Shown here: positions 1 to 64,000 of the stretch, piece after piece | Layout: each line of letters begins with the position of its first letter | Numbering within the stretch: position 1 is the first letter of the stretch | Position numbers and translations under genes: made by a program | The notes under the pieces: model-generated | The model's database searches: none | The model's input: the letters and a program-made list of their open reading frames with translations, nothing else | Told to the model about the DNA's origin: nothing | Origin: a virus | IMG/VR virus record: IMGVR_UViG_3300045988_126355 | Direction: 5' to 3' (one strand) | Length of the DNA stretch: 64,000 bases

Positions 1-50
1 GTTTATGTGATGGGAGAGATATGGGAAAGAGGTTTATGTGATGGGAGAGA
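1..50. repeat. 19-bp perfect direct repeat gtttatgtgatgggagaga at 1-19 and 32-50
   Basis: Read directly; followed by C-rich tracts (cctcccgcccccg, ctcccccgcaccccc). Confidence 0.8.
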
Positions 51-80
51 GGGGGTACCTATCACGAACCTCCCGCCCCC

Positions 81-134
81 GAAACGCGTTTTCTCCCCCG
101 CACCCCCTTCGCTGGAAAACCGGAAACGCGTTTT
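81..134. repeat. Direct repeat gaaacgcgtttt (81-92, 123-134), each with an internal aacgcgtt palindrome
   Basis: Read directly. Confidence 0.7.
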
Positions 135-155
135 ACCTCAAACCCACAAACTCTC

Positions 156-233
156 TGATTATCAATCACTTATTTAAATTATTGATAATCAATGTGTTAT
201 TATAACCTATTGATTATAAGCCACTTAAATAAG
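156..233. promoter_or_regulatory. Nested inverted repeats: tgattatcaat (156-166) / attgataatca (181-191) and cttatttaa (169-177) / ttaaataag (225-233); likely protein-binding site or origin element
   Basis: Perfect 11-bp and 9-bp inverted arms; the tgattatcaat motif recurs at ~2356-2366. Confidence 0.45.
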
Positions 234-467
234 AATATATCCTACATATTAATGTACGCGTGTAATACTGCTCTTGTGTTTTTTTGTAACTTACTGATAA
301 TCAGATAATAGAATCGAAATTAATACAAGTTAACAAAAAAAATATAGCATATATATATGTAATATTGATAAATGTCGTATATTTGCGTCGTGATCGAGAG
401 AGATTACGAGTTAACATAGTGAACCTATATAGTGTACCCGTTGGGCTGGCTATATATGTATCTGTAA

Positions 468-1070
468 TTGCCTGCGTTGTGGGTCATTAATTTGAATATC
501 ATTTGTTTAACAATTAAAATATATTGGGATATGATTACGAAAAAAAATGTAAACAAACTACAGAATGCCGTTATCAAAGAAAATGCTGCAAATTTGGTAG
601 GTGCTGTTAAACTGTACAACGCTCTATTTGCTAATGGAGCTGATCTAAAGGCTATTTGCAAGGCTTTGGAAATACCGGCAGAATACGCCGTAAAGGTTGC
701 AGCCCTCGCCAAGGATAAAAAACGCCTGGTAGCCGTGTGTAGCCAAATGTTACCGAAAGTTGATAATACCTTTGTTAAATTTGCTTTATACTCTAAAGTA
801 TATAAGGATACCAATGCGGACAAAGAAAAAGGAATTGAAGCTAAAACGGCTGATTGGTGCGCTGAGAATGTGGTTTACGGTAGCGAATATAAAGCATTTG
901 GTTTTACTACTGCCGAATCATTGGAGAATAAAAAAAGTACTAAATGGTTGGTAAAAGAAACCAACGAGTACAAATCTACTTATGTGGCTGTTAAGATCAA
1001 ATCTTATTCTATTCGCACTGTGGCAAAGTGTGTAAGTGAATACCTCGCACATGAAAGCAACCAGCAGTAA
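468..1070 (+). CDS. hypothetical protein (200 aa; true start may be the internal Met at ~532)
   Basis: Long ORF, first gene of the plus-strand block. Confidence 0.5.
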   Translation: MPALWVINLNIICLTIKIYWDMITKKNVNKLQNAVIKENAANLVGAVKLYNALFANGADLKAICKALEIPAEYAVKVAALAKDKKRLVAVCSQMLPKVDNTFVKFALYSKVYKDTNADKEKGIEAKTADWCAENVVYGSEYKAFGFTTAESLENKKSTKWLVKETNEYKSTYVAVKIKSYSIRTVAKCVSEYLAHESNQQ

Positions 1071-1567
1071 CAAGGCACGGAGAGCGCCGTTAAGCTCTCC
1101 AAAGGTTTGACGCGTACCGTTAAACGCGTCTGTACGCCGTTGTCAGTGGGTGCACGTCCCGCGTATGCTTTAGACTGAAGCTGACAAAATAGAGAGTTAT
1201 TTTACATATTGGAGATAGATATACCGTTGCCCTTGCCGTTGGCAATTAAAGGGCTGGTATTACTGCATGGACTATCCGAATAGGTATAGTTTATGTTAGG
1301 TATGTGATTACAGTTTGGAAAACATGCCGTTGTACGAGGTTTATCTCCAGATCGAAACGTGTCTTACTTGCTTACACGAAAAATAGAACAAGGCTGTAGA
1401 TTAAATTACAGGGTATAAACATGTAGCCTAACATGTAGGAACATGTTGTATCAAAACGCAAGGACACAATCGCCTTTATTTGTGGCTAAGTTGTGTAGCA
1501 GACGGAAAATATAATAACAACATAGTACGGGCCTGTACGCAAGAACTACGTACTAATTACGGGCTGT

Positions 1568-1631
1568 TGGTTGTAGCATAAAATCTCTATAGGATAGGAA
1601 TGCGCGTCCGGTTCGATTCCGGAGCAACCTC
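1568..1631 (+). ncRNA. tRNA-like element E1: 6-bp acceptor-like stem plus canonical T-arm (tccgg-TTCGATT-ccgga); too short (~64 nt) for a standard tRNA
   Basis: GGTTCGATTCC T-loop consensus at 1610-1620; 5' ggttgt (1569-1574) pairs with gcaacc (1624-1629). Lies at the 3' end of a 580-bp non-coding island, 23 nt before an ATG. Confidence 0.3.
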
Positions 1632-1654
1632 TAAATTATAAATAATATAATAGC

Positions 1655-1825
1655 ATGGAAAAGAAAGCAATGATCAACGCTTTAACTGAAGCGTTCAATA
1701 AATCTAAAAACAGTTGCGTAAAAATAACATTGCGTAACTATATCGAGACGGTGGAAACATTGAGCGAAAGTGAGTACAAAGAGGCGGAAGGTTTCTATAT
1801 TGAAGCACTTAACCGCTGGAGTTAA
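1655..1825 (+). CDS. small hypothetical protein (56 aa, MEKKAMINALTEAF...)
   Basis: ORF below the track threshold; translated by hand. ATG lies 23 nt after E1. Confidence 0.35.
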   Translation: MEKKAMINALTEAFNKSKNSCVKITLRNYIETVETLSESEYKEAEGFYIEALNRWS

Positions 1826-1847
1826 TCATAATTAAAGCATAAAGAAA

Positions 1848-2054
1848 ATGGAAAGGAAATTTAAATCTCATATGGTAGACGTCCGCGGTCTGTCCAGGAA
1901 AGAAGCTAAAGAAAAGCGGAAAAGAGCGTATCGGGAATTTATGTTGTATCGTGATCTCAAAGAAGCGTATCATGCCGATACAGGAAAGGACAAATGCAAG
2001 CGTAAAGTTCATACATCACGAACATACGTGAAAGAAAACATAAACAGTATTTAA
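1848..2054 (+). CDS. small basic hypothetical protein (68 aa)
   Basis: ORF; K/R-rich. Confidence 0.4.
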   Translation: MERKFKSHMVDVRGLSRKEAKEKRKRAYREFMLYRDLKEAYHADTGKDKCKRKVHTSRTYVKENINSI

Positions 2055-2060
2055 ACAGGA

Positions 2061-2093
2061 ATAGGGTTGTTCCGAATATCGGAGTAGCCCTAT
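2061..2093 (+). terminator. hairpin atagggt...(loop)...gccctat followed by ttt
   Basis: 8-bp stem immediately after the stop at 2054. Confidence 0.35.
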
Positions 2094-2155
2094 TTTCGTA
2101 TCCTACTCTTTCTATTTACGGGTAGGTATTCTGAGAGTGAACGGCGGACGTGGAC

Positions 2156-2250
2156 AAAATTGGTCTAAAACGAAACAAAAATAAGGCCATTCGGATATAA
2201 TGCCGGTATTTTGTCTATATCATGTCGTTAAAATTGGTCTAAAACGAAAC
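2156..2250. repeat. 21-bp direct repeat aaaattggtctaaaacgaaac at 2156-2176 and 2230-2250
   Basis: Perfect copies 74 bp apart in a non-coding region. Confidence 0.8.
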
Positions 2251-2253
2251 TTG

Positions 2254-2298
2254 AGGCGGTTTTCTGACCCAAAATAGGGTGTCGGATGCCGCCTTTTT
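2254..2298 (+). terminator. ggcgg...ccgcc stem followed by ttttt
   Basis: GC stem plus T-run; the loop is long (~29 nt) with an inner gaccc/gggtg pairing. Confidence 0.35.
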
Positions 2299-2772
2299 CA
2301 TCTCTATGGATTGAAAATCAGGCTTATTGTATTTTTCTTAAAAATAAGGTATGCTTGATTATCAATTAGTTAGGTTTTATAATACCCGTATTTTTGGACA
2401 TACTTATTGTAATTTTTTTATTTTATGTGGTGGTTTTTATTAGTATCTGACCTGTATTTTTTATCGGTTGGAGTAAGGTCTATGTTAGAGTACGGACCAG
2501 ATCAGTATAATATCGTGATGGTTTTTTGCTTTTCGTTTCTGGCTTTGATTATAGGTCTGAATATCTATCTTGATAGGAGGAGCAGGCGGTAGGGCGTGGG
2601 CTGAAGGCTCTCTATTCTCTCTATGGAATGATATTATCTCCAAATCCCCCATACTCCATGCCAGAGTATAAGCTTGTAGCGCTCTCCGTATGCCTGTAGT
2701 GAGGCCGAGAGCGCAGGTTCTATGCGGGAAGCCGGAGGATTAGCCGGGGTTGGAGAGGGGGAGAGGGAGGGC

Positions 2773-2924
2773 ACTCTCTTCCAACAAAATTCAACTCTCT
2801 TCCAACAAAATTCAATAGATCAGAGCTTTAAAACTCTCTTCCAACAAAATTCAATAGATCAGAGCTTTAAAACGGCATTTTGTAGTTTCTTCCAACAAAA
2901 TTAAGACTTACAGCGTTTTTAAAA
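2773..2924. repeat. Tandem array: 39-bp unit ctctcttccaacaaaattcaatagatcagagctttaaaa repeated twice (2795-2833, 2834-2872) flanked by partial copies
   Basis: Read directly. Preceded by a GA-rich tract ggggttggagagggggagagggaggg at 2745-2771. The 60-aa ORF here is only a read-through of the repeats. Confidence 0.85.
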
Positions 2925-3011
2925 CAGTATTCTGTAGGTAAGAGTTAAGGACTGCATTATGTGAGTATTTTTTTTTCAATCGGAATGTTTAACAATTAAA
3001 ACATAAACAAC

Positions 3012-3272
3012 ATGAACGTATATGACTTTGCGCCTGACTTAGATTTGAGTAAGGAGGTAGAAGGTTCTATTTTTGGGGTGAAAGGAATAGAAGGTAGTGA
3101 TGGTATAGTATATGCTAAGGTAGTTAGCTGTGAAGAAGTTAAGGATTACAGTTGTGATAGGTGTATTTTTTATGATTGTTGTAAAGATACATGTTTGTTA
3201 TCGCGTAGTGATAGTTGTATAGATGGAGATTGGATTTGTAGGTACGAACAGGCTGCCATAGAGGGGGAGTAG
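3012..3272 (+). CDS. small Cys-rich protein, member of a C-D-R-C-I-F paralog family (86 aa)
   Basis: Motif SCDRCIFYDCC; paralogs at 4853 and 26105. Confidence 0.5.
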   Translation: MNVYDFAPDLDLSKEVEGSIFGVKGIEGSDGIVYAKVVSCEEVKDYSCDRCIFYDCCKDTCLLSRSDSCIDGDWICRYEQAAIEGE

Positions 3273-3379
3273 GCGGCGCCTTGGGCTAAGGCCTGCGGTT
3301 GTAGGTGGAACGTAGGTCGGAGCAGAGCCGGAACAGTTTATTGTGGAACTAAAAAAAATAAAAAGGAGGAGATAGCGAT

Positions 3380-3460
3380 ATGAAAAAGGCATTTAAGATA
3401 TTTTCTATTATGTTTGTCATAGAAATAGTGCTGATAGCTATTTTAGATGCTATGGCGTAA
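3380..3460 (+). CDS. putative 26-aa hydrophobic micropeptide MKKAFKIFSIMFVIEIVLIAILDAMA
   Basis: Strong SD aaaaggaggag 8 nt upstream of the ATG; single TM-like span. Confidence 0.3.
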   Translation: MKKAFKIFSIMFVIEIVLIAILDAMA

Positions 3461-3502
3461 GTGAGAAAAATTTCTTCATTAATTTTCTTATGCTTTAGAC
3501 AG

Positions 3503-3532
3503 AATGCTCCCATCTGCGAAGATCGGAGCATT
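3503..3532 (+). terminator. perfect 8-bp hairpin aatgctcc-(14 nt)-ggagcatt followed by tgctttat
   Basis: Read directly; sits 8 nt upstream of tRNA-like element E2. Confidence 0.35.
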
Positions 3533-3539
3533 TGCTTTA

Positions 3540-3584
3540 TGGGATTCATGGTGCGGTAGGCTGGTTCGATTCCGGCGATCTCAC
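3540..3584 (+). ncRNA. tRNA-like mini-element E2: 7-bp acceptor-like stem (tgggatt/gatctca) plus T-arm gctgg-TTCGATT-ccggc; only 45 nt
   Basis: Canonical T-loop; homologous to E3 (shared ...ggttcgattcYggSc.atctcacaMaaca). Ends 23 nt before the ATG at 3608. Confidence 0.35.
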
Positions 3585-3607
3585 ACAACATTAAAATAGG
3601 GAAGAAC

Positions 3608-4012
3608 ATGTTAAAAGAAGAATTTGAAGAACTGATTAAAAGGGAGGTAAACGAAAATCAGTATAAAAACATAGAAACGGCATACGAGGCTTTGCCGGAG
3701 TATATGGATAAGATGTATTTAGCAAATGCTATTTCAAATGATATTGGGAAAGCTATTAATGTCTTATCGTTTTTAGGATCGTATATAAGCGAGTTAATGG
3801 GTTCGATAATAATCGAAAGGCAAAAGGTGGAATCATGTGCCTATGATTTAATAAATAAATCGCATGAGGAGGATGACTTGAAAGCAAGAGAGATTGCCGT
3901 GCGATTAATAGGAGAGAGGGAAACAGTGGCATACACAGTAAAAGAAGGGCTGCCATTGTGGGAACAAGATAAAAAGTTTATAATAGAATTAATGAAGGAG
4001 GAAAGAAAATGA
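3608..4012 (+). CDS. hypothetical protein (134 aa)
   Basis: ORF; stop overlaps the next start (ATGA). Confidence 0.5.
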   Translation: MLKEEFEELIKREVNENQYKNIETAYEALPEYMDKMYLANAISNDIGKAINVLSFLGSYISELMGSIIIERQKVESCAYDLINKSHEEDDLKAREIAVRLIGERETVAYTVKEGLPLWEQDKKFIIELMKEERK

Positions 4013-4350
4013 AAGATGGTATTACATTACATCCAGAACACGGATTGAATCCGTCTATAGAAGTCTGCATGATATGTGGCGAAGAGATGGGGATTGCTTT
4101 ATTAGGGAATAACATCAAAGGGCAGGCGCCGCATCATATATGCACGGGAGAAATATGTGACAATTGCAAAAAGATAATAGATGACGGAGGTTGTTTTATT
4201 ATCGAAGTCGAGGATGGATCAGATCAAAAGAATCCGTATCGTACAGGGAGATATTGCGCGATAAAGAAAGAAGCAGCAAAGAAAATACTTGGACAGGAAC
4301 ATAGTGTTGTGTACATGGAAAAGTCTGCATACAGTCAAATAATACCATAA
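4009..4350 (+). CDS. zinc-finger-like Cys-rich protein (113 aa)
   Basis: CMICGEE...HHICTGEICDNCKK...GGCF cysteine pattern. Confidence 0.5.
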   Translation: MKDGITLHPEHGLNPSIEVCMICGEEMGIALLGNNIKGQAPHHICTGEICDNCKKIIDDGGCFIIEVEDGSDQKNPYRTGRYCAIKKEAAKKILGQEHSVVYMEKSAYSQIIP

Positions 4351-4364
4351 AAATAAAGAAGGAT

Positions 4365-4679
4365 ATGTTTACAAAAGAAGAGCGATTATTCATATGGAAA
4401 AAGGTATATGAGATGATTGATAGGTTAGAGGATGGGGAATACATATGTGTTGCGTTAAGAAATGTAGTGTTTATGTATCTCAAAACACATAAAAATATAT
4501 ATGAGTTTCGTTCAGACGAAATGGTGAGAATATATTTCCCGGAATTGGAGGAGAAGATAAGTATGGCCACAGAACCAGAGGAAACAAGAACGTTTTATGG
4601 GTGGTTTGGTTGTCTTAGTCCAGAAACGAAGGAGGTGAGGCTGAATATTGTGAAAGATATTATAAAAGAATTAGAATAG
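4365..4679 (+). CDS. hypothetical protein (104 aa)
   Basis: ORF. Confidence 0.45.
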   Translation: MFTKEERLFIWKKVYEMIDRLEDGEYICVALRNVVFMYLKTHKNIYEFRSDEMVRIYFPELEEKISMATEPEETRTFYGWFGCLSPETKEVRLNIVKDIIKELE

Positions 4680-4725
4680 TATTTTTGTTAATCTATTTTA
4701 TTCATCAAATTAAGTTTTGGGTTTT

Positions 4726-4755
4726 GGCATGTCGGTTCGTGAGGATAGACATGCC
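4726..4755 (+). terminator. perfect 8-bp hairpin ggcatgtc-(14 nt)-gacatgcc followed by tatttctgtatc
   Basis: Same position relative to E3 as the 3503 hairpin is to E2. Confidence 0.35.
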
Positions 4756-4771
4756 TATTTCTGTATCATAG

Positions 4772-4832
4772 AGGGATGACGCGGCGTGCCGGTGCGTATG
4801 TGCCGGTCCTGGTTCGATTCTGGGCATCTCAC
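4772..4832 (+). ncRNA. tRNA-like element E3: acceptor-like stem gggatg/catctc plus T-arm cctgg-TTCGATT-ctggg; 61 nt
   Basis: Homolog of E2 with a 16-nt GC-rich insertion; compensatory change at the stem base (G-C here vs U-G in E2). Ends 20 nt before the ATG at 4853. Confidence 0.35.
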
Positions 4833-4852
4833 AAACAATAAAACATAATTAT

Positions 4853-5101
4853 ATGGAAGTAATAACATTCGGTCCGAACATGGATTTGTCTTCTAAAGAA
4901 GCAGGGGATGTATTTAGATTAAAATTGTATGGCATAGAGTATGAGGTCAAAGTAGTTAGTGACGACGAAGAGCCTGTTATGTTCTGCAAAGATTGTATAT
5001 TTTTTAACAACACAGGACGGTGTTCACTCTCAGAATCGCAAGACTGGTGCTTAAAAAAGCAAGTTGTTTACTGTAAAATAAGACATGATGGGGGAATTTA
5101 A
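4853..5101 (+). CDS. small Cys-rich protein, C-K-D-C-I-F paralog (82 aa)
   Basis: FCKDCIFFNNTGRC motif; similar N-terminus to 3012 (F.PD/NMDLS.KE.G..F). Confidence 0.5.
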   Translation: MEVITFGPNMDLSSKEAGDVFRLKLYGIEYEVKVVSDDEEPVMFCKDCIFFNNTGRCSLSESQDWCLKKQVVYCKIRHDGGI

Positions 5102-5282
5102 TGCGAAAGACGCCAATTTCTTATGGCGTCAAATGGGTAAGATTGACGGGGTGATAGAAACTCTGAACCGTACCGGAGGAGAAATGCCGACAATTATAGC
5201 CGGAGTGCTAAAAAGAATAAGAGACGATATAGATAAGTTTGTAGATAATAAAACGAAAGATTATGAGAATATACAAGAATGA
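5085..5282 (+). CDS. hypothetical protein (65 aa)
   Basis: ORF. Confidence 0.35.
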   Translation: MMGEFNAKDANFLWRQMGKIDGVIETLNRTGGEMPTIIAGVLKRIRDDIDKFVDNKTKDYENIQE

Positions 5283-5496
5283 TATTATAAAGGCGTCAGC
5301 AATAAGCACCGGAGCCGACAGAGGTGTGTTGCTGTGTTCAATAACAGATTCAGGCTTTACGTCTATAGCGGGCGTAATATCGGCTGTTAAGGATAGGTTA
5401 CCAAACGAAGATCACAAGAAGATGGTTTTTGAAATCTTGAATGATACGAAAAAAGAGTACGGAAGATATAATAATTGCGGAACAAAAGTATTGTAA
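5263..5496 (+). CDS. hypothetical protein (77 aa)
   Basis: ORF. Confidence 0.35.
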   Translation: MRIYKNDIIKASAISTGADRGVLLCSITDSGFTSIAGVISAVKDRLPNEDHKKMVFEILNDTKKEYGRYNNCGTKVL

Positions 5497-5553
5497 TAAA
5501 GATTAAAAAACAATATGTTTATGTAATGTTAGTTTTTTCATTTTTATTGAAAG

Positions 5554-5590
5554 GAGCGCCGGCCTGTGAAGGTATGCGCTCTTTGTATTT
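5554..5590 (+). terminator. gagcgc-(16 nt)-gcgctc hairpin plus tttgtattt
   Basis: Perfect 6-bp GC stem plus T-rich tail after the stop at 5496. Confidence 0.5.
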
Positions 5591-5615
5591 ATATAATGCA
5601 TAAAACAATAATAAG

Positions 5616-5870
5616 ATGACAGATAATAACATAGATGTGAATATCGTACCTATAAAGAATGGTGCGAAACGTGTTGTGGTATCATATTACCATTATTCAC
5701 GCAAGGACAAAAATCACATGAGTTCCCAAACGGATTACGTGTGGGAAACAAAGAATGAAGAAATGTTTAAATACTTTGAGGCCAGGAGGACAAAAGTATT
5801 TTATAGTCAGATTCGTGCCATGTGTAGATTCTATGGCACGAAAAATGTACGTAAATACAAAAAGCTGTGA
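5616..5870 (+). CDS. hypothetical protein (84 aa)
   Basis: ORF. Confidence 0.4.
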   Translation: MTDNNIDVNIVPIKNGAKRVVVSYYHYSRKDKNHMSSQTDYVWETKNEEMFKYFEARRTKVFYSQIRAMCRFYGTKNVRKYKKL

Positions 5871-6676
5871 TATTAAAAACGACAACCAACGAGTTTTGTT
5901 TCATTAACGTAAGTTTCTATGAAACAATAGCGGATCCTCGCTATTTCTTTGAACAAGATTATGAAGAGATGCCGGAATATGAGGAAGAATCGGATTTTGA
6001 TTTTGATTCTTATTGCAATAAGTTTATTCCTTTTGTACAGGAATGGGCGAATGAGGTAAGTGAATACCTTTACGGATATGGCGTAAATAACATAAAGGTA
6101 ACATCGGTCGGACATCCAAAAGAATACAATTATGGTACCGATTGGATGAACGTAGAGGTAGAGTTTTGTGATGAATGGAGGCAAAAGATGTTATTTAACA
6201 TTGGTAAGATTGTCAATGATGATAAATGCAAGAAGTATGCGGAGGCTAATTACCGGTCGGTACCAGGATACATCTTTTTTGGGCCTGAAGATTTAAAGGA
6301 ATTTGAAGAGGAAATAATAGAAAGAAAGTCAGATTCGGGATATGATGTAACAATATTATTAAATATGTATCTAACTTTGGCTTTTGTAAAAGAATTTGGA
6401 TTTAAAGCCGGAGAAGCGTGGAGTAAAATAACAGAATACGCTTACGGATGTTTGTCGTATTCTGATTTTGCAACAACAGAGATGCTTATACCAGAAGGTT
6501 CGGAGCATTTATTCAAAGACATTTACACGGCAAAGGCCGACGAATTATATCATCATGTCCTGGATAAATTCGGATGGGCGTGGCGTGATCCGAAATATAA
6601 ATCAGAAACAGAATTATGCTCAATGTTAAAATGGGCAAAAGAAAAAGGCTTGACCATTGAAGAGTTAAGTATTTAA
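5867..6676 (+). CDS. hypothetical acidic protein (269 aa)
   Basis: Long ORF, ATGA-coupled to the preceding gene. Confidence 0.5.
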   Translation: MILKTTTNEFCFINVSFYETIADPRYFFEQDYEEMPEYEEESDFDFDSYCNKFIPFVQEWANEVSEYLYGYGVNNIKVTSVGHPKEYNYGTDWMNVEVEFCDEWRQKMLFNIGKIVNDDKCKKYAEANYRSVPGYIFFGPEDLKEFEEEIIERKSDSGYDVTILLNMYLTLAFVKEFGFKAGEAWSKITEYAYGCLSYSDFATTEMLIPEGSEHLFKDIYTAKADELYHHVLDKFGWAWRDPKYKSETELCSMLKWAKEKGLTIEELSI

Positions 6677-6703
6677 TTGTTAAACATAAGGCAGTAGTGG
6701 TGC

Positions 6704-6988
6704 GTGAGTATAGGTGCTGCCGTTAAAATATTTTATAAGATGAAAAAAGAAGAGATTCAAACTATTTTATACACAATCAAAGAAGGAGACAGTATTAAAA
6801 TCAAAGTACAAGACAAAAGTGAAGAGATAAGACTGCGGGATCATGTAAGAAGAGTACAGAAATACGGATACAGGTTTTGTTTGTCTCATTTACATGATGA
6901 AATTTTCTATCTGGAGAAGTTGAAAGAAGGGGATAAGGATAAATACTATAGAGTAATAAACAGAGGAAATGGAAAGACCGGAGTATAA
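6704..6988 (+). CDS. hypothetical protein (94 aa)
   Basis: ORF. Confidence 0.4.
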   Translation: MSIGAAVKIFYKMKKEEIQTILYTIKEGDSIKIKVQDKSEEIRLRDHVRRVQKYGYRFCLSHLHDEIFYLEKLKEGDKDKYYRVINRGNGKTGV

Positions 6989-7262
6989 TAAGCTACGCAA
7001 AATGGCTAAGACTACTCCAGGTCTGATAGTGGACGAGGTGCAAAACATGATGCGTGTATCGCTGTATGATAATGGGGAACTTAAGAAGGTGGTAGTAGTA
7101 ATGAAATGCGATTCTTTTTTACAGTCAAAAAGTAACATAGAAAAGATAATGTTATTATCATCTTCTATAGAAGATAGAAAAAACAAAGAAAAAAATAAAA
7201 CAAAATCAGAAAATGAACAGAATAACAAAAATAAGAGAAGAAATAGGAGGAAAACAGGTTGA
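6969..7262 (+). CDS. hypothetical protein with strongly basic C-terminus (97 aa)
   Basis: ORF; tail NKNKRRNRRKTG. Confidence 0.35.
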   Translation: MERPEYNKLRKMAKTTPGLIVDEVQNMMRVSLYDNGELKKVVVVMKCDSFLQSKSNIEKIMLLSSSIEDRKNKEKNKTKSENEQNNKNKRRNRRKTG

Positions 7263-7596
7263 TTTGACCTTTTACGGGCGCTTTTGCAGCCTTATCGAAG
7301 GTGATAGGAAGATAATACTAAGGGCAATAAAAAACGGTCGTAAGAAGGGCGTAATTGGGGCCATTCAGCCTGGGAGACATGATAGAATTTGGACCACATG
7401 GTCTGTCGCTTTTGATGATCTGAAGGTAGGGGATACGGTAGAGTTCAGTACATCTGGAAAATACAATCCCGGATTTCATGCTACGGAAAAGTATGTAGGG
7501 TGTGTAGAATGGATAAAAGGATCGGAATGTGCGATAAAAACCGGTAAGGGAATAGCAGTAGTATTAATTAAACACGTAGAAAGGATAGTAAAATGA
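7213..7596 (+). CDS. hypothetical protein (127 aa), possibly ASCH/PUA-like
   Basis: ORF; weak by-eye resemblance only. Confidence 0.4.
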   Translation: MNRITKIREEIGGKQVDLTFYGRFCSLIEGDRKIILRAIKNGRKKGVIGAIQPGRHDRIWTTWSVAFDDLKVGDTVEFSTSGKYNPGFHATEKYVGCVEWIKGSECAIKTGKGIAVVLIKHVERIVK

Positions 7597-7877
7597 TGGG
7601 GTTGAGAGAATTTGTAGAACTTTTTGACAAGAATGAAGTAAAGAACTTGTTTAAAGCGTTAGATTTATGTATGGAATATGTAAGATTAGATTTACATGTG
7701 TTTAATGTAGGAGCTCATGTAACATGTTCATACAGTAATGATCTTGAATCGCTTTCACAGGCAGAAGGTTGTAATGTGAATATGATAATAGAGGTGCCTC
7801 GCTTATTCGAAGCGTTCATGGAATACGCTTCACCGGAAATGAAGTTGTATTATGAAAAACTAACAGAGACAGTATAA
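7593..7877 (+). CDS. hypothetical protein (94 aa)
   Basis: ORF, ATGA overlap. Confidence 0.4.
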   Translation: MMGLREFVELFDKNEVKNLFKALDLCMEYVRLDLHVFNVGAHVTCSYSNDLESLSQAEGCNVNMIIEVPRLFEAFMEYASPEMKLYYEKLTETV

Positions 7878-7878
7878 T

Positions 7879-8352
7879 ATGAAAGAGGAAGTAGAACGGA
7901 TAAAGAGGTTGGTTGGCATAGATCATAATAGATGGGAGCAGCCTTGTACATGTGATAAATGCAAGAACATGTGTGAGGTTCCTTGTATTGGTACGCCAAA
8001 AGACATAGAAGCCATCATAGATGCCGGATATGCTGACAGGCTAAAAGAGACAATGTGGATGGTGGGGTATCTTGCAGTGAAAGAAAAACCAATAGCGATG
8101 ATCCAGCCAACAGAGAAAGACGGGTGGTGCGTGTTCCGCCGGCCAGACGGTCTCTGCGAGCTGCATGACCGCGGACTAAAGCCGACCGAAGGAGTTCTGG
8201 CCTCTTGTAAGATGATTGAAGAAGACAATGTTCCAACATATGAAACATCTGTACTTAGAGCAGTAGCTCATGAGTGGGTTAAGGTGGAGAACTTCGCAAC
8301 TATAATGAGAGTCGTTTTTAAATACTTGCATGAAAATGAACGTGGAAAATAA
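7879..8352 (+). CDS. putative YkgJ-family zinc/iron-chelating (CxxCxxCC-type) domain protein (157 aa)
   Basis: CTCDKCKNMCEVPC N-terminal cluster and GWCVFRRPDGLCELHDRGLKP...C resembling the UPF0153 G.C.F...dg.C.iY..RP..C pattern. Confidence 0.4.
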   Translation: MKEEVERIKRLVGIDHNRWEQPCTCDKCKNMCEVPCIGTPKDIEAIIDAGYADRLKETMWMVGYLAVKEKPIAMIQPTEKDGWCVFRRPDGLCELHDRGLKPTEGVLASCKMIEEDNVPTYETSVLRAVAHEWVKVENFATIMRVVFKYLHENERGK

Positions 8353-8740
8353 ATTAGACAAAGTGGTTAAGATCCTAAAAGAAAAAGGATTTGTAGTATA
8401 TAGAAAGGGCGGGAAGGAGCCAGGTGTGTTTTACGCCAAAGAAGGTGACAGTCGAATAGGATTCGTTTATCCTAACAACGGATATATATACGACAGGATA
8501 AAAATATGGTCTTTTTCAAGAATGTACAAACCACATAAGAAAACCGGATCTTCGTGCTTAATGTGTGTCAGCGACGAATTTACGATAGAAAATGCGATTA
8601 AGAACATAGAGGATAGACTGTGGGTGAATTACATAAAAGACGGTAACAGAAAACGACCAGAAGAATATAAAAATATAAGAGAATTTGTTGGTAGCTTCAC
8701 TAAATTCTACAGCTCTGTAGAATTAGTTGAAGTAAAATAG
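8330..8740 (+). CDS. hypothetical protein (136 aa)
   Basis: ORF. Confidence 0.45.
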   Translation: MKMNVENKLDKVVKILKEKGFVVYRKGGKEPGVFYAKEGDSRIGFVYPNNGYIYDRIKIWSFSRMYKPHKKTGSSCLMCVSDEFTIENAIKNIEDRLWVNYIKDGNRKRPEEYKNIREFVGSFTKFYSSVELVEVK

Positions 8741-8761
8741 TTTTCCATGTAAGTTAGTTAC

Positions 8762-8798
8762 CGGCACTGGTCTGCGAAGATAGGTGCCGTTTTTTTTA
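8762..8798 (+). terminator. rho-independent terminator cggcac-(16 nt)-gtgccg plus tttttttt
   Basis: Perfect 6-bp GC stem followed by T8, just after the stop at 8740. Confidence 0.6.
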
Positions 8799-8818
8799 TT
8801 CAAGAAAAGAGGACAAAT

Positions 8819-9070
8819 ATGGAGAAAAGAGACAAGAAGATGCCTTACGAGGTAGTCATACAGGAAAGAAAAAGAGTGGATTTGTACGGTAACGTAGTGT
8901 ATTATATCCATTGGTTTGATAAATATGGGTACAATATCACAAACGAATGGAAATTCTGGAGCAAGGGTCCGAAAAAGAAATACGATAGAGTTAATCGTTA
9001 TCTAACGGATAGTTGGTTGAAGGAATACTGTGGGAATAACGATTTAAAGATAAGGAGAATAAAGGAATGA
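8819..9070 (+). CDS. hypothetical protein (83 aa)
   Basis: ORF. Confidence 0.4.
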   Translation: MEKRDKKMPYEVVIQERKRVDLYGNVVYYIHWFDKYGYNITNEWKFWSKGPKKKYDRVNRYLTDSWLKEYCGNNDLKIRRIKE

Positions 9071-9582
9071 AAAAGATAAAAGTAGACAAAGTGATATTAT
9101 ATTACATGGATCGGGTAGACCCTGACGGGAACCTATACCGGTTCTATGTATATAAAGACATGGCATCTGAAATAGAATACTTTTGCACGGAAGAGACAGG
9201 TAATATGACTATACCAATCGGAGAAGGAGAGTATGTCAAGATCGTACCAAAAAAAATAGAGAAAATACCGGTAAGGGGATATAGGAAGCTTACTGGAATA
9301 TGGAATCGTGAAACATGTAACGGGAAGGGATGGTACAGGCTTTTTAATTATTTCAAATACAAGCCGACCCTATGTTATTTTAAAAAAGCGGGACATGATG
9401 AAAATGGGAACACAAGATACGAAATATCATTATTTAATAACATTATAAATGTGACAAGGTATTTCAATCTGTGGAGAATGAAGCCAGGAAAGTATGTTAT
9501 GGTAACAAACGAGTGTGGTGCCTTGGATGTTATAAAAGAAAAATTCGATAACATAAATATAGTGGAATATGGATCTGAATGA
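9067..9582 (+). CDS. hypothetical protein (171 aa)
   Basis: ORF. Confidence 0.45.
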   Translation: MKKIKVDKVILYYMDRVDPDGNLYRFYVYKDMASEIEYFCTEETGNMTIPIGEGEYVKIVPKKIEKIPVRGYRKLTGIWNRETCNGKGWYRLFNYFKYKPTLCYFKKAGHDENGNTRYEISLFNNIINVTRYFNLWRMKPGKYVMVTNECGALDVIKEKFDNINIVEYGSE

Positions 9583-9937
9583 ATTGTACAAAGAAATAGA
9601 AAAAGCAGAGGTTGATCTGAATGCAAAAAGATTAAAGTACATCAAAGAGGCATTAGTGGAGAACGGTGGAAGTATAAAGCTAAAATTCAAAGAATTTAAA
9701 GAGTTTAAAGAAACTAATGATGCGTTTGACTTCGATGATCAGTTTCCGGTGATAATAGAAATTGCTGGGATTCCTATGTATTTAACGGAAGTGTATGTCA
9801 AAAAAAACGATTTTCGTATAGTTCTGCTGGATTATGATGATATGACTTTAGGTGATTATGATAATACAGGGGAAAATGAACAGGTTGCTTATTTTATTAA
9901 CTATTGTTTAAATCAAGACAAAGATGGGAAAGAGTAG
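9569..9937 (+). CDS. hypothetical acidic protein (122 aa)
   Basis: ORF. Confidence 0.4.
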   Translation: MDLNELYKEIEKAEVDLNAKRLKYIKEALVENGGSIKLKFKEFKEFKETNDAFDFDDQFPVIIEIAGIPMYLTEVYVKKNDFRIVLLDYDDMTLGDYDNTGENEQVAYFINYCLNQDKDGKE

Positions 9938-10112
9938 AAAAGATTATGAGAAGTTTCTTAACTCCATATCTCCAGATAGAGACGATGAAACATGGATCAT
10001 TGGAGGAAAGAACAGGTATTGCGGTAGAGAGAATTACGGCACTATGATCAAAAGGTATGATCCTATTGGTTTTAACGTAGGGTACAGGGAGTGGGCAGAA
10101 CAGCCAGGGTAA
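9924..10112 (+). CDS. hypothetical protein (62 aa)
   Basis: ORF. Confidence 0.3.
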   Translation: MGKSRKDYEKFLNSISPDRDDETWIIGGKNRYCGRENYGTMIKRYDPIGFNVGYREWAEQPG

Positions 10113-10160
10113 GGTGGAGCCTGCCCTGCCATGAGGTCGGCCTGGCTGTCTGTGGCCAGG
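10101..10160 (+). other. GC-rich region with two mutually exclusive stems: cagccagg (10101-10108) with cctggctg (10141-10148), or cctggc (10141-10146) with gccagg (10155-10160)
   Basis: Read directly; GC-rich island in an AT-rich genome at the 3' end of a gene. Confidence 0.4.
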
Positions 10161-10243
10161 GTTGTATATTAGTCAGATAGTGAACAATGAAAACGATACA
10201 AATATTATGAATTTAGGCAATCATATACCTAAAATAATAGCTT

Positions 10244-10558
10244 ATGACATTTAAAGAATTTATGAAAGAAGTAGGCTATGACCCAATGACTACCTTTTGG
10301 GAAGATTTCAGCATAGCCGACAAGTATGGTATAGCAGGTGTCAAGGATACCTACAAACGTGCATTCAGTGAATGGAAAGATGATTATAAGTTTTTCACGG
10401 AATTAACGCTTGTATTGAATCATAAAATCTGGCAACATTATGAAAGCAATCGTAAACTGGCTGCACTGTATGACCGGTTGTGGCGAGAAGCTGACGAGTA
10501 TGCCATGAACAACTTTAAGGGAGAAGAACTTGATTATTATTACAGAATAACAGATTAA
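10244..10558 (+). CDS. hypothetical protein (104 aa)
   Basis: ORF. Confidence 0.45.
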   Translation: MTFKEFMKEVGYDPMTTFWEDFSIADKYGIAGVKDTYKRAFSEWKDDYKFFTELTLVLNHKIWQHYESNRKLAALYDRLWREADEYAMNNFKGEELDYYYRITD

Positions 10559-10606
10559 TATTATGACAGCAGCAGAAAAATTAAGAACTATTTAAAATAT
10601 AAAGAC

Positions 10607-10969
10607 ATGGAAGACGATCTTATTACAACAAAAGAAGTAGGTGATTATCGCATTAAAGTGTATTATTGCCGTGATTCAGAATGCCCTATAACTAATTGGG
10701 GTTTGTTTGGGTCATTCTTTTTTGAATACTCTGATATGCATCGATTGCATGATGAATGCAATTGGAAAACTTTCTTCTACGATAACAAGCATAATCTTAG
10801 AGATGTTATTGATGCTATTGTAATGAAGCATATAGAACAGAAAGACATTGTAAAATATTTAAAGAAAGGGGAAGCGAATGGGATCTCATTCACATACAAC
10901 AGAGGTGGCAATGTATGGGAGTTGAAACATAAGACAAGTCTATATAGGTCAAGAGTTTTCACCAAGTGA
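10607..10969 (+). CDS. hypothetical protein (120 aa)
   Basis: ORF. Confidence 0.45.
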   Translation: MEDDLITTKEVGDYRIKVYYCRDSECPITNWGLFGSFFFEYSDMHRLHDECNWKTFFYDNKHNLRDVIDAIVMKHIEQKDIVKYLKKGEANGISFTYNRGGNVWELKHKTSLYRSRVFTK

Positions 10970-10970
10970 T

Positions 10971-11414
10971 TTGACGGACTTTGATTGCAGAGGAGAATTA
11001 ATAGAGGATCTGGATGATGAAGACCTGTTAGATATCATATCCAAATATGGAAAAGATGTGGTAGCTATAGAGTGGTCGACAAGGGGTTATAATCAAGGTG
11101 ATTATATAAAAGGGATAGCATACGTTACAAAAGAAAAATATGATAATGAAGTCTGCAACAAAGAAGGAGACTGGAAAGAAGATTGTGCCAAAATTATAGA
11201 TAATGAAGTAAAGTCCATAGGTATGTGGATGTGGGGAGATGTAAAAGGGTACGTTCTTGAAAAGAAGGTAGCATTTACCAAGAGATACAAAGACGAATCA
11301 AGAGAGGATGAAGATTGTGAAGAATGGGAAGAGGTTGATTCTTGCTGGGGATGTTACGAGGAGACAGATGAATTGATAAAGGAAGTTATGATAGAGAATG
11401 ATTTAGAAGAATAG
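10971..11414 (+). CDS. hypothetical highly acidic protein (147 aa)
   Basis: ORF; D/E-rich. Confidence 0.45.
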   Translation: MTDFDCRGELIEDLDDEDLLDIISKYGKDVVAIEWSTRGYNQGDYIKGIAYVTKEKYDNEVCNKEGDWKEDCAKIIDNEVKSIGMWMWGDVKGYVLEKKVAFTKRYKDESREDEDCEEWEEVDSCWGCYEETDELIKEVMIENDLEE

Positions 11415-11557
11415 GTTATAATGGCTGATAGTGACGGACGCCACAGGAGACAGGTGGGAAAGTGCGAAGAGCTCCGGTTCAGGGGAGACGGGGCCTGCTT
11501 TGCGTGGCGTAAGGCTACAGTAGATGAAATTGTTGAACATTTTAAAAACAGATAATT

Positions 11558-11827
11558 ATGGGATATATATGTACAAGATGTGGTGGAACAAATGTTGCTT
11601 GTGAAGCCATAGTAAATCCGAATACCGGAAAAATAATAGATTATTTTGATGGATCTTTTATGCATGCTATTTGCTCGAATTGTGAAAACGAGGTGATAAT
11701 ATCCAACATTGAAGAAGTCAAACATGAAATTGATTTAAGGTTTCATGAATTTGTAGAAAGAACAGGGAAGGAGCCTGAATACGTAGAATGTCAGATTGTA
11801 CGGAAAGAGACAGGAGACTTGTTTTGA
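11558..11827 (+). CDS. zinc-ribbon protein (89 aa; CTRCGG...CSNCEN)
   Basis: Two CxxC pairs. Confidence 0.4.
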   Translation: MGYICTRCGGTNVACEAIVNPNTGKIIDYFDGSFMHAICSNCENEVIISNIEEVKHEIDLRFHEFVERTGKEPEYVECQIVRKETGDLF

Positions 11828-12429
11828 TATTGTTTGAAGAATAGTGGAGACCCAATTTTGTTCCCATCACTTTTAGTTAGATAAGTTTTAAGTCCAAAAT
11901 CCAATCCGATAGATGCACCATCATGTGTCTTTCTATAAGAGTTTATAAGATTATGATCTGTAATAATTATCAGACTATATCGATGGCATGTTTCTCTAAC
12001 TATTCTAATTTGTTTAACATTACCTTCGTAGACTCTACTGTATGAAAATCTAAATCGTTTCTTCCCTTTGTTAATTGTTAAACAATTACCATTCAGGGTA
12101 AAACCACCTTGTTTGAATACAAAAGAATTGAATTTCTCCGGTGATTTAAACTTAGGAGGTCGTTTAGCCAACTTCTTAAAGAAACGATTATAAGATTCAT
12201 CAAGACGTTCAAGTATTTCTTGTGTTGTTTGAGAATGAAGAAGATTTCTTTTAATTCTTTTGGCAAAATACTTCTTCATTTTACCAACTGAGATATATTT
12301 CCCAAACAGTTTGTGATACCTACGTTGTAGCGCTAAAGCATGATTCCATACGAAACAACATTCTCGAAGCATCTTGTCAAGATACTTCGTTTTCTTGGAA
12401 TGATAGATGTTGTATTTGTATGAAATCAT
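11791..12429 (-). pseudogene. tnpB: truncated IS200/IS605-family TnpB (OrfB) remnant: N-terminal ~212 aa through RuvC-I; RuvC-II/III and zinc finger absent
   Basis: Matches the TnpB N-terminal consensus and the RuvC-I motif (YKYNIY...CCFVWNHALA; GLDFGLKTYLTKSDGNKIGSPLFFKQYQNK), then diverges to a stop. The only antisense gene in the plus-strand block. Confidence 0.65.
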
Positions 12430-12522
12430 TTTTTTATCTGTAATTTTGATTCAAAATTAATCAAACCAATTCATCCACCTTCTAAAGTATGGTGGTTTTG
12501 TTGGTTAAATAATCATAAAACT

Positions 12523-12930
12523 ATGAGCATAAAAGTAATAAGATACAGGTTGCCATCTTATTGGGCTTGTCCGTTAATCAATGATGATTACACTGGATTA
12601 ACGGATGAAGAATGTGAGGAAATTCATAAAATACAAGATATGGAAAGATTGAATTTTGAAACATTGTTTCGTATCGTAAGATGGGATTACAATCGTTGCT
12701 TTAAGGATGAATCACTGGACAAGGATTTGTTCGTAGAAAAATACGGACGGGTAATGGGTGAGCATTATTATAACAAGTTTGTCCATGAATTTGACGGAAA
12801 TATTCTGAAGATGGTTGGTTACTTCAGAGGTTCCGAAAAAGAGGGGCAAGTCTTCTGCGATATGATAACCGAACGTATTGAAAAATACGAAAAGAGAATG
12901 TCATATGATAAAGGTAAGTTAAACAATTAA
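12523..12930 (+). CDS. hypothetical protein (135 aa)
   Basis: ORF. Confidence 0.45.
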   Translation: MSIKVIRYRLPSYWACPLINDDYTGLTDEECEEIHKIQDMERLNFETLFRIVRWDYNRCFKDESLDKDLFVEKYGRVMGEHYYNKFVHEFDGNILKMVGYFRGSEKEGQVFCDMITERIEKYEKRMSYDKGKLNN

Positions 12931-12942
12931 AAAGATATTTAT

Positions 12943-14004
12943 ATGAACAATTCAATGGTCGCTCACTTGTGGGCTCATGAACAAGAAGAATCAGCATCAG
13001 GGGGCAATTTCTTCTTTGAAGGTACAAGTATTTATTCTTATGGGCATCACTTTGAAGTCGGGAGAATAGTAAAAAACAAACAAGGGAAGAAAGCATACCT
13101 GATAAATGAAGATTATTATTCTGTTACCACGAGCAAACATCAATGCTATGTTCGTAATGCGATACCAACTTGGGCAATGGTTTTCAGTGTAGGGGATAAT
13201 ATATCGGATACTGGTAATATGAGGTTTGTTGCCAGCAAACTGGAATCAATTAAGAAGTCTATTGAAAAATACAAAAGAGCTAAAACAGAATTATCTTATA
13301 CAGATATTTGGGGCGCTTTTGGGAATATGATGGATTACATTCAGTTCTTTAACATGGGGACTGCTAAGAGTATCCTTAAAAAGAGTGCTAATGATTGGCT
13401 TGGAACCAATCATGAATTATCCAAGAGCGGAGATAGTATCAAGCGTAAGCACGTACATGAATTAAAACGCATCTTTCAAATTTTATTAGATCATCAAGGA
13501 TTAAAAGTGTTAGGGACCGTAAATGTGATTGTTGATGAAGTTTGCGGGGAAGGTACATGGATTAAGTATTCAGAAAGATCTGAAAGATGGAGAAAGGGTG
13601 AGGAAGAAAGAGAAAGAATAAAATTAGAGAGATTAAGAAAGGAAGAAGAAGCCCGTTACAAGGATTTTGATGAAAAACTGGAAGAGTGGAAGTCAGGAGA
13701 AATCAATTTCTTGAATACACCTTTCTATATTCCTGGTGAAAAACCTAACGCCTGGATTCGTATAAAAGGAAATATTATTGAGACAAGTAAACAGATAAAG
13801 ATTGGAATAGCAGAAGCCAGAAAACTGTGGCGGGCTGTGTCGGCAATGCACCGGGGCGCCGAGTTTCGGCACGGTCTGGTGGAGGACATCACCGGTCACC
13901 AGTGGAGTCTAAATCGGTACGAAAACGATTTGCTAACCGTTGGATGTCATAGGATAGCATATAACGAAATGGAGAGAATAGCAAAACAACTGGGATGGGT
14001 TTAA
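12943..14004 (+). CDS. hypothetical protein with central E/R/K coiled-coil (353 aa)
   Basis: Long ORF. Confidence 0.5.
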   Translation: MNNSMVAHLWAHEQEESASGGNFFFEGTSIYSYGHHFEVGRIVKNKQGKKAYLINEDYYSVTTSKHQCYVRNAIPTWAMVFSVGDNISDTGNMRFVASKLESIKKSIEKYKRAKTELSYTDIWGAFGNMMDYIQFFNMGTAKSILKKSANDWLGTNHELSKSGDSIKRKHVHELKRIFQILLDHQGLKVLGTVNVIVDEVCGEGTWIKYSERSERWRKGEEERERIKLERLRKEEEARYKDFDEKLEEWKSGEINFLNTPFYIPGEKPNAWIRIKGNIIETSKQIKIGIAEARKLWRAVSAMHRGAEFRHGLVEDITGHQWSLNRYENDLLTVGCHRIAYNEMERIAKQLGWV

Positions 14005-14050
14005 GTAACCCATCTTGTTTTATTGATTACATAATTAAAAATAAAAAGAT

Positions 14051-14639
14051 ATGGAAAATCCAATTATTGTTCCGTTTGATTTAAATACGGCGAGAAAAAT
14101 TAAAAGCGGAGAAATAGAAGGTTCAGTATTAATTGGTAATATTAAAATAGAATTTGTATATGAGTCAAAAGACTGTGCAGATCGTTATAATTTACTTTTT
14201 GTAAAAAAAAGATGAATCTGGGATAAGTGCTATATATGCCGATACAGAAGGTCGTACTTTTTTCAACAACGTTCTGGAATTGGAAGTAGAGGCTGGAGCG
14301 TATTTTAAGAAAGGAGATGTATTAATAAGCACGCTTGGGAACCCATTTATATATAATGGTATTATTAATAGAGAAGGAGATATGGGATGCATATATGGTA
14401 TATCGGCATATGGCGAGTATATACCATCTCTTGGTCAATTAAATTTAATGGCCCATTATATGGACGAACTAAACAAAGCATTCACTTATGTTTCGGCATC
14501 TCCCCTCTCCTCGACGTGGTATTGGTCCAGTACTGAGAGCAGCCAGGCCGTCGCGTGGTACGTGGTCTTCTCCAGTGGTCTCACGGGCACCGGCAACAAG
14601 CACATCGGAGACATGGTTCGGACGGTAATTGATTTTTAA
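14051..14639 (+). pseudogene. DUF1566 (Lcl C-terminal domain)-like protein split by a frameshift at an A8 homopolymer (14203-14210)
   Basis: Upstream ORF 14051-14215 (MENPIIVPFDLNTARKIKSGEIEGS...LLFVKKR*) and downstream ORF (TTG 14280, open back to 14205). Removing one A of the A8 tract fuses them. C-terminus has LPSLGQLNLM...YWSSTESSQAVAWYVVFSSG...VRTV, the DUF1566 signature. Confidence 0.45.
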
Positions 14640-14650
14640 AAAGAATTACA

Positions 14651-15448
14651 ATGATAACATCGGTAAAAATAAAAGACAATACAAAAACTCCATTTGAATA
14701 TGTTTCGGATATAGAAGCATTTGAAAATGGCAAGAAATTTATTTTCAAGCCAGGAGTGAATGTAATTATAGGTAAAAACGGTAGCGGAAAATCAACCTTG
14801 CTTAACATCATATCAATGTATGCGTTATGCGAGAAATCCATGTGCTCTGAAATGCCGACCGAGGCACTGGATTTTCCACCTATATTTGATGACGATGATA
14901 AGGTTTTTGATGGGATTGACATATCATCCGATTATGCAGGGAAAGTATTCCGTTTATTGCCATCGGCGGAGATGAATCGAGATAGTATATTGAAAAACAT
15001 CAGCAATTTAGATTTGTATGTGAATAATATTCGAAAATCTTATGGAGAGAAAGTGGTGTTATCATTGGAATCGCTTTTCAATTTAATGTTCAGTCAGAAG
15101 GATTATACGTTTCCAATACAAGATCTTGTAGAATACAAGAAAAAATCAAATGCGTTTTGGATTAAAAGAATTGATAACCTGTTGAAGTATTATAAAAGAA
15201 ACCGCATAGCATTAACAAAAAGCAGTTTTGAATACACGGTTCTCATGGATGAGCCAGACAGGAATCTTGATATTGATAACATAATGCAAATTTATAATGT
15301 ATTGTCATTCCATAAACCACAAACACAAATTATAGCCATAGTACACAATCCGGCATTGATTTACAAGTTAAGCAAATTAGATTGTGTGAATTTCATAGAG
15401 ATGACAGAAGGATATCTTAGTAAAACTTGTATATTTATGTCTAATTAA
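14651..15448 (+). CDS. ABC-type ATPase (AAA_21/RecF-like; Walker A GKNGSGKST, Walker B VLMDEPDRNLD, H-loop IVHNP) (265 aa)
   Basis: Motifs read directly. Confidence 0.65.
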   Translation: MITSVKIKDNTKTPFEYVSDIEAFENGKKFIFKPGVNVIIGKNGSGKSTLLNIISMYALCEKSMCSEMPTEALDFPPIFDDDDKVFDGIDISSDYAGKVFRLLPSAEMNRDSILKNISNLDLYVNNIRKSYGEKVVLSLESLFNLMFSQKDYTFPIQDLVEYKKKSNAFWIKRIDNLLKYYKRNRIALTKSSFEYTVLMDEPDRNLDIDNIMQIYNVLSFHKPQTQIIAIVHNPALIYKLSKLDCVNFIEMTEGYLSKTCIFMSN

Positions 15449-15460
15449 ATATTTTCAACA

Positions 15461-15844
15461 ATGAGCTATTTTGTATTAATGGGGAGAAGAATCCCAAAGC
15501 AAGCCATAACAGGCTTCAGATTCCAAAATGAAACAGACAACATTCGTCCTTTCCTATCAATCAGGATAAGAGGGAAGGAGGAAATTATACCCTTTAAAGA
15601 TAAAAGGGAAATACTGTCCGTGAAAGCGCATTTGTGTTCTGTCTTCTCCAAATTTGTGAAAATAGGTGACTGGTATCTCAAGATGTCGGAAGTTAAGGAG
15701 TATAAGCCGGTGACTGCCGAAGATATGAATCCTTACATCTTATTTAAAACATCTAAGTTCGGAAACATAAAGGTTCGTTTCCAAAAAGATGAAGATATGA
15801 ATGCAGAATTATTGGTATTGGATCAACTTTTTGATGTGGAATAA
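15461..15844 (+). CDS. hypothetical protein (127 aa)
   Basis: ORF. Confidence 0.45.
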   Translation: MSYFVLMGRRIPKQAITGFRFQNETDNIRPFLSIRIRGKEEIIPFKDKREILSVKAHLCSVFSKFVKIGDWYLKMSEVKEYKPVTAEDMNPYILFKTSKFGNIKVRFQKDEDMNAELLVLDQLFDVE

Positions 15845-15873
15845 ATTAGTAATCACCTTTTATAAATCAAGCT

Positions 15874-16125
15874 ATGACTTGGAAAGAATTGAAAGACAAA
15901 ATATCTCTTATGACAGAAGAAGAGCAACAGCAGGAAGTTGCAGTTTGGGGAGAATATCTGAATTTGATGAAAGATTGCTCCTTGGAGAAAACAAATGAGA
16001 ATATGTACTACAACTCTGAATGGGATTATACTCTTGAAGAGAGTGAATTGGAACCGGAAGACAAGAATGACCCTGATATACATAAGGTATATGAAGCAGG
16101 AATGCATTATATTTATTCAAATTGA
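15874..16125 (+). CDS. hypothetical acidic protein (83 aa)
   Basis: ORF. Confidence 0.4.
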   Translation: MTWKELKDKISLMTEEEQQQEVAVWGEYLNLMKDCSLEKTNENMYYNSEWDYTLEESELEPEDKNDPDIHKVYEAGMHYIYSN

Positions 16126-16137
16126 TTTTAAAAAGAT

Positions 16138-16890
16138 TTGATTATGGCAGCATTAACAACACTAAATATAACGGAAAAGAATACCAATAACAGTTTATCT
16201 GTAACTGTTAAAGTGAATGTCACCAAAGAAGGAGTGTTTACCACTACTTTATCAAAAGAAGATGTGGACAAGATTCATTCTTATAAGATCAAATTACCTG
16301 TCAACAGATTAGGCAACGAAGGATATTTCAATAGCACATCACTTTCTGATCTGGAAAATCAAATCAGGAAAGTCCTGGAGAGGTGTTTAAGCTATAAAAT
16401 AGTAGAAGAAGTACCTGTTATTAAGTATCAGTTAGAAACTCTCTGTTTATTTGCCTATGACAAAAACGGAGACATTGTTCCTAACCCCTCTGTGGAATGG
16501 ACAGGGAACTATGAGAATGGAGAATGGAGAGATGGAACTTCTCGTTTAGATGCTTTAAATGCCGAACCTTTCGGTTTTAGTATTTATGCAAAACCATTTC
16601 TAAAAAGAGTAATTGAATATGGTAATGGAGAGAAAAAAGTAGAATACGATAGATTGAATGCAGAAAAAGGAACTTATACACACTGGCTGAATTGTGTAGC
16701 AGGTATGTCATACAATCGATATAAGCCGGTAATGGAAGTGGAATGCAACGAATGCACCTCAAAATTATTCGTTGATATGATCAAATCTATTTGTAAGATA
16801 AGTGAACAAATTAAGAGTTTTATCAATCCAGAACAAATAAAAGCAATTGCGGAGTCAAATGAACCGATTTTGCTTTTATCTAACAACTAA
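16138..16890 (+). CDS. hypothetical protein (250 aa)
   Basis: ORF. Confidence 0.5.
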   Translation: MIMAALTTLNITEKNTNNSLSVTVKVNVTKEGVFTTTLSKEDVDKIHSYKIKLPVNRLGNEGYFNSTSLSDLENQIRKVLERCLSYKIVEEVPVIKYQLETLCLFAYDKNGDIVPNPSVEWTGNYENGEWRDGTSRLDALNAEPFGFSIYAKPFLKRVIEYGNGEKKVEYDRLNAEKGTYTHWLNCVAGMSYNRYKPVMEVECNECTSKLFVDMIKSICKISEQIKSFINPEQIKAIAESNEPILLLSNN

Positions 16891-17043
16891 AAAATCATGA
16901 GGTATATATGTGTTTTTATCTGCTTTCTGTTATGGCTTATTTTTACGTTGTTATTATCACTCACTGTCATGGGATTGGTTATAAGCGTGAGTGATGAATG
17001 GCAGGAAATGGGTGACAAAATAATAAATAAACTTTAAAAAGAT

Positions 17044-17241
17044 ATGAGCAAATACAGAACAGAAGCCGGAATAGAATGCACGGAAGAAGAATGCAAGCTA
17101 ATTGATTCATTTAAGAGGCTTGCCAAAAAATGGAAGAAAGATGGGAAACGATTATGGATATATTCAGCAAGCGGAACATTACATGTAATGATGCATGGAG
17201 ATACAAACTATAATCCCACATTATGTTTTACGCAAGGATAA
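17044..17241 (+). CDS. hypothetical protein (65 aa)
   Basis: ORF. Confidence 0.35.
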   Translation: MSKYRTEAGIECTEEECKLIDSFKRLAKKWKKDGKRLWIYSASGTLHVMMHGDTNYNPTLCFTQG

Positions 17242-17461
17242 TTGCTATGAAGACTTCATGGCAGGTGCAGAATGGAGCATCAGCAGCGCGTGGCATGATG
17301 CAAGCGAAACACCACAACACAGTGGAATGTTGATTGCTATTAAACAAGATGGAACTCCTATTGTCTGTGGGCCAAATAACTCTAATTGGAAAATAGCTGT
17401 TAGAATTTTCCATATCGTAAGATGGGCCTACATCGAAAATTTACTGCCTATTACATGTTGA
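17195..17461 (+). CDS. hypothetical protein (88 aa; start may be internal Met ~17258)
   Basis: ORF. Confidence 0.3.
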   Translation: MEIQTIIPHYVLRKDNCYEDFMAGAEWSISSAWHDASETPQHSGMLIAIKQDGTPIVCGPNNSNWKIAVRIFHIVRWAYIENLLPITC

Positions 17462-17482
17462 ATAATATATTTTCACGAGATC

Positions 17483-17686
17483 ATGACCGACAGAGAACTT
17501 CTTGAAGAAAACAATAAGATGTTAAAGGAAATTCTAAGTTTTGTGAGAAAAGTTGATTCTGTTGAATACAGGGATCATCAAGACTTTATGGAATTTCTTA
17601 GAAATGTGGCAGCCGATATATGGGTGGAATATACGGAGCCTGAACAAAGAGGTAGATTGTTTAATTTAATAAATAAAAAGAAATGA
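17483..17686 (+). CDS. hypothetical protein (67 aa)
   Basis: ORF. Confidence 0.4.
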   Translation: MTDRELLEENNKMLKEILSFVRKVDSVEYRDHQDFMEFLRNVAADIWVEYTEPEQRGRLFNLINKKK

Positions 17687-18348
17687 AAACAGTTTTTGAT
17701 TTAAGCAGAGATGAGATTGTGGCATTGACAGACGAAGAGATAAGTCTGTATATAGACAAAGAGCTTGTTGGTAAGGGTATTCCAATTGAAGCTAAAAACT
17801 GGAATATAAAGAACGAAAAAGAAGTCGTGTATCCAAGAACTGGAGTTCCAGTATTTATGTTAAAAGATATCGGCATCGGTTTTAGAACCGTAGAAGGTGC
17901 AACTGAGGTGGCTAATTTGCTTGTTAAATATAATGCATTTAAAATAGAATCAAGGTTTCTGACAGGATCGTATGAACAGTTTTGGATCATAAAAGAAAGT
18001 GTTTGCCCGGCTATTAAAGGGGAAGCGGGGTATAGCAAAGAAGAGTTTGATAAGGTAAACAAGGAAAGCAAAGATCCAGAATTGGAAAGTATAAATTCCT
18101 TCAATGATACTGTGAAAAAAGCCAATGAAATTAAAGACAGGGTGTTGAAATACGTGTACAACATAAAACAAGAGCGTTCATATAACAATGACCTGGTTGG
18201 TATCTTTGAAAGGTATAAAGATATAGCAGACGGTGATATGGAGGTAGCTATGAATTTTATTAAGGAGGCCTATCCATTCAATGAAGAAACAGAATCGTTT
18301 ATCAGGAAAAAGTTTGACATGCCTATGCCGGACGAATCAAAAGAGTAG
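17683..18348 (+). CDS. hypothetical protein (221 aa)
   Basis: ORF, ATGA-coupled. Confidence 0.5.
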   Translation: MKTVFDLSRDEIVALTDEEISLYIDKELVGKGIPIEAKNWNIKNEKEVVYPRTGVPVFMLKDIGIGFRTVEGATEVANLLVKYNAFKIESRFLTGSYEQFWIIKESVCPAIKGEAGYSKEEFDKVNKESKDPELESINSFNDTVKKANEIKDRVLKYVYNIKQERSYNNDLVGIFERYKDIADGDMEVAMNFIKEAYPFNEETESFIRKKFDMPMPDESKE

Positions 18349-18371
18349 TAATTAAGCTAAATTAAATCATT

Positions 18372-18680
18372 TTGAATCTTTTTTATTATCAAAAGACATA
18401 TCTTTGTCCAAAAAAAACAAACAGAATGGAAGAAAAAGAGATAAAAGAAGCTATGATTGAAGCCCTGACGCACTTAGAGGGGTGTAAGTATTTCGTAGCC
18501 ACGATAGTAAATGAAGAGGAAAGAAGATTTGATATGAGCCTAAGAATGTCACAGCATCAATTGGCGTTAATTATAAAAGGCATCTTATCTAATAATGAGA
18601 TGATGATGATGGATGTTTTGCAGTGGTGTTCTGAAAGATTTAAAAATAGTATAGAGAAAGGAAAGAAATCAACTAATTAA
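18372..18680 (+). CDS. hypothetical protein (102 aa; likely start at Met ~18426)
   Basis: ORF. Confidence 0.4.
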   Translation: MNLFYYQKTYLCPKKTNRMEEKEIKEAMIEALTHLEGCKYFVATIVNEEERRFDMSLRMSQHQLALIIKGILSNNEMMMMDVLQWCSERFKNSIEKGKKSTN

Positions 18681-18691
18681 ATATTAATACA

Positions 18692-19162
18692 ATGAATCGC
18701 TGGTTTGAAATTACGGTAAAAGCCGAGATTGATAATATCGAGAACGGCAAAAAAAAGAAAGTAACTGAAAAGTATTTGGTAGATGCCTTGTCTTATACAG
18801 AGGCAGAATCAAGATCTTTAGAGATTTTCGAGGATTTATTTCAAGTGTTCGACATTATTAAAATAAATCCTATTAAAGTGTCGGAAATCTTCTTCAACGG
18901 AGAAGCCGAGTACTGGTATAAGTGTAAGGTAAATTACATTACACTGGATGAAAAGAAAGGTAAAGAAAAGAAAACTCCATGCTATATGTATGTCCAGGCC
19001 GGCAATCCTAAGGATGCCGAAGCTGTGTTGACTAAAGGTATGCAGGGCACGTTAGGAGACTGGAATTGCGAAGCTATTGCTGAAACGAAGATCATTGACG
19101 TATTCAAATACGATCTTCAGAAGGGAGCTGAAAAATTAGGCGAGAAGAAGAGTGAAGAGTAA
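18692..19162 (+). CDS. hypothetical protein (156 aa)
   Basis: ORF. Confidence 0.45.
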   Translation: MNRWFEITVKAEIDNIENGKKKKVTEKYLVDALSYTEAESRSLEIFEDLFQVFDIIKINPIKVSEIFFNGEAEYWYKCKVNYITLDEKKGKEKKTPCYMYVQAGNPKDAEAVLTKGMQGTLGDWNCEAIAETKIIDVFKYDLQKGAEKLGEKKSEE

Positions 19163-19391
19163 GGCTGATGTAGTTTCCAACATAGCGCTTGTTGTGGCGA
19201 TAATATCATTGCTTTCAGCAGGCGCTTTCCTTCTGATAGTGATTAAGACAGACGAGGTATCTAAATTATTAATGAACGTACCTTATCTACTGGCTTCAGC
19301 GGGATTGTTCTTTTCAATAATATCATTATTATTCGAATGGAAAGCAAGGAAAAGAAGCTATACGTCTGCGAACGATGCGGACGAAAAGTGA
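19152..19391 (+). CDS. small membrane protein with two predicted TM helices (79 aa)
   Basis: Hydrophobic stretches IALVVAIISLLSAGAFLLIVI and LLASAGLFFSIISLLF. Confidence 0.45.
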   Translation: MKSKADVVSNIALVVAIISLLSAGAFLLIVIKTDEVSKLLMNVPYLLASAGLFFSIISLLFEWKARKRSYTSANDADEK

Positions 19392-19861
19392 TGATAAGAA
19401 GTCGCGGCTTATGCCAGGCTTGCAGGAGCAAAGAGTTGACTCCGAAGAAAAAAAACAGAATTACATCCATTAAAAACAGCAGCAAGAAGAAAAAGTTAGA
19501 GAGCCCGGATTTATCCGGGTTTTTTCGTCTTATGCTGGAAGAGCTGAATAGTATTCGGATGTCTATGACTGGTAGGGCTATCCATTTTCCTACAGTATGT
19601 AACGTATGTCACATACTTCCAAAAAGGATATATAAGTCGGTTGCCACTTGCAGAGATAATATAGTTTTCCTTCATGAATCGGAGCATACGGTATTCGACA
19701 TGTATCTTGACCGGATGGAATTTGATAAACTTGAAACAGAATTTCCTTTTGTATGGAAGTATGCGGTAAAGAAGGTATTGGATATGGAAAGCAGGGGAAT
19801 GATTAAAGAAAGAGGTAGGTTGATTATTGAAATAATTGACAGATATGAGAAAGCTTTATAA
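19337..19861 (+). CDS. zinc-ribbon protein with possible HNH-like motif (174 aa)
   Basis: CERCGRK...CQAC; later CNVCHILPK...N...H spacing resembles the HNH C..C..H.IxP core. Confidence 0.35.
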   Translation: MESKEKKLYVCERCGRKVMIRSRGLCQACRSKELTPKKKNRITSIKNSSKKKKLESPDLSGFFRLMLEELNSIRMSMTGRAIHFPTVCNVCHILPKRIYKSVATCRDNIVFLHESEHTVFDMYLDRMEFDKLETEFPFVWKYAVKKVLDMESRGMIKERGRLIIEIIDRYEKAL

Positions 19862-20021
19862 AATAAGAATAGAAGCTGACAATGAAACTATCTTTTATGC
19901 TCACATACAAAGAGAGAGTTATGGCAAGGATATAGCTATCGCAGTGAAAGATAGAGATAAAGATGAAGTGGAAACAGTGTTACATTGTATTAAAGAAGAA
20001 TTGATTAGAGGAAGATCATGA
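19836..20021 (+). CDS. hypothetical protein (61 aa)
   Basis: ORF. Confidence 0.3.
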   Translation: MTDMRKLYKIRIEADNETIFYAHIQRESYGKDIAIAVKDRDKDEVETVLHCIKEELIRGRS

Positions 20022-21334
20022 AAGAGAAGATAAAAATATTGACAGATTTAGGGTTTGTCCCTATGGTGGAAGGAGAAGGAAATACGTTGTTTAGAATGAA
20101 CGATGTTGTGATGTCGGTGTCAGATCCTAACCAAACACCAGAGCAGTTGAAGAAGGAGGTTATGTCTTTAATAAAGAACAGAGACATAGCAGAAAGAGGC
20201 GGACAGGTTCCAGTAGTTGAAAAGCCGGCGCCTGAGACAGAGCAGGCCCAGAAGGAGGAACCGGAAGCTCCGGCAGAGGAAGCAGATCCTAACCCTGGAG
20301 AGGAAGATTCGAATCCGTTTACAGAAAATCAAGAAACGTTAGAGCCGTTTTATATCTGCGATGAGTTGAAGAAGATTGAGACTCCCAAATTCGTAAGATT
20401 GACATTAGACGATAATCGTTTTTATGTAAGGAAGATGGATGATGGAACGGCCAAGATATATGCTTCGGTAACAACTTTAATCAAAGATGGGTATGTAGAT
20501 GATAAGACCGCACTTCAGGAATGGAAGCAAGAGATGAAGATGCTTGGTCGCAATCCGGAAGAGGTGGCACAGTATGAAGCCGACAGGGGAACGATCATGC
20601 ACTATCTGTACGGATTGTACCTAACAGGTAGAGATATAGTCTTAAATCGAAGCTTTATCATCAAAACAGTACAAGAAGGCAAGCTGAAGATATCGAAAAA
20701 GAATCTTGACAAATTCTTTGGTAGCATAGATGATCTTGATGATATGATTGTCAGAGTTATGAAGTTTGCTAAGTTTTGTTCGGAGTATAAGGTTAAGCCG
20801 ATGATGATTGAAAGAATATTGTCATTAGAAGATTATTTGGTAGCTACGCCGATAGATGCGATGGTTAAAATGACATTCAAATACAAAGAAGAAGGTTATT
20901 TTGGAGCCGTGTATCAAAGGGCTACAGGGCAGTTTAAAAAAGGCGATCCGAAGAAGGAGGTAAGAGAAGTGGAGAAGGAAGAAGTGGTTATTCTCGACTT
21001 TAAATCAGGGGGAATATGGGAATCATACGCATTTCAATTAGAAGCTGAAAGAAGAATGGTTAAAGCATGGTATGGGATTGATGCACGTATTATGAACTTT
21101 TCTCCAAAAAGCACGAGCAGCAAAGGATATACGCTGAAAGAATGGACAGAAGACAGTATAGCACTTGAAAAGGCGGATTGCGTGTTCCAACAAGGTATGT
21201 TGAATCACCTTAGAAAAGATAAGAAGTTTAAAGTGAGAAAAGGAGTGCTGAATATCAATAAACCATACAATGAAGAGGATCATACGGTTGTATATGATAT
21301 TACAGAGGAAATGTCTAAAAGATTTATAATATGA
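20018..21334 (+). CDS. putative PD-(D/E)xK exonuclease of the YqaJ/lambda-Exo family (438 aa)
   Basis: KIYASVTTLIK (TAS-like motif); PIDAMV...VILDFKSGG (D...DxK); YAFQLEAERRM (Q-x-Q motif); acidic disordered N-terminal linker. Confidence 0.5.
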   Translation: MKEKIKILTDLGFVPMVEGEGNTLFRMNDVVMSVSDPNQTPEQLKKEVMSLIKNRDIAERGGQVPVVEKPAPETEQAQKEEPEAPAEEADPNPGEEDSNPFTENQETLEPFYICDELKKIETPKFVRLTLDDNRFYVRKMDDGTAKIYASVTTLIKDGYVDDKTALQEWKQEMKMLGRNPEEVAQYEADRGTIMHYLYGLYLTGRDIVLNRSFIIKTVQEGKLKISKKNLDKFFGSIDDLDDMIVRVMKFAKFCSEYKVKPMMIERILSLEDYLVATPIDAMVKMTFKYKEEGYFGAVYQRATGQFKKGDPKKEVREVEKEEVVILDFKSGGIWESYAFQLEAERRMVKAWYGIDARIMNFSPKSTSSKGYTLKEWTEDSIALEKADCVFQQGMLNHLRKDKKFKVRKGVLNINKPYNEEDHTVVYDITEEMSKRFII

Positions 21335-21564
21335 GCGATGTTATTATTCCTGAAGGAGATTTTGTGGAAATTGTAAAACCGATACATATCAACCCTTTTG
21401 GTGATTGTTTTATTAACATCGAAAGGGGTTCAAAATTAAGATTATCGAAAGATTTGAGAATAGGAGATAAATATGCAATATGTGTACTTGCATCTCATAA
21501 GAAATATGGCAAGACCATCGAAATAATAATGCCTATATTGGTCAGAAATACAAGAAGAGTATGA
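21331..21564 (+). CDS. hypothetical protein (77 aa)
   Basis: ORF, ATGA-coupled. Confidence 0.4.
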   Translation: MSDVIIPEGDFVEIVKPIHINPFGDCFINIERGSKLRLSKDLRIGDKYAICVLASHKKYGKTIEIIMPILVRNTRRV

Positions 21565-21911
21565 AAAGAAAAATTAGAAGAACAGGAGAGATAATAGACG
21601 TAATCACTTTCAGTAGCTCAACTACAAGAAGCGACCATGACAGAATACAGTTCTATGGTGATAATGGGAATGTGATAAGTGAGAGTTTAAATTTTTATCT
21701 CGATACCCTTCCTGTAAATGACGAAAACAAAGATGTAGACTGGGAGCAACGTAGATTCGATCTTATCAAGGCTTATTCTATTGAGTTTGTTAAAGCACAA
21801 AATAGAAAAGGTGAAATAGATTGCGGAGTATATGTACCAGATGTGGTGTCATGGTCTATAACTATAGCAGATAGAATCATAGAGGCGATGAGAGGAGTTA
21901 AAAATGCTTGA
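21561..21911 (+). CDS. hypothetical protein (116 aa)
   Basis: ORF, ATGA-coupled. Confidence 0.4.
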   Translation: MKRKIRRTGEIIDVITFSSSTTRSDHDRIQFYGDNGNVISESLNFYLDTLPVNDENKDVDWEQRRFDLIKAYSIEFVKAQNRKGEIDCGVYVPDVVSWSITIADRIIEAMRGVKNA

Positions 21912-22917
21912 TTTTAGAAAATACGAAAACGTACCTCGGTTTCAACTTGACCGCAGGCCGGGCAGGAGCCGACTGAAGCTAACCTGCCCAGCTTGCGGGA
22001 AAAGCCGGTGCCTCACTCCTTATATTGATGTGGCAACAGGTCAGGTTGTTGGCAACGAGTTCGGAAGATGCGATCATGAACGGACTTGCGGTTACGATAA
22101 ACGACCTACTGGTAAGGATGTAGGTGACAAAGATCTTTGGATTTCGGGAAACAAGTGTATAAGAGCTTATCGTCCTCCTGTAAATCCTGACGTTGTAAAT
22201 TACATACCTTTTAGCGAGTTTGAGAGGACTGTGGTTCCAGACGACAGAAACACCGTATTTAGATTTTTATCGTCTCTATGGGGAAAAGAAAGGGTATCTG
22301 ATGTATTCAGGAGGTATCATGTCGGAACAATGGACTTATGGGGATGGAAAGGGTGTTGTATATTCTGGCAGATAGACAAAGATTTTGTATGTAGAACCGG
22401 CAAGATCATGGACTTTTATATAAAGACCGACAGCCAGGGGAATGAGATTGATGTAAAAAGAGTGAAGGAAAAAGACGGTGACAATGAGCGGCCTCATGTT
22501 ATGTTTTATCACTCGTTGCATGCAAGAGATTTCTTGTTTAGACAATGCCTGTTCGGAGAGCATCTTCTAAGCCAGTATCCGGATAAGGTGGTTAATTTGG
22601 TGGAATCAGAAAAGACGGCTATTATATGTGCCGTAAATAAACCGGATGAGTTATTTGTGGCTACCGGTGGGTTGCAGAATCTAAGGCCGGAAGTGATAGA
22701 TGTTTTAAAAGATAGAAAGACTGTAGCCTTTCCGGACAAAGGACAAGCATTTGAGACATGGAGTAAAAAGATAGATGGGATGATGATGAAGTCAAGGATA
22801 AAAGTATCAGACTATCTTCAAAATGTTGAAAATGTAGGAGACGGAGATGATGTGGCAGATTTGATAATTAATAACAAAGTAAAAGAGAAATATTATGAGC
22901 CTGGACGTTTATATTAA
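21904..22917 (+). CDS. putative DnaG-like DNA primase (zinc-binding domain plus TOPRIM-like) (337 aa)
   Basis: CPACGKSRC...GRCDHERTCGY zinc-ribbon; LVESEKTAIICAV...FVATGG...KTVAFPDKGQA resembling TOPRIM E/ATGG/DxD. Confidence 0.5.
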   Translation: MLDFRKYENVPRFQLDRRPGRSRLKLTCPACGKSRCLTPYIDVATGQVVGNEFGRCDHERTCGYDKRPTGKDVGDKDLWISGNKCIRAYRPPVNPDVVNYIPFSEFERTVVPDDRNTVFRFLSSLWGKERVSDVFRRYHVGTMDLWGWKGCCIFWQIDKDFVCRTGKIMDFYIKTDSQGNEIDVKRVKEKDGDNERPHVMFYHSLHARDFLFRQCLFGEHLLSQYPDKVVNLVESEKTAIICAVNKPDELFVATGGLQNLRPEVIDVLKDRKTVAFPDKGQAFETWSKKIDGMMMKSRIKVSDYLQNVENVGDGDDVADLIINNKVKEKYYEPGRLY

Positions 22918-23248
22918 GAGCAAGAAGAAAGAAGAGGATCGTAAATGGGTTGCAAACATCACCCACAACATGAACAAGATGGCACAAAAAATATTCGTAT
23001 CAGAAAACAAAGAAACACTATACGATTATGTTTGGAGACCGGAAGAATTGGGCAGGGAAATAGATACTAAGGAGATGGTGAAGATACTCACAAAAGGTAT
23101 ATATATTATGATCTCCAAGAGAAAGAGTCTTTTGAGATACGAACCAGAAAACGGATGGGGGTCTTATGATTCATTTCTTAAGTTTCTTATCGAATACAAA
23201 GAGGCATGTGAAGATAATCCAGGGTGTGTAATTGAAGCAAGTAGATAA
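22895..23248 (+). CDS. hypothetical protein (117 aa)
   Basis: ORF. Confidence 0.4.
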   Translation: MSLDVYIKSKKKEEDRKWVANITHNMNKMAQKIFVSENKETLYDYVWRPEELGREIDTKEMVKILTKGIYIMISKRKSLLRYEPENGWGSYDSFLKFLIEYKEACEDNPGCVIEASR

Positions 23249-23510
23249 CAACATGGAAAATTATAAAAACACTTTAAACGAGGTAGTGGTGATCGAATCA
23301 TCACCAGAAACGTATTTTGTTTACGCTATTCGTAATGCTATTCGTATCTCTAAATGTGCGTATCCTACAGCCAAGAAAGTAATTTTCAAAAGAGAGGACG
23401 TAGAGGTGGAGATCTCGGAAATGGAAACTGAAAGCAGTTTGTATGAAAAGTTTAAAGAGAAACAAAAGGATAGAGTATGGAACTCAATGTGCGGCAACAA
23501 CGGATTTTAA
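23232..23510 (+). CDS. hypothetical protein (92 aa)
   Basis: ORF. Confidence 0.4.
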   Translation: MKQVDNNMENYKNTLNEVVVIESSPETYFVYAIRNAIRISKCAYPTAKKVIFKREDVEVEISEMETESSLYEKFKEKQKDRVWNSMCGNNGF

Positions 23511-24043
23511 GAGGCGAAATTTGCCCTTATTGCGGAAGAGAAACCGAGTTGGTCAATGCCGATAAAATATATAGCAGAAAAGGCTTAGGGATGGTTATGA
23601 TGTGTAAACCATGCAACGCTTATGTCGGTGTTCATGAATCAGGGCCGAATAAGGGAAAAGCTAAAGGCCGGCTTGCGGGGCCATCACTGAGGTCTCTTAA
23701 GATAAGAGTCCATGCCGAACTTGATAGACTATGGTCTACGCCAGAGGAACGGGAAAGGATGTATAAAGATTTATCTGAATTTCTCGCTATACCGGAAGAG
23801 TACACACATATAGGTATGTTTGGCGAGAAGACGATGGGAAAAGTCTTTCAGTTCTGTCATGTAAACAAAGAACGATCAGGTTCGAGAATAGAATGGCATA
23901 AACCTGGAGATAAGTGCCCTAATAAGAACAATCAAATAGTGTCAGGCAGTAGCGCATGCAGAGGATGCCCTGAGTATCTCCATGATGAGAAAGACGGGTA
24001 TGTCTGGTGTGATCCCGATATGAGCTACGGCAGGTTGAAATAG
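23477..24043 (+). CDS. zinc-ribbon-containing protein (188 aa)
   Basis: CPYCGRE...CKPCNAYVGVH and C-terminal CRGCPEY...C clusters. Confidence 0.45.
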   Translation: MELNVRQQRILRGEICPYCGRETELVNADKIYSRKGLGMVMMCKPCNAYVGVHESGPNKGKAKGRLAGPSLRSLKIRVHAELDRLWSTPEERERMYKDLSEFLAIPEEYTHIGMFGEKTMGKVFQFCHVNKERSGSRIEWHKPGDKCPNKNNQIVSGSSACRGCPEYLHDEKDGYVWCDPDMSYGRLK

Positions 24044-24095
24044 GACGCGAATTACCTATCTTTGTGCTATTATTCATCAAAAAAAATATAAGCAC

Positions 24096-24374
24096 ATGGG
24101 TAGATCGACAGAGTACTACAGGACTCATCCCGAAGCCAGGAAGAAAAAGGCTAAAAAGGACAAGGAGATAAATACCAGACCGGAACAGAAAGCCAAACGC
24201 CGGGAGCTTGGTCGTAAAAACTACGAAACGGACAAGAAGAAAGGCAAAAGCTGGAGGAAAGGCAAAGATTGTTCTCATACCAAAAACGGTCTTAGGTATA
24301 AATCAGTAAAAGCTAATAGGGGATCCAAATCGGATACAAAAGGTGACAAAAATGCACGAGGAGATAGCAAATAG
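24096..24374 (+). CDS. extremely basic K/R-rich small protein (92 aa), possible nucleic-acid-binding
   Basis: ~40% K+R. Confidence 0.4.
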   Translation: MGRSTEYYRTHPEARKKKAKKDKEINTRPEQKAKRRELGRKNYETDKKKGKSWRKGKDCSHTKNGLRYKSVKANRGSKSDTKGDKNARGDSK

Positions 24375-25470
24375 GATAGATATAAGAAGGATATTCAAAA
24401 CCTCCAAACAGGTTATGGAAGAGGCGTATGAGAATATCTTAAAATACAGGCGGGGAGAGCTTATCCCCGCTAAAACCGGATACGATTATATTGATGAGGC
24501 TTTGCTTGGAGGTATTTTCCCTCAGCATGCTATTGCCATAGGGGCTCGGCCATCTGTGGGTAAATCGTATGTGGCCCAAAAGATATTGGAAAATGTGATG
24601 AATCCGATGATCAACCCACAAGCAGAAGATTATTTTCTTGTCAATTGCGAGTTCGAAATGAATCCTCAAGATCTTCTTCTTCGCAGAATGAGTCAGGATA
24701 TGAAAAAACGGGCTCCTGAAATATTAAGAAGGCAAGATTCTAATACAGTAGAAGAGATGAGGATGTTTGAAATCCTTCAAGGTGAAATCAGAAATAATAT
24801 AATATACATCGACGCTCCGTGTACGGTAAAAGAGTTTGAGGCGGCTGTATATCATATAGCTACTAAGCATAAAGACAAACGTCTTATAATATTTAAAGTC
24901 GATCATATTGCTTTGATAAAAAGAATGGGATTGGATCCTAAGTCGGCTATAGATGATTTGGTGGCGGTTATGAACGAGGCTAAATTAGTATATAAAAACA
25001 TATTTTTCCTCATCATATCCCAATTCAACAGAGAGATAGAAGGAAGGATAAAAAGCCCTCAAGAGCAGCCTCCCCGTCTTTCTGACTTTTATCAGTCTGA
25101 TACGCTGGGGCAACTATGTACGTTAATGATAGGTTTGCATAATCCTCGCAGATACGGGCTGGACAAGTATATGATATTTGGGAAAGACTGGTATCAGACT
25201 CTTGACCGGTTTAAAACTGAAAACAAAACATCATTCAGGACAGCCGGACTGGTGTTTCATCATATACTGAAGGTAAGGCAAGTTAGTATGGAAGAGCTTA
25301 CTAATACAATCCACCCAGAGATCCTGCCGGGGCATGGATGGATGTACGGGGAGGGAGGGACGAAGTTCGTGAACCCCAACCAGCCGCCGACGCCGCCTAA
25401 GCTCTATACTGTGGAAGACGTTACAGACAATCAGGAACAAGAGACAAAAGAAGAACAGTCATTGTATTAA
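24343..25470 (+). CDS. DnaB-family replicative helicase (RecA-like C-terminal domain) (375 aa)
   Basis: GYDYIDEALLGGIFPQHAIAIGARPSVGKS (Walker A, DnaB pattern); LIIFKVDHIALI (Walker B-like); FLIISQFNRE (DnaB SQLNR motif). Confidence 0.7.
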   Translation: MTKMHEEIANRIDIRRIFKTSKQVMEEAYENILKYRRGELIPAKTGYDYIDEALLGGIFPQHAIAIGARPSVGKSYVAQKILENVMNPMINPQAEDYFLVNCEFEMNPQDLLLRRMSQDMKKRAPEILRRQDSNTVEEMRMFEILQGEIRNNIIYIDAPCTVKEFEAAVYHIATKHKDKRLIIFKVDHIALIKRMGLDPKSAIDDLVAVMNEAKLVYKNIFFLIISQFNREIEGRIKSPQEQPPRLSDFYQSDTLGQLCTLMIGLHNPRRYGLDKYMIFGKDWYQTLDRFKTENKTSFRTAGLVFHHILKVRQVSMEELTNTIHPEILPGHGWMYGEGGTKFVNPNQPPTPPKLYTVEDVTDNQEQETKEEQSLY

Positions 25471-25486
25471 AAAAAAAATAAGAACC

Positions 25487-26089
25487 ATGAGACTAACAGT
25501 AGAAGAAAACGAATACCTGATAAGTAAGTTCCTTTTGGTTCTTACTGAGTTTGCAGGGGATGAAAGAGAGATGTTTTTAATCAACTCCATACATGATAAG
25601 GCGGTGGCGGATATGAATTATCGTCTTCCGTCTTTAATAAGCAGAGAACGTAAAAGACGAGTTATTGAGCTCCTTAAAGAAGGAACCAGAATAATCAAGG
25701 ACTTTTCTGGCTATGCTGGTGATATGGGTATGATTAACGAATACGATCGTTTAAAGAAAGAAATAGGAACCGTCCAAGACCAGCTTGGTGACGTAGAAGG
25801 TCAACTTCGGGCAGCAGGAGAAGTTATTAAAAAAGAACTTGATATGATTGCTGACCGAATCAAAGAAGATCTTCTTGATCGAGAACTGGCTAAAAGTAAT
25901 GCCGAGGCTGAAAGAAAAGCCAAAGTAGATCCGAGATACGAAGTAGCTTTAGGTGATTACAAGGAGATGCTGGAAGTGATTTTTACAACCAGAAACAAGT
26001 ATTCTACGGTAGATTCTGTACATGACGATCTTCGACAGTCGGTATCTACCGGTAGAAATTCGATTATTAAAGAAGGGTACAACAGTTAA
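25487..26089 (+). CDS. hypothetical coiled-coil protein (200 aa)
   Basis: ORF. Confidence 0.45.
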   Translation: MRLTVEENEYLISKFLLVLTEFAGDEREMFLINSIHDKAVADMNYRLPSLISRERKRRVIELLKEGTRIIKDFSGYAGDMGMINEYDRLKKEIGTVQDQLGDVEGQLRAAGEVIKKELDMIADRIKEDLLDRELAKSNAEAERKAKVDPRYEVALGDYKEMLEVIFTTRNKYSTVDSVHDDLRQSVSTGRNSIIKEGYNS

Positions 26090-26104
26090 AAACAAGGAGG
26101 GAAT

Positions 26105-26302
26105 ATGGAAAAGAAGGAATTTAAAGTAGGAGAAGTGTTTACTGCCGGACTTGTAAGATTAAAATGTGTGGAAGGTGATACATGCGATAGGTGTATATTT
26201 GAAAAATACAATTATTGTTCATGTACAGACATGATTATTGGTCCATGTGAACATATTGATAGACAAGATAACAAGGATGTTATTTTCATTAAAGCTGATT
26301 AG
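26105..26302 (+). CDS. small Cys-rich protein, third C-D-R-C-I-F paralog (65 aa)
   Basis: GDTCDRCIFEKYNYCSC; strong SD aaggaggg upstream. Confidence 0.5.
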   Translation: MEKKEFKVGEVFTAGLVRLKCVEGDTCDRCIFEKYNYCSCTDMIIGPCEHIDRQDNKDVIFIKAD

Positions 26303-26304
26303 GT

Positions 26305-27018
26305 ATGTACATCAATTTCAGACAACTTGCAGCATCAGACATGACTCCTAATGATCTTGCTAATCTTCTTGCCATAAGACAGAAGGATACGGTTATGATC
26401 GAAGCCATGCCGGAAGAAGATGCTGGGAGGTATATAGAGCTTGGCCTGGTTGAGAAATTAAAATCAGGCGTGATGAGATTGACCAACAAAGGAACGTCTT
26501 TTGTGAATTATATAGAGACACCGGAGATGACAGACGAGGTTCTGGAAACGTTGAAGATTATGATAGGAATGTACGAATCATATTCAAAAGACATAGGTGT
26601 CAGCAGAAAAGAAGCGGAATCCAGATTGTGTTGGTTTATGGGTAACACCTCATTCAAGAAAGAGGTCATACTTCAGGTAACGGAATCTTATATAGCAGAG
26701 TCAGGAGATTATACAATGAGCTTATGCAACTTCATATGGAAACCGCCTTCTCAGGCTTTTTCAGTCCATATGAACCTTAAAAATTCAAAGCTCTTTGACT
26801 TAATAGCTGAAAAATTTAAGATCGCTACCGAGCCTTATTTGGAGTCTAAGAAGAATAAGGAAATGGATTGGTTGTTTGCCGTATCTAAATTGCCTACGCC
26901 GCCAGCTAAAGGCAATCCGGATTATTTGTTTACCGGAAGTTCTGAAACAGACAAAGAGCGATTGAAAAACATAAAAACATACTTATTTAACAAAATTAGA
27001 AAGCAATGGAAAAAGTAA
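26305..27018 (+). CDS. hypothetical protein (237 aa)
   Basis: ORF. Confidence 0.5.
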   Translation: MYINFRQLAASDMTPNDLANLLAIRQKDTVMIEAMPEEDAGRYIELGLVEKLKSGVMRLTNKGTSFVNYIETPEMTDEVLETLKIMIGMYESYSKDIGVSRKEAESRLCWFMGNTSFKKEVILQVTESYIAESGDYTMSLCNFIWKPPSQAFSVHMNLKNSKLFDLIAEKFKIATEPYLESKKNKEMDWLFAVSKLPTPPAKGNPDYLFTGSSETDKERLKNIKTYLFNKIRKQWKK

Positions 27019-35716: not shown

Positions 35717-36899
35717 TACCATGAGAGTGTTAAGTTTATTTGACGGAATGTCATGTGGTCAAATAGCGCTAAAAGAAATAGGGATCACACCTGAAGTATA
35801 TTATGCATCAGAAATAGATAAGTTTGCTATTAAACAAACGCAATTAAATTTCCCTAATACGATACAAGTAGGAGATGTAAGGGATTTGAATGTAGAAGAT
35901 CTTGGACACATAGATCTTATTTTAGCCGGCAGCCCATGTACGGATATGTCCTTTTCTGGAAAAAGAAAAGGGTTGTCTACCGTAGAAGGAATAGAAATCA
36001 AATCACTTAATGAGTATCTTGAACTAAAAAAACAAGGATTTGAGTTTACCGGTCAGTCTTACTTATTCTGGGAGTTTATTCGTATTTTGAATGATGTAAG
36101 AAAAACTAATCCTGATGTATTATTTCTTCTTGAGAACGTTAAGATGGGAAAGAAATGGGAGCCGGTATTTGATGATGCTATAGGGTGTAAAGGCAATCAT
36201 ATTAATTCAGCACTTGTTTCCGCTCAAACCAGGAAACGTATTTATTGGACTAATATTCAAGGCGGCATTATCCCTCAACCTAAAGACGAAGGTTTGACTA
36301 TAAGTGATATAGCGGAATATGAAGTAGATGAAAAATATTACTTATCTGAAAAAGTTTTAAACAATTTAGCTTTTCACTTAAAAAGAAATCACGACAAGGG
36401 AAATTATTATGGAGCTAATATTAAAACAAAAGATGAAAAATCCAATACTGTTACCGTAAAGGGTAAATACATGTACGATCTTATTTGTGTAGCAATGAGA
36501 GGTAGGAATCCAGAAAAACCTACATGTAGAGAATCTGGTCTTAAAACAGTTCAGATGATTGAATTTAAAAACGATGGAAAATCCAATTGTCTCACAACAG
36601 TTCAGAAAGATAATCTTATTTTCCAAATACCAAGAGGATTTAACAAAGGTGGATTTCATGAAGATAAGGCTCCAACATTATCTTGTAATTCATATGATAG
36701 AAACAATTTTATCATACAGAGAGCATTACATGGCGATTTCAGAATAAGAAGATTAACCCCTACAGAGTGCTCCAGGTTACAGACTGTACCAGATTGGTAT
36801 AAATGGGAATGCAGCAAAACCCAACAGTACAAGATGTTGGGAAACGGGTGGACTATTAAAGTTATTGAACATATACTTAAAAGAATAAAAGAATCATGA
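35700..36899 (+). CDS. DNA (cytosine-5)-methyltransferase (399 aa; start may be Met ~35721)
   Basis: Motif I LSLFDGMSCG; motif IV GSPCTDMSFSG; motif VI ENV; motif VIII QTRKR; motif X GNGWTIKV. Confidence 0.9.
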   Translation: MKNVYNTMRVLSLFDGMSCGQIALKEIGITPEVYYASEIDKFAIKQTQLNFPNTIQVGDVRDLNVEDLGHIDLILAGSPCTDMSFSGKRKGLSTVEGIEIKSLNEYLELKKQGFEFTGQSYLFWEFIRILNDVRKTNPDVLFLLENVKMGKKWEPVFDDAIGCKGNHINSALVSAQTRKRIYWTNIQGGIIPQPKDEGLTISDIAEYEVDEKYYLSEKVLNNLAFHLKRNHDKGNYYGANIKTKDEKSNTVTVKGKYMYDLICVAMRGRNPEKPTCRESGLKTVQMIEFKNDGKSNCLTTVQKDNLIFQIPRGFNKGGFHEDKAPTLSCNSYDRNNFIIQRALHGDFRIRRLTPTECSRLQTVPDWYKWECSKTQQYKMLGNGWTIKVIEHILKRIKES

Positions 36900-37426
36900 T
36901 TAGAGCAAGATTTTACATTAAAAAATCCGACTGCGATAACGACTACCGTCCAGTCAAATGGCCTATAAAATATCCATATTGGTGTAGTGCAGAATCCAGT
37001 AATTCATTTGTATTGGTGGCGTATGCTGAAGATGAAGACAGCATAAAAGAACTGTGGCCGGAGGCGTATGATATTAATGTCTTAGAGAAAGATACCGAAA
37101 TTAGATTCACATTAAGATTCCCTAAGCCGGAATGGTATGAATTGTACGAAAGGGAATTAGAAGAATGTGATAGATTTATATGGGTTACGGATGCGTGCCT
37201 GAGAGACGGTATAATAAGAAAAGTAAAAGCTAAAATAGAAGAGTATGGTGGTCTTTTGTTAGCTGACATTCCTGATAGGTTCACTCCTTATGAAATAGGA
37301 AGGGATGCTTTTGAGAGCAAAGAAGAAGCTTTAAAACATGCAGAGGAACGGAGAGCGCACCTGATCGAATCTATTAAGAAACAATTGAATGAACTTGAAA
37401 ATCTAAAATTTGAATGCGATGATTAA
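36896..37426 (+). CDS. hypothetical protein (176 aa)
   Basis: ORF, ATGA-coupled. Confidence 0.45.
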   Translation: MIRARFYIKKSDCDNDYRPVKWPIKYPYWCSAESSNSFVLVAYAEDEDSIKELWPEAYDINVLEKDTEIRFTLRFPKPEWYELYERELEECDRFIWVTDACLRDGIIRKVKAKIEEYGGLLLADIPDRFTPYEIGRDAFESKEEALKHAEERRAHLIESIKKQLNELENLKFECDD

Positions 37427-38132
37427 TTACGCAGCAAAAGCCAGAAAAGCTTATTTGATAAATAATTTCGATAAGATTCTTAACAGTCTTAACACGCTTC
37501 ATTCAACGGTTGAAACCATGACGTTGTTCGTAAACGACCAGGCTTATAATTACATTCTTAAGCTAAAGGAGGTAATTAAAACCAGTCCTATGTATAAGCA
37601 CAATATCAAGCGTCTTTTAAATGATATGGACAAAGAGATAAAGAGGTACAATGCTTCTATCTACTACATAAATAAAGAGCGTAGTGAGGTTATAGCTGAT
37701 ATAACACAAGCGATGGAAGATTACCTCATGCCATACATAGACGACCTGGCCGGCGCTATAAGGGCAGCCGTGTGGTCGAGGGGTGTGTCCGAGGAGCGGA
37801 CGGAAGCGGCGGTACTGTCCCTAATCGTATCCTCCTTGGCCACGACATCAGGCAGACTTATTTCAGGTGGATATCAGATCATGAAAGAAATGGGTGGGGG
37901 TCAAGGTGGTAATCCATTTACGTTTATGAGCATTGATAAGATAAGACACTTATCTACATCATTATCTGATGCTATTACTGGTGGAGAGATTACTCTTGAA
38001 GAAAAAGAAGCCAATGATATAACTAAGGCAATGGATGTTTTTATTGAGAAAATGTCTGATTCGGATATTGTTGACAAGGTAATCAGCATACTCGAAGAGG
38101 CAGAATCTAAAAATAAGGAGGAGCGATCGTGA
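37410..38132 (+). CDS. hypothetical protein (240 aa)
   Basis: ORF. Confidence 0.45.
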   Translation: MNAMINYAAKARKAYLINNFDKILNSLNTLHSTVETMTLFVNDQAYNYILKLKEVIKTSPMYKHNIKRLLNDMDKEIKRYNASIYYINKERSEVIADITQAMEDYLMPYIDDLAGAIRAAVWSRGVSEERTEAAVLSLIVSSLATTSGRLISGGYQIMKEMGGGQGGNPFTFMSIDKIRHLSTSLSDAITGGEITLEEKEANDITKAMDVFIEKMSDSDIVDKVISILEEAESKNKEERS

Positions 38133-38320
38133 ATTATTTGGATGGGTATGTAGAAGAAGTTCTTTCTGAGCCGTACTATGACGATTATGGCTCTGGGATT
38201 TTTAGGTGGTGGGTGAAAGTGTCTTACGTTTGTGAAGGAATAGGAGCTGTCACTACCTTAATGTTTGATACGAGAGAAGAAGCGGAGACAGTAAAACCAG
38301 GTTATAAATTTTTATGTTGA
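38129..38320 (+). CDS. hypothetical protein (63 aa)
   Basis: ORF, ATGA-coupled. Confidence 0.35.
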   Translation: MNYLDGYVEEVLSEPYYDDYGSGIFRWWVKVSYVCEGIGAVTTLMFDTREEAETVKPGYKFLC

Positions 38321-38327
38321 AAATAAT

Positions 38328-38645
38328 ATGAGGTATTTTATTTTATTGATGGCACTTGTGTTATCATCATGTTCGCATGATGATAGTCAGGTCAATAACG
38401 GATGGGTTATATATGATCTACGTCCTTTAGAAGATGGATGTATAATGTATTATGGTGAAGACGAAAGAATTTCAATATTTTATAATAATAGGCTTATAAA
38501 ATTCGTTGGATACCAAGGGGAATACAATATCGGAGATTCTATTAAGATCGTGAAATATAATATTATGAGAAAAGTAAAAGGGGATGCAGTAATGCCACCC
38601 TATACAGGGTTTGGGTATAACCCGGTTAAGAAATTTATTAACTAA
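38328..38645 (+). CDS. putative lipoprotein (signal peptide MRYFILLMALVLSSC) (105 aa)
   Basis: Lipobox-like LSSC after a hydrophobic N-terminus; last plus-strand gene before the strand switch. Confidence 0.45.
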   Translation: MRYFILLMALVLSSCSHDDSQVNNGWVIYDLRPLEDGCIMYYGEDERISIFYNNRLIKFVGYQGEYNIGDSIKIVKYNIMRKVKGDAVMPPYTGFGYNPVKKFIN

Positions 38646-39036
38646 TATTACAGGTGTAAACTTGTATATAATTACCATAGCTATTAGCTTTATTAAAAGC
38701 GTAATCTGTATTACTGGTATCATATTCAAGATACGCATTCTGATTTTCACGCCCCCAATAATCCTTTTTAATAGTTCCCATATGAGAACTATCTTGTGCA
38801 AATATATTGTCTATTTCTCCATCCTTACCCCAACGAAATGTGCCAATATATTCGGTGGCTATAACAAAACACACTTTATCTACAAGAGCTATTCCATTGC
38901 ATAGATCATTGGAATATCCTTTATTAGACCAATTTTCTTTTGTATATAATCCTCCATCTACATGTTGGATGTATATGCCTTTATTGATTATAAGCGAGGG
39001 ATTTACCCCCATCCCTATTTGAAATCTTCGTCTCAT
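38638..39036 (-). CDS. hypothetical protein (132 aa from Met 39036; the track ORF extends to 39168)
   Basis: ORF convergent with the plus block; the upstream 44 codons look non-coding. Confidence 0.4.
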   Translation of the reverse strand: MRRRFQIGMGVNPSLIINKGIYIQHVDGGLYTKENWSNKGYSNDLCNGIALVDKVCFVIATEYIGTFRWGKDGEIDNIFAQDSSHMGTIKKDYWGRENQNAYLEYDTSNTDYAFNKANSYGNYIQVYTCNIS

Positions 39037-39250
39037 GATTTTTGTTTGCAAGATAGCAATAATTGACAACATAAAAGAAACCGGTTCCCTATCATCTCTG
39101 ACTGAGAACCGGTAAGAAAACAATTTCAGAAAAAAATTAAACCTACATAATCTTTCAAGTAAGAACAAAAAACGTACAATCTACTCTTTGACGATGCTAA
39201 TATAACATATTGGAATCATACAAAAACAATGCAAGTCCGATATTCTTCGT

Positions 39251-42200
39251 CTACTTGTAGCTAACATCATCGTCCCCTTCCGAATCAGGAGTAGCGCCGA
39301 TGAAGAACATCATTGACTTGTTGTTCGTCTGCTGCCACCAATTATAGGCGCGCGCTACGTCTTCCGGCGTCTTGATATTATACCATTGTTTGATAAACGT
39401 CTGTTTGGCGAGTTGCCTAAATAACTTAGACTCTCCCTTGTATGTACCGGATGTTACTTTATCAAGTGAGTAATTCCTAAGATCAGTAAGATCCTTCAGT
39501 TTTCGCCCCATAACAAACGGATCGTTAATGATATCTACCACGTTAAGCTCCATAATAAACGGCATCTGTGAAGCTATTTCGTTTATGGTTCTGAATCCGA
39601 CATAGGATCCAAATTGAGTAAGCCAACTTTCTTCGTTTTCATCATCATCACGCCATCCGGCAAGAAGCATAGATACGGCCTGCATGATAAGGAACGTGCC
39701 GGCATAGACACTGAGACGTTTGAGATTGGTTTTTTCTACCTCATTCATATTGTCTTTATTTTCATTCCAGGCATCTATGATGTTTTTCATACCAGACTCG
39801 GAAGCCAGGCTAAATGTTTTGGCTATCATATTCTTTAACGTAATTGACAACCCTTCCTCTTCTTGCATTGTCTGGAAATTGAAGCCACGTCTTTTCCACA
39901 GACGTTGAGCCGACAGCACCAACCATCCTCGGTGGGCGGTCATGAACCTGGCTATCCAGTTGCGCGATGCGGCAGTTCGGTTTTCTTCATTCAAAGATCC
40001 GTTGCATATCTGCGACAAGCTACGAACTTGATTTCTGGTTATAGCCATCTGGGTTTCTACTTCCTCAACAGTAACACCCGATCCTGGCTTTACAACCACC
40101 TTCCCATCCACGACGTCTACCATACTCCATAAAGTACGATCTTTTAATGCGTTCCATTCTCTTTTTATGGTACTCTGTTCTTTATTGCGTTCTTTTTCCA
40201 TCTTGAAATCTTGGAACGTGTAGAACCGGCCTTTGTAATAACGAACATTGTCCATAGTAGCAATCATAACCTGCGGATCAAGAGGGTAGTTCAGGATTTC
40301 CATAAAAGCATACATAGGCGAACGCATTAAGGTCCTGGCCGCTCTATTGTATCCGGCACCATACATACGATTTCGGATATTGAATATCCCCATTCTCTCA
40401 CCTATGACATATAATTTGCTTTTCCTATCTATGTCTCCGGTTTCTGCTATACAAGATGGAGCAAGGCGTGAAAATTCAGCCGATGCGTATTTAAGGGAGT
40501 CTTTGCTTATATACTGTCCTACGGCAGATTCCATGATGAGGTTGATATGACCTGTCAGGGCGCCGGTAGCTGCCACAAACGGAGACAGTGCCAAGTTCAT
40601 GACCGACATAAATCTTTCAACAGCCATCATAATTCTTGTAAGGTCTACCGTATATCCTCCGATGTTCACCGTAAGTTTTTTGGTGTTCATCCTAATGCCA
40701 TAATAATGATCGTTGAAGAAGTCCCTGAACATCTGATATGCTTGGGTTGCTTCAGCCTTTTTACCACCTTCAAATTGTTTATTTAGTAACATCTGCTCCA
40801 GTCCTTGAGCGAGCTCTATAGACTTCTGCTTTTCGTTGTATAACGATGACTGCATCATAAGCATCGAATAAGAGTAGCCAAAATCGTGAGATACATCATC
40901 TTGGTTCTCCAATTCATATATGTAGTATTTAGGTATAGACCTAAGCCTGTCTTCTGGATCATACACTTCTCCTTGCCTGGTCTTACCATATAGAGAATCG
41001 TCTACTCTGTCCAGGCACAGATCTGATACAAAATTACGAACCGTATTTTTGAAGTTAATACCCAATCCTTCTATACGTTCTATATCTTGTTTTGATATCT
41101 GTGGAATAGCATACAGGTTCGGGCTCTGCTCTTTGTATAGATCAAGTGATTGTCTTTTTATTTCCTTGAGTTTTTGAATCATATTCCACTGATCTACGTT
41201 TTTAGTAGCAACTTCATTACCGTCAGCATCATACTTGATACCAAAGTCATTGAAATACGATTCGTCACGATACAGGCTTTTCTTAGGCATGCGATGACCA
41301 TACCCATGATCTTTTACATAATCAGGATTACGGCCGCTATTTTCGGCTTCAGATTCAGCCACCCATGCCCTTGCAGGGTCGAAAGAAAGGTACGATATGT
41401 CCATGCCATAATCTTGGGTGGATGTACCGTTTTGTACGTCCTTAACCATCTGCGCCACATCTATCTCACCTCGACCGATTTTGTCGATCATGGCCGCATA
41501 TCCGGTAGGCGCCATGCGTTTATAGTACGAAAAAACCTGGCTCCTGGCAAATTCATTAACAATAGCATTAGCTTCTTCTATGCCCGCTTTTATGTCAGCT
41601 TCTATACCCTCTTCTCTTGTATTATTTAAAAATAAGCTGGTCATCTTAGCATTAACAGCATTCCTGAAATCTCTACCGTCTAATTCTTTGCTTATACCAA
41701 GCTTTTCTGACAGGTAGTTGGTTTCAGATACGGTAAACAGATATCGGTTATCAGCAGCCTTAAACAGCTTATCCCTTAAAGCCTGAATCCTTTTTGCTTT
41801 CTTCGCCGTAGTATGACGTTGTACGAACTTCCATTCCACTTCCTTGGAGTCAGCAAGAGCATTTAAATAAGACTGATTTACTTCGTTTTCAGCCTTACTG
41901 CTTTTAGTAAGGTACTTATCAATATCTTCAAGACCCACCATCTTAGCATAATCTATCAAAATAGCGTAATCGGTTTCAATAGCTTCGGATGCGGCCCTAA
42001 AAGCATCTCTTTCAGATGAGGTAAATGTCGCTTCGTTAATTTCTCCGATATCAGCCACATCGCGATTGTTTCCGATTATTTCCTTGATAATGGCCTTATT
42101 TTTTTCTATATCTTTTACAATCGAGTCCACGTCAGTCGCATCTCTATCACTTGTCGTAGAACTAATGATATCATGCGCCATTTTAAGATACGAAGCCTTG

Positions 42201-45200
42201 TTATTTGATTCGGTACGTGCCGACTGTTCCGATTCTACATCATTCCAAAACCGATCATTAAATGACAGGTGACCTCCCAACATAAGTGCCTTCAACGCAG
42301 CTTCTCCTCCTGACTCGTTCTGAATCGTTCTTAATTTTTGCAAAAACGATTCTGATACGGAATTAGTGGCATTATTTGATTCTTTTCTCCAAACTTCATT
42401 TATGGCTTGTATTTCTTTGGCCATCTTAAGTTGGTCGCCGGTTTTTTCAACACGTCTGGTCCCTACATATATGTATTCCGAAGCTGCTTCCTTACGTTGT
42501 TTACGAAGCAGTCCTTCTTCTTCGTAGTTACTACTCTTATAGTAGGCAACCTCATCAAAATTACCACCGCTATCAATAAAAGGCTGCCTCAATATCCGTT
42601 TTTGCCGGGATAAGGCATTAAGGTATTCTTTGGTTGTTTGAGAAACCGGATGTCCTAATTCTTCTTCAGCCTTTTTGTATATGGATTCCATTCTTGTGGC
42701 GTAACTTTCACTAAATTCCAATTCTGAATTTTCAGCATCCCACTTTTCCATCTGCTCCGTATAGATCTTTTCCTGCTCGATGGTAAAAATATCGGTATTA
42801 ACCCTGTCAGATGAGGGCTTAAATTTAGCGTTTTCAGTAACCGTATTTCCGTCCTTGTCAACTACTTCTCTTTTAAATACGTAATTACGATTATTGTCAA
42901 CCACATCATTGATTTCTTCTTCTGATATTTCTATGTTCATGGCAGCCGCAAACGCACGCATCTGTGCCAGTTTCTTATTACGATCGTATTTAGCCATATC
43001 AAGAGCACTGCGAAGGTAATTAGAAGTTTTGCCATCTACTTTCTGAAGCAGTTTTTCAAATTCAGATTTGTTAAAACCATGCTTTTTAGCATATGCCAGG
43101 AAGTCGGATATGGCGGGCTGAGCATTCACCATCGCATTGTAATTGTCTTTGGCAATCATAGCTCCAAGAGCGTTATTGAACGGACTGGAAGAATGCTCTA
43201 ATATACCGAACCACCTACTTATCCAAGAGACATCATGTTGAACTTTGTCAAAAAATTCTTTTACTCTCTTTACCTTATCTGCCGGCACATGAAGTTCGTT
43301 CATTAACTTATCAAGCAACGTGCTTTCATCAAGGTCTTGTACTGATTTAATATCAGACTGAATACCATTAATGTCGGCAATGACGGTATTGATCCTATTT
43401 GTATAATCCTGCTTTTCACGTTCATCAAATTCGGTACTTCTGTTACGGATATATCCTCGAAGATCGTTCATGATCGGAAGAACCTGATTGTTGATAATAT
43501 CTACGTTCTTTCGATCATTGGTATTGAAGTGAAGCTTACCATCTTTGGTATCACCATGAAGGATGGTGTTCACCACATTGCTTAAGTATCTGACCTGAGC
43601 TTCGGCTGTAGAGATCATGCTATTCATGGCAGCCGCCATCTCATTCTTGTCTATTTCGGTCTCTACCTTATTTATCTTATCTTCTATAGTCTTAAGCTGA
43701 GCAAGGGTCATAGACGTAGTTACAGCCCTATCAGAGCTTATCTGACGCAAGTCTCTTAAGGTTTTTCTCAATGCCCGGATCTTAGACTCAAGAAACTTGT
43801 TCTTGTTCATAGAAGAAAGGGAGTATAATGTAAAGTCATTATCCTTTAACAGAGAGGTGTCAAATCCTTTATCTATGTCAGTAATGGCAAGATCACGAAT
43901 GCTTTTAATAACGTTATTCAAATCTTGTCTTTGGGTTGATAAAGCTGATTTAAGCCAGCTTACGATTCCAGAGAGAAGCTGCCGGACGCGCCCCAGGAAG
44001 GAGGTGGGCTCTACCGGCGCCTGTGCTGTGCCGGTCTGCATCTCCCTGGCGAGGATCTTTCCAAGAATTTCTCTCCTAACGGCATTATCAAGCTCAGATC
44101 CTTCATATACCTTACCGTATGTATTATAATACTGACCTGCATACTGGTTCCACTCTTCCGTACCTTCTACATCTTGCAGAACAGCCTCAACAGCATTCTG
44201 ATCTCTGTATGCCTCTACAAGGAAGTGGGATGTTTCTTCTACTAAATCAGATAAAGTAGCATCTTCACCAACTGCTATTACGTTATTGGCAATATCCGCC
44301 AATGCCTTAGCAGAAGGTTCATGCCCGTATTTGGTTTGGTACTTCTCTATATAATCGGTCATACCTATGACACTAACGCCAAGCGTTTTCAGTATCTCGA
44401 CAATAGAATTTCGTTGATCACGTTCCTGCCTGCTATAATCTGATACGATCTTAGCTTTAGTATCAGCATAAAGATCGTTGTCTTCTAATATGAATGAAAC
44501 TACAAGCGCATCAAAATGATCGTACTTGGCGTCCAATTCATTGTATCTTCCTGACTTAAGATCGTTCTTTATCTGCTCTTTGCTAACCCTTTCCGTTCCT
44601 CCGGTGGCGAGCCTCATAGTTACATTACTATTATCCAACGAGCTTATGGTTATCATACCTTGGTCGTTCATGGAAACATCGGAACCAAAATGATTACGGA
44701 GCTCGGTGTATGATAAGGCTGAATTGAAAAGTCTAATTTGTCCTGTATGACCTTCTCCTGTAAGATAATAGCTTCTTGTTTCCGGATCGAATATCTTAGA
44801 TCCTGACAAAAGACCTTTCTTTATAAGGTAGTTAATTATACCACCTTTTGTTGATAAAGAAGTAGAAGCAGAAGCGGTCATGACCGGTATAAAAGATTTG
44901 GGATTATTAAGAACATACTTTCCAGCCTTGTAAGTAATGTCTGCCACGCCATCCACGGTAGATTCTTGAACGGTGCCTGATAAGAATCCTATTCTAATAT
45001 CATTTCCGCCAGAGCGAAGAGCTTCTCCGTAATCTTCAAATAATTGACTACGATCGTTCATGAAAAACAAACGAGGCTCTCCGGTCTGATACGTTACACC
45101 CACAGGATTAGAATCTGTCTGTGGTAGCTCTTCTGGGCTAAATATCTTAAGACCGTCTTTTATAACCATATAATTAACACCCTTATCCTGTACCATAGAT

Positions 45201-45697
45201 ACGGGAGTGAAGTCCGAAGATATAGCATCTTGTAGATACTGCCCTGCGTCTATTCCCGGTCCTTCCGGTACGGAAATACTTGACGGGACCATAGCATCTA
45301 CCAACATAATATTATCACCCAGATCTTGGCTGTAAAATCCAAAGCCCGATTCTTGGATTTCATAAGGTGCATCTGATTTTGACACAAGAACAGGATTACT
45401 CATCTTAGAAGCCTTATCCAGTACCCTTTCTCTATAGGCTTCTGGGATAAGATCGATGTTGGATTTTACCTTATTATAAGCCTGTTTGTTGATAGGCACT
45501 CTCTTTCTCCAGTCGCCAAAAGCCTTTAAGAACTTGTTGGAAAATACGGTTTTAAAAACAGTAGTAGCCCGTTCCCTGTTCTCCATAAGGGGAATAGATG
45601 CTATTTTATCAAACAACATAGACCTGTCCCCTGATCTGGTAGAGACAGAAACAACTTTCTTTTTATTATCTCTTTTAATAATACACGTTGATACCAT
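39251..45697 (-). CDS. giant virion-associated protein (2148 aa), function unknown
   Basis: Single uninterrupted 6.4-kb ORF; no catalytic motif recognised by eye. Confidence 0.8.
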   Translation of the reverse strand: MVSTCIIKRDNKKKVVSVSTRSGDRSMLFDKIASIPLMENRERATTVFKTVFSNKFLKAFGDWRKRVPINKQAYNKVKSNIDLIPEAYRERVLDKASKMSNPVLVSKSDAPYEIQESGFGFYSQDLGDNIMLVDAMVPSSISVPEGPGIDAGQYLQDAISSDFTPVSMVQDKGVNYMVIKDGLKIFSPEELPQTDSNPVGVTYQTGEPRLFFMNDRSQLFEDYGEALRSGGNDIRIGFLSGTVQESTVDGVADITYKAGKYVLNNPKSFIPVMTASASTSLSTKGGIINYLIKKGLLSGSKIFDPETRSYYLTGEGHTGQIRLFNSALSYTELRNHFGSDVSMNDQGMITISSLDNSNVTMRLATGGTERVSKEQIKNDLKSGRYNELDAKYDHFDALVVSFILEDNDLYADTKAKIVSDYSRQERDQRNSIVEILKTLGVSVIGMTDYIEKYQTKYGHEPSAKALADIANNVIAVGEDATLSDLVEETSHFLVEAYRDQNAVEAVLQDVEGTEEWNQYAGQYYNTYGKVYEGSELDNAVRREILGKILAREMQTGTAQAPVEPTSFLGRVRQLLSGIVSWLKSALSTQRQDLNNVIKSIRDLAITDIDKGFDTSLLKDNDFTLYSLSSMNKNKFLESKIRALRKTLRDLRQISSDRAVTTSMTLAQLKTIEDKINKVETEIDKNEMAAAMNSMISTAEAQVRYLSNVVNTILHGDTKDGKLHFNTNDRKNVDIINNQVLPIMNDLRGYIRNRSTEFDEREKQDYTNRINTVIADINGIQSDIKSVQDLDESTLLDKLMNELHVPADKVKRVKEFFDKVQHDVSWISRWFGILEHSSSPFNNALGAMIAKDNYNAMVNAQPAISDFLAYAKKHGFNKSEFEKLLQKVDGKTSNYLRSALDMAKYDRNKKLAQMRAFAAAMNIEISEEEINDVVDNNRNYVFKREVVDKDGNTVTENAKFKPSSDRVNTDIFTIEQEKIYTEQMEKWDAENSELEFSESYATRMESIYKKAEEELGHPVSQTTKEYLNALSRQKRILRQPFIDSGGNFDEVAYYKSSNYEEEGLLRKQRKEAASEYIYVGTRRVEKTGDQLKMAKEIQAINEVWRKESNNATNSVSESFLQKLRTIQNESGGEAALKALMLGGHLSFNDRFWNDVESEQSARTESNNKASYLKMAHDIISSTTSDRDATDVDSIVKDIEKNKAIIKEIIGNNRDVADIGEINEATFTSSERDAFRAASEAIETDYAILIDYAKMVGLEDIDKYLTKSSKAENEVNQSYLNALADSKEVEWKFVQRHTTAKKAKRIQALRDKLFKAADNRYLFTVSETNYLSEKLGISKELDGRDFRNAVNAKMTSLFLNNTREEGIEADIKAGIEEANAIVNEFARSQVFSYYKRMAPTGYAAMIDKIGRGEIDVAQMVKDVQNGTSTQDYGMDISYLSFDPARAWVAESEAENSGRNPDYVKDHGYGHRMPKKSLYRDESYFNDFGIKYDADGNEVATKNVDQWNMIQKLKEIKRQSLDLYKEQSPNLYAIPQISKQDIERIEGLGINFKNTVRNFVSDLCLDRVDDSLYGKTRQGEVYDPEDRLRSIPKYYIYELENQDDVSHDFGYSYSMLMMQSSLYNEKQKSIELAQGLEQMLLNKQFEGGKKAEATQAYQMFRDFFNDHYYGIRMNTKKLTVNIGGYTVDLTRIMMAVERFMSVMNLALSPFVAATGALTGHINLIMESAVGQYISKDSLKYASAEFSRLAPSCIAETGDIDRKSKLYVIGERMGIFNIRNRMYGAGYNRAARTLMRSPMYAFMEILNYPLDPQVMIATMDNVRYYKGRFYTFQDFKMEKERNKEQSTIKREWNALKDRTLWSMVDVVDGKVVVKPGSGVTVEEVETQMAITRNQVRSLSQICNGSLNEENRTAASRNWIARFMTAHRGWLVLSAQRLWKRRGFNFQTMQEEEGLSITLKNMIAKTFSLASESGMKNIIDAWNENKDNMNEVEKTNLKRLSVYAGTFLIMQAVSMLLAGWRDDDENEESWLTQFGSYVGFRTINEIASQMPFIMELNVVDIINDPFVMGRKLKDLTDLRNYSLDKVTSGTYKGESKLFRQLAKQTFIKQWYNIKTPEDVARAYNWWQQTNNKSMMFFIGATPDSEGDDDVSYK

Positions 45698-45721
45698 GAT
45701 AAAACATTTTTGTTATGAGAC

Positions 45722-45729
45722 AAAGGTAG
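45722..45729 (-). promoter_or_regulatory. Possible Bacteroides-type -7 element TAccTTTG upstream of the giant gene
   Basis: Reverse complement of caaaggta; 25-32 nt upstream of the ATG. No convincing -33 TTTG partner seen. Confidence 0.2.
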
Positions 45730-45749
45730 TTAAAAATCAAGCATATCAT

Positions 45750-45787
45750 AAAAAATAAAGCCATCTAACTTCTCAGTCTGATGGCTT
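45750..45787 (-). terminator. rho-independent terminator (minus strand): gatggctt...aagccatc 8-bp stem followed by T-run
   Basis: Perfect stem; on the minus strand followed by tattttttt; downstream of the gene ending at 45840. Confidence 0.5.
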
Positions 45788-45839
45788 AAAAATGATATGA
45801 AAAAAAATTATAATCTGACGAAAAATCGTCAAGTTCAGC

Positions 45840-46232
45840 TTATATGTAATGCATGTACCCATCTCGGTGAATAAACCTTCCCGATTCAAAGCGCTCAATA
45901 TCTTCAGGGCAAATAGAGCCTGAATCTTCTCTCCTGGCTTCAAACCAAAGCCCTGGCTTGCGAAGTCGGCAAGTTATGATATAATTGAAGCAATTGTGCG
46001 TAAAATGGAAAACAGATCCTACAGGGAAATACCTATCAGCTTGAAATACGATTCTTTTTCGTTTAGTATCAAACGTGATATCCCCTACTATCTTAGCCAC
46101 GTAATAGCTTCTGCCATTTAACGTTTCATCTGTTTGTGGTATCCAATAATAACCTCTTGCCATGCCACAAATATATAAAAAAAGTCGGACAAGATACATG
46201 TCCGACTTTATATTACTTTGATTCGTTTTCAA
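45840..46232 (-). CDS. hypothetical protein (130 aa; start possibly internal MARGYYW)
   Basis: ORF. Confidence 0.45.
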   Translation of the reverse strand: MKTNQSNIKSDMYLVRLFLYICGMARGYYWIPQTDETLNGRSYYVAKIVGDITFDTKRKRIVFQADRYFPVGSVFHFTHNCFNYIITCRLRKPGLWFEARREDSGSICPEDIERFESGRFIHRDGYMHYI

Positions 46233-46372
46233 ACCGCTTTATAAGAGAAGCAATATCATCACCACAAACAAACATCATTCGACGTTCTTCTTTTGGTTTA
46301 TGAGACACTGGGATGGTTTTGTTTATCTTAATCTGATTCGCCAGACCTCTGCCTAAACGAATATCAACTTTT

Positions 46373-46690
46373 TTACCTTTCATGAATTATTTGTTTAAAA
46401 AGACCAATTCCATCTATTATAATATGACCACTTTGCATACGACCATTATTAGGATTGTGTAGAAAATTGAAACCACTTTCTTTTTCCTGTCTTTCAAAAG
46501 AACTGATATCCTTTCCTCTACGGGCTCTTTCAAAAGCTTTCTTGAACAACTTGCCTCTAAAGGTCTTGACGAGGATCTTGGTAGCGTTATTGCCGGCTTT
46601 TACCATTGCTTTCCTTGCCTGGTCCTCCGAGACAAAACTGCTTCGGAAAATATACGATGCTGCTGTTTGTATGTCCTGCTTGGTAATCAT
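46373..46690 (-). CDS. hypothetical protein (105 aa)
   Basis: ORF. Confidence 0.45.
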   Translation of the reverse strand: MITKQDIQTAASYIFRSSFVSEDQARKAMVKAGNNATKILVKTFRGKLFKKAFERARRGKDISSFERQEKESGFNFLHNPNNGRMQSGHIIIDGIGLFKQIIHER

Positions 46691-47037
46691 ATGATAAACA
46701 TTTCTTTCAGAATACTGATCTTTATTCCGTATATCAATTTCATCTCATCTCTATCATATACGTCAAAAAAGGATTCACTGGGGTCCTTTGGATTTACGTT
46801 CAATTGAATTATGCAATTACCAGTATAAACCTTAAGCCTATAATTATCGAAGTATATATCCTGCATGGTTTCAAATGTCTCAATTAAATTTTCAACAAGT
46901 GCTCTGTTAAATGAAAAAGATTCTTTACCATCACCTTTAAATGTGATATGATCTAAATTCCTGTTGTCAAATTCATACTTTAATTGATTGCCGTCCATCA
47001 TATCATAAAATATTGACTTTCTGATTATAAATCCCAT
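46687..47037 (-). CDS. hypothetical protein (116 aa)
   Basis: ORF, ATGA-coupled. Confidence 0.45.
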   Translation of the reverse strand: MGFIIRKSIFYDMMDGNQLKYEFDNRNLDHITFKGDGKESFSFNRALVENLIETFETMQDIYFDNYRLKVYTGNCIIQLNVNPKDPSESFFDVYDRDEMKLIYGIKISILKEMFII

Positions 47038-47054
47038 ATTGTTTTATTTTTTAG

Positions 47055-47360
47055 TTAATACAAATCTTCTGAATACAATTGTTCTCTAATAGCACTCCTA
47101 TCTACTACCATTTCCTGATTATTGTTTCTAACAAGTTCAGATGCTTCTTCTCTTGTTAAAAACCGATTCTTGCTCGTCAAAAATCCTTGAACACTGCGGT
47201 TTTTATGAGCAATACCATAAGCTGCAAACTGAGAAATGATAGAACAATGTCTCAATCCACAAAATACGGTTCCGGATGGTATGTTTACTGGACCGTGAGG
47301 CTTGTTCTTGTGATCTTGAACCCATATAGCTGCGCATACAACAATTTCCTTATCACACAT
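47055..47360 (-). CDS. hypothetical protein (101 aa)
   Basis: ORF. Confidence 0.45.
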   Translation of the reverse strand: MCDKEIVVCAAIWVQDHKNKPHGPVNIPSGTVFCGLRHCSIISQFAAYGIAHKNRSVQGFLTSKNRFLTREEASELVRNNNQEMVVDRSAIREQLYSEDLY

Positions 47361-47363
47361 AAT

Positions 47364-47639
47364 TTACATATTTAAAATACCGTTTTTACCAATATGCTTC
47401 TTCTCTTCTTCAGTAGGCCATTCTTTCTTGAACTTACCATGCCACGTTCCAGGAACTACCACCACTTCGTCTCCCTTACTATATTCAATAGCGGCACATT
47501 CAGAACAAAGAGGCTTGCCTTCATATCCCTTTAGCGACTTATCGTAAATACGATTCTTACAAGGTCTTATAAGAGCCCAATAACAGGATGTGGCTGTATT
47601 ATCTATACAGCCACATTTTGAACAAACAAACAAACTCAT
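47364..47639 (-). CDS. Cys-rich zinc-ribbon-like protein (91 aa)
   Basis: CSKCGC...C...C...CSEC. Confidence 0.45.
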   Translation of the reverse strand: MSLFVCSKCGCIDNTATSCYWALIRPCKNRIYDKSLKGYEGKPLCSECAAIEYSKGDEVVVVPGTWHGKFKKEWPTEEEKKHIGKNGILNM

Positions 47640-48499
47640 CCCGCAATCTCCCAGTCATTAGACATAATATCATGTTCGGTTGGATTCCAATTTGATGCTA
47701 CTTTTTGACCTGTATCTATCATCAATATATTTACGTCAAACATACAGATATACTTTTTACCCCAATCGATTCTTTTTATCTTACGACCTAATTTAAGCCG
47801 TTCTAAAGCCTGTTCGAATGTCATGCCATGACGAGGCAGTTTGAGATACTTTTCAAGTCTGTCGGAGGCTTCATTTGGTGTATGGCCATCGTATTCGAAA
47901 GCGGTTTCTCTTTCAGGAACATCAAACAAATCCCAGTATTTGCTTTCATAGTGATTAGATACCTGACCGGTAGGTAGGATCGCCATCACAATAAACCAAT
48001 CATCAGAACCGAAGCATTTTTCTCCGTCGCTGTGTCTCCTTGATTTGCAAACTTCAACCTGTCCGCTTCTGGCTAATAGATTAAAGAAGGCAGCGTTATA
48101 CAACATGCGATACCGATACAATTCATTGAAAGTGTGGTATCCGTCAGAGACTTCTCCCACGTCTACAGGCTTCTTGTTTTGAATACTACCCAAAATATTC
48201 TCTATATAGAGCTGTATTTTATACATACCCATTTCGGTGTGGCCGTATTTGTTCAAGATATTATTGACATCGTATTGTATATTAAAATCTTTTTCAAATT
48301 CTACTTCAGGATGATTAGGATAGTAGTAATCTACTGATGCTTCTAACACAGACTTGATATGCTCTACTATCCTCGTGGCATCATCATGTTTTAAGAAATT
48401 CTTGAATCCCTCAACGAATTTAATATCTTCTTCGATTGTTGATTCGAACTCTTCTTTTGTCATTACTCTAATCACATCTTTAAAATCTTTTAATTCCAT
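47636..48499 (-). CDS. two-domain protein; C-terminal ~70 aa is a DUF2829 (Tad2-like) domain (287 aa)
   Basis: C-terminus MTFEQALERLKLGRKIKRIDWGKKYICMF fits the DUF2829 pattern [MS]F.EAL..LK.G.KV.R.GW...M.I. N-terminal part (SDGYHTFNELYRYRMLYNAAFF) unassigned. Confidence 0.5.
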   Translation of the reverse strand: MELKDFKDVIRVMTKEEFESTIEEDIKFVEGFKNFLKHDDATRIVEHIKSVLEASVDYYYPNHPEVEFEKDFNIQYDVNNILNKYGHTEMGMYKIQLYIENILGSIQNKKPVDVGEVSDGYHTFNELYRYRMLYNAAFFNLLARSGQVEVCKSRRHSDGEKCFGSDDWFIVMAILPTGQVSNHYESKYWDLFDVPERETAFEYDGHTPNEASDRLEKYLKLPRHGMTFEQALERLKLGRKIKRIDWGKKYICMFDVNILMIDTGQKVASNWNPTEHDIMSNDWEIAG

Positions 48500-48522
48500 G
48501 ATTTGTTTTAAATTAATTGTTA

Positions 48523-49158
48523 CTATACTTTCTTTATCCTACAATACAAACCCCACAAAAACTCAGCGGAGAAACTATCCCATACATTATTCTTCTGCCA
48601 AAGTTCTACTTTGTTAACAAACCAAGACCATGTGGGACCCTCATATGAAGAATCAGATGATGATCCCAATCCGATTTTCTCCATTTCATTCGCCACATCA
48701 GAATAAGGATCTAAATCGACTCCCCTAATCATGTTAATAACATCATCCTTGTCTAACGTAAATTGAAACCGCTCCTTGTTAGTAGGCGGATCTTGATTCA
48801 ATTTACCAGTCGCAAGCCATTCTCCATCATGATACAATTCGGCAAGTTTCTTTACATTATTTTTAAGAAAAGAATACTCTTGTATGACTTCCATAAAATC
48901 AGCTTCGTTAGCTTTACCCTCTATGAAGATAACGGTTTTGCTTCCAGGTCTATGATCGTCTAAGCTTGCCGGGATTCCCAATATCGTCCATCCTTTAAAC
49001 TCAGCTATCTTAAAACGCATGACATCAAACACCTTATAAAAATCATCACAATCTACAGATTCTATTACCTTAACATCCTCTTCCGTAAATTTACCTCGTA
49101 TTGGAATAACATGATGACCAGGGCAGCCATCGGTTCCGAAATATGCGATTCTAACCAT
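48523..49158 (-). CDS. hypothetical protein (211 aa)
   Basis: ORF. Confidence 0.5.
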   Translation of the reverse strand: MVRIAYFGTDGCPGHHVIPIRGKFTEEDVKVIESVDCDDFYKVFDVMRFKIAEFKGWTILGIPASLDDHRPGSKTVIFIEGKANEADFMEVIQEYSFLKNNVKKLAELYHDGEWLATGKLNQDPPTNKERFQFTLDKDDVINMIRGVDLDPYSDVANEMEKIGLGSSSDSSYEGPTWSWFVNKVELWQKNNVWDSFSAEFLWGLYCRIKKV

Positions 49159-49159
49159 A

Positions 49160-49390
49160 TTATATATAATATTTTAGTTGTTCTGAAATCCTATATTTAC
49201 TTATATCATCGCACAAGTTACACCCTCCCGCACATCCACAAACCGAACAATACGAATCTCTTTCTGCCTTCGATTTAGATTGGAAATCTCTTGCAGCTTT
49301 AATCCAGGTAGGAGAAATAATATTACCGGAAAATATAGGTACATTTAAGATTAATATTTTCATTATTTTGGCAAAATATTCATATAACAC
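49160..49390 (-). CDS. small protein with Cys cluster CSVCGCAGGCNLC (76 aa)
   Basis: ORF. Confidence 0.4.
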   Translation of the reverse strand: MLYEYFAKIMKILILNVPIFSGNIISPTWIKAARDFQSKSKAERDSYCSVCGCAGGCNLCDDISKYRISEQLKYYI

Positions 49391-49578
49391 GGCACATCTA
49401 CTACGTCTCTTCTACGGATGCGCTTATCAAAATAGGAAACCATATAAGTATTTTTACCTTCGTGATCAGGTCTGGGATCGAAACATTCAAAAACGAATCT
49501 TGTTACACCTTCCAAATGACCAAGCATGAAAACAAATTCGCCACCGTATCTTTTATTAGCTAATTCTTCTACGGTCAT
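49363..49578 (-). CDS. hypothetical protein (71 aa) with strong SD (aggagggg)
   Basis: Minus-strand taggaggggacaggtt immediately before the ATG. Confidence 0.45.
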   Translation of the reverse strand: MTVEELANKRYGGEFVFMLGHLEGVTRFVFECFDPRPDHEGKNTYMVSYFDKRIRRRDVVDVPCYMNILPK

Positions 49579-49629
49579 AACCTGTCCCCTCCTAATCCTG
49601 AATTGATGCTAACATACTTAACACGGACA

Positions 49630-49803
49630 TCATTTCCACGTCCAAGCTGTCCCCCAGCCGGGCGATGGCGTTCCCTTGGCCGGAGCAGGGACAGCCCTAA
49701 GCCGAGACCAGTCCTGCTTTTGTCTCATGGCGTCAGCCTCTTTGTAATACCGGTTACACAGTTCTTGATCTTCGTAACCAACGTAATCTTCCTTATTTTC
49801 CAT
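49630..49803 (-). CDS. small hypothetical protein (57 aa, MENKEDYVGYEDQELCNRYYKEAD...) in a GC-rich island
   Basis: Translated by hand; antisense to an implausible plus ORF in the track. Confidence 0.3.
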   Translation of the reverse strand: MENKEDYVGYEDQELCNRYYKEADAMRQKQDWSRLRAVPAPAKGTPSPGWGTAWTWK

Positions 49804-49875
49804 ATAGAATAGTTTTTCAACAAATGTACGACATTCATGAATTAATTAGATTTAAAATAAAACAATATAAATTAA

Positions 49876-49908
49876 AATAAAAACCCGATACGTTAAAATC
49901 GCATCGGG
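49876..49908 (-). terminator. rho-independent terminator (minus strand): cccgatgcg-(7 nt)-cgtatcggg followed by ttttt
   Basis: 8/9-bp GC-rich stem plus T-run on the minus strand, downstream of the small ORF 49931-50107. Confidence 0.5.
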
Positions 49909-49930
49909 CCTGGTATTGAAAAAAATAGGT

Positions 49931-50107
49931 TCAGATCTTGGGTAAAGACTCGAGCCAATTTTTAACATCTTTATATTTAGGGTCTTTGTCTATTCTATCT
50001 TTCAGTTCATGCAATGCTGAGTCCATAACCGTATTCGGTACGCCAATCAACTCTCCTATTAAATACAATGGGGTTTTATTCGATTTAGATTCGTGTGCTA
50101 TATTCAT
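49931..50107 (-). CDS. small hypothetical protein (58 aa, MNIAHESKSNKTPLYLIGELIGVPNTVMDSALHELKDRIDKDPKYKDVKNWLESLPKI)
   Basis: Translated by hand; below the track threshold; followed by the terminator. Confidence 0.35.
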   Translation of the reverse strand: MNIAHESKSNKTPLYLIGELIGVPNTVMDSALHELKDRIDKDPKYKDVKNWLESLPKI

Positions 50108-50192
50108 GTCAAAAAAAAGTTATGTGAAACAAACCGGCCACGGGTATTCTATTGCCCGCCGACCGGTATAATATTTTTATTCCTTTTTTTCC

Positions 50193-50218
50193 AAACGGGA
50201 AAAACGGGAATGCGGGAA
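50193..50218. repeat. 9-bp tandem repeat aaacgggaa x2 plus degenerate tgcgggaa
   Basis: Read directly, in an intergenic region. Confidence 0.6.
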
Positions 50219-50270
50219 TCATATTTTTTACTATGGCTCCCGCACCACCGGAAGGACCTGGATCTGGATC

Positions 50271-50564
50271 TCAGGTCAGATCCTTCCAGTTTATTTTTTC
50301 GCCGAGGTAATCTTGCACGGCAAGCCATCTTATAAAGGCTACTCCTTCGGGAGCATCCGGATCATCCAAATACATTAACGTAGCTTTCACCAACTCGTTC
50401 TCACATTTGAAGACCTTCGGAAAACCATCCGAATAGTACATTGCAAAGACATATTGGACATCGCCCCATGTCGCTTTATCCGGCTTCTTCGCTCCGCACT
50501 TTTCAAAAATATCTTTTATTTCCGGCTGCTTCCAGATCCTCTTGGATCCATCGACGTTGACCAT
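50271..50564 (-). CDS. hypothetical protein (97 aa)
   Basis: ORF. Confidence 0.45.
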   Translation of the reverse strand: MVNVDGSKRIWKQPEIKDIFEKCGAKKPDKATWGDVQYVFAMYYSDGFPKVFKCENELVKATLMYLDDPDAPEGVAFIRWLAVQDYLGEKINWKDLT

Positions 50565-50657
50565 CTTCTTTACCGCCTCATCAGCGAGAGCATTAGAAAA
50601 ATGGTAGCCGTAAGTATCTACATATTTCTGATAAGCTGGATCCTCTGCGTCTGCTCC

Positions 50658-51026
50658 TCAATAAGAACGACCTCTGCCACGTCCGCGACCTCTACGCATC
50701 TGAGGTCCGTCACCGTAGTATCTGTCGTCTCCATAGTAATCGGTCGGGTAGGATTCGTAACCCATCCTCCGGTATTCCCGGTCCTCCATTTCATGACGAC
50801 GTTCGCGCTCTTCGAGCCTTCTTTCCCTTTCTTCCAGCTCGTTTTCGCGCTCTTCCATTTCTTTCATCTTCTCATGCATACCGTAATGGTCGTAAATACC
50901 ACCACCATACCCCATGTACGTCCCATCAGAACGCCGGCTTCTGCCTCTGCCTCCACCTCGTCTGTCTTCTATCTCGTCATATCCAGGATATTCTCTGTGT
51001 CCTGAATTTAAATCATATACTATCAT
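50658..51026 (-). CDS. RGG/RG-repeat and RE-repeat low-complexity protein (122 aa), possible nucleic-acid-binding
   Basis: RRGGGRGRSRR...ERRLEERERRHEMEDREYRR...RRGRGRGRGRSY. Confidence 0.5.
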   Translation of the reverse strand: MIVYDLNSGHREYPGYDEIEDRRGGGRGRSRRSDGTYMGYGGGIYDHYGMHEKMKEMEERENELEERERRLEERERRHEMEDREYRRMGYESYPTDYYGDDRYYGDGPQMRRGRGRGRGRSY

Positions 51027-51033
51027 ATTATAC

Positions 51034-51528
51034 TTATTTCAAACGTTCTACAATTAACTTCTTTAAATCTTCGAATGAATCAGTAAGGTCATTCACCTTA
51101 TTTTCTATACCAGCTATTTTACGATCCTGCTCTCTCGTTTGCTTGAATGCCGGATTGATATCTTCTAATATAGATTCACAAGCCTCTATCTTGGCACGAT
51201 GGGCATCTACGCTGTCTATTATTTCCTGACTGGTGCTTTTTATGGCATTCAGCTCGTTCATAATCGGATCTATGCTGGTAGATAATGTTATGCCCATAGC
51301 CTTAGCCACATTCTGGGATTCCGGGACCGTATAGGTCTTGGTTTCGCCAGTGAGCTCTACCGTCAGATCCACCACGCGGGTCTGCATCGCCTGATACTGA
51401 CCTGGCTGAGGAGGAAGATACCTGGGTTCGGATACGGCTACTACCTTTCCCAATTCGTATTTAGGTACTGTATTAGTATCAAGGGTATGTACCTGAAACC
51501 CTTTCTTCAAATCTGAAAACATGATCAA
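51034..51528 (-). CDS. hypothetical protein (164 aa)
   Basis: ORF. Confidence 0.5.
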   Translation of the reverse strand: MIMFSDLKKGFQVHTLDTNTVPKYELGKVVAVSEPRYLPPQPGQYQAMQTRVVDLTVELTGETKTYTVPESQNVAKAMGITLSTSIDPIMNELNAIKSTSQEIIDSVDAHRAKIEACESILEDINPAFKQTREQDRKIAGIENKVNDLTDSFEDLKKLIVERLK

Positions 51529-51578
51529 AATATTAGTTAGGTGAAAATAGGGTGATGATCTCCATCACCCTACTGAAA

Positions 51579-51992
51579 TCATTTACCTGCTTTAACTTCA
51601 GACGCCTGGGCTGCCGCTACTGGAACACAGCAATCCATTAATCTTAACACGCCACGAACTTTATTGAAGTACAGAAGGCGTTCTGTGCCATTTACCATAG
51701 CGGCACCCGTGACAGCTACGTTAATAGGGTTCACGACATTCACTCCCGTAACCGGGCAACAGGTGTCGGCTCCTACTGTTGAAACTGTGCTGTTTGCCGG
51801 GACCGCAATCTGTACCGGTAGAGCACTTCCGGCTGTGGGGACTACTTGCCTTATCTTAAGAAGGATAAGACCCTCACACGGAAGGGCGATCCAAGCCCGT
51901 GGGTTAATACCGAAGACTGTATTTGTCGTACTGACAATAACATTCTTCGTAACCATCTCATACAACGATCCTATTTTAGAAACACAAGCCAT
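51579..51992 (-). CDS. hypothetical protein with vicinal Cys pairs (DTCCPV, MDCCVPV) (137 aa)
   Basis: ORF; strand chosen for consistency with the block (a competing plus ORF exists). Confidence 0.4.
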   Translation of the reverse strand: MACVSKIGSLYEMVTKNVIVSTTNTVFGINPRAWIALPCEGLILLKIRQVVPTAGSALPVQIAVPANSTVSTVGADTCCPVTGVNVVNPINVAVTGAAMVNGTERLLYFNKVRGVLRLMDCCVPVAAAQASEVKAGK

Positions 51993-52015
51993 ATTAGCCT
52001 CCTTTCTTAATAAAA

Positions 52016-53023
52016 TCAGACAGCAGCGTTGTTATTGCAACATCCGTTGTTACATCCGCATCCGTTATTACAGCAACCTCCTCCGAATACCTGTCCCCAA
52101 GTATAAGCCTGGTAAGGAGAACAAGAGGGGTAGGCCGGGACGGCCGTCGGGCGTAATTGACCAACGATATTCTGGGTTTGTTGCTGAGATAATGCCGAAG
52201 CTGTCAAAGCCGCTTTTTCTTCACGAAGTTGAGCAATAGTGTTCTGCATCTCCCTCATTTCCAACTGACAGAATTTGTCGTTGATCATAACGGTTTGGGC
52301 GTCAAGTTTCGCAGACAAGATATTGAATTGGCTTGTAGCTTGCTCACGATTGTTAGCCAGACCTTGGTTGAGACCGTTCTGCAAGATATTGGTTTGTTCC
52401 AACGTGCGAAGCTGGTTATCAAAACCTTGCTGAGTAATCATTCCCTGAGTCTGGCAAGTGCTTTGATTGATCAACGAACTCAGATTGCAGCAGCAAGAGC
52501 TGATTTGATTTCCTATTTCACAACCTTGTTGTTGAACTGCGTTGATAACAGCCTGAGAAGTCATACCTACCTGACCAGCTACTTTATCAATAGCACCCTG
52601 TACGTTGCAGATAGCGTTCTGAAGTTGAGTAGTAGAACAGTTCAAAGCAGAAGCAATCTGATCTATGGCGCTACGATTACCTTGAATTGCCTGCATCAAA
52701 AGTTCACGACCGTAATCGTTATTCAACTGAGCCGGCAAACCATTGGCACAACAATCACCGCCATTTCCAAAACCGTTACCGAAGCCGCGTCCACCCCACA
52801 GCCAGAACAAAACAATTATCCAGAGCCACCAACCGTTAGCCCCACCGAAACCGTCCTGGTTGTTACGACCGTTCATCAAAGCCGCCACCAGATTCGGATC
52901 CATTTTATTACCACCTATCAAATTAGCAAACATGCCGGGAATCATTGAAAGAAGACCGTTAGTGGCTGCACCACCACCGTTAGCCCCGGCTCCATCTAAA
53001 AGGACGATTTTATCACCACCCAT
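52016..53023 (-). CDS. Gly-rich membrane-anchored Q/N/C-rich protein with C-terminal GGGCCNNGCGCNNGCCNNN tail (335 aa from Met 53023)
   Basis: Gly-rich N-terminus; TM segment WWLWIIVLFWLWGG; Q/N-rich coiled-coil; repeated CC/CCC; terminal Cys-Asn-Gly repeat. Confidence 0.5.
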   Translation of the reverse strand: MGGDKIVLLDGAGANGGGAATNGLLSMIPGMFANLIGGNKMDPNLVAALMNGRNNQDGFGGANGWWLWIIVLFWLWGGRGFGNGFGNGGDCCANGLPAQLNNDYGRELLMQAIQGNRSAIDQIASALNCSTTQLQNAICNVQGAIDKVAGQVGMTSQAVINAVQQQGCEIGNQISSCCCNLSSLINQSTCQTQGMITQQGFDNQLRTLEQTNILQNGLNQGLANNREQATSQFNILSAKLDAQTVMINDKFCQLEMREMQNTIAQLREEKAALTASALSQQQTQNIVGQLRPTAVPAYPSCSPYQAYTWGQVFGGGCCNNGCGCNNGCCNNNAAV

Positions 53024-53782
53024 AATTTTATAGTATTTAATTGTTAAACATACGTGCATGAAGCACGTAACAAAGATCATGATTGCAGGGTGGAACAAGG
53101 CTGAGTTTGTTTCCGATAAAATGGAAGGATTTTCAGTAAAAACGGAAATATAATATACAACGAGTAGTTTTCCCCATTTATGGGTAAAAATTGATAATCA
53201 GCAACTTTCGCTTTTCCTTTTTTGGGTAAAGCGCTGTAAATCAAAACAGGATCCGCATCACTGCGAATCCTGCCTCAACTAATCTAAACTAAAATACCAT
53301 GAAAAACTTTTCCCCACTAAAACTAAAGAACGAACAAATGTATGAAAATACATGCTTTTCACAAAGAATCCGTATCCTGTTCTTTGGTATGGTTAAGTAC
53401 ATGGGATATAGTTCTGATACTTAATCCGGTTTGATTTTGTATCAGATTATAAATATAGGATTTTGAAACTACAGTTCTTAATTAACCTAAATCATTCATA
53501 ATGTTTTTATACATAAGATGAATGCTGTTGTTACGTTTGATGGTACTGATTCTCATTTCCTACTGTTATTAGTTACGTTCGGTTCTTACTTTTTCCTTAT
53601 TTCCATAATCCCTTCCTGAAACTAATATTGCAAACTTAACAAAAATAATTCATAAACAATGAAAATCTAACTTTTCTTGTATGTTATTGATATACGTGCA
53701 TATATAAGAAAAGTGAGACTTTCACAAGCCTCACTTCCCAAATTATAACTATGAAAAAACTATATATATATATATACAAAAA

Positions 53783-56062
53783 TTACCTGCATTCCAATTT
53801 GTTAAGATCATCCAATTCAGACTTGTTTACGGTCATGTCTTGCGTCAAGCCAGATCTGTTTTGGTATGGAGCGTAATCAGTTTCTACCGTCTTAGCCTTC
53901 TGAGTAGAATCGTATTTCACCTCCGATTCGGTTCCTGTCAGATTTTGGTAGATAGAGCCGGAACTACTCTCGCTTACTTTAGACCATATCTTATTACCTA
54001 CTCTTATAAAATTATCATAAATACCTTCTGCTGTTATAACACCATCTTGCTCTACGATATTAGAACCCGATTTTTCTTTTAACAAATACGGGTGCCTGGT
54101 GTAAAAATAGTGTTCAAAATCATTCCCAGCATACGAAGGGTCATACCTCTCCAAATAAAACAATTCTGATAAAGAAGGGTCGGTACTGGTCATGCTATAA
54201 TCAAACAACATCAACCTGTCTTTTCCAGATAAAGATAATTCTATTGATTTCAAAATATCAGGATCATCAGAAATAAGACCCAAAGATGGACCAGGTTTGA
54301 AGTCAAGATACTTATAGGCATTATCATATAATTTTGTTTTATGGAGTTTGTTGTCAAGGTAAGATTGGTATAAATCGAATAAGGATAATGGGTTTTCGCT
54401 ATCTTGTTTTTTGTTCATGTATCGACTATACTCCCGATCCACATCCACGTAAGGAACGTCAAGTACCGCAGGGTGCCCAAACGCCATCCTGGTCATTATC
54501 ATGTCCTCTGTGTTCTGAGAATCCATGAACGATCTGACGTATTTTTTAATGGAAGCCATGAGCGTATTATCATCTACGTTCCGTACTTTCTCTTTATCCA
54601 AAACGCCGTTCTTAAAACAAGATTCAGGATATATTTTAGTAGAAAAATGAGTTAGGTTGTGCTTGGCTAATACTGTTGATATTTGATACATCTCGTTAAG
54701 ATCATCTTTGCTAATCCTTTGATATAGATTATCTCCTACCTTAAGCAATGAATGTTTCTCAAATGCCTCTACTGGGTCTATATCGGATTCAGAATAAACG
54801 ATATTCAAATTATCCATATACTCCGGCAATAATCCAAAATAATAGTCTGTACTATCACCAAGAACATCATCTATAGAAGATGCCAGCGTTGGAGCATAAT
54901 TTACATCATTATGCCTGGCCACATAAATATCAAGATCCAGCATCAAATTATCTATCTTATTCAAAGATTCTTCTGTGCCATCATAAGTTTCCGATGTCCC
55001 TATTATATCTATGCCAAACCACGTACAAGCCTCTTCTATATCCCATATCATGCTTCTTAAATCGGATTCGGTGTCGGCATTAGCCCTATGTAAATAAGCT
55101 GATATACGAGCTCTTAGGAACTCTATTTTGCCGGAATTGTAATAAGAAAGATCTTGTAGCTTAGACAAAGATCTTCTCTTGCCTTCCACCACATCATCCC
55201 CTTCTATGTTTATTACCGGAATCTTATTCGTAGATGAGAACTCATCAAACATAGATTCGGCAAATTCTTTATCAGAAACGAATTTCTCAACCAGTTCAGG
55301 ATATGAATTTCTCAACGATTCAAAAGCAGATGAAAATTCAGAAAAGTTTTTTATGCCGGCTACTGTTTTACGCATAGCATAATAAAGCTCAGAAGGATTA
55401 TATGGTACTTTTTTACCAAATTGGTTAAACACTCCCTCCTTGTAAACAATAGGACCATACTGATAGTCAATAGACATAAAATAATTATCTTTTTCCCTAT
55501 CATGTTCGTTAATAGAAGAATCTATTAACTTTCTCATGGAAGTCGAAACCTCGTTTAAAACAGAAGGATCGGATAAAATACGACTTATTTCTGTTTCATC
55601 ATACAAACCGGATCTCCTTAATTTCTGCTCATTCAGTATCAAACTGCCATCTACATAAAAATCGAAGAGAATAGCATTAGACAATGAAGACGCATTGAAA
55701 AAATAATGAGTAGACAAAAGGAAATCCCTTACATCCTTAACATCCTGAGCCGTTAAAGGATCAGCAAAATAAGTCTGACGCTTCATATACGACAGCACAT
55801 CTTCTAAAAGAGGTTCGCCATTGGGATCGGTGTTAAACATCTCCCCTGGAGCCGGGTTATTCCAATGACCGTAATACGACAAAAAACCAGGAGTGTAAGC
55901 CTTAGCCCATACCTGAAGAGCCCGCTCGCTGTTTCCTAATACTTTTAAAGCACTTTCGTAAAGAACGGAAGGCTCCCCGTTAGGAGCCTTAACCCGTTTT
56001 ATTTCATTTTCCTTTTTTTCTATCTGACATTTGACACCCATAGTGATAAATATTTTAGACAA
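53783..56062 (-). CDS. large virion-associated protein (759 aa), function unknown
   Basis: Long ORF in the late block. Confidence 0.7.
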   Translation of the reverse strand: MSKIFITMGVKCQIEKKENEIKRVKAPNGEPSVLYESALKVLGNSERALQVWAKAYTPGFLSYYGHWNNPAPGEMFNTDPNGEPLLEDVLSYMKRQTYFADPLTAQDVKDVRDFLLSTHYFFNASSLSNAILFDFYVDGSLILNEQKLRRSGLYDETEISRILSDPSVLNEVSTSMRKLIDSSINEHDREKDNYFMSIDYQYGPIVYKEGVFNQFGKKVPYNPSELYYAMRKTVAGIKNFSEFSSAFESLRNSYPELVEKFVSDKEFAESMFDEFSSTNKIPVINIEGDDVVEGKRRSLSKLQDLSYYNSGKIEFLRARISAYLHRANADTESDLRSMIWDIEEACTWFGIDIIGTSETYDGTEESLNKIDNLMLDLDIYVARHNDVNYAPTLASSIDDVLGDSTDYYFGLLPEYMDNLNIVYSESDIDPVEAFEKHSLLKVGDNLYQRISKDDLNEMYQISTVLAKHNLTHFSTKIYPESCFKNGVLDKEKVRNVDDNTLMASIKKYVRSFMDSQNTEDMIMTRMAFGHPAVLDVPYVDVDREYSRYMNKKQDSENPLSLFDLYQSYLDNKLHKTKLYDNAYKYLDFKPGPSLGLISDDPDILKSIELSLSGKDRLMLFDYSMTSTDPSLSELFYLERYDPSYAGNDFEHYFYTRHPYLLKEKSGSNIVEQDGVITAEGIYDNFIRVGNKIWSKVSESSSGSIYQNLTGTESEVKYDSTQKAKTVETDYAPYQNRSGLTQDMTVNKSELDDLNKLECR

Positions 56063-56082
56063 AGATAGTATAAAAATAGAAA

Positions 56083-56670
56083 TTATGAAACTTCTATTTC
56101 ATAATGCGAAGCCTCTGTCTCAACTATCAATCTTCCCTCTCCTTCGAACTCAACGCTATCATTTCCTGGACCAGTAACAAAAGGGAAATCAGATACGGAC
56201 GTTACATAATCTCCAGAACCACCGGAGAAAGACTGACTTTTACTTTGTTTGTAATTGATAGTCAATTGTGTTTTACCTATCTGAAGAGTTCCAGATAAAT
56301 TTTTAGTATAAGTAGTGGTAATTGTAATATCCCCATTTTTATAACAATACATTATAAAGGTGGTAACCGGACTCTTTTTTATATTACTATCCGGACCTGC
56401 ATGATAAGATTCATTTCCTCCAAATATGCTATAAATGTGACAATAAGGACCGACTCTTTTACTTGAAGTTTTAGCCTTATCCTCGACTCCTTTCAAAGAT
56501 ATAGTAACCTTACTCTTGTATTCAATATCCTTCCAATTACAGACTCCTTCACTTACGTTTCCAACAAACCTGTCATCAACATAAACCTCTATATTCCCCT
56601 GCTGATTGGTCTTCAACTGATACTGAACAAGACTTGAAACATCTTCGTATCTCCTTCTCATACTCAACAC
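56083..56670 (-). CDS. hypothetical protein (195 aa)
   Basis: ORF; start overlaps the end of the upstream giant gene. Confidence 0.5.
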   Translation of the reverse strand: MLSMRRRYEDVSSLVQYQLKTNQQGNIEVYVDDRFVGNVSEGVCNWKDIEYKSKVTISLKGVEDKAKTSSKRVGPYCHIYSIFGGNESYHAGPDSNIKKSPVTTFIMYCYKNGDITITTTYTKNLSGTLQIGKTQLTINYKQSKSQSFSGGSGDYVTSVSDFPFVTGPGNDSVEFEGEGRLIVETEASHYEIEVS

Positions 56671-59600
56671 TCCTTATTTAACTCATTTATCGAATCCGAA
56701 TTATCAGAACCTTCTACGAGATTCTTATTCCTGTCTATCTCTTCCTGGCTCATATTACTCATCATATTTTGTATTTTTCTACCAGATTGAGATAAAGAGC
56801 GGATGAATGCACTGGAACTTATCTTAACTCCAAAATTCGGTTTTGCCCTAAACGCTTCACTGGTACTGATATTATACAAATCATACACACCTGAGTTCAT
56901 ATAGAATTTATATATCCAGTTTCCACCAGCTTTTTTGTACCCTATCTTCTCCGGTATAGGTTCTACTTTAGCCGGAACAGATGTATATGCTTCGTCACCG
57001 CCGTACAGGAAATAAGGGGTTGTCACCCTTGATATGTGAGTAAGCGACTCTTCGGATATACGAGGTTCGTCTTTCGCAGCCTTAGATCCTTTCCTTAGAT
57101 TGGATATTCTAATAAAAGGATCGTATGTCAAAAAGGTTAAGCCGTATTCTACTTTATAACCTGATACGCCGTTAAGGTCCCTTATAGCCTTAGTCGTATG
57201 CGAGTGATTGATGGTGTCTATACCATACCTTGATTCCATATCGGTCATAATACTATTAACCTCATCTCCCTCTACATAAACCTCTTCTCCTTCCGGGATA
57301 GAGGTTATGCCGGCAGCCCTTCTAAGTAGCCATAAAGTAACTTCAGCAATGTCAGAGAACTTATCTCCGTTCTTCCTATAGTTATCTACTCTTCCTTCTT
57401 CAGATCCAGGTAATTCGACATTTCTTTCAACTTCGACATTTGTTCTGGATTGTCCTTTGCCTTCTCCATCTCCCTTTTTATCGCCATCTTCCTCAGTGCG
57501 TACTGCACCGCCTTCTGCACTTCCTTCTTTTCCATCATTTAAAATATTATCTGATTCTGACTCTATAGACTCCACGACAGCATCATACTCTGGTATGCCG
57601 CTAAGGAAATCTGCTACGTTATTCAAAAACTCTATTTTTTCCTCGTTTGTCATATCAAGGCTTTCCACGGGCTCCCATATGGCAGGCAAGTTGTTTGATT
57701 TTATTGCAGTAGAAACATCTTCTACAGTTTTATTATCCACCGTAGGCAAAACTTTAGAAACCAAACTATTGATATCAGATTCCATTTTTTCTACTTCCTC
57801 TTTTGTGCCATATTCTTTTAGGGTATCCATGCCATTGACTCTAAGAGAATAATTCAAAGCCTTGCTTGGAACAAAATTAATATATTTCAAAAAGTTTTTC
57901 AACTCTGATATAATTTGTTCGTCAGATCTTGGCCCAACATAATCAACCACCACCTGATCTGTTTGAGAACGAAGCCAAGAAACATATTCTTCTAAAGTCT
58001 TACCACCTTTACTGGAAGGAGTGGATATTTTATCACCTACTGTTCCTTTAGGTTCTAATCCCATTTCTTCCTTAAGGCTTTTAGGATTACCTCTCTCACG
58101 AAGAAACCTCAAATCACCTCCTACAATCTTCCTTGCTATAAAATCAAAAATATTAGCATAAGACGGCAATCCTTCTTTTTCTATATGAGATTCTATTTCG
58201 TTTAACATAAGAGAGAAGTTTTTCCTGGAGGTACGCTTCTTGCCAGGTAAAGACTGCGCAGCTTGTGCCGCAGGAGCCGGCTGAGCTAATGGCGCCGTCT
58301 GAGTCTCCCGGGCAGCCCCTTCCTCTGGCATTTCCTCTTCATAAACATCCACGTATTCTTTAGAAGTAACGGTCTTACCCTCATCAGAGAAAGGAAGATC
58401 ATCCTCTATAAGTGATTTAGGTCTGGAAGATGATTCACCAAACTGAATCCTGATCTTAGGAGCGACAAACATCTCACCTTCGAAATCTATTCCAGATTCT
58501 ACTTCAGACGTCACAATGTCTTTCACATTCCTGCTTTCATCTTCTACCCATTTAACAACATCAGGAACCGTAGATAATTTTTCTATAGCCTCACGAGCTT
58601 TTCTAAGCCCTGAAATAGGATTCAAATACGATACTTGATACGAAGCCGGATCAAGGCCTAACTTGGTTAGATACGCATTAAGATCTTGACCCATCTGTAG
58701 CAATTCAGAATCACCGGATTCAAGCAGCATATCTATAAAAGACATCCATTTCCGCCCTTCCTCTGATTCCACAGAACGCAGGCTAACTGGGAAAAGATAA
58801 TTAAGACCGTTTTTACCCTTGATAACAACTACCGGAACTCTTACATTTTTGTAATTATTTCCCTTGTCATTTAATATAGAATAAGCAAATGGGAAGCCTG
58901 TGTATTTAGATCCGTTCTTAAGCACGACTTTGCCATTTAATACATATCCTACATCAGATACTTTTTCAGCACCTTTTTCGGTAATAGGGAGATTTTCTAC
59001 CTGGCCATATCCTTGACCGTTTACCTTCATGTTAAACACCGGTCTTCCGGGAAGAGTCTGGGCAACAACATGCGTGCCGACGCTGATGGTAGCCGACCGG
59101 CCAGCATCTTTCTTCCACTTGTTAAATGCCGTTCTTCTTATTTTACTTATACCGTCTATGCCTCCCGTATCAGCTTTTACAACAGAAACGAATCTGTTCC
59201 CACTCATGACCTTGATAACCATATTGGACACCAGTTTATTCTCAGCAGATTCTATTCTTTTTTTATCGCCGGACTGAACAGCATCATTGTATTCGGCAAA
59301 AAGAGACTGATTATAGGTATCATTTACATCTATTTCGAGATTAACCTTATCTCCTTTTTTCAAAGAAGATAATGCTTCCTGATCTATTTTATCTACCTCA
59401 TTCTCTCCGAATCCAACACCCGTTCTGTATGGAACCAACTCATCTGAATCAAGACGCTTATAAACCAAAGAATATGAATTACCCACATCCTGAATAGACA
59501 CATCTGTGTAAAGATTAAGAACACGAGCCGATTCTTTGTCTATAGACCATCTCGCATGATAAGGCAGTTCAATTATAGTAGCCGTTTCACCACCTATGTT

Positions 59601-62600
59601 AAGAGAATACCTTTTAGTGCCATTAGCGTTCGTTTCAGAGCTTATTTGAATAGGAACCAATGATTTTATGGAAGATATAAATTTATCGGCTCTAAGACCG
59701 GCAATTTCATACCTTTCATTGCCGTCATTGGATATTCTTCTAACCATCAACGTCTCTGGATTCTGGGCACTATCTATATTGGCTCCCGGCGTATTATCGG
59801 ATTCGTCTAATTCATTTACAAGAGAATCTATATTAACATCATCTTCCCCAAAATTACTCAACGTAGATTCAGAGATACGACCTTTGTCAATAATCCTGTT
59901 TTGTTCGATATAAGGAAGGAGATCCGTGATGTTTCCAACCTGACCAAGATCTTCTATGGTAAATACCGAATCAGCAAGCTTATCTTCGTCAACTTTCTCC
60001 CCTTTGTCCCGTCTGTTCATTATATCCACATACGAAGAAATAGCATCATCAAGTTCCTGCCTTTGATCTGGTTCTAAATTGGATTTAGCCATATCAATAA
60101 TAGCTTTATTATCCTCATACACAGATCTCGGACTTGTAAGCCTATCAGCCTTCTCAGATAATGATTTTATGAGATTAACAGGACTGTCACCCAAAGACGA
60201 TACATAATCATCAAAATCTTGTTTGTATTTATCATACACATCTTTTTCTCTCGCAGTAAGAAGATCGGCATTACCTGTATATAGTTTATCAATTATAGAC
60301 TGCCTTACGGCCGGAACCATAATAGGATTATCCATAGCAGCCTCATAATCTTCATCCGATACAGACTCCGTAAGCGGTGACTCTTTTATATCATCTTCTG
60401 CTTCCTTCATCCTATCTTCCCTTACTTTATCAAGAGCATGCATAAAAGCCTTGATAGTCCAAGCTTCGTCTTCCGAAATCTTACCTTCTGACACAGCTTG
60501 ATCTACTACCTCATCAGTGTCATATTCACCAACTTTATTAGGCTCTGCAAAATCAGGAACCTTGTCATCCTCCTTATAAGGAGTAGACCATAAAGAAGAC
60601 AACGCTTTTAAAAATCCTCTGTTTTCCTCGGCTAAGAATCTTTTATCAAGCATCTTAGACAAGAAGTTATTCATATTCCTATAGTCTATCAAACTCCTAC
60701 GGTATTCATTTACCAAGGATCTCATGGCTTTATCTTTAGCTGTAAACTCCTTTTCTTGTCTTGATTTTACATTGAAATAATCATCAAAAGCCACGAGCGT
60801 ATCATAAGCCTCTATTACATCTTGTGAGCTTATAGGAGAAAGAGGTGATGATAAAACAGATTCGGTTTTACTTACCAACTCTTCTATCGAAAACTCTTTT
60901 CCTATTAACGTTGATAACTCAGACAACGAATTATTGTAATTGGTTCTAAGATCTTCCAATTCTTTGGTTTTTCGTTGTATAGATTCAGCTTGTGGGTCTT
61001 TTCCATCTACGTTACGAGGACGGGTGGCAAGATCTTCTATTTCGGATTCAAGTTCTTCTATTCTTGATCGTATGCCACGGATAGCCATCGCCCGCTCCCT
61101 TGCTCTGTCCGACAGCCGGGAGAACGTACTTAGCGCATCTGCCACGCGAGGCTGTCCTGAAAGCGTTTCTATGACAGAAGCTATGTCTTTCATCCTTGAT
61201 TCTGATTGAAGACCAAGGAAGGCATTACGAGCCACGTATTTCCTAAATTCAATCTTAGAGTCATCACCTATAAGATCTTCAGCAAAACTCTGAGCAGATC
61301 TGAAATCAGAAAGACGATTATTATAATTATCAATAATAGAGTCCTTGTATTTCTTTGCCTCTTCTAAAGACATCCCATTAGCTTCAGCTATTTCTGAAAT
61401 AGGCATCATATCAACCATCTGCCTGAAATTCTCAGCCGAATCCTCTAAGGTTCCCATTTGGTTGTCAATAGACATCTTTTCAAACATAGCATCATCAAGC
61501 TCCTTGCCGGTCATAGACTGAGCATCGGAACGAACTTGCGGACCTAAACTCATTGACTTCTTCAACGTATTCAAAGCCGCCGTATTAAGATTAGAAGATG
61601 CTTTGTTGTATTCATCCACCTGCCTCTCTAGTAATATCTGACTATTACTATACTCTTTTACCCCAAAGAAGCCTTCTCTCATGCCGAACAAAGAACCGAT
61701 AATAGCACCTATTCCTATTTCAGTCCATCCTTCTTTAGACGTATATTGTTTTTTAAATCCTTCAGAAATAGCATCAAGAACATCAACGGCTCCGTTCATG
61801 GCGACATTATCATATCTTGACTTAACATATTCTTCAGCCGTATTCTGGACAGCACCTTGAGACCCTTCTTCCCACAGACCCTCAGATACCGGTCTTTTCA
61901 TGATATTGAAAACATTGCCTGCTATCTTCTGTCCTATATTGGGATTGGTTATTTTAATAGCCATCTCTCCCGGCTTCGCAACTTCCGTCCCTAATCCAAA
62001 TAAATGCTTGTTGAGCTTCTTTTCCAACCCAGGTATAGCCTTGCCTCCTAACCCTATATACTTACCAAAAAGAAGCCAGTTGGATAATCCTACGATACCC
62101 ATATTGGCGGCAAATATAGCACTACCTACATCAGCATTAGAATTACGAAAAACAGCCATTTCCTCTGCATTGGGATCACGACCATAAATCTTACGATAAT
62201 AATCCTTGAAATCAGACTCGGATTGCTTCATAAAAGAATTTGCTTCGACCGATGACTCGAATCCAGCACTGGTAGCCAACAACGTCATGGTCTTAGCCGC
62301 CTCCCCTACATTTCTTCCGGTAGCAACTCCTTTTCTCACATAGTCGTTAAACACGCTTTTAAGGCTTCCTATGCCCCTATTAGCAGCTTGCCTTGCTGCT
62401 AACTTAGCTCCGATTCTTCCACCTAATTTAGCACCTATATTGCCCAATGATCCAACTCCAAGTCCTCCGGTCATGTACGCTGATATCATGGCTCCTACGG
62501 TAAAAGACATACCGTTACCAAGGACATCATTCCATAAGAAATTACCGGTATCCTTAAAAAGCTTCTGACCGAAATTATAATCTTCTACCTCTTTCTTGTA

Positions 62601-63239
62601 ATAATGAGGAAGAAGCATGTCTATTTGCTGGTCAAGATCACCTACAAACTTATCCATGTTAGTATTTAACGCAGCTTTGTAACTTCCCTCAGATGCCATA
62701 TTGATAAGTTTGTCAGGCAATGACACAACTCCTTGTGCACCGTACAATGCAGACTTTAAAGCGAATTTGCCTACACCATTCCAAAACTTACTCCATCCGC
62801 TCTGTCTCCTGGCATAATAATCCTCATTATTTATACCCGGAATATAGTTGGGATATTTTGTACGCCATACCCCATCATTACCCATCTGATGACTTTCACG
62901 GATACTTACCTTCGGTCCATAGGGATTAAGGGGCGGCGCGGCAGGTGTAGCCCCCCTGTAGCTGTTACGAGCCAGTGCCTCCGAGTAGCTGTTGCTTATC
63001 TCTTTGGCTATATACGGTTCTTCGTATTCGGCAGCAGCTATCCTTGATGCGTAATCCGGGAATTTAGGTTGGGCATACACACCTTCACCAGGCATATAAT
63101 TAGGAACCAGAGGTGTTGTCGTCTCTGGTAATGTAGCCGGAGTGTAATTCTCTTCTTCGGCTAATTTCCTTTGCCTTGCCACATCTTCGTAAGTGGTTTT
63201 AGCAGCAGGATTATATCTATCTATATTATTGTCAGCCAT
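56664..63239 (-). CDS. giant virion-associated protein (2191 aa) with Gly-rich hydrophobic N-terminal region
   Basis: 6.6-kb uninterrupted ORF; region GAMISAYMTGGLGVGSLGNIGAKLGGRIGAKLAARQAANRG resembles tape-measure/ejection-protein glycine zippers. Confidence 0.8.
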   Translation of the reverse strand: MADNNIDRYNPAAKTTYEDVARQRKLAEEENYTPATLPETTTPLVPNYMPGEGVYAQPKFPDYASRIAAAEYEEPYIAKEISNSYSEALARNSYRGATPAAPPLNPYGPKVSIRESHQMGNDGVWRTKYPNYIPGINNEDYYARRQSGWSKFWNGVGKFALKSALYGAQGVVSLPDKLINMASEGSYKAALNTNMDKFVGDLDQQIDMLLPHYYKKEVEDYNFGQKLFKDTGNFLWNDVLGNGMSFTVGAMISAYMTGGLGVGSLGNIGAKLGGRIGAKLAARQAANRGIGSLKSVFNDYVRKGVATGRNVGEAAKTMTLLATSAGFESSVEANSFMKQSESDFKDYYRKIYGRDPNAEEMAVFRNSNADVGSAIFAANMGIVGLSNWLLFGKYIGLGGKAIPGLEKKLNKHLFGLGTEVAKPGEMAIKITNPNIGQKIAGNVFNIMKRPVSEGLWEEGSQGAVQNTAEEYVKSRYDNVAMNGAVDVLDAISEGFKKQYTSKEGWTEIGIGAIIGSLFGMREGFFGVKEYSNSQILLERQVDEYNKASSNLNTAALNTLKKSMSLGPQVRSDAQSMTGKELDDAMFEKMSIDNQMGTLEDSAENFRQMVDMMPISEIAEANGMSLEEAKKYKDSIIDNYNNRLSDFRSAQSFAEDLIGDDSKIEFRKYVARNAFLGLQSESRMKDIASVIETLSGQPRVADALSTFSRLSDRARERAMAIRGIRSRIEELESEIEDLATRPRNVDGKDPQAESIQRKTKELEDLRTNYNNSLSELSTLIGKEFSIEELVSKTESVLSSPLSPISSQDVIEAYDTLVAFDDYFNVKSRQEKEFTAKDKAMRSLVNEYRRSLIDYRNMNNFLSKMLDKRFLAEENRGFLKALSSLWSTPYKEDDKVPDFAEPNKVGEYDTDEVVDQAVSEGKISEDEAWTIKAFMHALDKVREDRMKEAEDDIKESPLTESVSDEDYEAAMDNPIMVPAVRQSIIDKLYTGNADLLTAREKDVYDKYKQDFDDYVSSLGDSPVNLIKSLSEKADRLTSPRSVYEDNKAIIDMAKSNLEPDQRQELDDAISSYVDIMNRRDKGEKVDEDKLADSVFTIEDLGQVGNITDLLPYIEQNRIIDKGRISESTLSNFGEDDVNIDSLVNELDESDNTPGANIDSAQNPETLMVRRISNDGNERYEIAGLRADKFISSIKSLVPIQISSETNANGTKRYSLNIGGETATIIELPYHARWSIDKESARVLNLYTDVSIQDVGNSYSLVYKRLDSDELVPYRTGVGFGENEVDKIDQEALSSLKKGDKVNLEIDVNDTYNQSLFAEYNDAVQSGDKKRIESAENKLVSNMVIKVMSGNRFVSVVKADTGGIDGISKIRRTAFNKWKKDAGRSATISVGTHVVAQTLPGRPVFNMKVNGQGYGQVENLPITEKGAEKVSDVGYVLNGKVVLKNGSKYTGFPFAYSILNDKGNNYKNVRVPVVVIKGKNGLNYLFPVSLRSVESEEGRKWMSFIDMLLESGDSELLQMGQDLNAYLTKLGLDPASYQVSYLNPISGLRKAREAIEKLSTVPDVVKWVEDESRNVKDIVTSEVESGIDFEGEMFVAPKIRIQFGESSSRPKSLIEDDLPFSDEGKTVTSKEYVDVYEEEMPEEGAARETQTAPLAQPAPAAQAAQSLPGKKRTSRKNFSLMLNEIESHIEKEGLPSYANIFDFIARKIVGGDLRFLRERGNPKSLKEEMGLEPKGTVGDKISTPSSKGGKTLEEYVSWLRSQTDQVVVDYVGPRSDEQIISELKNFLKYINFVPSKALNYSLRVNGMDTLKEYGTKEEVEKMESDINSLVSKVLPTVDNKTVEDVSTAIKSNNLPAIWEPVESLDMTNEEKIEFLNNVADFLSGIPEYDAVVESIESESDNILNDGKEGSAEGGAVRTEEDGDKKGDGEGKGQSRTNVEVERNVELPGSEEGRVDNYRKNGDKFSDIAEVTLWLLRRAAGITSIPEGEEVYVEGDEVNSIMTDMESRYGIDTINHSHTTKAIRDLNGVSGYKVEYGLTFLTYDPFIRISNLRKGSKAAKDEPRISEESLTHISRVTTPYFLYGGDEAYTSVPAKVEPIPEKIGYKKAGGNWIYKFYMNSGVYDLYNISTSEAFRAKPNFGVKISSSAFIRSLSQSGRKIQNMMSNMSQEEIDRNKNLVEGSDNSDSINELNKEC

Positions 63240-64000
63240 AAATTTTCTGCAAAAAATCGTTCAACTTACTAAACTTGTCATTCATGTTGGGCGTGATATT
63301 TATTCCTCTCATATACGGATCCCTCATCTGATCAAGACGTTCTTGAACAGCCTCCTTCACGTATTTTACAAAGAAGTACTGAGGACACTTCTGGTGAATG
63401 CTATTCCAGTAATCCGCATACTCATCATTACCTGGATCCAAAGGAACAAAATCCGAGAACAACAATGCAGGATTTTTAGAATTTTTAGTCCTTTTGTCAT
63501 AGAAATTGACCGCCACCTCTCTCGAACCCCTGTCATCCATTCCTTCCAACTGAACTGATATGTTATCAGACATGTCAATAAAATTATCAACAAGGGTTTT
63601 AACAACATTCATTTCTTCTGGCTTAAGGTAAGAACCATGAACCTTTACTATATCATAAAGATCATTCTTAACATCAGCCTTAGAAGCCAAACGGGGAAGA
63701 CCATTACGTATAAGATACTTATCATAAGAATAACCTTCCTTCTTTCCGGTATCTACAAAATCACAGGTTCCAAAACTTGATTTGTAGCCATCCACCGGAT
63801 AATTACGTTCCTCGACCGAAGGATCTATACCCGCCTTAAGAAGCTCATCATTCGTAATCTCAACTCTTTCTGTAACATAAGAATTTTTACCGGAACCTAC
63901 TTGAGCAGTCAAGAATCTTCTAACAGTACCATTATCTATCTCGGCATCCATATTAATGGTATTAATAGCAGTAGGATCCAGATTATTTACCTTTCCTGCC
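63232..64000 (-). CDS. hypothetical protein, partial (N-terminus beyond window edge)
   Basis: Frame stays open from Met 63951 to position 64000; 8-nt overlap with the start of the 2191-aa gene. Confidence 0.55.
   Translation of the reverse strand, partial: AGKVNNLDPTAINTINMDAEIDNGTVRRFLTAQVGSGKNSYVTERVEITNDELLKAGIDPSVEERNYPVDGYKSSFGTCDFVDTGKKEGYSYDKYLIRNGLPRLASKADVKNDLYDIVKVHGSYLKPEEMNVVKTLVDNFIDMSDNISVQLEGMDDRGSREVAVNFYDKRTKNSKNPALLFSDFVPLDPGNDEYADYWNSIHQKCPQYFFVKYVKEAVQERLDQMRDPYMRGINITPNMNDKFSKLNDFLQKIYG

Follow-up and report, generated by a model that had tools for sequence, protein, structure and literature searches.

Three diverged copies of a small cysteine-rich domain in a gut crAss-like phage, with amino acid variation concentrated around the cysteines in two of them

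The specificity regions of DNA methyltransferases diversify in conflict with host restriction, and phages also encode small acidic anti-defence proteins, among them the Ocr and ArdA-type DNA mimics and the anti-CRISPRs. To our knowledge, most genes of crAss-like gut phages are without known function, and we know of little on how these phages cope with strain variation in their Bacteroidales hosts. One system of variation has been described in the lineage studied here: phage crAssE-Sib and its genus mates carry a complete diversity-generating retroelement (DGR) cassette, which targets a receptor-binding protein (PMC11054128). That paper, the only one found on the lineage, deals with the DGR, repressors and polymerases, and searching it by term gave nothing on the small genes that are the subject of this report.

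These genes lie in a window of 64,000 nucleotides from a virus (IMG/VR record IMGVR_UViG_3300045988_126355), in which an initial annotation had proposed a family of small paralogous cysteine-rich proteins. All three open reading frames (ORFs) are found where they had been placed, on the + strand: gene A at 3012–3272 (86 residues), gene B at 4853–5101 (82 residues) and gene C at 26105–26302 (65 residues, a minimal version of the domain). The cysteine motifs are likewise borne out, with CDRCIF at residues 48–53 of A (3153–3170), CKDCIFF at residues 45–51 of B (4985–5005) and CDRCIF at residues 27–32 of C, and A and B do have an N-terminal pattern in common (DFAPDLDLSKEVEGSIF and TFGPNMDLSSKEAGDVF, respectively). 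A is an ORF call that is recorded as a hypothetical CDS in phage csAssE-Sib (OR575929.1). When every six-frame ORF of 35 residues or more in the window was scanned, the C-x-x-C-I-F core turned up in A, B and C only, and this motif scan together with three profiles found no further paralogue in the window.

By sequence, A and B are clear paralogues, and C is a distant relative. A and B are 35% identical (BLASTP E = 2e-8), and comparison of their profiles gives a probability of 96.8% (E = 2.4e-10). The position of C is less obvious from pairwise comparison: BLAST aligns only 22 residues of C and A, around CDRCIF (E = 0.003), finds no significant similarity between C and B, and a profile built from A and B reaches C only at E = 1.4. 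These results are what would be expected if C were unrelated to A and B, and CDRCIF were shared by chance or as a generic CxxC knuckle. We consider this very improbable, given three observations. In profile–profile comparison, the C and A/B families match at 93.6% (E = 2.2e-7); the 54 aligned columns begin at the GxxF hairpin and extend as far as the C-terminal strand, so that the likeness is not confined to the knuckle. A profile made from C-like proteins only, run against the 792 six-frame ORFs of the window, has B (E = 3e-4) and A (E = 0.025) as its two best non-self matches, the third-ranked ORF following at E = 1.2. Finally, the total spacing of the cysteines is the same in all three proteins. 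Thus, the profile–profile comparison and the C-only search uphold the proposal of three diverged copies of a single small cysteine-rich domain: A, B and C are true paralogues, and the domain, of about 55–65 residues, is apparently phage-specific.

From its N terminus onwards, the domain consists of a hairpin (G-x-x-F ... h-K-h-V), then a C-x-x-C-[IV]-F knuckle, two lone but invariant cysteines and, to close, a strand (V-[IV]-[FY]-x-K). The cysteine pattern is C-x2-C-x7-9-C-x7-9-C; between Cys2 and Cys4, the intervening residues number 9 + 7 in A, 8 + 8 in B and 7 + 9 in C, giving the identical total spacing in the joint alignment, where G, K, C, C and F do not vary. Entropy maps and alignments place the amino acid variation in the loops around and between the cysteines, with the scaffold residues and the termini conserved. 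The variable positions are residues 24–26, 33–37, 39–45 and 49–52 of C and residues 41–46, 49–50, 57, 60, 64–66, 70–71 and 75 of A. All members tested are acidic (pI 4.2–5.5; 4.15 for A). Of the structure predictions that had been advised for each copy, those for A and C were run, using alignments of 40–42 sequences of the C and A families, and the AlphaFold2 models are of low confidence (pLDDT 44.8 for C and 54.2 for A). Foldseek searches with the A model against BFVD and the PDB returned matches at E > 2 only, a result that, with a low-confidence model, carries no weight either way.

Searches of Pfam, NCBIfam and PADLOC gave no match for A, B, C, the fused form of B described below or distant members, and sequence searches of the PDB with both family profiles gave chance matches only (E of at least 0.3). 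The sole library match is PHROG 33085, a family with unannotated function, which C reaches at E = 4.5e-4 (21 bits) and distant C-like proteins reach at E-values from 2e-5 to 9e-13. Neither A nor B matches it directly. C is therefore probably a member of PHROG 33085, and A and B would form a sister subfamily that is reached only by profile–profile comparison. Only 45 matches at E ≤ 1e-3 were found among 1.84 billion representatives, and 313 in a set of 5.8 billion proteins, where none of the matches listed is named beyond 'hypothetical protein' and many of the long-contig matches among those listed lie on contigs of 80–155 kb. A search of 185,579 bacterial and archaeal genomes with two patterns found no relatives. 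For alignment there are at least 300 C-like and at least 590 A/B-like sequences. Homologues are present in cultured Bacteroides thetaiotaomicron phages, among them BT638P2_00006 (OP172720.1, 3035–3247), and in the crAss-like phage cr108_1. The domain is also used in a modular way, in a triple-repeat protein (P0254), in a 207-residue fusion in cr108_1 and in fusions of B.

Gene A is core in the phage clade: when loci were selected by a neighbouring gene, all 80 of them covered it. Its dN/dS is 0.20 over the whole gene, and the two halves of the protein differ sharply. Codons 1–38 (3012–3125, +), which encode the conserved N-terminal half (M.V..F.PD.DLS.KE.G..F ... VYAKVV) and have low column entropy, are under strong purifying selection (dN/dS 0.05, pS 0.18; 12 non-synonymous to 20 synonymous variants). 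Codons 39–78 (3126–3245, +) form a variable half that contains the conserved cysteines 48, 51, 61 and 69; here dN/dS is 0.56 overall and 1.21 in codons 39–48, the variants number 54 non-synonymous to 14 synonymous (Fisher P = 8e-5 when compared with the N-terminal half and 5e-6 when compared with the flanking genes), and pi is 0.10–0.20 against a local median of 0.06. The initial annotation's statement that two of the three genes lie just downstream of repeat or tRNA-like elements is borne out in part: A begins about 90 nucleotides downstream of a 39-nucleotide tandem repeat (2793–2921, +). No other stretch of the window varies as much as this repeat, and metagenomic contigs frequently end there.

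Gene C likewise belongs to the core of the clade, with 78 of 80 loci carrying it. Its hypervariable core, codons 23–56 (26171–26272, +), comprises the conserved cysteines 27, 30, 38 and 48 and the loops between them. The core has a pi of 0.30–0.33 in two independently chosen sets of loci, for which the medians are 0.036 and 0.046, and ranks among the top few of the window's roughly 2,300 diversity bins. The alleles fall into three classes, of 65, 68 and 69 residues, which differ by indels and are about 55% identical in nucleotide sequence in the core, against 96–97% in the 600-nucleotide flanks. Their frequencies are intermediate (46:31 and 19:21), and linkage around the core decays within about 0.6–0.9 kb; a single study supplied many of the IMG/VR contigs, and hypervariable regions can give rise to chimeric assemblies. 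The core alleles are thus deeply divergent and recombine freely with the rest of the genome. Within classes, dN/dS is 1.50 in the core and 0.07 in the last nine codons (57–65). Codons 23–56 carry 41 non-synonymous to 8 synonymous variants, the upstream gene 1 to 76 (Fisher P = 3e-16 for the core against the pooled flanks). The non-synonymous density of the core is more than 200-fold above that of the flanks, and the synonymous density is 0.24 per codon (8 in 34 codons), against 0.38 in the flanks (76 in 200 codons). Because the excess is non-synonymous only, it reflects selection and not a local mutator. These results fit the earlier suggestion of a diversifying accessory function, with a localized excess of amino acid change in the cysteine-rich part of A and C and with a dispensable gene B.

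Relaxed constraint has to be weighed here, since a dN/dS of 1.5 in the C core (41:8, compared with a neutral expectation of roughly 3.3:1) is near 1 and not significantly above it, so that loss of constraint could explain part of the signal. On this account, the genes would be dispensable 'moron' ORFs drifting towards loss, and their variation neutral decay. Some C singletons replace scaffold cysteines, and about one-third of the C protein clusters are truncated or frameshifted, although in a hand tally these hold only about one-tenth of the member sequences; B is missing from most relatives, and A has indels in 25 of 80 loci. Drift of this kind sits poorly with the strongly purified termini of A and C, with ORFs that remain unbroken in 77 of 78 loci for C and in 53 of 55 for A, with divergent C alleles kept at intermediate frequency and with a Cys/Gly/Phe scaffold that every allele class retains, as do phages with an identity of only about 39–49%. 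We regard it as unlikely. Fast change of the loops in A and C suggests, instead, a binding surface in an arms race.

The DGR of the genus offers another source of hypervariability, and we considered whether it, or some other local hypermutation, could act on these genes. In the complete csAssE-Sib genome, however, gene C and the variable half of A each occur once, and the window contains no repeat matching the C core or the A variable half. The absence of a second, template copy and a synonymous density in the C core that is not raised argue against DGR mutagenesis, as do the allele indels noted above and the variable C codons, which change at several base types. With neither a template repeat nor an adenine-specific pattern affecting non-synonymous and synonymous sites alike, we rejected the identification of these genes as DGR targets, and we give hypermutation almost no credence as the cause. 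A separate diversity hot spot at 36530 was likewise dismissed as a DGR variable repeat, as it lies in a C5-cytosine methyltransferase gene and has no nearby repeat.

Gene B differs from A and C in being a dispensable accessory cassette. It is present in only 20–36% of close relatives. With ORF5085 (5085–5282, +; 65 residues, no cysteine), a +1-frame ORF that overlaps B at its end, it shares an insertion/deletion cassette of about 409 bp (4847–5255, +) with the junction microhomology AATAAAAC. The cassette is absent as a clean gap, with 35–36 nucleotides replacing 444, in 59 of 74 relatives; of 77 loci selected by a neighbouring gene, about 28 cover it. Counts of non-synonymous and synonymous variants in B, from a small sample, show no contrast between its halves. 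ORF5085 has no family match and, by eye only, is probably helical. In some relatives (P0105, P0106, P0126, P0143 and P0182), B and ORF5085 are fused as a single protein of 139–143 residues, and a distant homologue of 135 residues (P0244) is likewise a fused form. Among the loci fetched, the 82-residue form of B occurs in 31 and the fused form in 8; the G-run at 5091–5095 has five Gs in the split form and four in the fused form. Since it is fused to B both in relatives and in a distant homologue, ORF5085 is likely to be a functional partner of B.

Directly upstream of B, which starts about 10 nucleotides after it, is an element resembling a tRNA T-arm and acceptor (4809–4843, +). Similar T-arm-like copies are found at 1608–1642 and 3561–3595, each directly preceding a gene that is variably present or absent among relatives, and the motif GGTTCGATTCYGG occurs three times, against 0.07 expected. 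The 'tRNA-like elements' of the initial annotation are thus real sequence motifs, but their reading as tRNAs finds no support: ARAGORN at default settings predicts no tRNA gene in the window, and Rfam yields no tRNA match at E ≤ 1 in positions 1–6000. In intron mode, ARAGORN proposes a tRNA-Val(gac) with a 20-nucleotide intron at 4725–4832. Folds predicted for these elements and for the GC-rich sequence flanking A are either weak or do not improve on those of shuffled sequences (z = −2.5 to +0.07).

Our best explanation of the whole, which is tentative and to which we assign a probability of about 0.45, is that A, B and C are paralogues of a phage-specific four-cysteine domain whose loops form a putative binding surface under diversifying selection. 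The four cysteines would bind one zinc ion and thereby hold two loops in place; the loops would provide the surface that binds a partner varying from one host strain to another, for which the likeliest candidate is a protein of the host, for instance a defence component or takeover target; and the alleles would be kept by diversifying or frequency-dependent selection. The domain may be a binding module that is portable: in B, it is joined to a short partner domain downstream, by fusion or by translational coupling, and in other phages it is present in triplicate or fused to unrelated domains.

A different kind of partner is suggested by gene neighbourhoods. C-like genes lie two genes after DnaB in the window, where the neighbour is a DnaB-like helicase, and in L250; elsewhere, they adjoin helicase and nuclease genes or methyltransferases, and in one phage a Tad2-like gene lies 2.4 kb from a homologue. 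As functional hints, these neighbourhoods are weak. The recurrence of C-like members in replication and DNA-modification modules would suit small zinc-finger regulators or replication accessory factors, with the replisome or the nucleic acid of phage or host as their binding target; variability would then reflect co-evolution with a phage-encoded site or partner and not with the host. The acidity of the proteins, including a net charge of −11 for A, makes them more likely to bind protein than nucleic acid. Moreover, a scan of 23–45 kb for a partner locus linked to C allele class found nothing above background beyond about 1 kb; the class is unassociated with any locus in this interval, DnaB and the adjacent genes included, and the protein encoded by the upstream neighbour is 100% identical across all three classes. 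We therefore consider a replication role quite improbable and retain the host-directed binding surface as the preferred reading.

In its most specific form, which we consider possible but doubtful, the host-directed binding surface would make these proteins a class of phage 'mini-binders' not recognized before: zinc would staple a scaffold of some 60 residues, and the loops between its cysteines would be diversified by selection and short-tract recombination, without a DGR, each allele engaging or neutralizing a different strain-specific host protein (for example, a defence component), and with paralogues and effector fusions extending the repertoire. The analysis identifies an apparently phage-only domain family with three copies in the genome of one gut crAss-like phage. 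In C, a segment of about 100 nucleotides reaches the variability seen at the peak of the phage's DNA methyltransferase gene, without a DGR, which makes it a candidate host-interaction surface. The C allele classes could serve as markers for matching phages to hosts in metagenomes, and the homologues in cultured B. thetaiotaomicron phages provide an experimental route. Should an anti-defence role prove true, the anti-defence repertoire would gain a new fold and mode; should the variation be mere drift, it would still provide a clean example of uneven constraint within very small phage genes.

Several known systems invite comparison. The proteins resemble zinc ribbons and other small four-cysteine zinc modules in their size, in four invariant cysteines that include one CxxC and in a β-rich predicted secondary structure. 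A classical zinc ribbon, however, has two CxxC/CPxC knuckles, whereas here there is a single CxxC knuckle and Cys3 and Cys4 are isolated, 7–9 positions apart, so that the initial label of 'zinc-ribbon-like' is not supported; by sequence, no Pfam zinc-binding family or PDB chain matches the A/B/C family. The matches of C and C-like proteins to PHROG 33085 cover the CxxC...GxC...RxD...VIF part, but this names the family without explaining its function. With Ocr, the ArdA-type mimics and the anti-CRISPRs, these proteins share small size, acidity, variable presence and a location among small unannotated genes, but not sequence similarity to any such Pfam family. The C5-cytosine DNA methyltransferase of the window (ORF 35700–36899) provides a parallel within the same genome, as it has a peak of pi of 0.34–0.37 at 36530–36620 in an otherwise conserved gene; judging from its position, the peak probably lies in the target-recognition domain. 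Unlike A, B and C, the methyltransferase belongs to a known enzyme family and has a known role. Finally, the DGR variable proteins with a C-type lectin fold, which include the receptor-binding protein of crAssE-Sib in the same lineage (PMC11054128), similarly carry a short hypervariable segment on a conserved scaffold. What differs here is that there is neither a template repeat nor a synonymous excess and that the alleles differ by indels: the variation comes from selection and recombination, and not from retro-mutagenesis.

The three small cysteine-rich genes A (3012–3272, 86 aa), B (4853–5101, 82 aa) and C (26105–26302, 65 aa) are plus-strand ORFs, present where the initial annotation had placed them, and their sequences define one domain family with three paralogues. 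The C-x-x-C-I-F core is limited to these three in a motif scan of every six-frame window ORF of at least 35 aa, and three different family profiles found no additional paralogue in the window. A and B are clearly paralogues at the sequence level (BLASTP: 35% identity over 71 residues, E = 2e-8; profile–profile comparison: 96.8%, E = 2.4e-10). Pairwise, C is only marginally similar to A and B. Using broader family profiles built from database homologues, the A/B profile aligned with the C profile over 54 columns (93.6% probability, E = 2.2e-7); the aligned span starts at the G-x-x-F motif, takes in C-x-x-C-[IV]-F and cysteines 3 and 4, and ends with the C-terminal V-[IV]-[FY]-x-K strand. Independently, a profile without any A or B sequence placed B at the top (E = 3e-4), followed by A (E = 0.025), among 792 six-frame window ORFs, the next being at E = 1.2. 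Spacing of the conserved cysteines is C-x2-C-x9-C-x7-C for A, x8/x8 for B and x7/x9 for C, which sums to the same total in each. The profile alignment, the ranking and the spacing thus extend the similarity beyond a generic CxxC knuckle. The family has a conserved scaffold and variable loops.

The 200-aa neighbour of C served as bait to fetch 80 related loci, which keeps the sample free of bias by C itself; this neighbour has 100% protein identity in all of them. Nucleotide diversity is 20–35% at 26180–26270 versus 1–5% across the surrounding 5.6 kb, a peak reproduced in a second, independent locus set, with the reservation that short-read assemblies may include chimeras in hypervariable regions. 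In a scan of the whole 64 kb (about 2,300 overlapping 60-nt bins, five locus sets), only two stretches, an intergenic tandem repeat and a segment of a DNA methyltransferase gene, surpassed it, and one bin, at 41570, equalled it. C has three allele classes (65, 68 and 69 aa), all of which keep the Cys, Gly and Phe scaffold and are identical or nearly so at both ends (22 N-terminal and 9 C-terminal residues); between classes, nucleotide identity is about 55% in the core (codons 23–56, 26171–26272) and 96–97% in the 600-nt flanks. Class frequencies are intermediate (46:31 and 19:21), association with flanking polymorphisms is down to background within about 0.6–0.9 kb, and no long-range association was found from 23 to 45 kb. 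The polymorphism in C recombines and is probably driven by selection. Within the 65-aa class, dN/dS is 1.50 for codons 23–56 and 0.07 for codons 57–65, and non-synonymous to synonymous counts are 41:8 in the core, 1:76 in the upstream gene and 25:78 in the downstream gene (core versus pooled flanks, Fisher P = 3e-16); these and the values below are pairwise Nei–Gojobori estimates or simple variant counts, which model neither phylogeny nor recombination. Synonymous density in the core is not raised, which rules out local hypermutation and leaves selection, or lack of it, as the cause. A DGR template is ruled out, as the gene C sequence occurs once in a complete related genome.

Gene A has a dN/dS of 0.20 over its whole length, which marks it as a real gene, with 0.05 in codons 1–38, 0.56 in codons 39–78 and up to 1.21 in codons 39–48. 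Among loci selected via a neighbouring gene, the N-terminal half carries 12 non-synonymous and 20 synonymous variants and the Cys-rich half 54 and 14, a non-synonymous excess (Fisher P = 8e-5 half versus half; P = 5e-6 versus flanks). Nucleotide diversity is only mildly raised, and the variable half, like gene C, has no second copy in the complete related genome. The main rival explanation for the variation in A and C, relaxed constraint, still stands, given that dN/dS does not significantly exceed 1 and that some variants are truncated. Weighing against it are strong purifying selection elsewhere in the same genes, retention of the scaffold across distant phages and alleles at intermediate frequency. 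A single study supplied many of the IMG/VR contigs, whose independence is therefore doubtful. We infer instead that the loops would form a binding surface whose partner differs between host strains. Since all members checked are acidic (pI 4.2–5.5), a protein rather than nucleic acid would be bound, and the biological role may be anti-defence or takeover, as suggested initially.

Upstream of A lies a 39-nt tandem repeat (2773–2921, plus strand; two exact copies and degenerate ones), where variability is higher than anywhere else in the window (π 0.25–0.42). About 24 of 80 IMG/VR contigs end 80–411 nt upstream of A, indicating either a point at which assembly breaks or structural variability of the region. 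GC-rich islands (2650–2800 and 3250–3350; 58–60% GC, surroundings 27–38%) flank A, and neither folds better than shuffled sequence. The stretch directly after the stop codon of A (3252–3300) is near-invariant among relatives (π below 0.02). Length polymorphism of a G-run (3262–3266) gives the tail ...EGE-stop or, in many database variants, ...EGGVGGALG-stop. Between A and B, a 113-aa Cys-rich ORF (4009–4350, plus strand; CMICGEE...CTGEICDNCKK) matches PHROG 11852 (no assigned function). This core gene of the clade is unrelated to the family by all three profiles.

B and the overlapping 65-aa ORF5085 (5085–5282, plus strand) make up a cassette of about 409 bp, cleanly missing in 59/74 relatives of one set and covered in about 28/77 of another, whose junction bears the short microhomology AATAAAAC. 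A run of 5 G at 5091–5095 splits the two ORFs in the window; 4 or 7 G fuses them. B is accessory, and fused in some genomes: other genomes encode a single protein of 139–143 aa with junction sequences of several kinds, and the distant homologue P0244 (135 aa) is likewise fused, so that B and ORF5085 probably work together. The halves of B gave no significant variant contrast in a small sample. Plus-strand elements resembling a tRNA T-arm/acceptor (GGTTCGATTCYGG) lie at 1608–1642, 3561–3595 and 4809–4843 (3 found versus 0.07 expected), each about 10–30 nt upstream of a clean presence/absence cassette gene (absent in 11/56 relatives for ORF 1655–1825, 30/78 for ORF 3608–4012 and 59/74 for B with ORF5085). 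The tRNA-like elements noted earlier are thus real as a recurring motif, but not as tRNAs called by ARAGORN at default settings or by Rfam; ARAGORN in intron mode places a tRNA-Val(gac) at 4725–4832. Such elements could represent decayed tRNA genes or mark the boundaries of cassettes.

Window positions 2500–9500 are 93.7% identical to csAssE-Sib (OR575929.1, human gut, 151 kb). In this epsilon crAss-like phage, every gene of the matching stretch is annotated as hypothetical. The paper on this phage (there spelled crAssE-Sib) describes a DGR cassette whose target is a receptor-binding protein (PMC11054128); in the parts consulted, no mention of the small genes was found. Pfam, NCBIfam, PADLOC and PDB sequences yielded no relative of A, B, C or distant members, the sole library match being PHROG 33085 (no assigned function), which C matches at E = 4.5e-4 and distant members at up to 9e-13. 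With a joint profile, HMMER run exhaustively over 1.84 billion representative proteins gave only 45 matches; a C-like profile used in a word-indexed search gave 313. Among the matches listed of the latter, none has a name other than 'hypothetical protein', and many of the long-contig ones sit on contigs of 80–155 kb. No member was found in 185,579 bacterial and archaeal genomes scanned. Members occur in cultured Bacteroides thetaiotaomicron phages (for example, BT638P2), adjoining a Dmt methyltransferase; in crAss-like phage cr108_1, as the N-terminal part of a 207-aa protein between tRNA genes; in the homologue P0254, as three tandem copies within one protein; and, on further phage contigs, within replication or DNA-modification surroundings amid many small unannotated genes. 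On an unrelated phage contig (logan:ERR11566359_11453), a 235-aa gene (1936–2643) with Sequestin/Tad2-like Pfam matches lies 2.4 kb upstream of a C-like member, a weak hint of an anti-defence neighbourhood.

Elsewhere in the window, a diversity peak at 36530–36620 (π 0.34–0.37) falls within a C5-cytosine DNA methyltransferase ORF (35700–36899, plus strand; PF00145, E = 9e-40). The target-recognition region is the probable site of this peak, which has no repeat nearby and so is no DGR target. Just upstream, an ORF (34854–35411, plus strand) has a dATP/dGTP diphosphohydrolase N-terminal domain (PF18909, E = 5e-26), and the pair hints at a DNA-modification or nucleotide-pool module. Local peaks also lie at 41570–41630 (π about 0.31) and 13171–13711 (π 0.19–0.24), inside large ORFs at 39251–45697 (minus strand) and 12943–14004 (plus strand), respectively. 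An acyl-carrier-protein-like gene (27006–27257, plus strand; PF00550, PHROG 5934) has an unusually high non-synonymous to synonymous ratio among close relatives (35:15).

AlphaFold2 predictions are of low confidence (pLDDT 44.8 for C; 54.2 for A, all-beta with five strands), and fold searches with a low-confidence model as query returned no match. The four cysteines would bind zinc. The term zinc-ribbon-like, used in the initial annotation, finds no support in these models and searches, and the sequences of the A/B/C family lack a second knuckle, a defining feature of zinc ribbons.

Follow-up and report, generated by a model that had tools for sequence, protein, structure and literature searches.

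The gene that starts at position 3608 of a 64,000-nucleotide stretch of viral DNA (IMG/VR record IMGVR_UViG_3300045988_126355; the whole stretch is referred to as the window) is preceded by a hairpin and by 45 nt that resemble part of a tRNA. What does a fragment of a tRNA do between the end of one gene and the start of the next? The source is a crAss-like (epsilon-group) phage that is described as abundant in the human gut, where phages of this type rank with the most abundant viruses. Early gene expression of these phages is poorly understood, and the strongly transcribed early non-coding RNAs of phage phi14:2 are still described without known function. For the present locus, the original prediction offered a processing signal for RNase P and RNase Z, a translational element, or a degenerate tRNA or integration-site remnant. 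We show here that the element is one of a family of three in the window, alike in structure, strand and position, and under selection as RNA.

Architecture of the three modules

The modules, named A, B and C in the order of their positions, consist of the following features:

1524–1564, + strand: pseudoknot-like helix pair upstream of A (S1, 1524–1529/1549–1554; S2, 1531–1536/1559–1564)
1568–1630, + strand: tRNA-like element A, with acceptor, anticodon-arm-like helix and T-arm (sequence, fold, comparison)
3502–3533, + strand: hairpin H(B), of the terminator type of the phage (sequence, fold, covariation)
3540–3584, + strand: tRNA-like minihelix B, 45 nt, with acceptor stem and T-arm (sequence, fold, comparison)
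3585–3607, + strand: A-rich leader ACAACATTAAAATAGGGAAGAAC, predicted to be unstructured, the 23 nt between minihelix B and the ATG at 3608
4680–4687: TATTTTTG, which may be a Bacteroidota −7 box, ahead of H(C)
4726–4755, + strand: hairpin H(C), with an 8-bp outer stem, a G·A mismatch and a 4-bp inner helix closed by a GTGA loop of the GNRA type
4772–4832, + strand: tRNA-like element C, with acceptor, internal hairpin and T-arm (sequence, fold, comparison)

H(B) lies about 40 nt past the stop codon at 3459–3461. Its outer stem (A3503–C3510 with G3525–T3532) is a perfect 8 bp, as originally described, and is extended by G3502·T3533 to 9 bp including the G·U. The interior, which had gone unmentioned, consists of a C3511·C3524 mismatch, 4 bp (3512–3515/3520–3523) and a GCGA tetraloop of the GNRA type (3516–3519), giving 13 pairs in total. 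The tail that follows, TTGCTTTAT, is U-rich but interrupted, and a simple terminator scan did not list H(B). The same architecture (8 bp, 1×1 mismatch, 4 bp, GNRA loop) was found at four other gene ends. These hairpins are followed by strong T-tracts; the sister hairpin at 8762–8789, for example, has a T8 tail. Judged by this shared architecture, H(B), a stable G+C-containing hairpin at a gene end, appears to belong to the phage's own class of terminator hairpins, in keeping with its first description as terminator-like.

Minihelix B is separated from H(B) by 7 nt (3533–3539), not by 8 as had been counted. Its acceptor stem (3540–3546, TGGGATT, with 3577–3583, GATCTCA) has 7 bp, among them two G·U, and carries G3·U70; position 73 is C3584. 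The T-arm (3560–3576) consists of a stem (3560–3564, GCTGG, with 3572–3576, CCGGC; one U·G) and the canonical loop TTCGATT (3565–3571). Both helices could be read directly, as proposed. The linker (3547–3559), which holds an invariant AUGGUGC, is just 13 nt long and therefore leaves no room for D or anticodon arms. Folding gave the minihelix as the minimum free energy (MFE) structure of B in its commonest natural variants; in the window's own variant it lay within 0.5 kcal/mol of the minimum. RNAalifold favoured an alternative in which the hairpin flanks pair with the 5′ acceptor strand; this helix is weak, and is broken in the related contig L087. From position 3584 to the ATG there are 23 nt, the distance originally given. 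A leader motif related to that at 3585–3607 (repeat family D4) also precedes the ATGs at 531, 3012 and 4853.

Two further copies were found, at 4726–4832 (C, with its hairpin) and 1568–1630 (A). The recurrence at 4726–4852 had been predicted and was confirmed, with an extra 8-bp internal hairpin; the third copy had been missed. In C, a 6-bp acceptor (GGGATG, 4773–4778, with CATCTC, 4825–4830) encloses the internal hairpin (4788–4807, 4-nt loop), which adjoins the T-arm (4808–4824) and is missing in contig L047. The MFE structure of C holds the acceptor and the internal hairpin only, the full fold lying 1.7 kcal/mol above the minimum. H(C) is followed by the U-rich tail TATTTCTGTAT, and the next ATG after the module is at 4853. 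In A, the acceptor (1569–1574/1624–1629) also has 6 bp, the T-arm is at 1607–1623, and the anticodon-arm-like helix (1576–1603) has 4+4 bp and a 5-nt loop; the proposed fold is the MFE fold. The discriminator position is T1630 and the next ATG is at 1655. The S1/S2 pair occupies the same place before A as the hairpins do before B and C. An exact decamer, GGTTCGATTC, occurs three times in the window, always on the + strand and within the first 5 kb (expected 0.13; none of 100 shuffles reached three). All three copies have a canonical T-loop, a G53–C61 closing pair and a T-arm that directly abuts the 3′ strand of the acceptor.

The modules lie on the + strand of a long, tightly packed block of co-oriented genes, and each tRNA-like element occupies one of the few long intergenic gaps in it. 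The distance from element to ATG is 21–24 nt for A, B and C, alternative downstream cassettes included; the exception is a deletion variant, L091, with 30 nt. Neither a sigma-70 promoter scan nor one for the Bacteroidota −7 box was informative, and no convincing promoter emerged; a TAnnTTTG box was found upstream of module C only, with none matching upstream of B.

Conservation and pairing among related phages

In a search for more distant relatives with the product of a 179-aa gene, close relatives filled the list of matches. In the phage collection, the only relatives were csAssE-Sib and very distant Cellulophaga phages, and a scan of the first 50 kb of phi17:2 revealed no such tRNA-like element. 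The 134-aa gene directly 3′ of the B tail is confined to one genus, where identities go down to 59%. All three modules are kept in about 80 related phage contigs and persist even where the identity of the downstream protein is only 67–70%. B was present in every locus examined.

A, B and C were analysed separately, a joint MAFFT alignment having misplaced the 5′ acceptor strands. Among the variant alleles of the stems, which come almost all from one phage genus and are not independent events, 48 keep pairing, mostly via G·U, and 9 break it (p ≤ 7.6 × 10−8 against a generous 50% neutral expectation). Transitions account for 48 of the 51 changes. Most changes pass through G·U and so keep pairing, whereas the other strand would have A·C at these places; it is therefore the + strand RNA that is under selection. 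In the three module alignments 99.7%, 98.4% and 99.5% of the cells were paired, as against 27–52% when the partners were slid. The stems were thus found to be conserved, with pairing-preserving change in relatives.

Compensatory double changes were present in five helices. The 13 pairs of H(B) are 99.7% paired across 23 variants, with compensatory changes from A-U to G-C and from G-C to A-U; the 12 pairs of H(C) are 100% paired across 24 variants, with changes through G·U on the + strand only. Element A is 99.5% paired, and four of its pairs have changed on both sides. In the S1/S2 pair, compensatory changes were seen in L017 and L009, one of the six pairs of S2 being changed on both sides. 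The T-stem of B covaries, with GCUGG, GUCGG, GUUGG or GUCAG against CCGGC, CCGGU or CUGGC. The acceptor of B is invariant except for a change of A5 to G that keeps a G·U pair. Being almost invariant, it yields covariation neither for nor against that helix; the conserved sequence might be due instead to recognition by a sequence-specific partner.

Coding readings of the region were rejected. The region is not coding: in relatives, the overlapping minus-strand ORF 3349–3609 has no start or is interrupted by stops. An upstream in-frame ATG at 3539, from which some gene calls start a 157-aa product, meets a TAG in the window and in L069 and L082, and a frameshift in L087.

Resemblance to tRNA and tmRNA

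ARAGORN found no tRNA or tmRNA gene in the window. In Rfam, no family matched at the gathering score and the tRNA family (RF00005) gave nothing even at E ≤ 10; the sole match in a relaxed search was the 17-nt T-arm, which was all that the tmRNA models covered (9.8 bits). No full tRNA could be folded at the locus. A canonical tRNA or tmRNA was therefore rejected, as the original prediction had held for a normal tRNA: unlike tRNAs and pseudo-tRNAs, the elements have neither a D-arm nor a 7-nt anticodon loop, B having its short linker and A and C one extra hairpin each (5-nt and 4-nt loops). What they share with canonical tRNAs is a T-arm with G53–C61, T54, T55, C56 and A58 and an acceptor stacked directly on it (in B, 5 bp and TTCGATT on 7 bp; in A and C, on 6 bp). 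No CCA is encoded in the elements, as in the phage's own tRNAs.

The bacterial Y RNA-like YrlA (RF02553) was considered as the related phage csAssE-Sib encodes Ro60, with a sub-threshold YrlA match adjoining the Ro60 gene. YrlA also has a tRNA-like module with a T-arm, and phage-encoded examples exist. Its order is T-arm, acceptor-like stem-loop and D-arm, inside a Ro-binding stem (PMC4201824), whereas the elements of the window are in normal tRNA order and have no Ro-binding stem; the Ro60 gene is about 70 kb away from them. Given this difference in architecture, and no match at E ≤ 10 in 3400–4900, YrlA was rejected.

The acceptors of B and C are of the alanine/tmRNA type (G2–C71, G3·U70, G4–C69). 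This set is invariant in the 23 variants of B, and the G·U is present in 21 of the 24 variants of C. The acceptor of C equals that of Flavobacteriaceae tmRNA (GGGGATG/CATCTCCA) minus one C. A is similar to the tRNA-Cys of the phage in its 3′ half and trailer. On sequence, then, B and C appear to be like alanine tRNA or the tRNA-like domain (TLD) of tmRNA, and A like tRNA-Cys. The suggestion of a degenerate tRNA was right as to ancestry, and is sharpened by this assignment; the tmRNA resemblance had been overlooked.

TLD-only ('CDS-less') tmRNAs are reported for mycobacteriophage DS6A, for jakobid mitochondria and for some plastids; the DS6A sequence is little beyond a TLD, and in E. coli a molecule reduced to the TLD is a strong inhibitor of tmRNA, perhaps through titration of SmpB (PMC4131195, PMC11915505). 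Like these, B and C are short phage-encoded RNAs with a G3·U70 acceptor, a GG-containing D-loop analogue and a T-arm, and with no anticodon arm or tag frame; C also has a helix directly against its T-arm, the internal hairpin, much like P2a in tmRNA. Unlike them, B and C lack G1–C72, A73 and CCA: B has U1–A72 followed by CACA, and in C position 1 is unpaired and the 3′ end reads CAUCUC-A-CAA. Also missing is the SmpB-contacting core (the UCGAC of the D-loop analogue nAnGG...UCGAC, and GGAC directly before the T-stem): B has CAUGG but then UGCGGUAG, and C has ACGCGG...CCGGU. Moreover, B and C come after a terminator hairpin without a promoter of their own, and there are two such elements here plus a third of the Cys type.

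A survey of IMG/VR revealed TLD-only mini-tmRNAs of 44–71 nt in many contigs, with perfect Ala-type acceptors and, in most, a genomic CCA; the first 120 matches listed included at least 25 distinct short ones. The UCGAC and GGAC motifs occur in the Rfam tmRNA consensus and in the mini-TLDs of L102, L106, L107 and L108, and the D-loop analogue CAUGGU is common to our element and to mini-TLDs such as that of L102. Several of the mini elements lie 9–32 nt upstream of unrelated ORFs, and L120 has the layout of this phage, its mini element coming after a terminator hairpin and ending 17 nt before the ATG. In other phages, the ORFs that follow mini-TLDs belonged to no common family and showed no similarity to this phage. 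TLD-only mini-tmRNAs, so far reported for one mycobacteriophage, are thus common in viral metagenomes, where standard tRNA and tmRNA finders overlook them.

A covariance model (R1) was built from 18 mini-TLDs picked with an acceptor pattern derived from C. With this partly circular model, whose E-values are rough, C scored 25.7 bits (E = 4.9 × 10−4) and the phage's real tRNAs at most 16.1 bits. B scored 22.8 bits (E = 0.0027) in an alignment (3518–3586) that takes its 5′ partner, GAAGAUC, from inside hairpin H and not from 3540–3546.

Processing signals and alternative functions

As a description, the original prediction stood, except for the length of the spacer. Its proposed functions fared unevenly: that of an integration-site remnant failed, and a translational element gained neither support nor contradiction. 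The best supported of them is RNase P/RNase Z punctuation. We propose, tentatively, that the elements are tRNA/tmRNA-derived processing signals for these two enzymes, which would serve as punctuation in a polycistronic RNA and yield a small tRNA-like RNA. RNase P, RNase Z and the CCA-adding enzyme need no more of a substrate than an acceptor/T-arm minihelix, and A, B and C each place such a mimic at a cistron boundary. Minihelix B may descend from a tRNA-Ala or tmRNA TLD gene of which only the part recognised by tRNA-processing enzymes is left. H(B), of the intrinsic-terminator type with a weak and interrupted U-tract, would be leaky, and polymerase passing it would transcribe the minihelix. 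Host RNase P would then cut on the 5′ side of the minihelix, and RNase Z (or an equivalent activity) past the discriminator. Three products are expected: an upstream mRNA that ends with a protective hairpin, a downstream mRNA with a defined short leader, and a free small tRNA-like RNA. The sister modules at 4726–4852 and 1524–1654 would follow the same logic. None of the six real tRNAs of the phage encodes CCA; they therefore depend on 3′ processing of the RNase Z type and on the addition of CCA, and the enzymes must be active.

A single structure-dependent role fits all three ancestries, tRNA-Cys-like for A and Ala/tmRNA-like for B and C. The position fits punctuation too, as the 21–24-nt spacing to the start codon persists where the downstream gene is replaced, and a similar layout recurs in unrelated phages, L120 among them. 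Efficient termination at the hairpin would make minihelix transcripts rare, barring an unrecognised promoter, and punctuation leaves G3·U70 of B and C and U73 of A unexplained.

Processing of tRNA-like structures is known for mascRNA (MALAT1 3′ end), for an element before archaeal 5S rRNA and for the C4 RNA of phages P1/P7, which is processed by RNase P. Plant mitochondrial t-elements are likewise tRNA-like processing signals (PMC1920247). In t-elements and mascRNA an acceptor/T-arm mimic lies within a longer transcript at a boundary, RNase P and/or RNase Z make the ends, and a protective 3′ structure stays on the upstream RNA, as would be the case here. These known RNAs are eukaryotic, organellar, archaeal or from other phages and their cleavage is experimental, whereas here we infer both cleavages, along with transcription through the hairpin and any role of the released RNA. 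The literature searched describes no tRNA-like punctuation for crAss-like phages. If punctuation is true, a mode of mRNA maturation familiar from organelles and from the long non-coding RNAs of eukaryotes would extend to a major lineage of phages, and the division of packed operons in which the next gene comes almost directly after a terminator would be explained.

The released RNA might itself be the point. B and C, excised and CCA-tailed, would then be TLD-only tmRNA mimics like that of DS6A, which we regard as rather unlikely. By titrating SmpB, AlaRS or EF-Tu they might inhibit the trans-translation of the host or divert it, to which we give a low probability, or, just as doubtfully, they might be decoys for host factors directed against acceptor stems, with processing as mere maturation. 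The conserved alanine-type acceptors, the near identity of that of C with Flavobacteriaceae tmRNA, the absence of an anticodon arm, the GG D-loop analogue and the P2a-like placing of the C hairpin speak for such a role, as does the inhibition of E. coli tmRNA by a TLD-only molecule. Genes for Ro60, Pnkp and a nucleotidyltransferase of the poly(A)/CCA type are present in a related phage, and the crAss-like phage phi14:2 has a tmRNA-like gene inside its strongly transcribed early intergenic region. The nucleotidyltransferase gene, however, is absent from the variant represented by this window, and B and C lack the TLD core, G1–C72, A73 and an encoded CCA. Model R1 does place C and B above the phage's tRNAs, but the search pattern had fixed the acceptor sequence. 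The Cys-type acceptor of A argues against a single trans function for all three, and a trans-acting RNA does not need a fixed 21–24-nt coupling to start codons. If the released minihelices do act in trans, the phage would interfere with ribosome rescue or tRNA-end biology.

Charging of a minihelix depends on the G3·U70 pair for alanine and on U73 for cysteine. These determinants are kept, G3·U70 in B and C and U73 in A. All three might thus be minimal chargeable acceptor minihelices made from early transcripts, acting in trans after RNase P/RNase Z excision and CCA addition, though we find this unlikely. Equally unlikely is their use as TLD-like competitors (SmpB, EF-Tu, AlaRS) or as decoys for defence nucleases or transferases that target acceptor ends; that they belong to a wider, largely undescribed phage class of mini-tmRNA/minihelix-Ala has no greater probability.

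Quite unlikely, in our view, is a cis-acting 5′-UTR structure, in which the hairpin and the minihelix stay uncleaved on the downstream mRNA. The structure might, with similarly small probability, stabilise or insulate the 5′ end, or serve genes that rely on an A-rich leader, by recruiting ribosomes or as a standby structure. The constant spacing to the start codon, in three modules and in alternative cassettes, agrees with this, and so does the predicted lack of structure in the leader; the alternative fold that hides the acceptor strand of B could be a switch. The possible −7 box at 4680–4687 would place H(C) and its element in a 5′ UTR, but no matching box lies upstream of B, and the hairpin fits the terminator class. 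A canonical T-loop and an exact tRNA-like acceptor geometry are not obviously needed by a generic stabiliser. The downstream genes are unrelated and swappable, so that autoregulation by the gene product is unlikely.

That the elements are decaying tRNA/tmRNA pseudogenes, kept mainly as DNA, as a joint or homology patch for the swapping of cassettes, and have no RNA function of their own, is very unlikely. The arrangement can be likened to the promoter-stem-loop cassettes of T4-type phages, and gene content does switch exactly at the 3′ ends of the modules. Both genes after C are common to only 21 of about 74 loci, which defines a 410-bp cassette at 4853–5262; A has an alternative downstream cassette, L091 lacks the 134-aa gene right after the B tail, and the tails of B and C are similar over about 20 nt. 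Yet neutral decay or selection on DNA would not yield the strand-specific, pairing-preserving changes described above (48 against 9; 48 of 51 transitions), and would leave the compensatory double changes in five helices, and the retention of B in every locus examined, unaccounted for.

tRNA and tmRNA 3′ ends are frequent integration sites, and an attachment-site remnant would be the 3′ part of such a host gene carried for integration. This can be dismissed as extremely improbable: the 5′ acceptor strand is present too, hence the element is no 3′ fragment; three copies exist; the annotated relative has no integrase; no bacterial genome was found with a prophage of the lineage flanked by the element sequence; and, across the representative genomes of 185,579 species, GGTTCGATTCNNNNNATCTCACA was not found in any tRNA or tmRNA gene of bacteria, the nearest thing to support being one chance match (L089) about 200 nt downstream of a tmRNA gene. 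The contig scan with GGTTCGATTCNNNNNATCTCACA gave ten matches, none of which was a gene for tRNA or tmRNA; the single true homologue proved to be a mis-binned phage fragment.

Structure of module B and its hairpin class

When the plus strand around element B, a tRNA-like minihelix (acceptor stem plus T-arm), was read directly, the module that it forms with the hairpin just 5′ of it, H(B), was resolved into the following parts.

A3503-C3510 with G3525-T3532 (+): perfect outer stem of H(B), plus G3502·T3533
3512-3515 with 3520-3523 (+): 4-bp interior helix of H(B), with a C·C mismatch and a GCGA tetraloop
3540-3546 (TGGGATT) with 3577-3583 (GATCTCA) (+): acceptor of B, 7 bp including two G·U
3560-3576 (+): T-arm of B (GCTGG, TTCGATT, CCGGC), preceded by a 13-nt linker inside the acceptor
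3608 (+): ATG start codon after B

The perfect 8-bp hairpin of the original prediction is thus present, as is the 7-bp acceptor-like stem with a canonical T-arm and no full-tRNA linker; the spacer between hairpin and minihelix is short, as claimed, and measures 7 nt rather than 8. ARAGORN gave no tRNA or tmRNA call across the 64-kb window and no Rfam model matched at the gathering score, in agreement with the view that B is not a normal tRNA. The sole match of a relaxed Rfam search was a 17-nt T-arm alignment to a tmRNA model.

The T-loop decamer GGTTCGATTC occurs in three exact copies, all on the plus strand in the first 5 kb of the window (0.13 expected; three reached in 0/100 shuffles). When the window was scanned with a descriptor for a T-arm whose adjoining 3′ strand has a pairing partner 6-70 nt upstream, three elements with a canonical GC-rich T-arm were obtained.

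1568-1630 (+): element A
3540-3583 (+): element B, the subject of this analysis
4772-4831 (+): element C, found where the module had been predicted to recur (4726-4852)

The remaining matches were AT-rich, at the level set by chance (shuffles predict 3.56). Run on the complete genome of the related phage csAssE-Sib, the scan picked up nothing further except the six real tRNAs and a single Y-RNA-like locus.

H(B) and H(C), the hairpin just 5′ of C, are unlike in sequence and share a common build, in which a 1x1 mismatch separates an 8-bp stem from a 4-bp helix capped by a GNRA loop. A scan of the window for this build returned the following gene-end hairpins.

8762-8789: T8 after the stem
45787-45758 (minus): clear T-tract after the stem
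39113-39080 (minus): clear T-tract after the stem
53739-53708 (minus): clear T-tract after the stem

Because it shares the build of these T-tract-tailed hairpins, H belongs to the terminator class of the phage, and its description as terminator-like holds. The U-tracts after H(B) and H(C) are interrupted (TTGCTTTAT and TATTTCTGTAT), which suggests that termination at B and C is leaky. The distance from such a hairpin to the next gene start is often ~30 nt in this genome; since this leaves scant space for a promoter, read-through transcripts are plausible. The motif TTYTTCATYWWWTT (3475-3480, 4704-4709, 5537-5542) is common to three terminator-type hairpins, sitting 12-23 nt 5′ of H(B), H(C) and a hairpin at ~5554-5583. 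A hairpin in the region between late genes (53280-53239, minus), with 19 perfect base pairs and a GTGA loop, is far longer than the other terminator-type hairpins.

Selection on RNA pairing

Relatives were gathered via the 134-aa protein encoded downstream of B, giving 77 IMG/VR loci, and the set was extended by four divergent contigs in which this protein is 67-70% identical. The divergent contigs keep all three modules (L086 ends before element A), and module B was found in every locus examined. Pairs were counted module by module on alignments of distinct variants.

Pairing in the three modules among related phages
Module A: 25 pairs; 99.5% of cells paired; 4 pairs changed on both sides
Module B (hairpin + minihelix): 25 pairs; 99.7% of cells paired; 4 pairs changed on both sides
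Module C: 31 pairs; 98.4% of cells paired; 0 double-sided changes

The four double-sided changes of module B were matched in 0/500 shuffles. Module C showed 19 extra pair types, every one through a one-sided G·U change. In a control in which the 3′ partners were shifted by 1-3 columns, paired cells dropped to 27-52% for each module. Conservation and pairing-preserving change in related phages, named by the original prediction as a check, were both found: in the pooled stems, 48 variant alleles preserved pairing and 9 broke it (p 7.6e-8 against a generous 50% neutral expectation, the alleles being not fully independent, as nearly all come from one genus). Pairing was kept in 48/51 stem transitions; at unpaired columns, transitions made up 69% of the changes. 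Most stem changes proceeded via G·U, which is A·C on the opposite strand, and hence the selected molecule is plus-strand RNA. A minus-strand ORF at 3349-3609 was not conserved in the relatives.

In A and the commonest B variants, the proposed fold coincides with the minimum-free-energy structure; in the window's own B variant it is at most 0.5 kcal/mol above the minimum. Covariation is silent on the acceptor helix of B because this helix is almost invariant; RNAalifold on B returned a competing weak helix of the hairpin flanks with the 5′ acceptor strand.

Resemblance to tRNA and tmRNA

Element A resembles the phage's own tRNA-Cys in T-arm, acceptor 3′ strand, discriminator T and trailer (3′ end GCAACC-T-CTAAA, compared with ACAAGCC-T-CTAAA). 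The acceptors of B and C both contain G2-C71, G3·U70 and G4-C69, and that of the commonest C variant, GGGGATG/CATCTC-A, is the Flavobacteriaceae tmRNA acceptor GGGGATG/CATCTCCA minus one C. A covariance model was built from 18 mini-TLDs, short elements that comprise only the tRNA-like domain (TLD) of tmRNA. It scored C at 25.7 bits and B at 22.8 bits in a partly circular test with rough E-values, and the phage's real tRNAs at 16.1 bits or less; its alignment of B (3518-3586) draws the 5′ partner from inside the hairpin. As the UCGAC/GGAC core, G1-C72, A73 and CCA of tmRNA TLDs are missing from B and C, these are not filed as tmRNA TLDs. They are degenerate relatives, or else arose in parallel from an Ala-type gene.

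IMG/VR was scanned for T-arms enclosed by the C-type acceptor with too little linker for a tRNA; this gave 22 contigs with 51-68-nt elements. Many show the TLD order (nAnGG..UCGAC, short hairpin, GGAC, T-arm) and an encoded CCA too; ARAGORN called 0/17 mini-TLD loci checked. A broader scan, filtered for a 7-bp acceptor with G3·U70, yielded at least 54 distinct sequences among the matches listed, including 44-nt minihelix-Ala genes, many 58-71-nt mini-TLDs and unusual full-length tRNA-Ala genes. The 44-71-nt acceptor/T-arm elements of many unrelated contigs (L100-L121, L137-L253; e.g. L102:3082-3146(-), L236, L166, L120:8907-8958) have a perfect Ala-type acceptor (G3·U70), with CCA encoded in most and UCGAC...GGAC in many; in several, a sigma-70-like promoter ends at G1 or the element belongs to a tRNA array. 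Many mini-TLDs of unrelated phages lie 9-32 nt 5′ of unrelated ORFs, and the L120 layout is that of the module (terminator hairpin, mini element, 17 nt, ATG). In the literature found, a 'TLD-only' tmRNA among phages is reported for mycobacteriophage DS6A alone (PMC4131195, PMC11915505), and the breadth of mini-TLDs in viral metagenomes apparently exceeds published reports.

In the crAss-like Cellulophaga phage phi14:2 (NC_021806, L099), a transcriptome study found a 1.7-kb early intergenic region to be very abundant as a long non-coding RNA, with its function given as unknown. This region contains a tmRNA-like gene (4031-4502) called by ARAGORN, with the tag GSSVQKLAMVA (Rfam tmRNA 46.0 bits; gathering score 47). 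The neighbouring long intergenic region, 1279-1983, has a terminator hairpin and then a T-arm element (~1722-1849) that received no tRNA call.

Gene context and proposed function

The closest deposited relative of the window is csAssE-Sib, a 151-kb human-gut phage (93% identity) with crAss-like hallmarks (giant virion proteins, BACON-type carbohydrate-binding proteins); its ~150 kb agrees with the 'epsilon' group (PMC7886860). All six of its tRNAs are without an encoded CCA, so the tRNA-processing pathway must be active during infection. It also encodes Pnkp, an NrnA-like phosphoesterase, Ro60 and a poly(A)/CCA-type nucleotidyltransferase, the last being absent from the window's variant.

The genes around A, B and C are all on the plus strand and tightly packed; the few long intergenic gaps of this block are where the elements lie. 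The distance from element end to start codon is 21-24 nt for all three, also with different downstream cassettes; the sole exception is the deletion variant L091 (30 nt). Gene-content switch points coincide exactly with the 3′ ends of modules: a two-gene cassette directly after the tail of C (4853-5262; first gene 82 aa, Cys-rich, a paralogue of gene 3012-3272) is present in only 21/~74 related loci, relatives carry an alternative cassette downstream of A, and in L091 the 134-aa gene is missing right after the tail of B. L091 itself, a 3.9-kb contig (NZ_DXLG01000138.1) in a Veillonella sp. MAG, is a fragment of this phage lineage, and its binning is probably an error and not host evidence. A leader motif, TGTTTAACAATTAAAAYATA / ACAAYAWTAAAA (504-523, 2986-3005, 3585-3598, 4833-4846), lies 10-13 nt 5′ of ATGs 531, 3012, 3608 and 4853, two with a tRNA-like element and two without.

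RNase P, RNase Z and the CCA-adding enzyme all recognise the acceptor/T-arm half of a tRNA. One Cys-type and two Ala-type relics share only this half, the target of tRNA-processing enzymes, which favours punctuation. We tentatively read A, B and C as tRNA-like punctuation, the RNase P/RNase Z signal of the original prediction, in which we infer every cleavage step. Transcription would read through the leaky terminator, after which RNase P would cut the 5′ side of the minihelix and RNase Z the 3′ side. The upstream mRNA would then end in a protective hairpin, the downstream mRNA would begin with a short A-rich leader, and a small tRNA-like RNA would be set free.

In the main alternative, the released RNA would be a TLD-like or chargeable minihelix with a role in trans, affecting trans-translation or tRNA-end biology. 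Strong inhibition of tmRNA by a TLD-only molecule is reported for E. coli, where SmpB titration may be the cause (PMC4131195, PMC11915505). We consider a trans-acting role for A, B and C rather unlikely; it is compatible with punctuation. A 5′-UTR structure left uncleaved is a lesser alternative, as is a recombination joint at the DNA level, which is contradicted by the strand-specific, pairing-preserving substitutions. An attachment-site remnant, another of the options first proposed, is not supported.

Elements of this kind have precedents both among tRNA-like processing signals and in TLD-only tmRNA; for crAss-like phages, literature searches turned up no account of tRNA-like elements. The novelty lies in finding, in an abundant gut phage, multiple selected, terminator-coupled minihelices, each at a fixed start-codon distance.

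Outside the window, in the stretch 72,380-73,100 of the csAssE-Sib record (L080), a YrlA (Y RNA-like) match below threshold (28.5 bits, E 5.7e-4) and two 'tRNAs' (Tyr, Lys) lie just 5′ of the gene for a Ro60 (TROVE) protein. Each of the three follows a repeated GGTGATGG...TACTTCGR motif, so the phage may have Y RNAs of its own.

Element A ends a ~580-nt non-coding region (1071-1654) with at least six CCGTT-centred repeats (~1095-1340) and, just 5′ of A, a pseudoknot-like pair of covarying helices (1524-1564); the region may be an origin/iteron region, or else a long non-coding RNA with its 3′ end defined at A. Several repeats lie in a second long non-coding region (2055-3011). A ~39-nt unit, CTCTCTTCCAACAAAATTCAA..., is present in four copies (2772-2921), 21 nt are repeated exactly (2156-2176 and 2230-2250), and 2308-2368 is a long inverted repeat rich in A and T. 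Both ends of the deposited csAssE-Sib record fall at window position 2135/2136. At the window's left edge are a 19-nt exact direct repeat, GTTTATGTGATGGGAGAGA (1-19 and 32-50), and a 15-nt repeat, CCSGAAACGCGTTTT (78-92 and 120-134). This left-edge region is found as ~2.75-kb contigs in very many public assemblies, suggesting that the repeats near positions 50 and 2800 interrupt assembly.

What the first reader, a model, noticed from the sequence alone, without database searches (positions are those of the whole stretch)
4726..4852. Second copy of the hairpin plus tRNA-like module (E3), with a compensatory stem change
E3 (4772-4832) matches E2 at ...ggttcgattcYggSc.atctcacaMaaca. It also follows a perfect 8-bp hairpin (4726-4755) and ends 20 nt before an ATG. 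The base pair closing the acceptor-like stem is G-C here and U-G in E2, while the internal segment carries a 16-nt GC-rich insertion. Two diverged copies that keep their pairing argue for a functional RNA rather than chance. The gene after E3 (4853) is a paralog of the gene at 3012, so whole modules may have duplicated.
Basis: seen in the sequence. Interest (0 to 1): 0.55.

Follow-up and report, generated by a model that had tools for sequence, protein, structure and literature searches.

The report
Anticodon-less tRNA-like elements heading phage genes
An abundant human-gut phage carries three shrunken tRNA copies that keep only the acceptor stem and T arm, each just upstream of an early gene; natural variation shows their base pairing is under selection, so they most likely act as RNA-processing signals rather than dead tRNA genes.

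Summary
E3 (4772-4832) and E2 (3540-3584) share GGTTCGATTCYGGSNATCTCACA, with 0 matches expected by chance. Each follows a hairpin and ends 20-24 nt before an ATG. A third copy, E1 (1569-1630), derives from the phage's own tRNA-Cys.

All three keep a canonical T arm stacked on a 6-7 bp acceptor stem. None has a D arm or an anticodon arm, and ARAGORN and Rfam call none of them.

In about 200 related gut-phage contigs, 23 of 28 variants in the acceptor and T stems preserve pairing, against 33% expected (p=1.5e-7). Pair 49:65 is G-C, C-G or U-A in the three copies. Many pairs are G·U on the plus strand, so the structure is RNA in the gene sense.

The phage's real tRNAs use the same layout: hairpin, tRNA, about 18 nt, ATG.

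Best reading, inferred and not shown: these are tRNA-derived punctuation signals, like plant-mitochondrial t-elements. Host RNase P and RNase Z would cut there and separate early gene cassettes. The "duplicated module" idea is only partly right. Genes 3012 and 4853 are paralogs, but 3012 has no such element.

Novelty: new variant of a known kind. Interest: moderate.

The parts
4726..4755 (+). E3 upstream hairpin: 8-bp outer stem (4726-4733 / 4748-4755), a 1x1 G·A internal loop, a 4-bp inner stem (4735-4738 / 4743-4746) and a GUGA loop.
   Evidence: Sequence and MFE fold. RNAalifold recovers it. 98.7% of cells are paired across 53 variants, with two pairs changed on both sides.
4756..4771 (+). 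U-rich spacer (UAUUUCUGUAUCAUAG) between the hairpin and the tRNA-like element.
   Evidence: Sequence. Variable among relatives.
4772..4778 (+). E3 acceptor-like 5' strand, (A/G)GGGAUG. Positions 2-7 pair with 4825-4830. Position 1 faces A4831 as a mismatch.
   Evidence: The G run varies from 3 to 6 G among relatives.
4779..4807 (+). E3 linker in place of the D and anticodon arms: 9 nt (ACGCGGCGU) plus an optional hairpin, 4788-4807 (GCCGGUGC-GUAU-GUGCCGGU).
   Evidence: 99% paired. A 14-nt deletion removes the hairpin in L039, L071 and L151. RNAalifold offers a slightly different register.
4808..4824 (+). E3 T arm: stem CCUGG/CUGGG, loop UUCGAUU. It has the canonical T-loop sequence and the closing G53-C61 pair.
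   Evidence: 99.6% paired, and G-C at 4812:4820 is invariant. Recovered by RNAalifold.
4825..4832 (+). E3 acceptor-like 3' strand CAUCUCA plus C4832. There is no encoded CCA; the tail reads (A)CAA.
4833..4855 (+). A-rich leader without a Shine-Dalgarno sequence, then the ATG of the 82-aa gene (4853-5101).
   Evidence: The junction where relatives switch to a different downstream gene lies at AATAAAAC within this leader.
3503..3532 (+). E2 upstream hairpin with the same architecture: 8 bp, a C·C internal loop, 4 bp and a GCGA loop.
   Evidence: Three pairs show compensatory double changes, and 0 of 500 shuffles reach the observed covariation. Recovered by RNAalifold.
3540..3584 (+). E2 tRNA-like minihelix: acceptor UGGGAUU (3540-3546) / GAUCUCA (3577-3583), a 13-nt linker (3547-3559), T arm 3560-3576, and C3584. 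ATG at 3608.
   Evidence: (7/7 acceptor pairs). RNAalifold recovers the T arm but proposes an alternative hairpin in place of the acceptor stem.
1523..1555 (+). E1 upstream hairpin: UAGUACG/CGUACUA, 7 bp with a 19-nt loop.
   Evidence: Variants in the stem are wobble-compatible.
1569..1630 (+). E1 tRNA-like element: acceptor GGUUGU (1569-1574) / GCAACC (1624-1629), a linker containing the small hairpin 1583-1595, T arm 1607-1623, and U1630. ATG at 1655. It derives from a tRNA-Cys-like gene.
   Evidence: An alternative acceptor register (GGCUGUU, 1562-1568) cannot be excluded.

Best explanation
E3 is one of three tRNA-derived, anticodon-less "minihelix" RNA elements (E1, E2, E3) in the early, rightward-transcribed region of a roughly 150-kb human-gut phage. 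The closest GenBank record is csAssE-Sib, OR575929.

Each element keeps what tRNA-end-processing enzymes recognise: a 6-7 bp acceptor-type stem stacked on a 5-bp T stem, with a canonical UUCGAUU T loop. Each has lost the D and anticodon arms.

Shown: the RNA structure is real, is read from the + strand, and is under purifying selection for pairing.

Inferred mechanism: the elements work like the t-elements of plant mitochondria. Host RNase P would cut at the 5' edge. RNase Z, or another 3' tRNA-end nuclease, would cut just after the acceptor 3' strand. The upstream message would then end at the preceding stable hairpin. The downstream cassette mRNA would start about 20 nt before its ATG, on an A-rich leader. 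The phage's genuine tRNAs sit in the same layout, so the elements are best seen as tRNA genes that lost decoding but kept their punctuation role.

The confidence given is for the mechanism. Confidence that this is a selected, tRNA-derived RNA structure is about 0.85.
For: Anatomy:
- All three elements have a canonical T arm and acceptor pairing.
- They are not called as tRNA or tmRNA by ARAGORN or Rfam. Only relaxed ARAGORN gives poor cloverleaves.

Selection on pairing:
- In the acceptor and T stems, 23 of 28 observed variants keep the pair, against 33% expected from the substitution spectrum at unpaired sites (p=1.5e-7). For all stems the count is 55 of 75 (p=1e-12).
- Pair-preserving variants are commoner in the population than disrupting ones (12% vs 3%, p=6e-5).
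- Paired columns vary as often as unpaired ones (0.49 vs 0.43 variants per column), so the constraint is on pairing rather than on sequence.
- Across the three paralogs, the 12-bp helix is 91% paired against 77.5% in shuffles. The covariation score is 0.572 against 0.275 (0 of 500 shuffles reach it), and six pairs are changed on both sides. Slid registers reach at most 59% paired.
- RNAalifold independently recovers the E3 acceptor stem and T arm.
- Many G·U pairs on the + strand mean the structure is RNA in the sense of the genes.

Shared layout with real tRNAs:
- In OR575929 the tRNA-Met/Gln/Arg/Cys array is preceded by a hairpin of the same architecture. It lacks encoded CCA and is followed 18 nt later by the next ATG.
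- E1 aligns to that tRNA-Cys, including the UCUAAA trailer.

Prevalence: E3 is intact in about 95% of 81 loci retrieved through the neighbouring protein rather than through the motif.

Precedent: t-elements were defined by the same GGTTCRANYCC motif in non-canonical tRNA-like folds at mRNA ends cut by RNase P and RNase Z (PMC1920247).
Against: - No RNA-end data exist, and cleavage is entirely inferred.
- Single-sequence folding is no better than shuffled sequence.
- The E3 T stem has two G·U pairs, and MFE folding does not predict it.
- Position 1:72 is mismatched in E3, and in E1 under the chosen register.
- For E2, RNAalifold prefers a competing hairpin (GCUUUAUG/CAUGGUGC) over the acceptor stem.
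- All sampled relatives are at least about 90% identical. Most stem changes within a family are therefore one-sided wobble/Watson-Crick flips. The double-sided changes come mostly from comparing paralogs, and the E1 acceptor register was chosen by best fit (6/7 at one of 60 offsets is not significant alone).
- Many loci were retrieved with a pattern that fixed part of the 3' half.
- The element is dispensable. L133 lacks the hairpin, E3 and the following genes, and L154 has an 11-nt T-loop deletion.
- The upstream hairpins resemble intrinsic terminators. If they terminate efficiently, it is unclear how the element is transcribed. No promoter was recognised.
Confidence: 0.45

Rival explanations
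1. Decaying pseudo-tRNAs without function. The elements would be leftovers of a once larger tRNA array, kept only because too little time has passed and because they sit in intergenic DNA that hitch-hikes with neighbouring genes.
For: - E1 is clearly a degraded tRNA-Cys paralog.
- The elements lie a few kb downstream of the real tRNA array, in the same orientation.
- They can be lost (L133) or damaged (L154) in natural genomes.
- Nucleotide diversity in E3 (0.10) is higher than at third codon positions of the upstream gene (0.019).
Against: - Neutral decay would break pairs about two times in three. Observed variants preserve them 82% of the time in the acceptor and T stems, and disrupting variants are rare singletons.
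- Three independent relics all lost the D and anticodon arms, yet all kept a perfect T loop, G53-C61 and acceptor pairing.
Confidence: 0.13
2. A trans-acting tRNA mimic. After excision and CCA addition, the 45-62 nt minihelices would accumulate as stable small RNAs and engage tRNA-binding factors. E2 and E3 might be alanine-accepting minihelices or mimics of the tmRNA tRNA-like domain. Alternatively they might be decoys for acceptor- or T-arm-directed defence nucleases, or ligands for the Ro60 homolog that OR575929 encodes.
For: - The E2/E3 acceptor GGGAU/AUCUC carries G3·U70. In a sample of 120 phage tRNA-like genes with GGGAU...AUCYC, the U70 version was tRNA-Ala in 12 of 14 called genes. 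A further 17 uncalled genes included short RNAs resembling the tmRNA tRNA-like domain.
- Read with a 6-bp stem, the tails are A-CAA (E3) and A-CAC (E2), each one base from ACCA.
- Unrelated phage contigs carry comparable RNAs lacking an anticodon arm, some with an encoded CCA.
- The relative encodes Ro60 with Y-RNA-like units, and a polynucleotide kinase/phosphatase.
Against: - No CCA is encoded.
- The first pair is mismatched in E3.
- G3·U70 is replaced by A-U or G-C in several natural variants (L009, L023, L060).
- E1 has a Cys-type acceptor, not an Ala-type one.
- The tmRNA hallmark motifs next to the acceptor and T arm are absent (recalled, not systematically tested). ARAGORN finds no tmRNA, and Rfam gives only a 9.8-bit local T-arm hit.
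- The fixed position about 20 nt before an ATG points to a cis role.
Confidence: 0.12
3. A cis-acting 5'-UTR structure that is not cleaved. The folded element, possibly alternating with the competing hairpin seen for E2, would stabilise the downstream mRNA 5' end or tune translation of genes that lack a Shine-Dalgarno sequence.
For: - The distance to the ATG is constant at 20-26 nt, and the leaders are A-rich.
- The genes after E1 and E3 lack Shine-Dalgarno sequences, whereas genes internal to the operon have strong ones.
- The invariant E2 linker CAUGGUG can pair with the upstream spacer.
- L336 shows a similar minihelix directly in front of a Shine-Dalgarno sequence and ATG in an unrelated phage.
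Against: - Nothing explains why a generic UTR structure should keep an exact T loop and a 12-bp acceptor/T stack.
- The gene behind the element is interchangeable among relatives.
- The alternative E2 hairpin shows four disrupting variants and no compensating ones.
Confidence: 0.15
4. Primarily DNA-level recombination sites. Conserved repeats at cassette borders would promote gain, loss and shuffling of small early genes, like the promoter-early stem-loops of T4-type phages. The RNA fold would be incidental.
For: - Relatives switch downstream sequence immediately 3' of the elements. Gene 3608 after E2 and genes 4853-5262 after E3 are present or absent.
- L046 is an E2/E3 crossover that deletes everything between them.
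- Spacing between the two copies is about 850 or about 1250 nt among contigs.
Against: - The frequent G·U pairs are strand-specific and would be C·A mismatches in the complementary strand or in DNA.
- Selection acts on pairing, not on sequence identity.
- The breakpoints lie in the A-rich tails (microhomology AATAAAAC / TTAAAA), not in the tRNA-like core.
- No recombinase domain was found in the nine neighbouring small ORFs tested.
- Recombination at any conserved intergenic repeat is expected as a by-product.
Confidence: 0.07
5. Protein-coding sequence. The GenBank relative annotates a 52-aa hypothetical protein (WOZ57404.1) across the hairpin and E3.
For: A CDS is annotated at L001 2541-2699, and one search reports a 'hypothetical protein' under the match.
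Against: - The window has no + strand ORF of at least 35 aa there.
- Relatives differ by 1-3 nt G-run indels, a 14-nt deletion and an 11-nt deletion inside it.
- The variation follows base pairing, not codons.
Confidence: 0.01

Closest known systems
t-elements of plant mitochondria (Forner et al. 2007, PMC1920247)
   Same: - Non-canonical tRNA-like folds recognised by the conserved pseudouridine-arm motif GGTTCRANYCC.
- They lie inside polycistronic transcripts next to mRNA 5' or 3' ends.
- They derive from tRNA genes and coexist with real tRNAs that serve the same punctuation role.
   Different: - Those are organellar, with cleavage by RNase P and RNase Z and mapped ends shown experimentally. 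Here nothing is mapped.
- The host would be a bacterium (probably Bacteroidota) and the carrier a phage.
- The phage elements are more reduced (45-62 nt, no D or anticodon arm) and are paired with an upstream hairpin.
MALAT1 mascRNA / MEN-beta tRNA-like 3'-end signals, and the tRNA punctuation model of animal mitochondria
   Same: A tRNA-like fold embedded in a long transcript recruits RNase P and RNase Z to define RNA ends.
   Different: Those are eukaryotic nuclear or mitochondrial systems with cloverleaf-like folds. There is no sequence relationship.
tmRNA tRNA-like domain and alanine minihelices (acceptor plus T arm with G3·U70)
   Same: E2 and E3 have an acceptor GGGAU/AUCUC with G3·U70 stacked on a T arm, and no anticodon arm. 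The same acceptor type occurs in phage tRNA-Ala genes and in short tmRNA-like RNAs of other phages.
   Different: - No encoded CCA.
- Mismatched or U-A first pair.
- No mRNA-like domain.
- No D-loop-analogue or GGAC motifs (recalled tmRNA features, not systematically tested).
- Not detected by ARAGORN tmRNA search or Rfam.
- G3·U70 is not invariant, and E1 is of Cys type.
YrlA-type bacterial and phage Y RNAs (Chen et al. 2014, PMC4201824)
   Same: These are tRNA-mimicking non-coding RNAs with a canonical T arm, found in phages. The relative OR575929 encodes Ro60 with three such units beside it.
   Different: - Y RNAs are encoded next to rsr.
- Their 5' and 3' ends form the Ro-binding stem.
- They keep a D arm and have a closed acceptor-like stem-loop.
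- E1-E3 lie about 70 kb from rsr, have an open acceptor and no D arm, and give no Rfam hit.
Promoter-early stem-loops (PeSLs) of T4-type phages, i.e. modular boundary sequences
   Same: Repeated intergenic hairpin modules head small early genes, and gene cassettes are shuffled, gained or lost at them.
   Different: PeSLs are promoter-plus-hairpin DNA/RNA modules with no tRNA mimicry. Here no promoter was found, and selection is on an RNA fold. This comparison rests on recalled knowledge and was not tested.

Membership tests
Canonical tRNA (Rfam RF00005 / ARAGORN) | Cloverleaf with a D arm and an anticodon arm (5 bp plus a 7-nt loop). | tested here: not met
   ARAGORN at default settings finds 0 genes in the window. 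Rfam gives nothing at gathering score, and no tRNA hit even at E<=10 in 1400-5000. The E2 linker is only 13 nt. The E3 insert hairpin has a 4-nt loop and the E1 hairpin a 5-nt loop. Relaxed ARAGORN gives only poor models with mismatches.
Canonical tRNA (Rfam RF00005 / ARAGORN) | T arm: 5-bp stem, 7-nt loop UUCRANY, closing G53-C61. | tested here: met
   UUCGAUU (rarely UUCGAAU) and an invariant G-C closing pair in all 29 unique cores.
Canonical tRNA (Rfam RF00005 / ARAGORN) | 7-bp acceptor stem directly stacked on the T stem. | tested here: inconclusive
   E2 has 7/7. E3 has 6/7, with a 1:72 mismatch. E1 has 6 bp in one of two possible registers.
t-element (tRNA-like mRNA processing signal) | GGTTCRANYCC pseudouridine-arm motif inside a non-canonical tRNA-like fold that is not a functional tRNA gene. 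| tested here: met
   E1 and E2 have GGTTCGATTCC exactly. E3 has GGTTCGATTCT, with C at that last position in several relatives. The definition is taken from PMC1920247.
t-element (tRNA-like mRNA processing signal) | Located in a polycistronic transcript at a gene boundary, co-oriented with the genes. | tested here: met
   All three are intergenic, on the + strand like the flanking ORFs, and 20-26 nt before an ATG. The G·U pattern shows + strand RNA. Transcription itself is not shown.
t-element (tRNA-like mRNA processing signal) | mRNA 5'/3' termini coincide with the element's ends, with cleavage by RNase P and RNase Z. | not testable with these tools
tmRNA / tmRNA tRNA-like domain | Alanine-type acceptor (G3·U70) ending in ACCA. 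| tested here: inconclusive
   G3·U70 is present in most E2/E3 variants but replaced in L009, L023 and L060. No CCA is encoded and the tails read CACA/CAAA. The phage's real tRNAs also lack CCA.
tmRNA / tmRNA tRNA-like domain | mRNA-like tag reading frame and pseudoknots; detection by tmRNA models. | tested here: not met
   The elements are 45-62 nt. ARAGORN finds no tmRNA. Rfam gives only a 17-nt local T-arm match to beta_tmRNA, 9.8 bits against a gathering score of 84.
YrlA-type Y RNA | Encoded adjacent to an rsr (Ro60) gene. | tested here: not met
   In OR575929, rsr is at 73.1-74.7 kb. The equivalents of E1-E3 are at 0.5 kb and 148.5-149.9 kb.
YrlA-type Y RNA | Ro-binding stem formed by the 5' and 3' ends; T and D arms; closed acceptor-like stem-loop (PMC4201824). 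| tested here: not met
   The acceptor strands are open-ended, there is no D arm, and the hairpin is a separate 5' neighbour. Rfam gives no hit.
Phage attP / 3' tRNA fragment from integration into a host tRNA gene | The 3' part is identical to a host tRNA or tmRNA gene, with an integrase nearby. | tested here: not met
   The 21-nt T-loop-plus-acceptor 3' strand of E2/E3 matches no tRNA in 185,579 species genomes. The only homolog (L207) is a 3.9-kb phage-like contig binned into a MAG. The 5' acceptor strand is also present. No recombinase domain was found in the nine nearby ORFs tested.

The most novel reading that the evidence does not exclude
The elements would be more than cut sites. Once excised and CCA-tailed by host enzymes, E2 and E3 would persist as alanine-type (G3·U70) minihelices. 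They would be phage-made mimics of the acceptor/T half of tRNA-Ala or tmRNA. Such mimics could be charged or bound by host factors (AlaRS, EF-Tu, SmpB, Ro60). Alternatively they could soak up defence nucleases or toxins that attack the tRNA acceptor end. They would then belong to a wider, undescribed class of phage RNAs lacking an anticodon arm, hinted at by the 60-85 nt RNAs resembling the tmRNA tRNA-like domain seen in unrelated viral contigs.
Probability: 0.08. Interest if true: 0.85.

Novelty: new variant of a known kind. Interest (0 to 1): 0.55.

Why it matters
**New RNA class for phages.** tRNA-like folds used as RNA-processing punctuation are established for mitochondria and a few nuclear long non-coding RNAs. 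My literature searches found no such report for bacteriophages.

**A simple gene-expression device.** If confirmed, this shows how a phage can borrow the host's universal tRNA-end nucleases to cut its early polycistronic RNA into units. It would also show how tRNA genes can outlive their decoding function.

**Annotation.** It would explain a class of conserved "non-coding gaps" in a very abundant human-gut phage lineage. It would also correct at least one spurious protein annotation. The three elements would be candidates for a new RNA family, since Rfam has none that matches.

**Engineering.** The elements mark the points where small early genes are gained and lost, which is useful for comparative and engineering work.

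**Evidence base.** The population-level evidence for selection on pairing is unusually clean for a structure this small.

Tried and rejected
- **Standard detectors.** ARAGORN at default settings and Rfam at gathering and E-value thresholds gave no tRNA, tmRNA or Y RNA call. ARAGORN in mitochondrial or relaxed modes gave unconvincing cloverleaves, including one that borrows the upstream hairpin.
- **Thermodynamics.** Single-sequence MFE z-scores are not significant, and MFE prefers other pairings for the E3 T arm and the E2 acceptor. The alternative E2 helix GUG-GGU/AUC-CAC is rejected because linker variants (CGGU, CAGC, CAAC, AAAU) break it without compensation.
- **Promoters.** The sigma-70 scan and the Bacteroidetes -33/-7 motif search (TTTG...TAnnTTTG) showed no enrichment, and no convincing promoter lies in front of any module.
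- **Host tRNA origin or attP.** No host tRNA carries the E2/E3 3' half.
- **Distant relatives.** GenBank phages hold only OR575929. A homolog search with the 179-aa neighbour protein listed only hits at least 87% identical among the best 120. The helicase points to Cellulophaga phages phi17:2 and phi4:1 at 34% identity. I scanned phi17:2 completely and found orphan T arms but no clear minihelix.
- **Full-length ancestors.** No intact tRNA sits at the E2 or E3 position in any fetched locus.
- **Covariance model.** I abandoned a model of E2 plus E3 because MAFFT put the two acceptor strands out of register. I used regex and structure scans instead.
- **Short-gap pattern scan.** Scanning viral contigs with GGGAT...GGTTCGAATC mostly picked up tRNA-Pro anticodon regions, an artefact.
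- **Literature.** A search for the name csAssE found nothing relevant.
- **Minus-strand apex match.** The match to the hairpin apex motif at 24678 on the minus strand has no flanking complementarity and is chance.
Full report
**1. Observation**

The finding is accurate at the stated coordinates.
- GGTTCGATTCYGGSNATCTCACA occurs at 3563-3585 and 4811-4833 on the + strand, and none of 100 shuffles gave a match.
- The exact T-loop 10-mer GGTTCGATTC occurs three times (1610, 3563, 4811). All are on the + strand within 3.2 kb, and it occurs nowhere else in 64 kb.
- 4726-4755 is a perfect 8-bp stem enclosing a 4-bp stem with a GUGA loop.
- E3 ends 20 nt before the ATG at 4853.
- The pair closing the acceptor-like stem is G-C in E3 and U·G in E2. 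The neighbouring T-stem pair is also swapped, C-G against G-C.
- The E3 linker is 16 nt longer than that of E2.
- The proteins at 3012 and 4853 are paralogs, with 35% identity and E=2e-8.

**2. Genome context**

The window is 93% identical to phage csAssE-Sib (OR575929, 151 kb, human gut), the only GenBank phage that matches. Its helicase is closest to that of Cellulophaga phages phi17:2 and phi4:1, at 34% identity.

In OR575929 a real tRNA array (Met, Gln, Arg, Cys) lies about 4.5 kb upstream of window position 1, in the same orientation. Three features of that array matter here:
- It is preceded by a hairpin: 6-bp outer stem, 1x1 internal loop, 4-bp inner stem, GUGA loop.
- It encodes no CCA.
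- It is followed 18 nt later by the ATG of the next gene.

**3. Anatomy**

The window holds three elements.

| Element | Span | Acceptor strands | Linker | T arm | Next ATG |
|---|---|---|---|---|---|
| E2 | 3540-3584 | UGGGAUU / GAUCUCA (7/7) | 13 nt | GCUGG-UUCGAUU-CCGGC | 3608 |
| E3 | 4772-4832 | (A/G)GGGAUG / CAUCUCA (6/7, position 1 mismatched) | 29 nt, containing the optional hairpin 4788-4807 | CCUGG-UUCGAUU-CUGGG | 4853 |
| E1 | 1569-1630 | GGUUGU / GCAACC | 32 nt, containing a 4-bp hairpin | UCCGG-UUCGAUU-CCGGA | 1655 |

None has a D arm or an anticodon arm. ARAGORN and Rfam call nothing. Relaxed ARAGORN gives only poor cloverleaves.

Each element follows a hairpin. The E2 and E3 hairpins share one architecture: 8 bp, a 1x1 internal loop, 4 bp and a GNRA loop.

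Hairpins with the same YCUGYGAAGR apex also occur at 5554-5581 and 8762-8789 without a tRNA-like element. The second of these is followed by a run of eight U, like an intrinsic terminator.

**4. Comparative evidence**

I retrieved loci in two ways. A protein-anchored retrieval through the gene at 4365, which does not depend on the motif, gave 80 more.

E3 is intact in about 95% of the protein-anchored loci. I aligned unique variants of each family: E3 53, E1 27, E2 40.

*Pairing within families.* Pairing is 98.8% in the E3 family and 99.3% in the E2 family. The E2 hairpin shows three pairs with true compensatory changes, and 0 of 500 shuffles reach the observed covariation.

*Substitution test.* Most stem changes are wobble/Watson-Crick flips, so I compared observed stem variants with the substitution spectrum at unpaired columns.

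| Stem class | Pair-preserving variants | p |
|---|---|---|
| All stems | 55 of 75 | 1e-12 |
| Acceptor + T stems | 23 of 28 | 1.5e-7 |
| Linker hairpins | 12 of 14 | 2e-4 |
| Upstream hairpins | 17 of 23 | 3e-5 |

About one third of variants would be expected to preserve pairing. Preserving variants are commoner in the population than disrupting ones (12% vs 3%, p=6e-5). Paired columns vary as often as unpaired ones (0.49 vs 0.43 variants per column). The constraint is therefore on pairing, not on sequence.

*Across paralogs.* The 12-bp acceptor-plus-T helix is 91% paired against 77.5% in shuffles. The covariation score is 0.572 against 0.275, with 0 of 500 shuffles reaching it. Six pairs are changed on both sides, and pair 49:65 is C-G, U·G, U-A or G-C. 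Slid registers reach at most 59% paired.

*Independent prediction.* RNAalifold recovers the E3 hairpin, acceptor stem and T arm on its own.

*Caveats.*
- The relatives are all close.
- The E1 acceptor register was chosen by best fit.
- Part of the 3' half was fixed by the search pattern.
- For E2, RNAalifold prefers a competing hairpin that shows no covariation and four disrupting variants.

*Strand.* The many G·U pairs on the + strand show that the structure is RNA in the sense of the genes.

**5. Origin**

E1 aligns with the phage's tRNA-Cys.
- Its 5' end reads GGCUGUUGG, against GGCUUGUUGG in the tRNA.
- It shares the T arm and the 3' end CAACCUCUAAA, against CAAGCCUCUAAA.
- Its acceptor equals the tRNA-Cys acceptor minus one base pair.

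E2 and E3 carry an alanine/tmRNA-type acceptor, GGGAU/AUCUC with G3·U70. I sampled 120 phage tRNA-like genes with that acceptor skeleton. Of the 14 U70 genes that ARAGORN called, 12 were tRNA-Ala. Another 17 U70 genes went uncalled, and several of these resemble the tmRNA tRNA-like domain.

No bacterial genome among 185,579 species has a tRNA with the E2/E3 3' half. No intact tRNA sits at these positions in any fetched relative.

**6. Cassette borders**

Relatives switch sequence immediately 3' of the elements.
- Gene 3608 after E2 is present or absent.
- Genes 4853-5262 after E3 are present or absent, through the microhomology AATAAAAC.
- L046 is an E2/E3 crossover.
- L133 lacks the hairpin, E3 and the genes up to 5616.
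- L154 has an 11-nt T-loop deletion.

The paralog at 3012 has no tRNA-like element in front of it, so "whole-module duplication" is not supported.

**7. Mechanism (inferred)**

What survives in all three relics is the minimal substrate of the tRNA end-processing enzymes: a 12-bp acceptor/T stack and a canonical T loop. That a minihelix of this kind suffices for RNase P, RNase Z and the CCA-adding enzyme is established knowledge of those enzymes, not something tested here. The position of the relics copies that of the phage's real tRNAs.

The most economical reading is that they are punctuation signals. RNase P would cut at the 5' edge, leaving the upstream mRNA to be trimmed back to its hairpin. 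A 3' tRNA nuclease would release the downstream mRNA about 20 nt before its ATG.

This matches the t-elements of plant mitochondria. Those were found by the same GGTTCRANYCC motif and shown to direct RNase P and RNase Z cleavage (PMC1920247).

I put about 0.85 on "selected tRNA-derived RNA structure" and about 0.45 on this mechanism.

**8. Rivals**

- Neutral pseudo-tRNA decay is contradicted by the substitution test.
- A trans-acting minihelix (alanine-type or tmRNA-like mimic, decoy or Ro60 ligand) is not excluded. It lacks a CCA and an invariant G3·U70.
- An uncleaved 5'-UTR stabiliser or regulator is possible. It does not explain the exact tRNA features.
- A DNA recombination site is a real side-effect, but the strand-specific G·U pattern argues against it as the primary function.
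- A protein-coding reading, as annotated in OR575929, is excluded by indels and by the absence of an ORF.

**9. Known families**

The elements fail the tests for four families: canonical tRNA, tmRNA, YrlA Y RNA and attP fragment. They meet the testable criteria for t-elements. The defining criterion, mapped cleavage, cannot be tested here.

My literature searches found no report of tRNA-like punctuation in phages.

**10. Verdict**

This is a real, selected, tRNA-derived RNA element family that Rfam does not match. I rate it a new variant of a known kind, of moderate interest. The decisive experiment is RNA-end mapping.

Noticed in passing
window 1569-1630 (hairpin 1523-1555; ATG 1655): A third tRNA-like element, E1. 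It is a decayed paralog of the phage's tRNA-Cys. Its T stem shows C-G to U-A compensation among relatives, and its small internal hairpin (1583-1595) covaries (C-G, U-A, U·G).
   Followed up: yes
window 3503-3532, 5554-5581, 8762-8789; L202 7020-7060 (minus strand): A recurring hairpin class: outer stem, small internal loop, 4-bp inner stem, GNRA loop, apex YCUGYGAAGR. The apex motif has 4 matches against 0.76 expected. The hairpins sit at gene-cassette borders with or without a tRNA-like element, and one precedes the real tRNA-Met array of OR575929. The one at 8762-8789 is followed by a run of eight U, like an intrinsic terminator.
   Followed up: partly
window 2157-2177 and 2230-2250; L025 around 7700-7760: Direct repeat aaaattggtctaaaacgaaac. 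In some relatives (L025, L042, L058) the same place reads TAGGAATGCGTATATTGGTTCAAATCGAAAC. That shares TAGGAATGCGT with E1, so it looks like a fourth, badly decayed T-arm relic.
   Followed up: no
window 2760-2940: Four direct copies of about CTCTTCCAACAAAATT(C/A)A, two of them inside a longer 40-nt repeat. They lie in a roughly 950-nt non-coding stretch ahead of the gene at 3012. They could be promoter, origin or iteron sequences.
   Followed up: no
L203 22560-23010 (OR575929 72.56-73.01 kb): Three tandem units starting (A)GUGGUGAUGG..UACUUCG lie just upstream of a Ro60 (Rsr) gene. Each unit contains a tRNA-like part. Two are annotated as tRNA-Tyr and tRNA-Lys, and the first holds a short minihelix (GGAAGGU...ACAGG-UUCGAGU-CCUGU-AUUUUUC). 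They look like YrlA-type Y RNAs, but Rfam does not call them as such. This locus lies outside the window.
   Followed up: partly
L001 2541-2699 (OR575929 148558-148716): The GenBank relative annotates a hypothetical protein (WOZ57404.1) across the E3 hairpin and tRNA-like element. Indels among relatives and the base-pair-driven variation indicate that this CDS is spurious.
   Followed up: yes
L209, L233, L249, L261, L295, L336, L346, L361 (unrelated IMG/VR contigs): RNAs of 60-85 nt with a tmRNA/tRNA-Ala acceptor (GGGGAUG...CAUCUCC), a T arm and one small hairpin, but no anticodon arm and no tag reading frame. Some encode ACCA. L336 sits directly in front of a Shine-Dalgarno sequence and ATG. 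L361 is a tRNA-Ala lacking only its anticodon arm. ARAGORN calls none of them. They may form an undescribed class of phage RNAs lacking an anticodon arm.
   Followed up: partly
L372 42678-42826 (Cellulophaga phage phi17:2, 142678-142826): A tRNA(CAU) gene is interrupted in its anticodon loop by a complete tRNA-Ile(GAU) gene. Deleting exactly the inner gene in silico yields a 76-nt tRNA that ARAGORN calls tRNA-Met. The outer 3' half is followed 26 nt later by the gp194 ATG. It is either a nested or split tRNA, or an insertion-killed gene.
   Followed up: partly
L371 41290-41440 (phi17:2, 91.29-91.44 kb): Two orphan canonical T arms (GAGAG-UUCGAUU-CUCUC and ACAGG-UUCGAUU-CCUGU) lie in the non-coding stretch after the 22-tRNA cluster. 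They are not part of any called tRNA, and no clear acceptor partner was found nearby.
   Followed up: partly
window 3534-3554: The invariant E2 linker CAUGGUG can pair with the upstream spacer GCUUUAUG. RNAalifold prefers this alternative, which is mutually exclusive with the acceptor stem. It could be a conformational switch or could mean nothing. It shows no covariation.
   Followed up: partly
L207 (NZ_DXLG01000138.1, 'Veillonella sp.' MAG): A 3.9-kb contig binned into a Veillonella MAG carries the E2 module nearly identical to the phage. This is probably a binning artefact and not host evidence.
   Followed up: no

Follow-up and report, generated by a model that had tools for sequence, protein, structure and literature searches.

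Results

Genes and features of the locus

The DNA analysed here, referred to as the window, is a stretch of 64,000 nucleotides from a virus (IMG/VR record IMGVR_UViG_3300045988_126355). A block of plus-strand genes extends from ~0.5 to 38.6 kb, and the open reading frame (ORF) at 11791-12429 is the sole credible minus-strand gene in it, as had been stated in the initial annotation; a 123-aa minus-strand ORF at 11354-11725 is a mere shadow of plus-strand genes. The features of the locus are as follows:

11558..11827 (+): phage gene shortened by the same deletion that truncated tnpB, 89 aa against 137 aa in the related locus L035 (3397-3810)
11791..12429 (-): tnpB-remnant ORF, 212 aa, ATG start
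11791..11817 (-): eight non-TnpB codons (SPVSFRTI) and a stop, which read through the truncated phage gene's 3' end in antisense
11817..11819 (no strand): deletion joint, tnpB ...CAATATCAAAACAA-G-TCTCCTGTC... phage gene, with the G at 11818 common to both parents
11818..12429 (-): tnpB codons 1-204, covering WED, REC and the first RuvC strands including the catalytic D177 (GLDFG), assigned by homology and a structure model
12430..12514 (-): complete left end (LE), GATTATTTAACC... up to the tnpB ATG, 85 nt; copies at many sites begin here
12475..12495 (-): LE subterminal hairpin, CCACC / ATACTTTAGAA / GGTGG, with an 11-nt loop, conserved in the LEs of other copies
12515..12519 (-): target-adjacent motif TTTAT (minimum TTAT), directly 5' of the element, defined by empty versus occupied sites
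12523..12930 (+): flanking DUF6926 gene, 135 aa, whose start abuts the motif and the left end and which marks the conserved insertion site

Identity and extent of the open reading frame

When the 212-aa ORF was compared with profile libraries, it matched the NCBIfam profile NF040570 ('guided_TnpB') over profile positions 1-230 of 389 (E=3.6e-25), and also NF038281 (E=4.4e-21). Pfam returned a weak HTH_OrfB_IS605 match and nothing else. The HMM check proposed in the initial annotation was thus positive for the NCBIfam TnpB profiles, but the two Pfam families that had been named, PF01385 and PF07282, did not match the ORF in the Pfam search, because the regions which those models cover are largely deleted. 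In the full-length relative at L015, PF01385 matches residues 166-270 and PF07282, the zinc-finger (TNB) domain, matches residues 281-347; the latter domain occurs neither in the ORF nor in any frame of the window.

The protein database contained 530 relatives of the ORF, the best with E=2e-126 and 96% identity, and many of the closest were located on contigs of 75-154 kb. The first 204 residues are 84-97% identical to the full-length 378-aa TnpB of related ~150-kb gut phages. Judged from sequence, the TnpB similarity of the ORF is far beyond chance. On alignment with relatives of 360-371 aa, the match ran through GLDFGLK...FFKQYQNK up to the last homologous residue, K204 (nt 11818), followed by eight residues without relation to TnpB. 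The description of the ORF as a TnpB N-terminus reaching through the RuvC-I motif GLDFGLK therefore holds. It had also been noted that no RuvC-II/III or zinc finger follows. This was borne out for the whole window, where neither three-frame translation nor tblastn with four full-length relatives found the C-terminal part of TnpB in any frame. A frameshift or sequencing error hiding a full-length gene, which the initial annotation had considered, was rejected by the same searches, since nothing of TnpB was found past nt 11818.

The remnant corresponds to the left 56% of the element (~700 of ~1,243 bp). D177 is the only residue of the RuvC triad in it; the glutamate (LNIE) and the second aspartate (NDRD) of the full-length relatives lie past the breakpoint. 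Sensitive blastn with the whole element gave no further copies or miniature derivatives in the window beyond the known fragment.

Left end, hairpin and target motif

Upstream of the ORF, the ccacc-(11 nt)-ggtgg hairpin reported earlier was confirmed, its arms being CCACC at 12495-12491 and GGTGG at 12479-12475, but its interpretation as part of a left-end remnant was not, because 12430-12514 is a complete left end following TTTAT. An outer stem, AACCAA (12506-12501) / TTGGTT (12469-12464), surrounds the hairpin. The hairpin is kept in the left ends of copies from many other insertion sites, and the left end folded as single-stranded DNA gave z=-2.6. Only 3 nt separate the TTTAT motif from the DUF6926 gene, which starts at 12523 on the plus strand.

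The full-length element in related phages

Close relatives of the remnant TnpB are encoded at 260 IMG/VR loci, and the best 80 of these were surveyed for the element. An open frame of at least 370 codons was present in 67 of the 80, eight were defective and five ran off the contig end. Several contigs carried two or three copies (up to 3 per contig), and 30 different right-hand flanks occurred among the best 80 of the 260 loci. Over loci L002-L081, on contigs of ~75-154 kb, at least 3-4 alternative left-end types were seen (85, about 80 and about 135 nt).

Copies from different sites become similar at GATTATTTAACC..., always preceded by TT(T)AT, and the element ends at ...CCCATTTGCTTTAGCGATGGGAGTATGTCAA, ~17 nt beyond the tnpB stop codon. 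Three positions of the window are unoccupied sites that are occupied in relatives: 17859, between CAGTATTTAT and GTTAAAAG (occupied in L003); 56087, between GAAATTAT and GAAACTTC (occupied in L043); and 31412 on the other strand (occupied in L028). Comparison of empty and occupied sites at these three positions, and of L057 with L015 at the site of the remnant, showed ...TT(T)AT followed directly by GATTATTTAACC... with no target duplication. Insertion exactly 3' of a motif without target duplication is a hallmark of IS200/IS605 elements.

The left-end hairpin has the design CCACC-A-TAC-TTTA-GTA-GGTGG or variants of it, and full copies carry a right-end hairpin of the same shape, CCCAT-T-CGC-TTTA-GCG-ATGGG. 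In L009 the right-end hairpin is a doubly compensated variant, CCCAC-CGCC-TTTA-GGCG-TGGG, and L038 carries a near-identical one. The last 227 nt of the element, mostly within the ORF, folded far better than shuffled controls (z=-4.1), as would be expected of an omega-RNA scaffold; in L015 the putative scaffold is at 6930-7156. No Rfam model for omega-RNA matched a full-length locus or the window, and blastn with the whole element found no counterpart of this structured 3' region in the window.

A full-length relative aligned with ISDra2 TnpB (8BF8/8EXA/8H1J) over residues 11-352 (E=3e-27), the D/E/D triad and the zinc-finger cysteines being aligned; full-length relatives keep the triad and the CxxC..CxxC motifs. 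Movement of IS200/IS605 elements needs a Y1 (HUH) transposase, TnpA, in cis or in trans. A tblastn search with an IS200 TnpA sequence as its only query, and hence a weak test, detected no TnpA in the window, within 6 kb of a copy at the 80 loci, or at two bacterial loci. As no tnpA was seen beside any copy in this weak test, the element was classed as IS1341-like (tnpB-only). At 85% identity or above, the family was found on phage contigs only. A scan of bacterial genomes by exact peptide words, in which absence is weak evidence, gave only 56%-identical matches in Prevotella and Ca. Cryptobacteroides MAGs.

Several other positions in the window differ from relatives in their occupancy. The empty sites at 17859, 56087 and 31412, and also 53638-53646, are occupied in L003/L005/L006/L008, L043/L047, L028 and L011, with the guide-matching flank after TT(T)AT. 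The L003 flank is 99.5% identical to the window, and the stretch 14410-16000 is 100% identical; near-identical flanks with differing occupancy point to very recent insertion or loss in the phage clade. At 46824-47024 and 48702-48892 (also 5871-6360), the window contains 190-200 bp of phage DNA that is missing from occupied relatives at two sites (L010/L016/L044 and L013/L022/L050/L056). In the window these pieces are bounded on both sides by TTTAT/TTAT, as though the element had taken the place of a segment between two motifs. Next to the left end in L012, 489 bp have been lost, with TTAT kept. Such losses may possibly reflect deletion of adjoining DNA by a transposase, or recombination between two insertions close to each other.

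At 10113-10243 the window has a GC-rich intergenic piece in an otherwise AT-rich genome, with an 8-bp inverted repeat (CAGCCAGG / CCTGGCTG) and no Rfam match; L035 and L057 lack this piece and have a tnpB element at its position. In L086, 7373-7490 is a solo right-end/omega-RNA remnant, consisting of the last ~118 nt of the element at 85% identity without tnpB. Its position matches ~5590-5600 of the window, and it is the mirror image of the left-end remnant described here. Finally, in the copies encoding P0019, P0040 and P0076, internal in-frame or frameshifting deletions have removed RuvC and the zinc finger and kept the N-terminus and the 3' scaffold tail; copies of this type are possible non-autonomous carriers of guide RNA.

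The same site in related phages

The initial annotation had proposed a search of relatives for an intact copy or an empty site, and both were found. L015 carries an intact 378-aa copy at the site of the remnant. In L035 and L057 the site is empty, and the stop codon of the upstream gene overlaps the DUF6926 start codon. L009 has a same-site copy with a nonsense codon at position 140. Two further loci have truncations at this site, namely L087 (protein P0003), from ~aa 214 to window position 9552 with ~10 nt overlap between the alignments, and L086 (protein P0115), from ~aa 123 to window position 9202. Together with the joint, which was mapped to the nucleotide (see below), these sites support the proposal of an IS200/IS605 insertion followed by deletion.

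All three same-site deletions spare the left part of the element. This is explained most simply by survivorship, since a leftward deletion would remove the DUF6926 start 3 nt away. Decay over the whole family is mixed: some copies have frameshifts or nonsense codons, others have internal deletions with the 3' tail preserved, and others have terminal deletions that end in an accidental tail. Among the family's decay products, there was no recurrent N-terminal-only product and no shared new C-terminus.

The deletion joint and the truncated phage gene

The joint was derived from a three-way alignment of the window, the L015 tnpB and the intact phage gene of L035 and L057. It reads ...CAAAACAAGTCTCCTG... 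and has a 1-nt microhomology (G 11818). BLAST end points agreed with it in 80/80 IMG/VR loci. That unrelated plus-strand genes lie downstream, as noted earlier, was also found here, the joint leading into the convergent phage gene at 11558..11827. This 89-aa gene has no Pfam match. It is in register with the L035 gene and identical to it as far as ...KETGD, and its last two codons and stop come from antisense tnpB. Hence tnpB and the phage gene are fused tail to tail, each entering the antisense strand of the other a few codons before its stop.

Since tnpB is cut at codon 204 and its partner gene is also shortened, with 1 nt of microhomology between them, a single deletion of ~2 kb is suggested. 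With L035/L057 as the model, the loss would amount to ~546 bp of the element and ~1,410 bp of phage DNA, the latter probably made up of three small genes together with the final third of the 137-aa gene.

TnpB-guided cutting was considered as a cause of the deletion and found no support: neither the right-end flank of L015 (the expected guide) nor the other right-end flanks seen match the phage DNA at the breakpoint. A TTTAT that lies 2 nt from the breakpoint in L035 is absent in L057 and was treated as a coincidence.

Other irregularities were observed near the joint. The plus-strand 44-aa ORF at 11421-11555 is the C-terminal remnant of a 130-aa gene (L035 3813-4205), and at a breakpoint at ~11414-11420, ~260 bp of L057 is missing in the window. 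With this second breakpoint at ~11420, the segment 11420-11818 becomes a 400-bp island bounded by two deletions. The plus-strand ORFs at 10607-10969 (120 aa) and 10971-11414 (147 aa, TTG start) correspond to one 269-aa gene in L015 (7607-8416), which is split or stop-interrupted in the window.

Age, rarity and selection

The identical 212-aa gene was found on 8 contigs. Two loci fetched from two different samples (L082 and L083) have DNA exactly equal to the window over 12.6 and 11.5 kb. A search for the deletion junction found it absent from IMG/VR, and in JGI metagenomes it gave a single match, due to chance and unrelated. When the fragment was compared with 79 other copies, two private substitutions were observed, both synonymous, and no private amino-acid changes. 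An allele confined to one strain and lacking private amino-acid changes indicates a recent deletion. From these comparisons the deletion allele, known from one phage strain, is recent and lineage-specific. The initial annotation had spoken of an old insertion. This applies to the insertion, which is common to diverged phages, but not to the deletion.

Pairwise dN/dS between the fragment and its nearest copies was 0.04-0.10, no different from the baseline of 0.11 among intact copies. The low values are no sign of constraint on the fragment, because nearly all of the divergence arose in functional ancestors before the deletion or came by exchange between copies. As for such exchange, the tnpB part (11818-12429) differs by 6.7% from the same-site copy of L009, against ~1% for the flank 12515-14021 (~1.5 kb), and the tnpB copy nearest to the fragment is that of L003, at a different site. 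The mismatch in divergence points to sequence exchange between copies, by gene conversion or re-homing. With 8 carriers identical in protein and 2 private substitutions, such sequence data would have no power either way as to selection on the fragment.

Predicted structure and residual capability

An AlphaFold model of the ORF, made with a 56-sequence alignment, had block-mean pLDDT values of 81-93 for residues 1-160 and of 35-59 for residues 161-212. Its best structural match was 8ex9_A (TM-score 0.78 normalised to the target, rmsd 2.8 A over 163 columns), a conformation of ISDra2 TnpB in which only WED and REC are resolved and RuvC is not. The 212-aa frame would accordingly be predicted to give a WED+REC module and a disordered RuvC stub. 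With one of the three catalytic residues, and with no TNB, omega-RNA or right end, the fragment cannot cut, be guided, home or be excised. Most likely, then, as far as can be judged from its sequence, the remnant does nothing.

Discussion

An ordinary decayed remnant as the best explanation

We consider it highly probable that the locus contains the left half, now inactive, of a tnpB-only (IS1341-like) IS200/IS605 element, that is, an ordinary decayed remnant and not a new gene. Its anatomy, the history of its site and the joint are established by the alignments described above. The element would have inserted 3' of TTTAT, 3 nt upstream of the DUF6926 gene and antisense to the early operon. 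Later, a single illegitimate deletion with 1 nt of microhomology is presumed to have fused tnpB, at codon 204, with the interior of a convergent phage gene, tail to tail. Such a deletion would have removed tnpB codons 205-378, and with them the zinc-finger (TNB) domain, the glutamate of RuvC-II and the aspartate of RuvC-III. The omega-RNA scaffold, which lies within the 3' part of tnpB, would also have been lost, as would the right end and the neighbouring small phage genes. A complete left end and an open 212-aa frame would be left over. The left part may have survived because deletions in the opposite direction would destroy the DUF6926 start, and because the deletion is too recent for more decay; the single origin and the size of the deletion, like the lack of function, we infer from the comparisons above. 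Counting against the remnant reading are the open frame and the intact left end, with whatever promoter is present in it.

Could the protein have been retained?

These same two facts could instead be taken to mean that the left end drives expression of a functional 212-aa protein made of WED and REC alone, perhaps a competitor or repressor of sister copies that has no nuclease. It is conceivable that such a protein would bind the omega-RNA or the TTTAT-flanked DNA of intact sister copies, and related genomes do carry the element in multiple copies. The structure model predicts that WED+REC folds alone, and this is the part of ISDra2 TnpB that is ordered on RNA and DNA when RuvC is unresolved (8ex9); the last 50 residues of the 212-aa product, on the other hand, are predicted to be disordered. 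It may also be argued that three independent deletions at this site all spared the N-terminal part. However, those deletions end at ~aa 123, 204 and 214, each with an accidental tail, so that they share no common product, and the neighbouring gene, which looks essential and lies 3 nt away, accounts for the survival of the left side. Moreover, the allele occurs in one strain with identical DNA and shows no sign of persistence, and the 64-kb window contains no intact copy and no omega-RNA scaffold. Beyond the window, the phage genome could contain intact copies with an omega-RNA to which the fragment might bind. On balance a retained protein appears improbable. The initial annotation had offered a WED/REC-only derivative kept for a new role as its alternative; we obtained no positive support for it, the end points of decay being variable and without a shared C-terminus.

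A particular form of this idea, which we regard as more doubtful still, is that the stub made from the intact left end is a natural nuclease-free decoy, soaking up omega-RNA or occupying the TTTAT-flanked targets of sister elements. It is equally doubtful that, by acting on intact sister elements, whether of its own phage or of a co-infecting one, it would lessen their self-inflicted cutting. If true, a decoy stub would represent a 'truncation route' to TnpB domestication, distinct from TldR.

Could the DNA have been retained?

A second possibility is that the DNA was retained and not the protein, the reverse-complemented left end serving as a 5' UTR/ribosome-loading region or promoter for DUF6926, with the tnpB stub as a passenger. 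The element lies 3 nt from the DUF6926 start, which in empty-site genomes is overlapped by the upstream stop, and the left end is kept in every decayed allele at the site. The first few tens of nucleotides would suffice for such a role, however, and we hold the proposal to be unlikely; it is compatible with decay of an inserted element and not opposed to it. To our knowledge, sigma-70 promoter scans do not apply to the likely Bacteroidales host.

Nothing was found in favour of an artefact of assembly or sequencing, be it a chimeric join or a full-length tnpB with a frameshift, and it can practically be dismissed, since the same gene and junction occur on 8 contigs with exact DNA at two fetched loci from two samples, no frame of the window has TnpB C-terminal homology, and both flanks of the joint are collinear with relatives.

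Meaning of the remnant

Being a decayed remnant, the feature itself matters little: it is textbook IS decay, and the annotation should be corrected to a pseudogene or partial insertion sequence, not a gene. It serves better as a marker for a clade of ~150-kb human-gut phages that carry a multicopy, mostly intact tnpB-only element, and in which near-identical genomes differ in occupied versus empty sites. The active multicopy TnpB family is more interesting than the remnant, and it is a natural system in which to study the spread and persistence of TnpB elements in viral genomes, apparently with no transposase gene beside them.

Comparison with known systems

A search of the literature on TnpB in phage genomes and on truncated TnpB returned general papers only, and a search on 'csAssE' returned nothing relevant. 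The family resembles the IS1341 group (tnpB-only) in having a single tnpB, subterminal hairpins at both ends and a predicted omega-RNA scaffold overlapping the tnpB 3' end, and in inserting 3' of a short T-rich motif without target duplication; the weak tblastn search also showed no adjacent tnpA in the 80 loci. The window copy differs from that group in being partial, the right end with its hairpin, present in full copies, having been deleted.

When compared with ISDra2 TnpB (8BF8, 8EXA, 8EX9, 8H1J), the ordered part of the fragment superposes on WED/REC. Unlike ISDra2 TnpB, the fragment ends ~27 residues past the first catalytic aspartate and has no TNB, lid or guide RNA.

The obvious model for a new role would be the TldR proteins, TnpB-like nuclease-dead repressors (bioRxiv 10.1101/2023.11.30.569447), which like the fragment are TnpB derivatives without nuclease activity. 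TldRs have almost the full length of TnpB, retain a guide RNA and are conserved beside a target gene. The fragment differs in that its guide-RNA region is deleted, its truncation is idiosyncratic, and it has no conserved partner or lineage, being found in one strain.

Truncated TnpB copies are routinely set aside in surveys of TnpB elements (PMC9956272). It is such ordinary truncated IS copies, i.e., partial tnpB/orfB pseudogenes, that the remnant resembles most fully: one end and part of the gene are kept, an adjacent deletion has taken the other end, and the copy can no longer move. There is no essential difference between them and the remnant, whose history can be reconstructed to the nucleotide.
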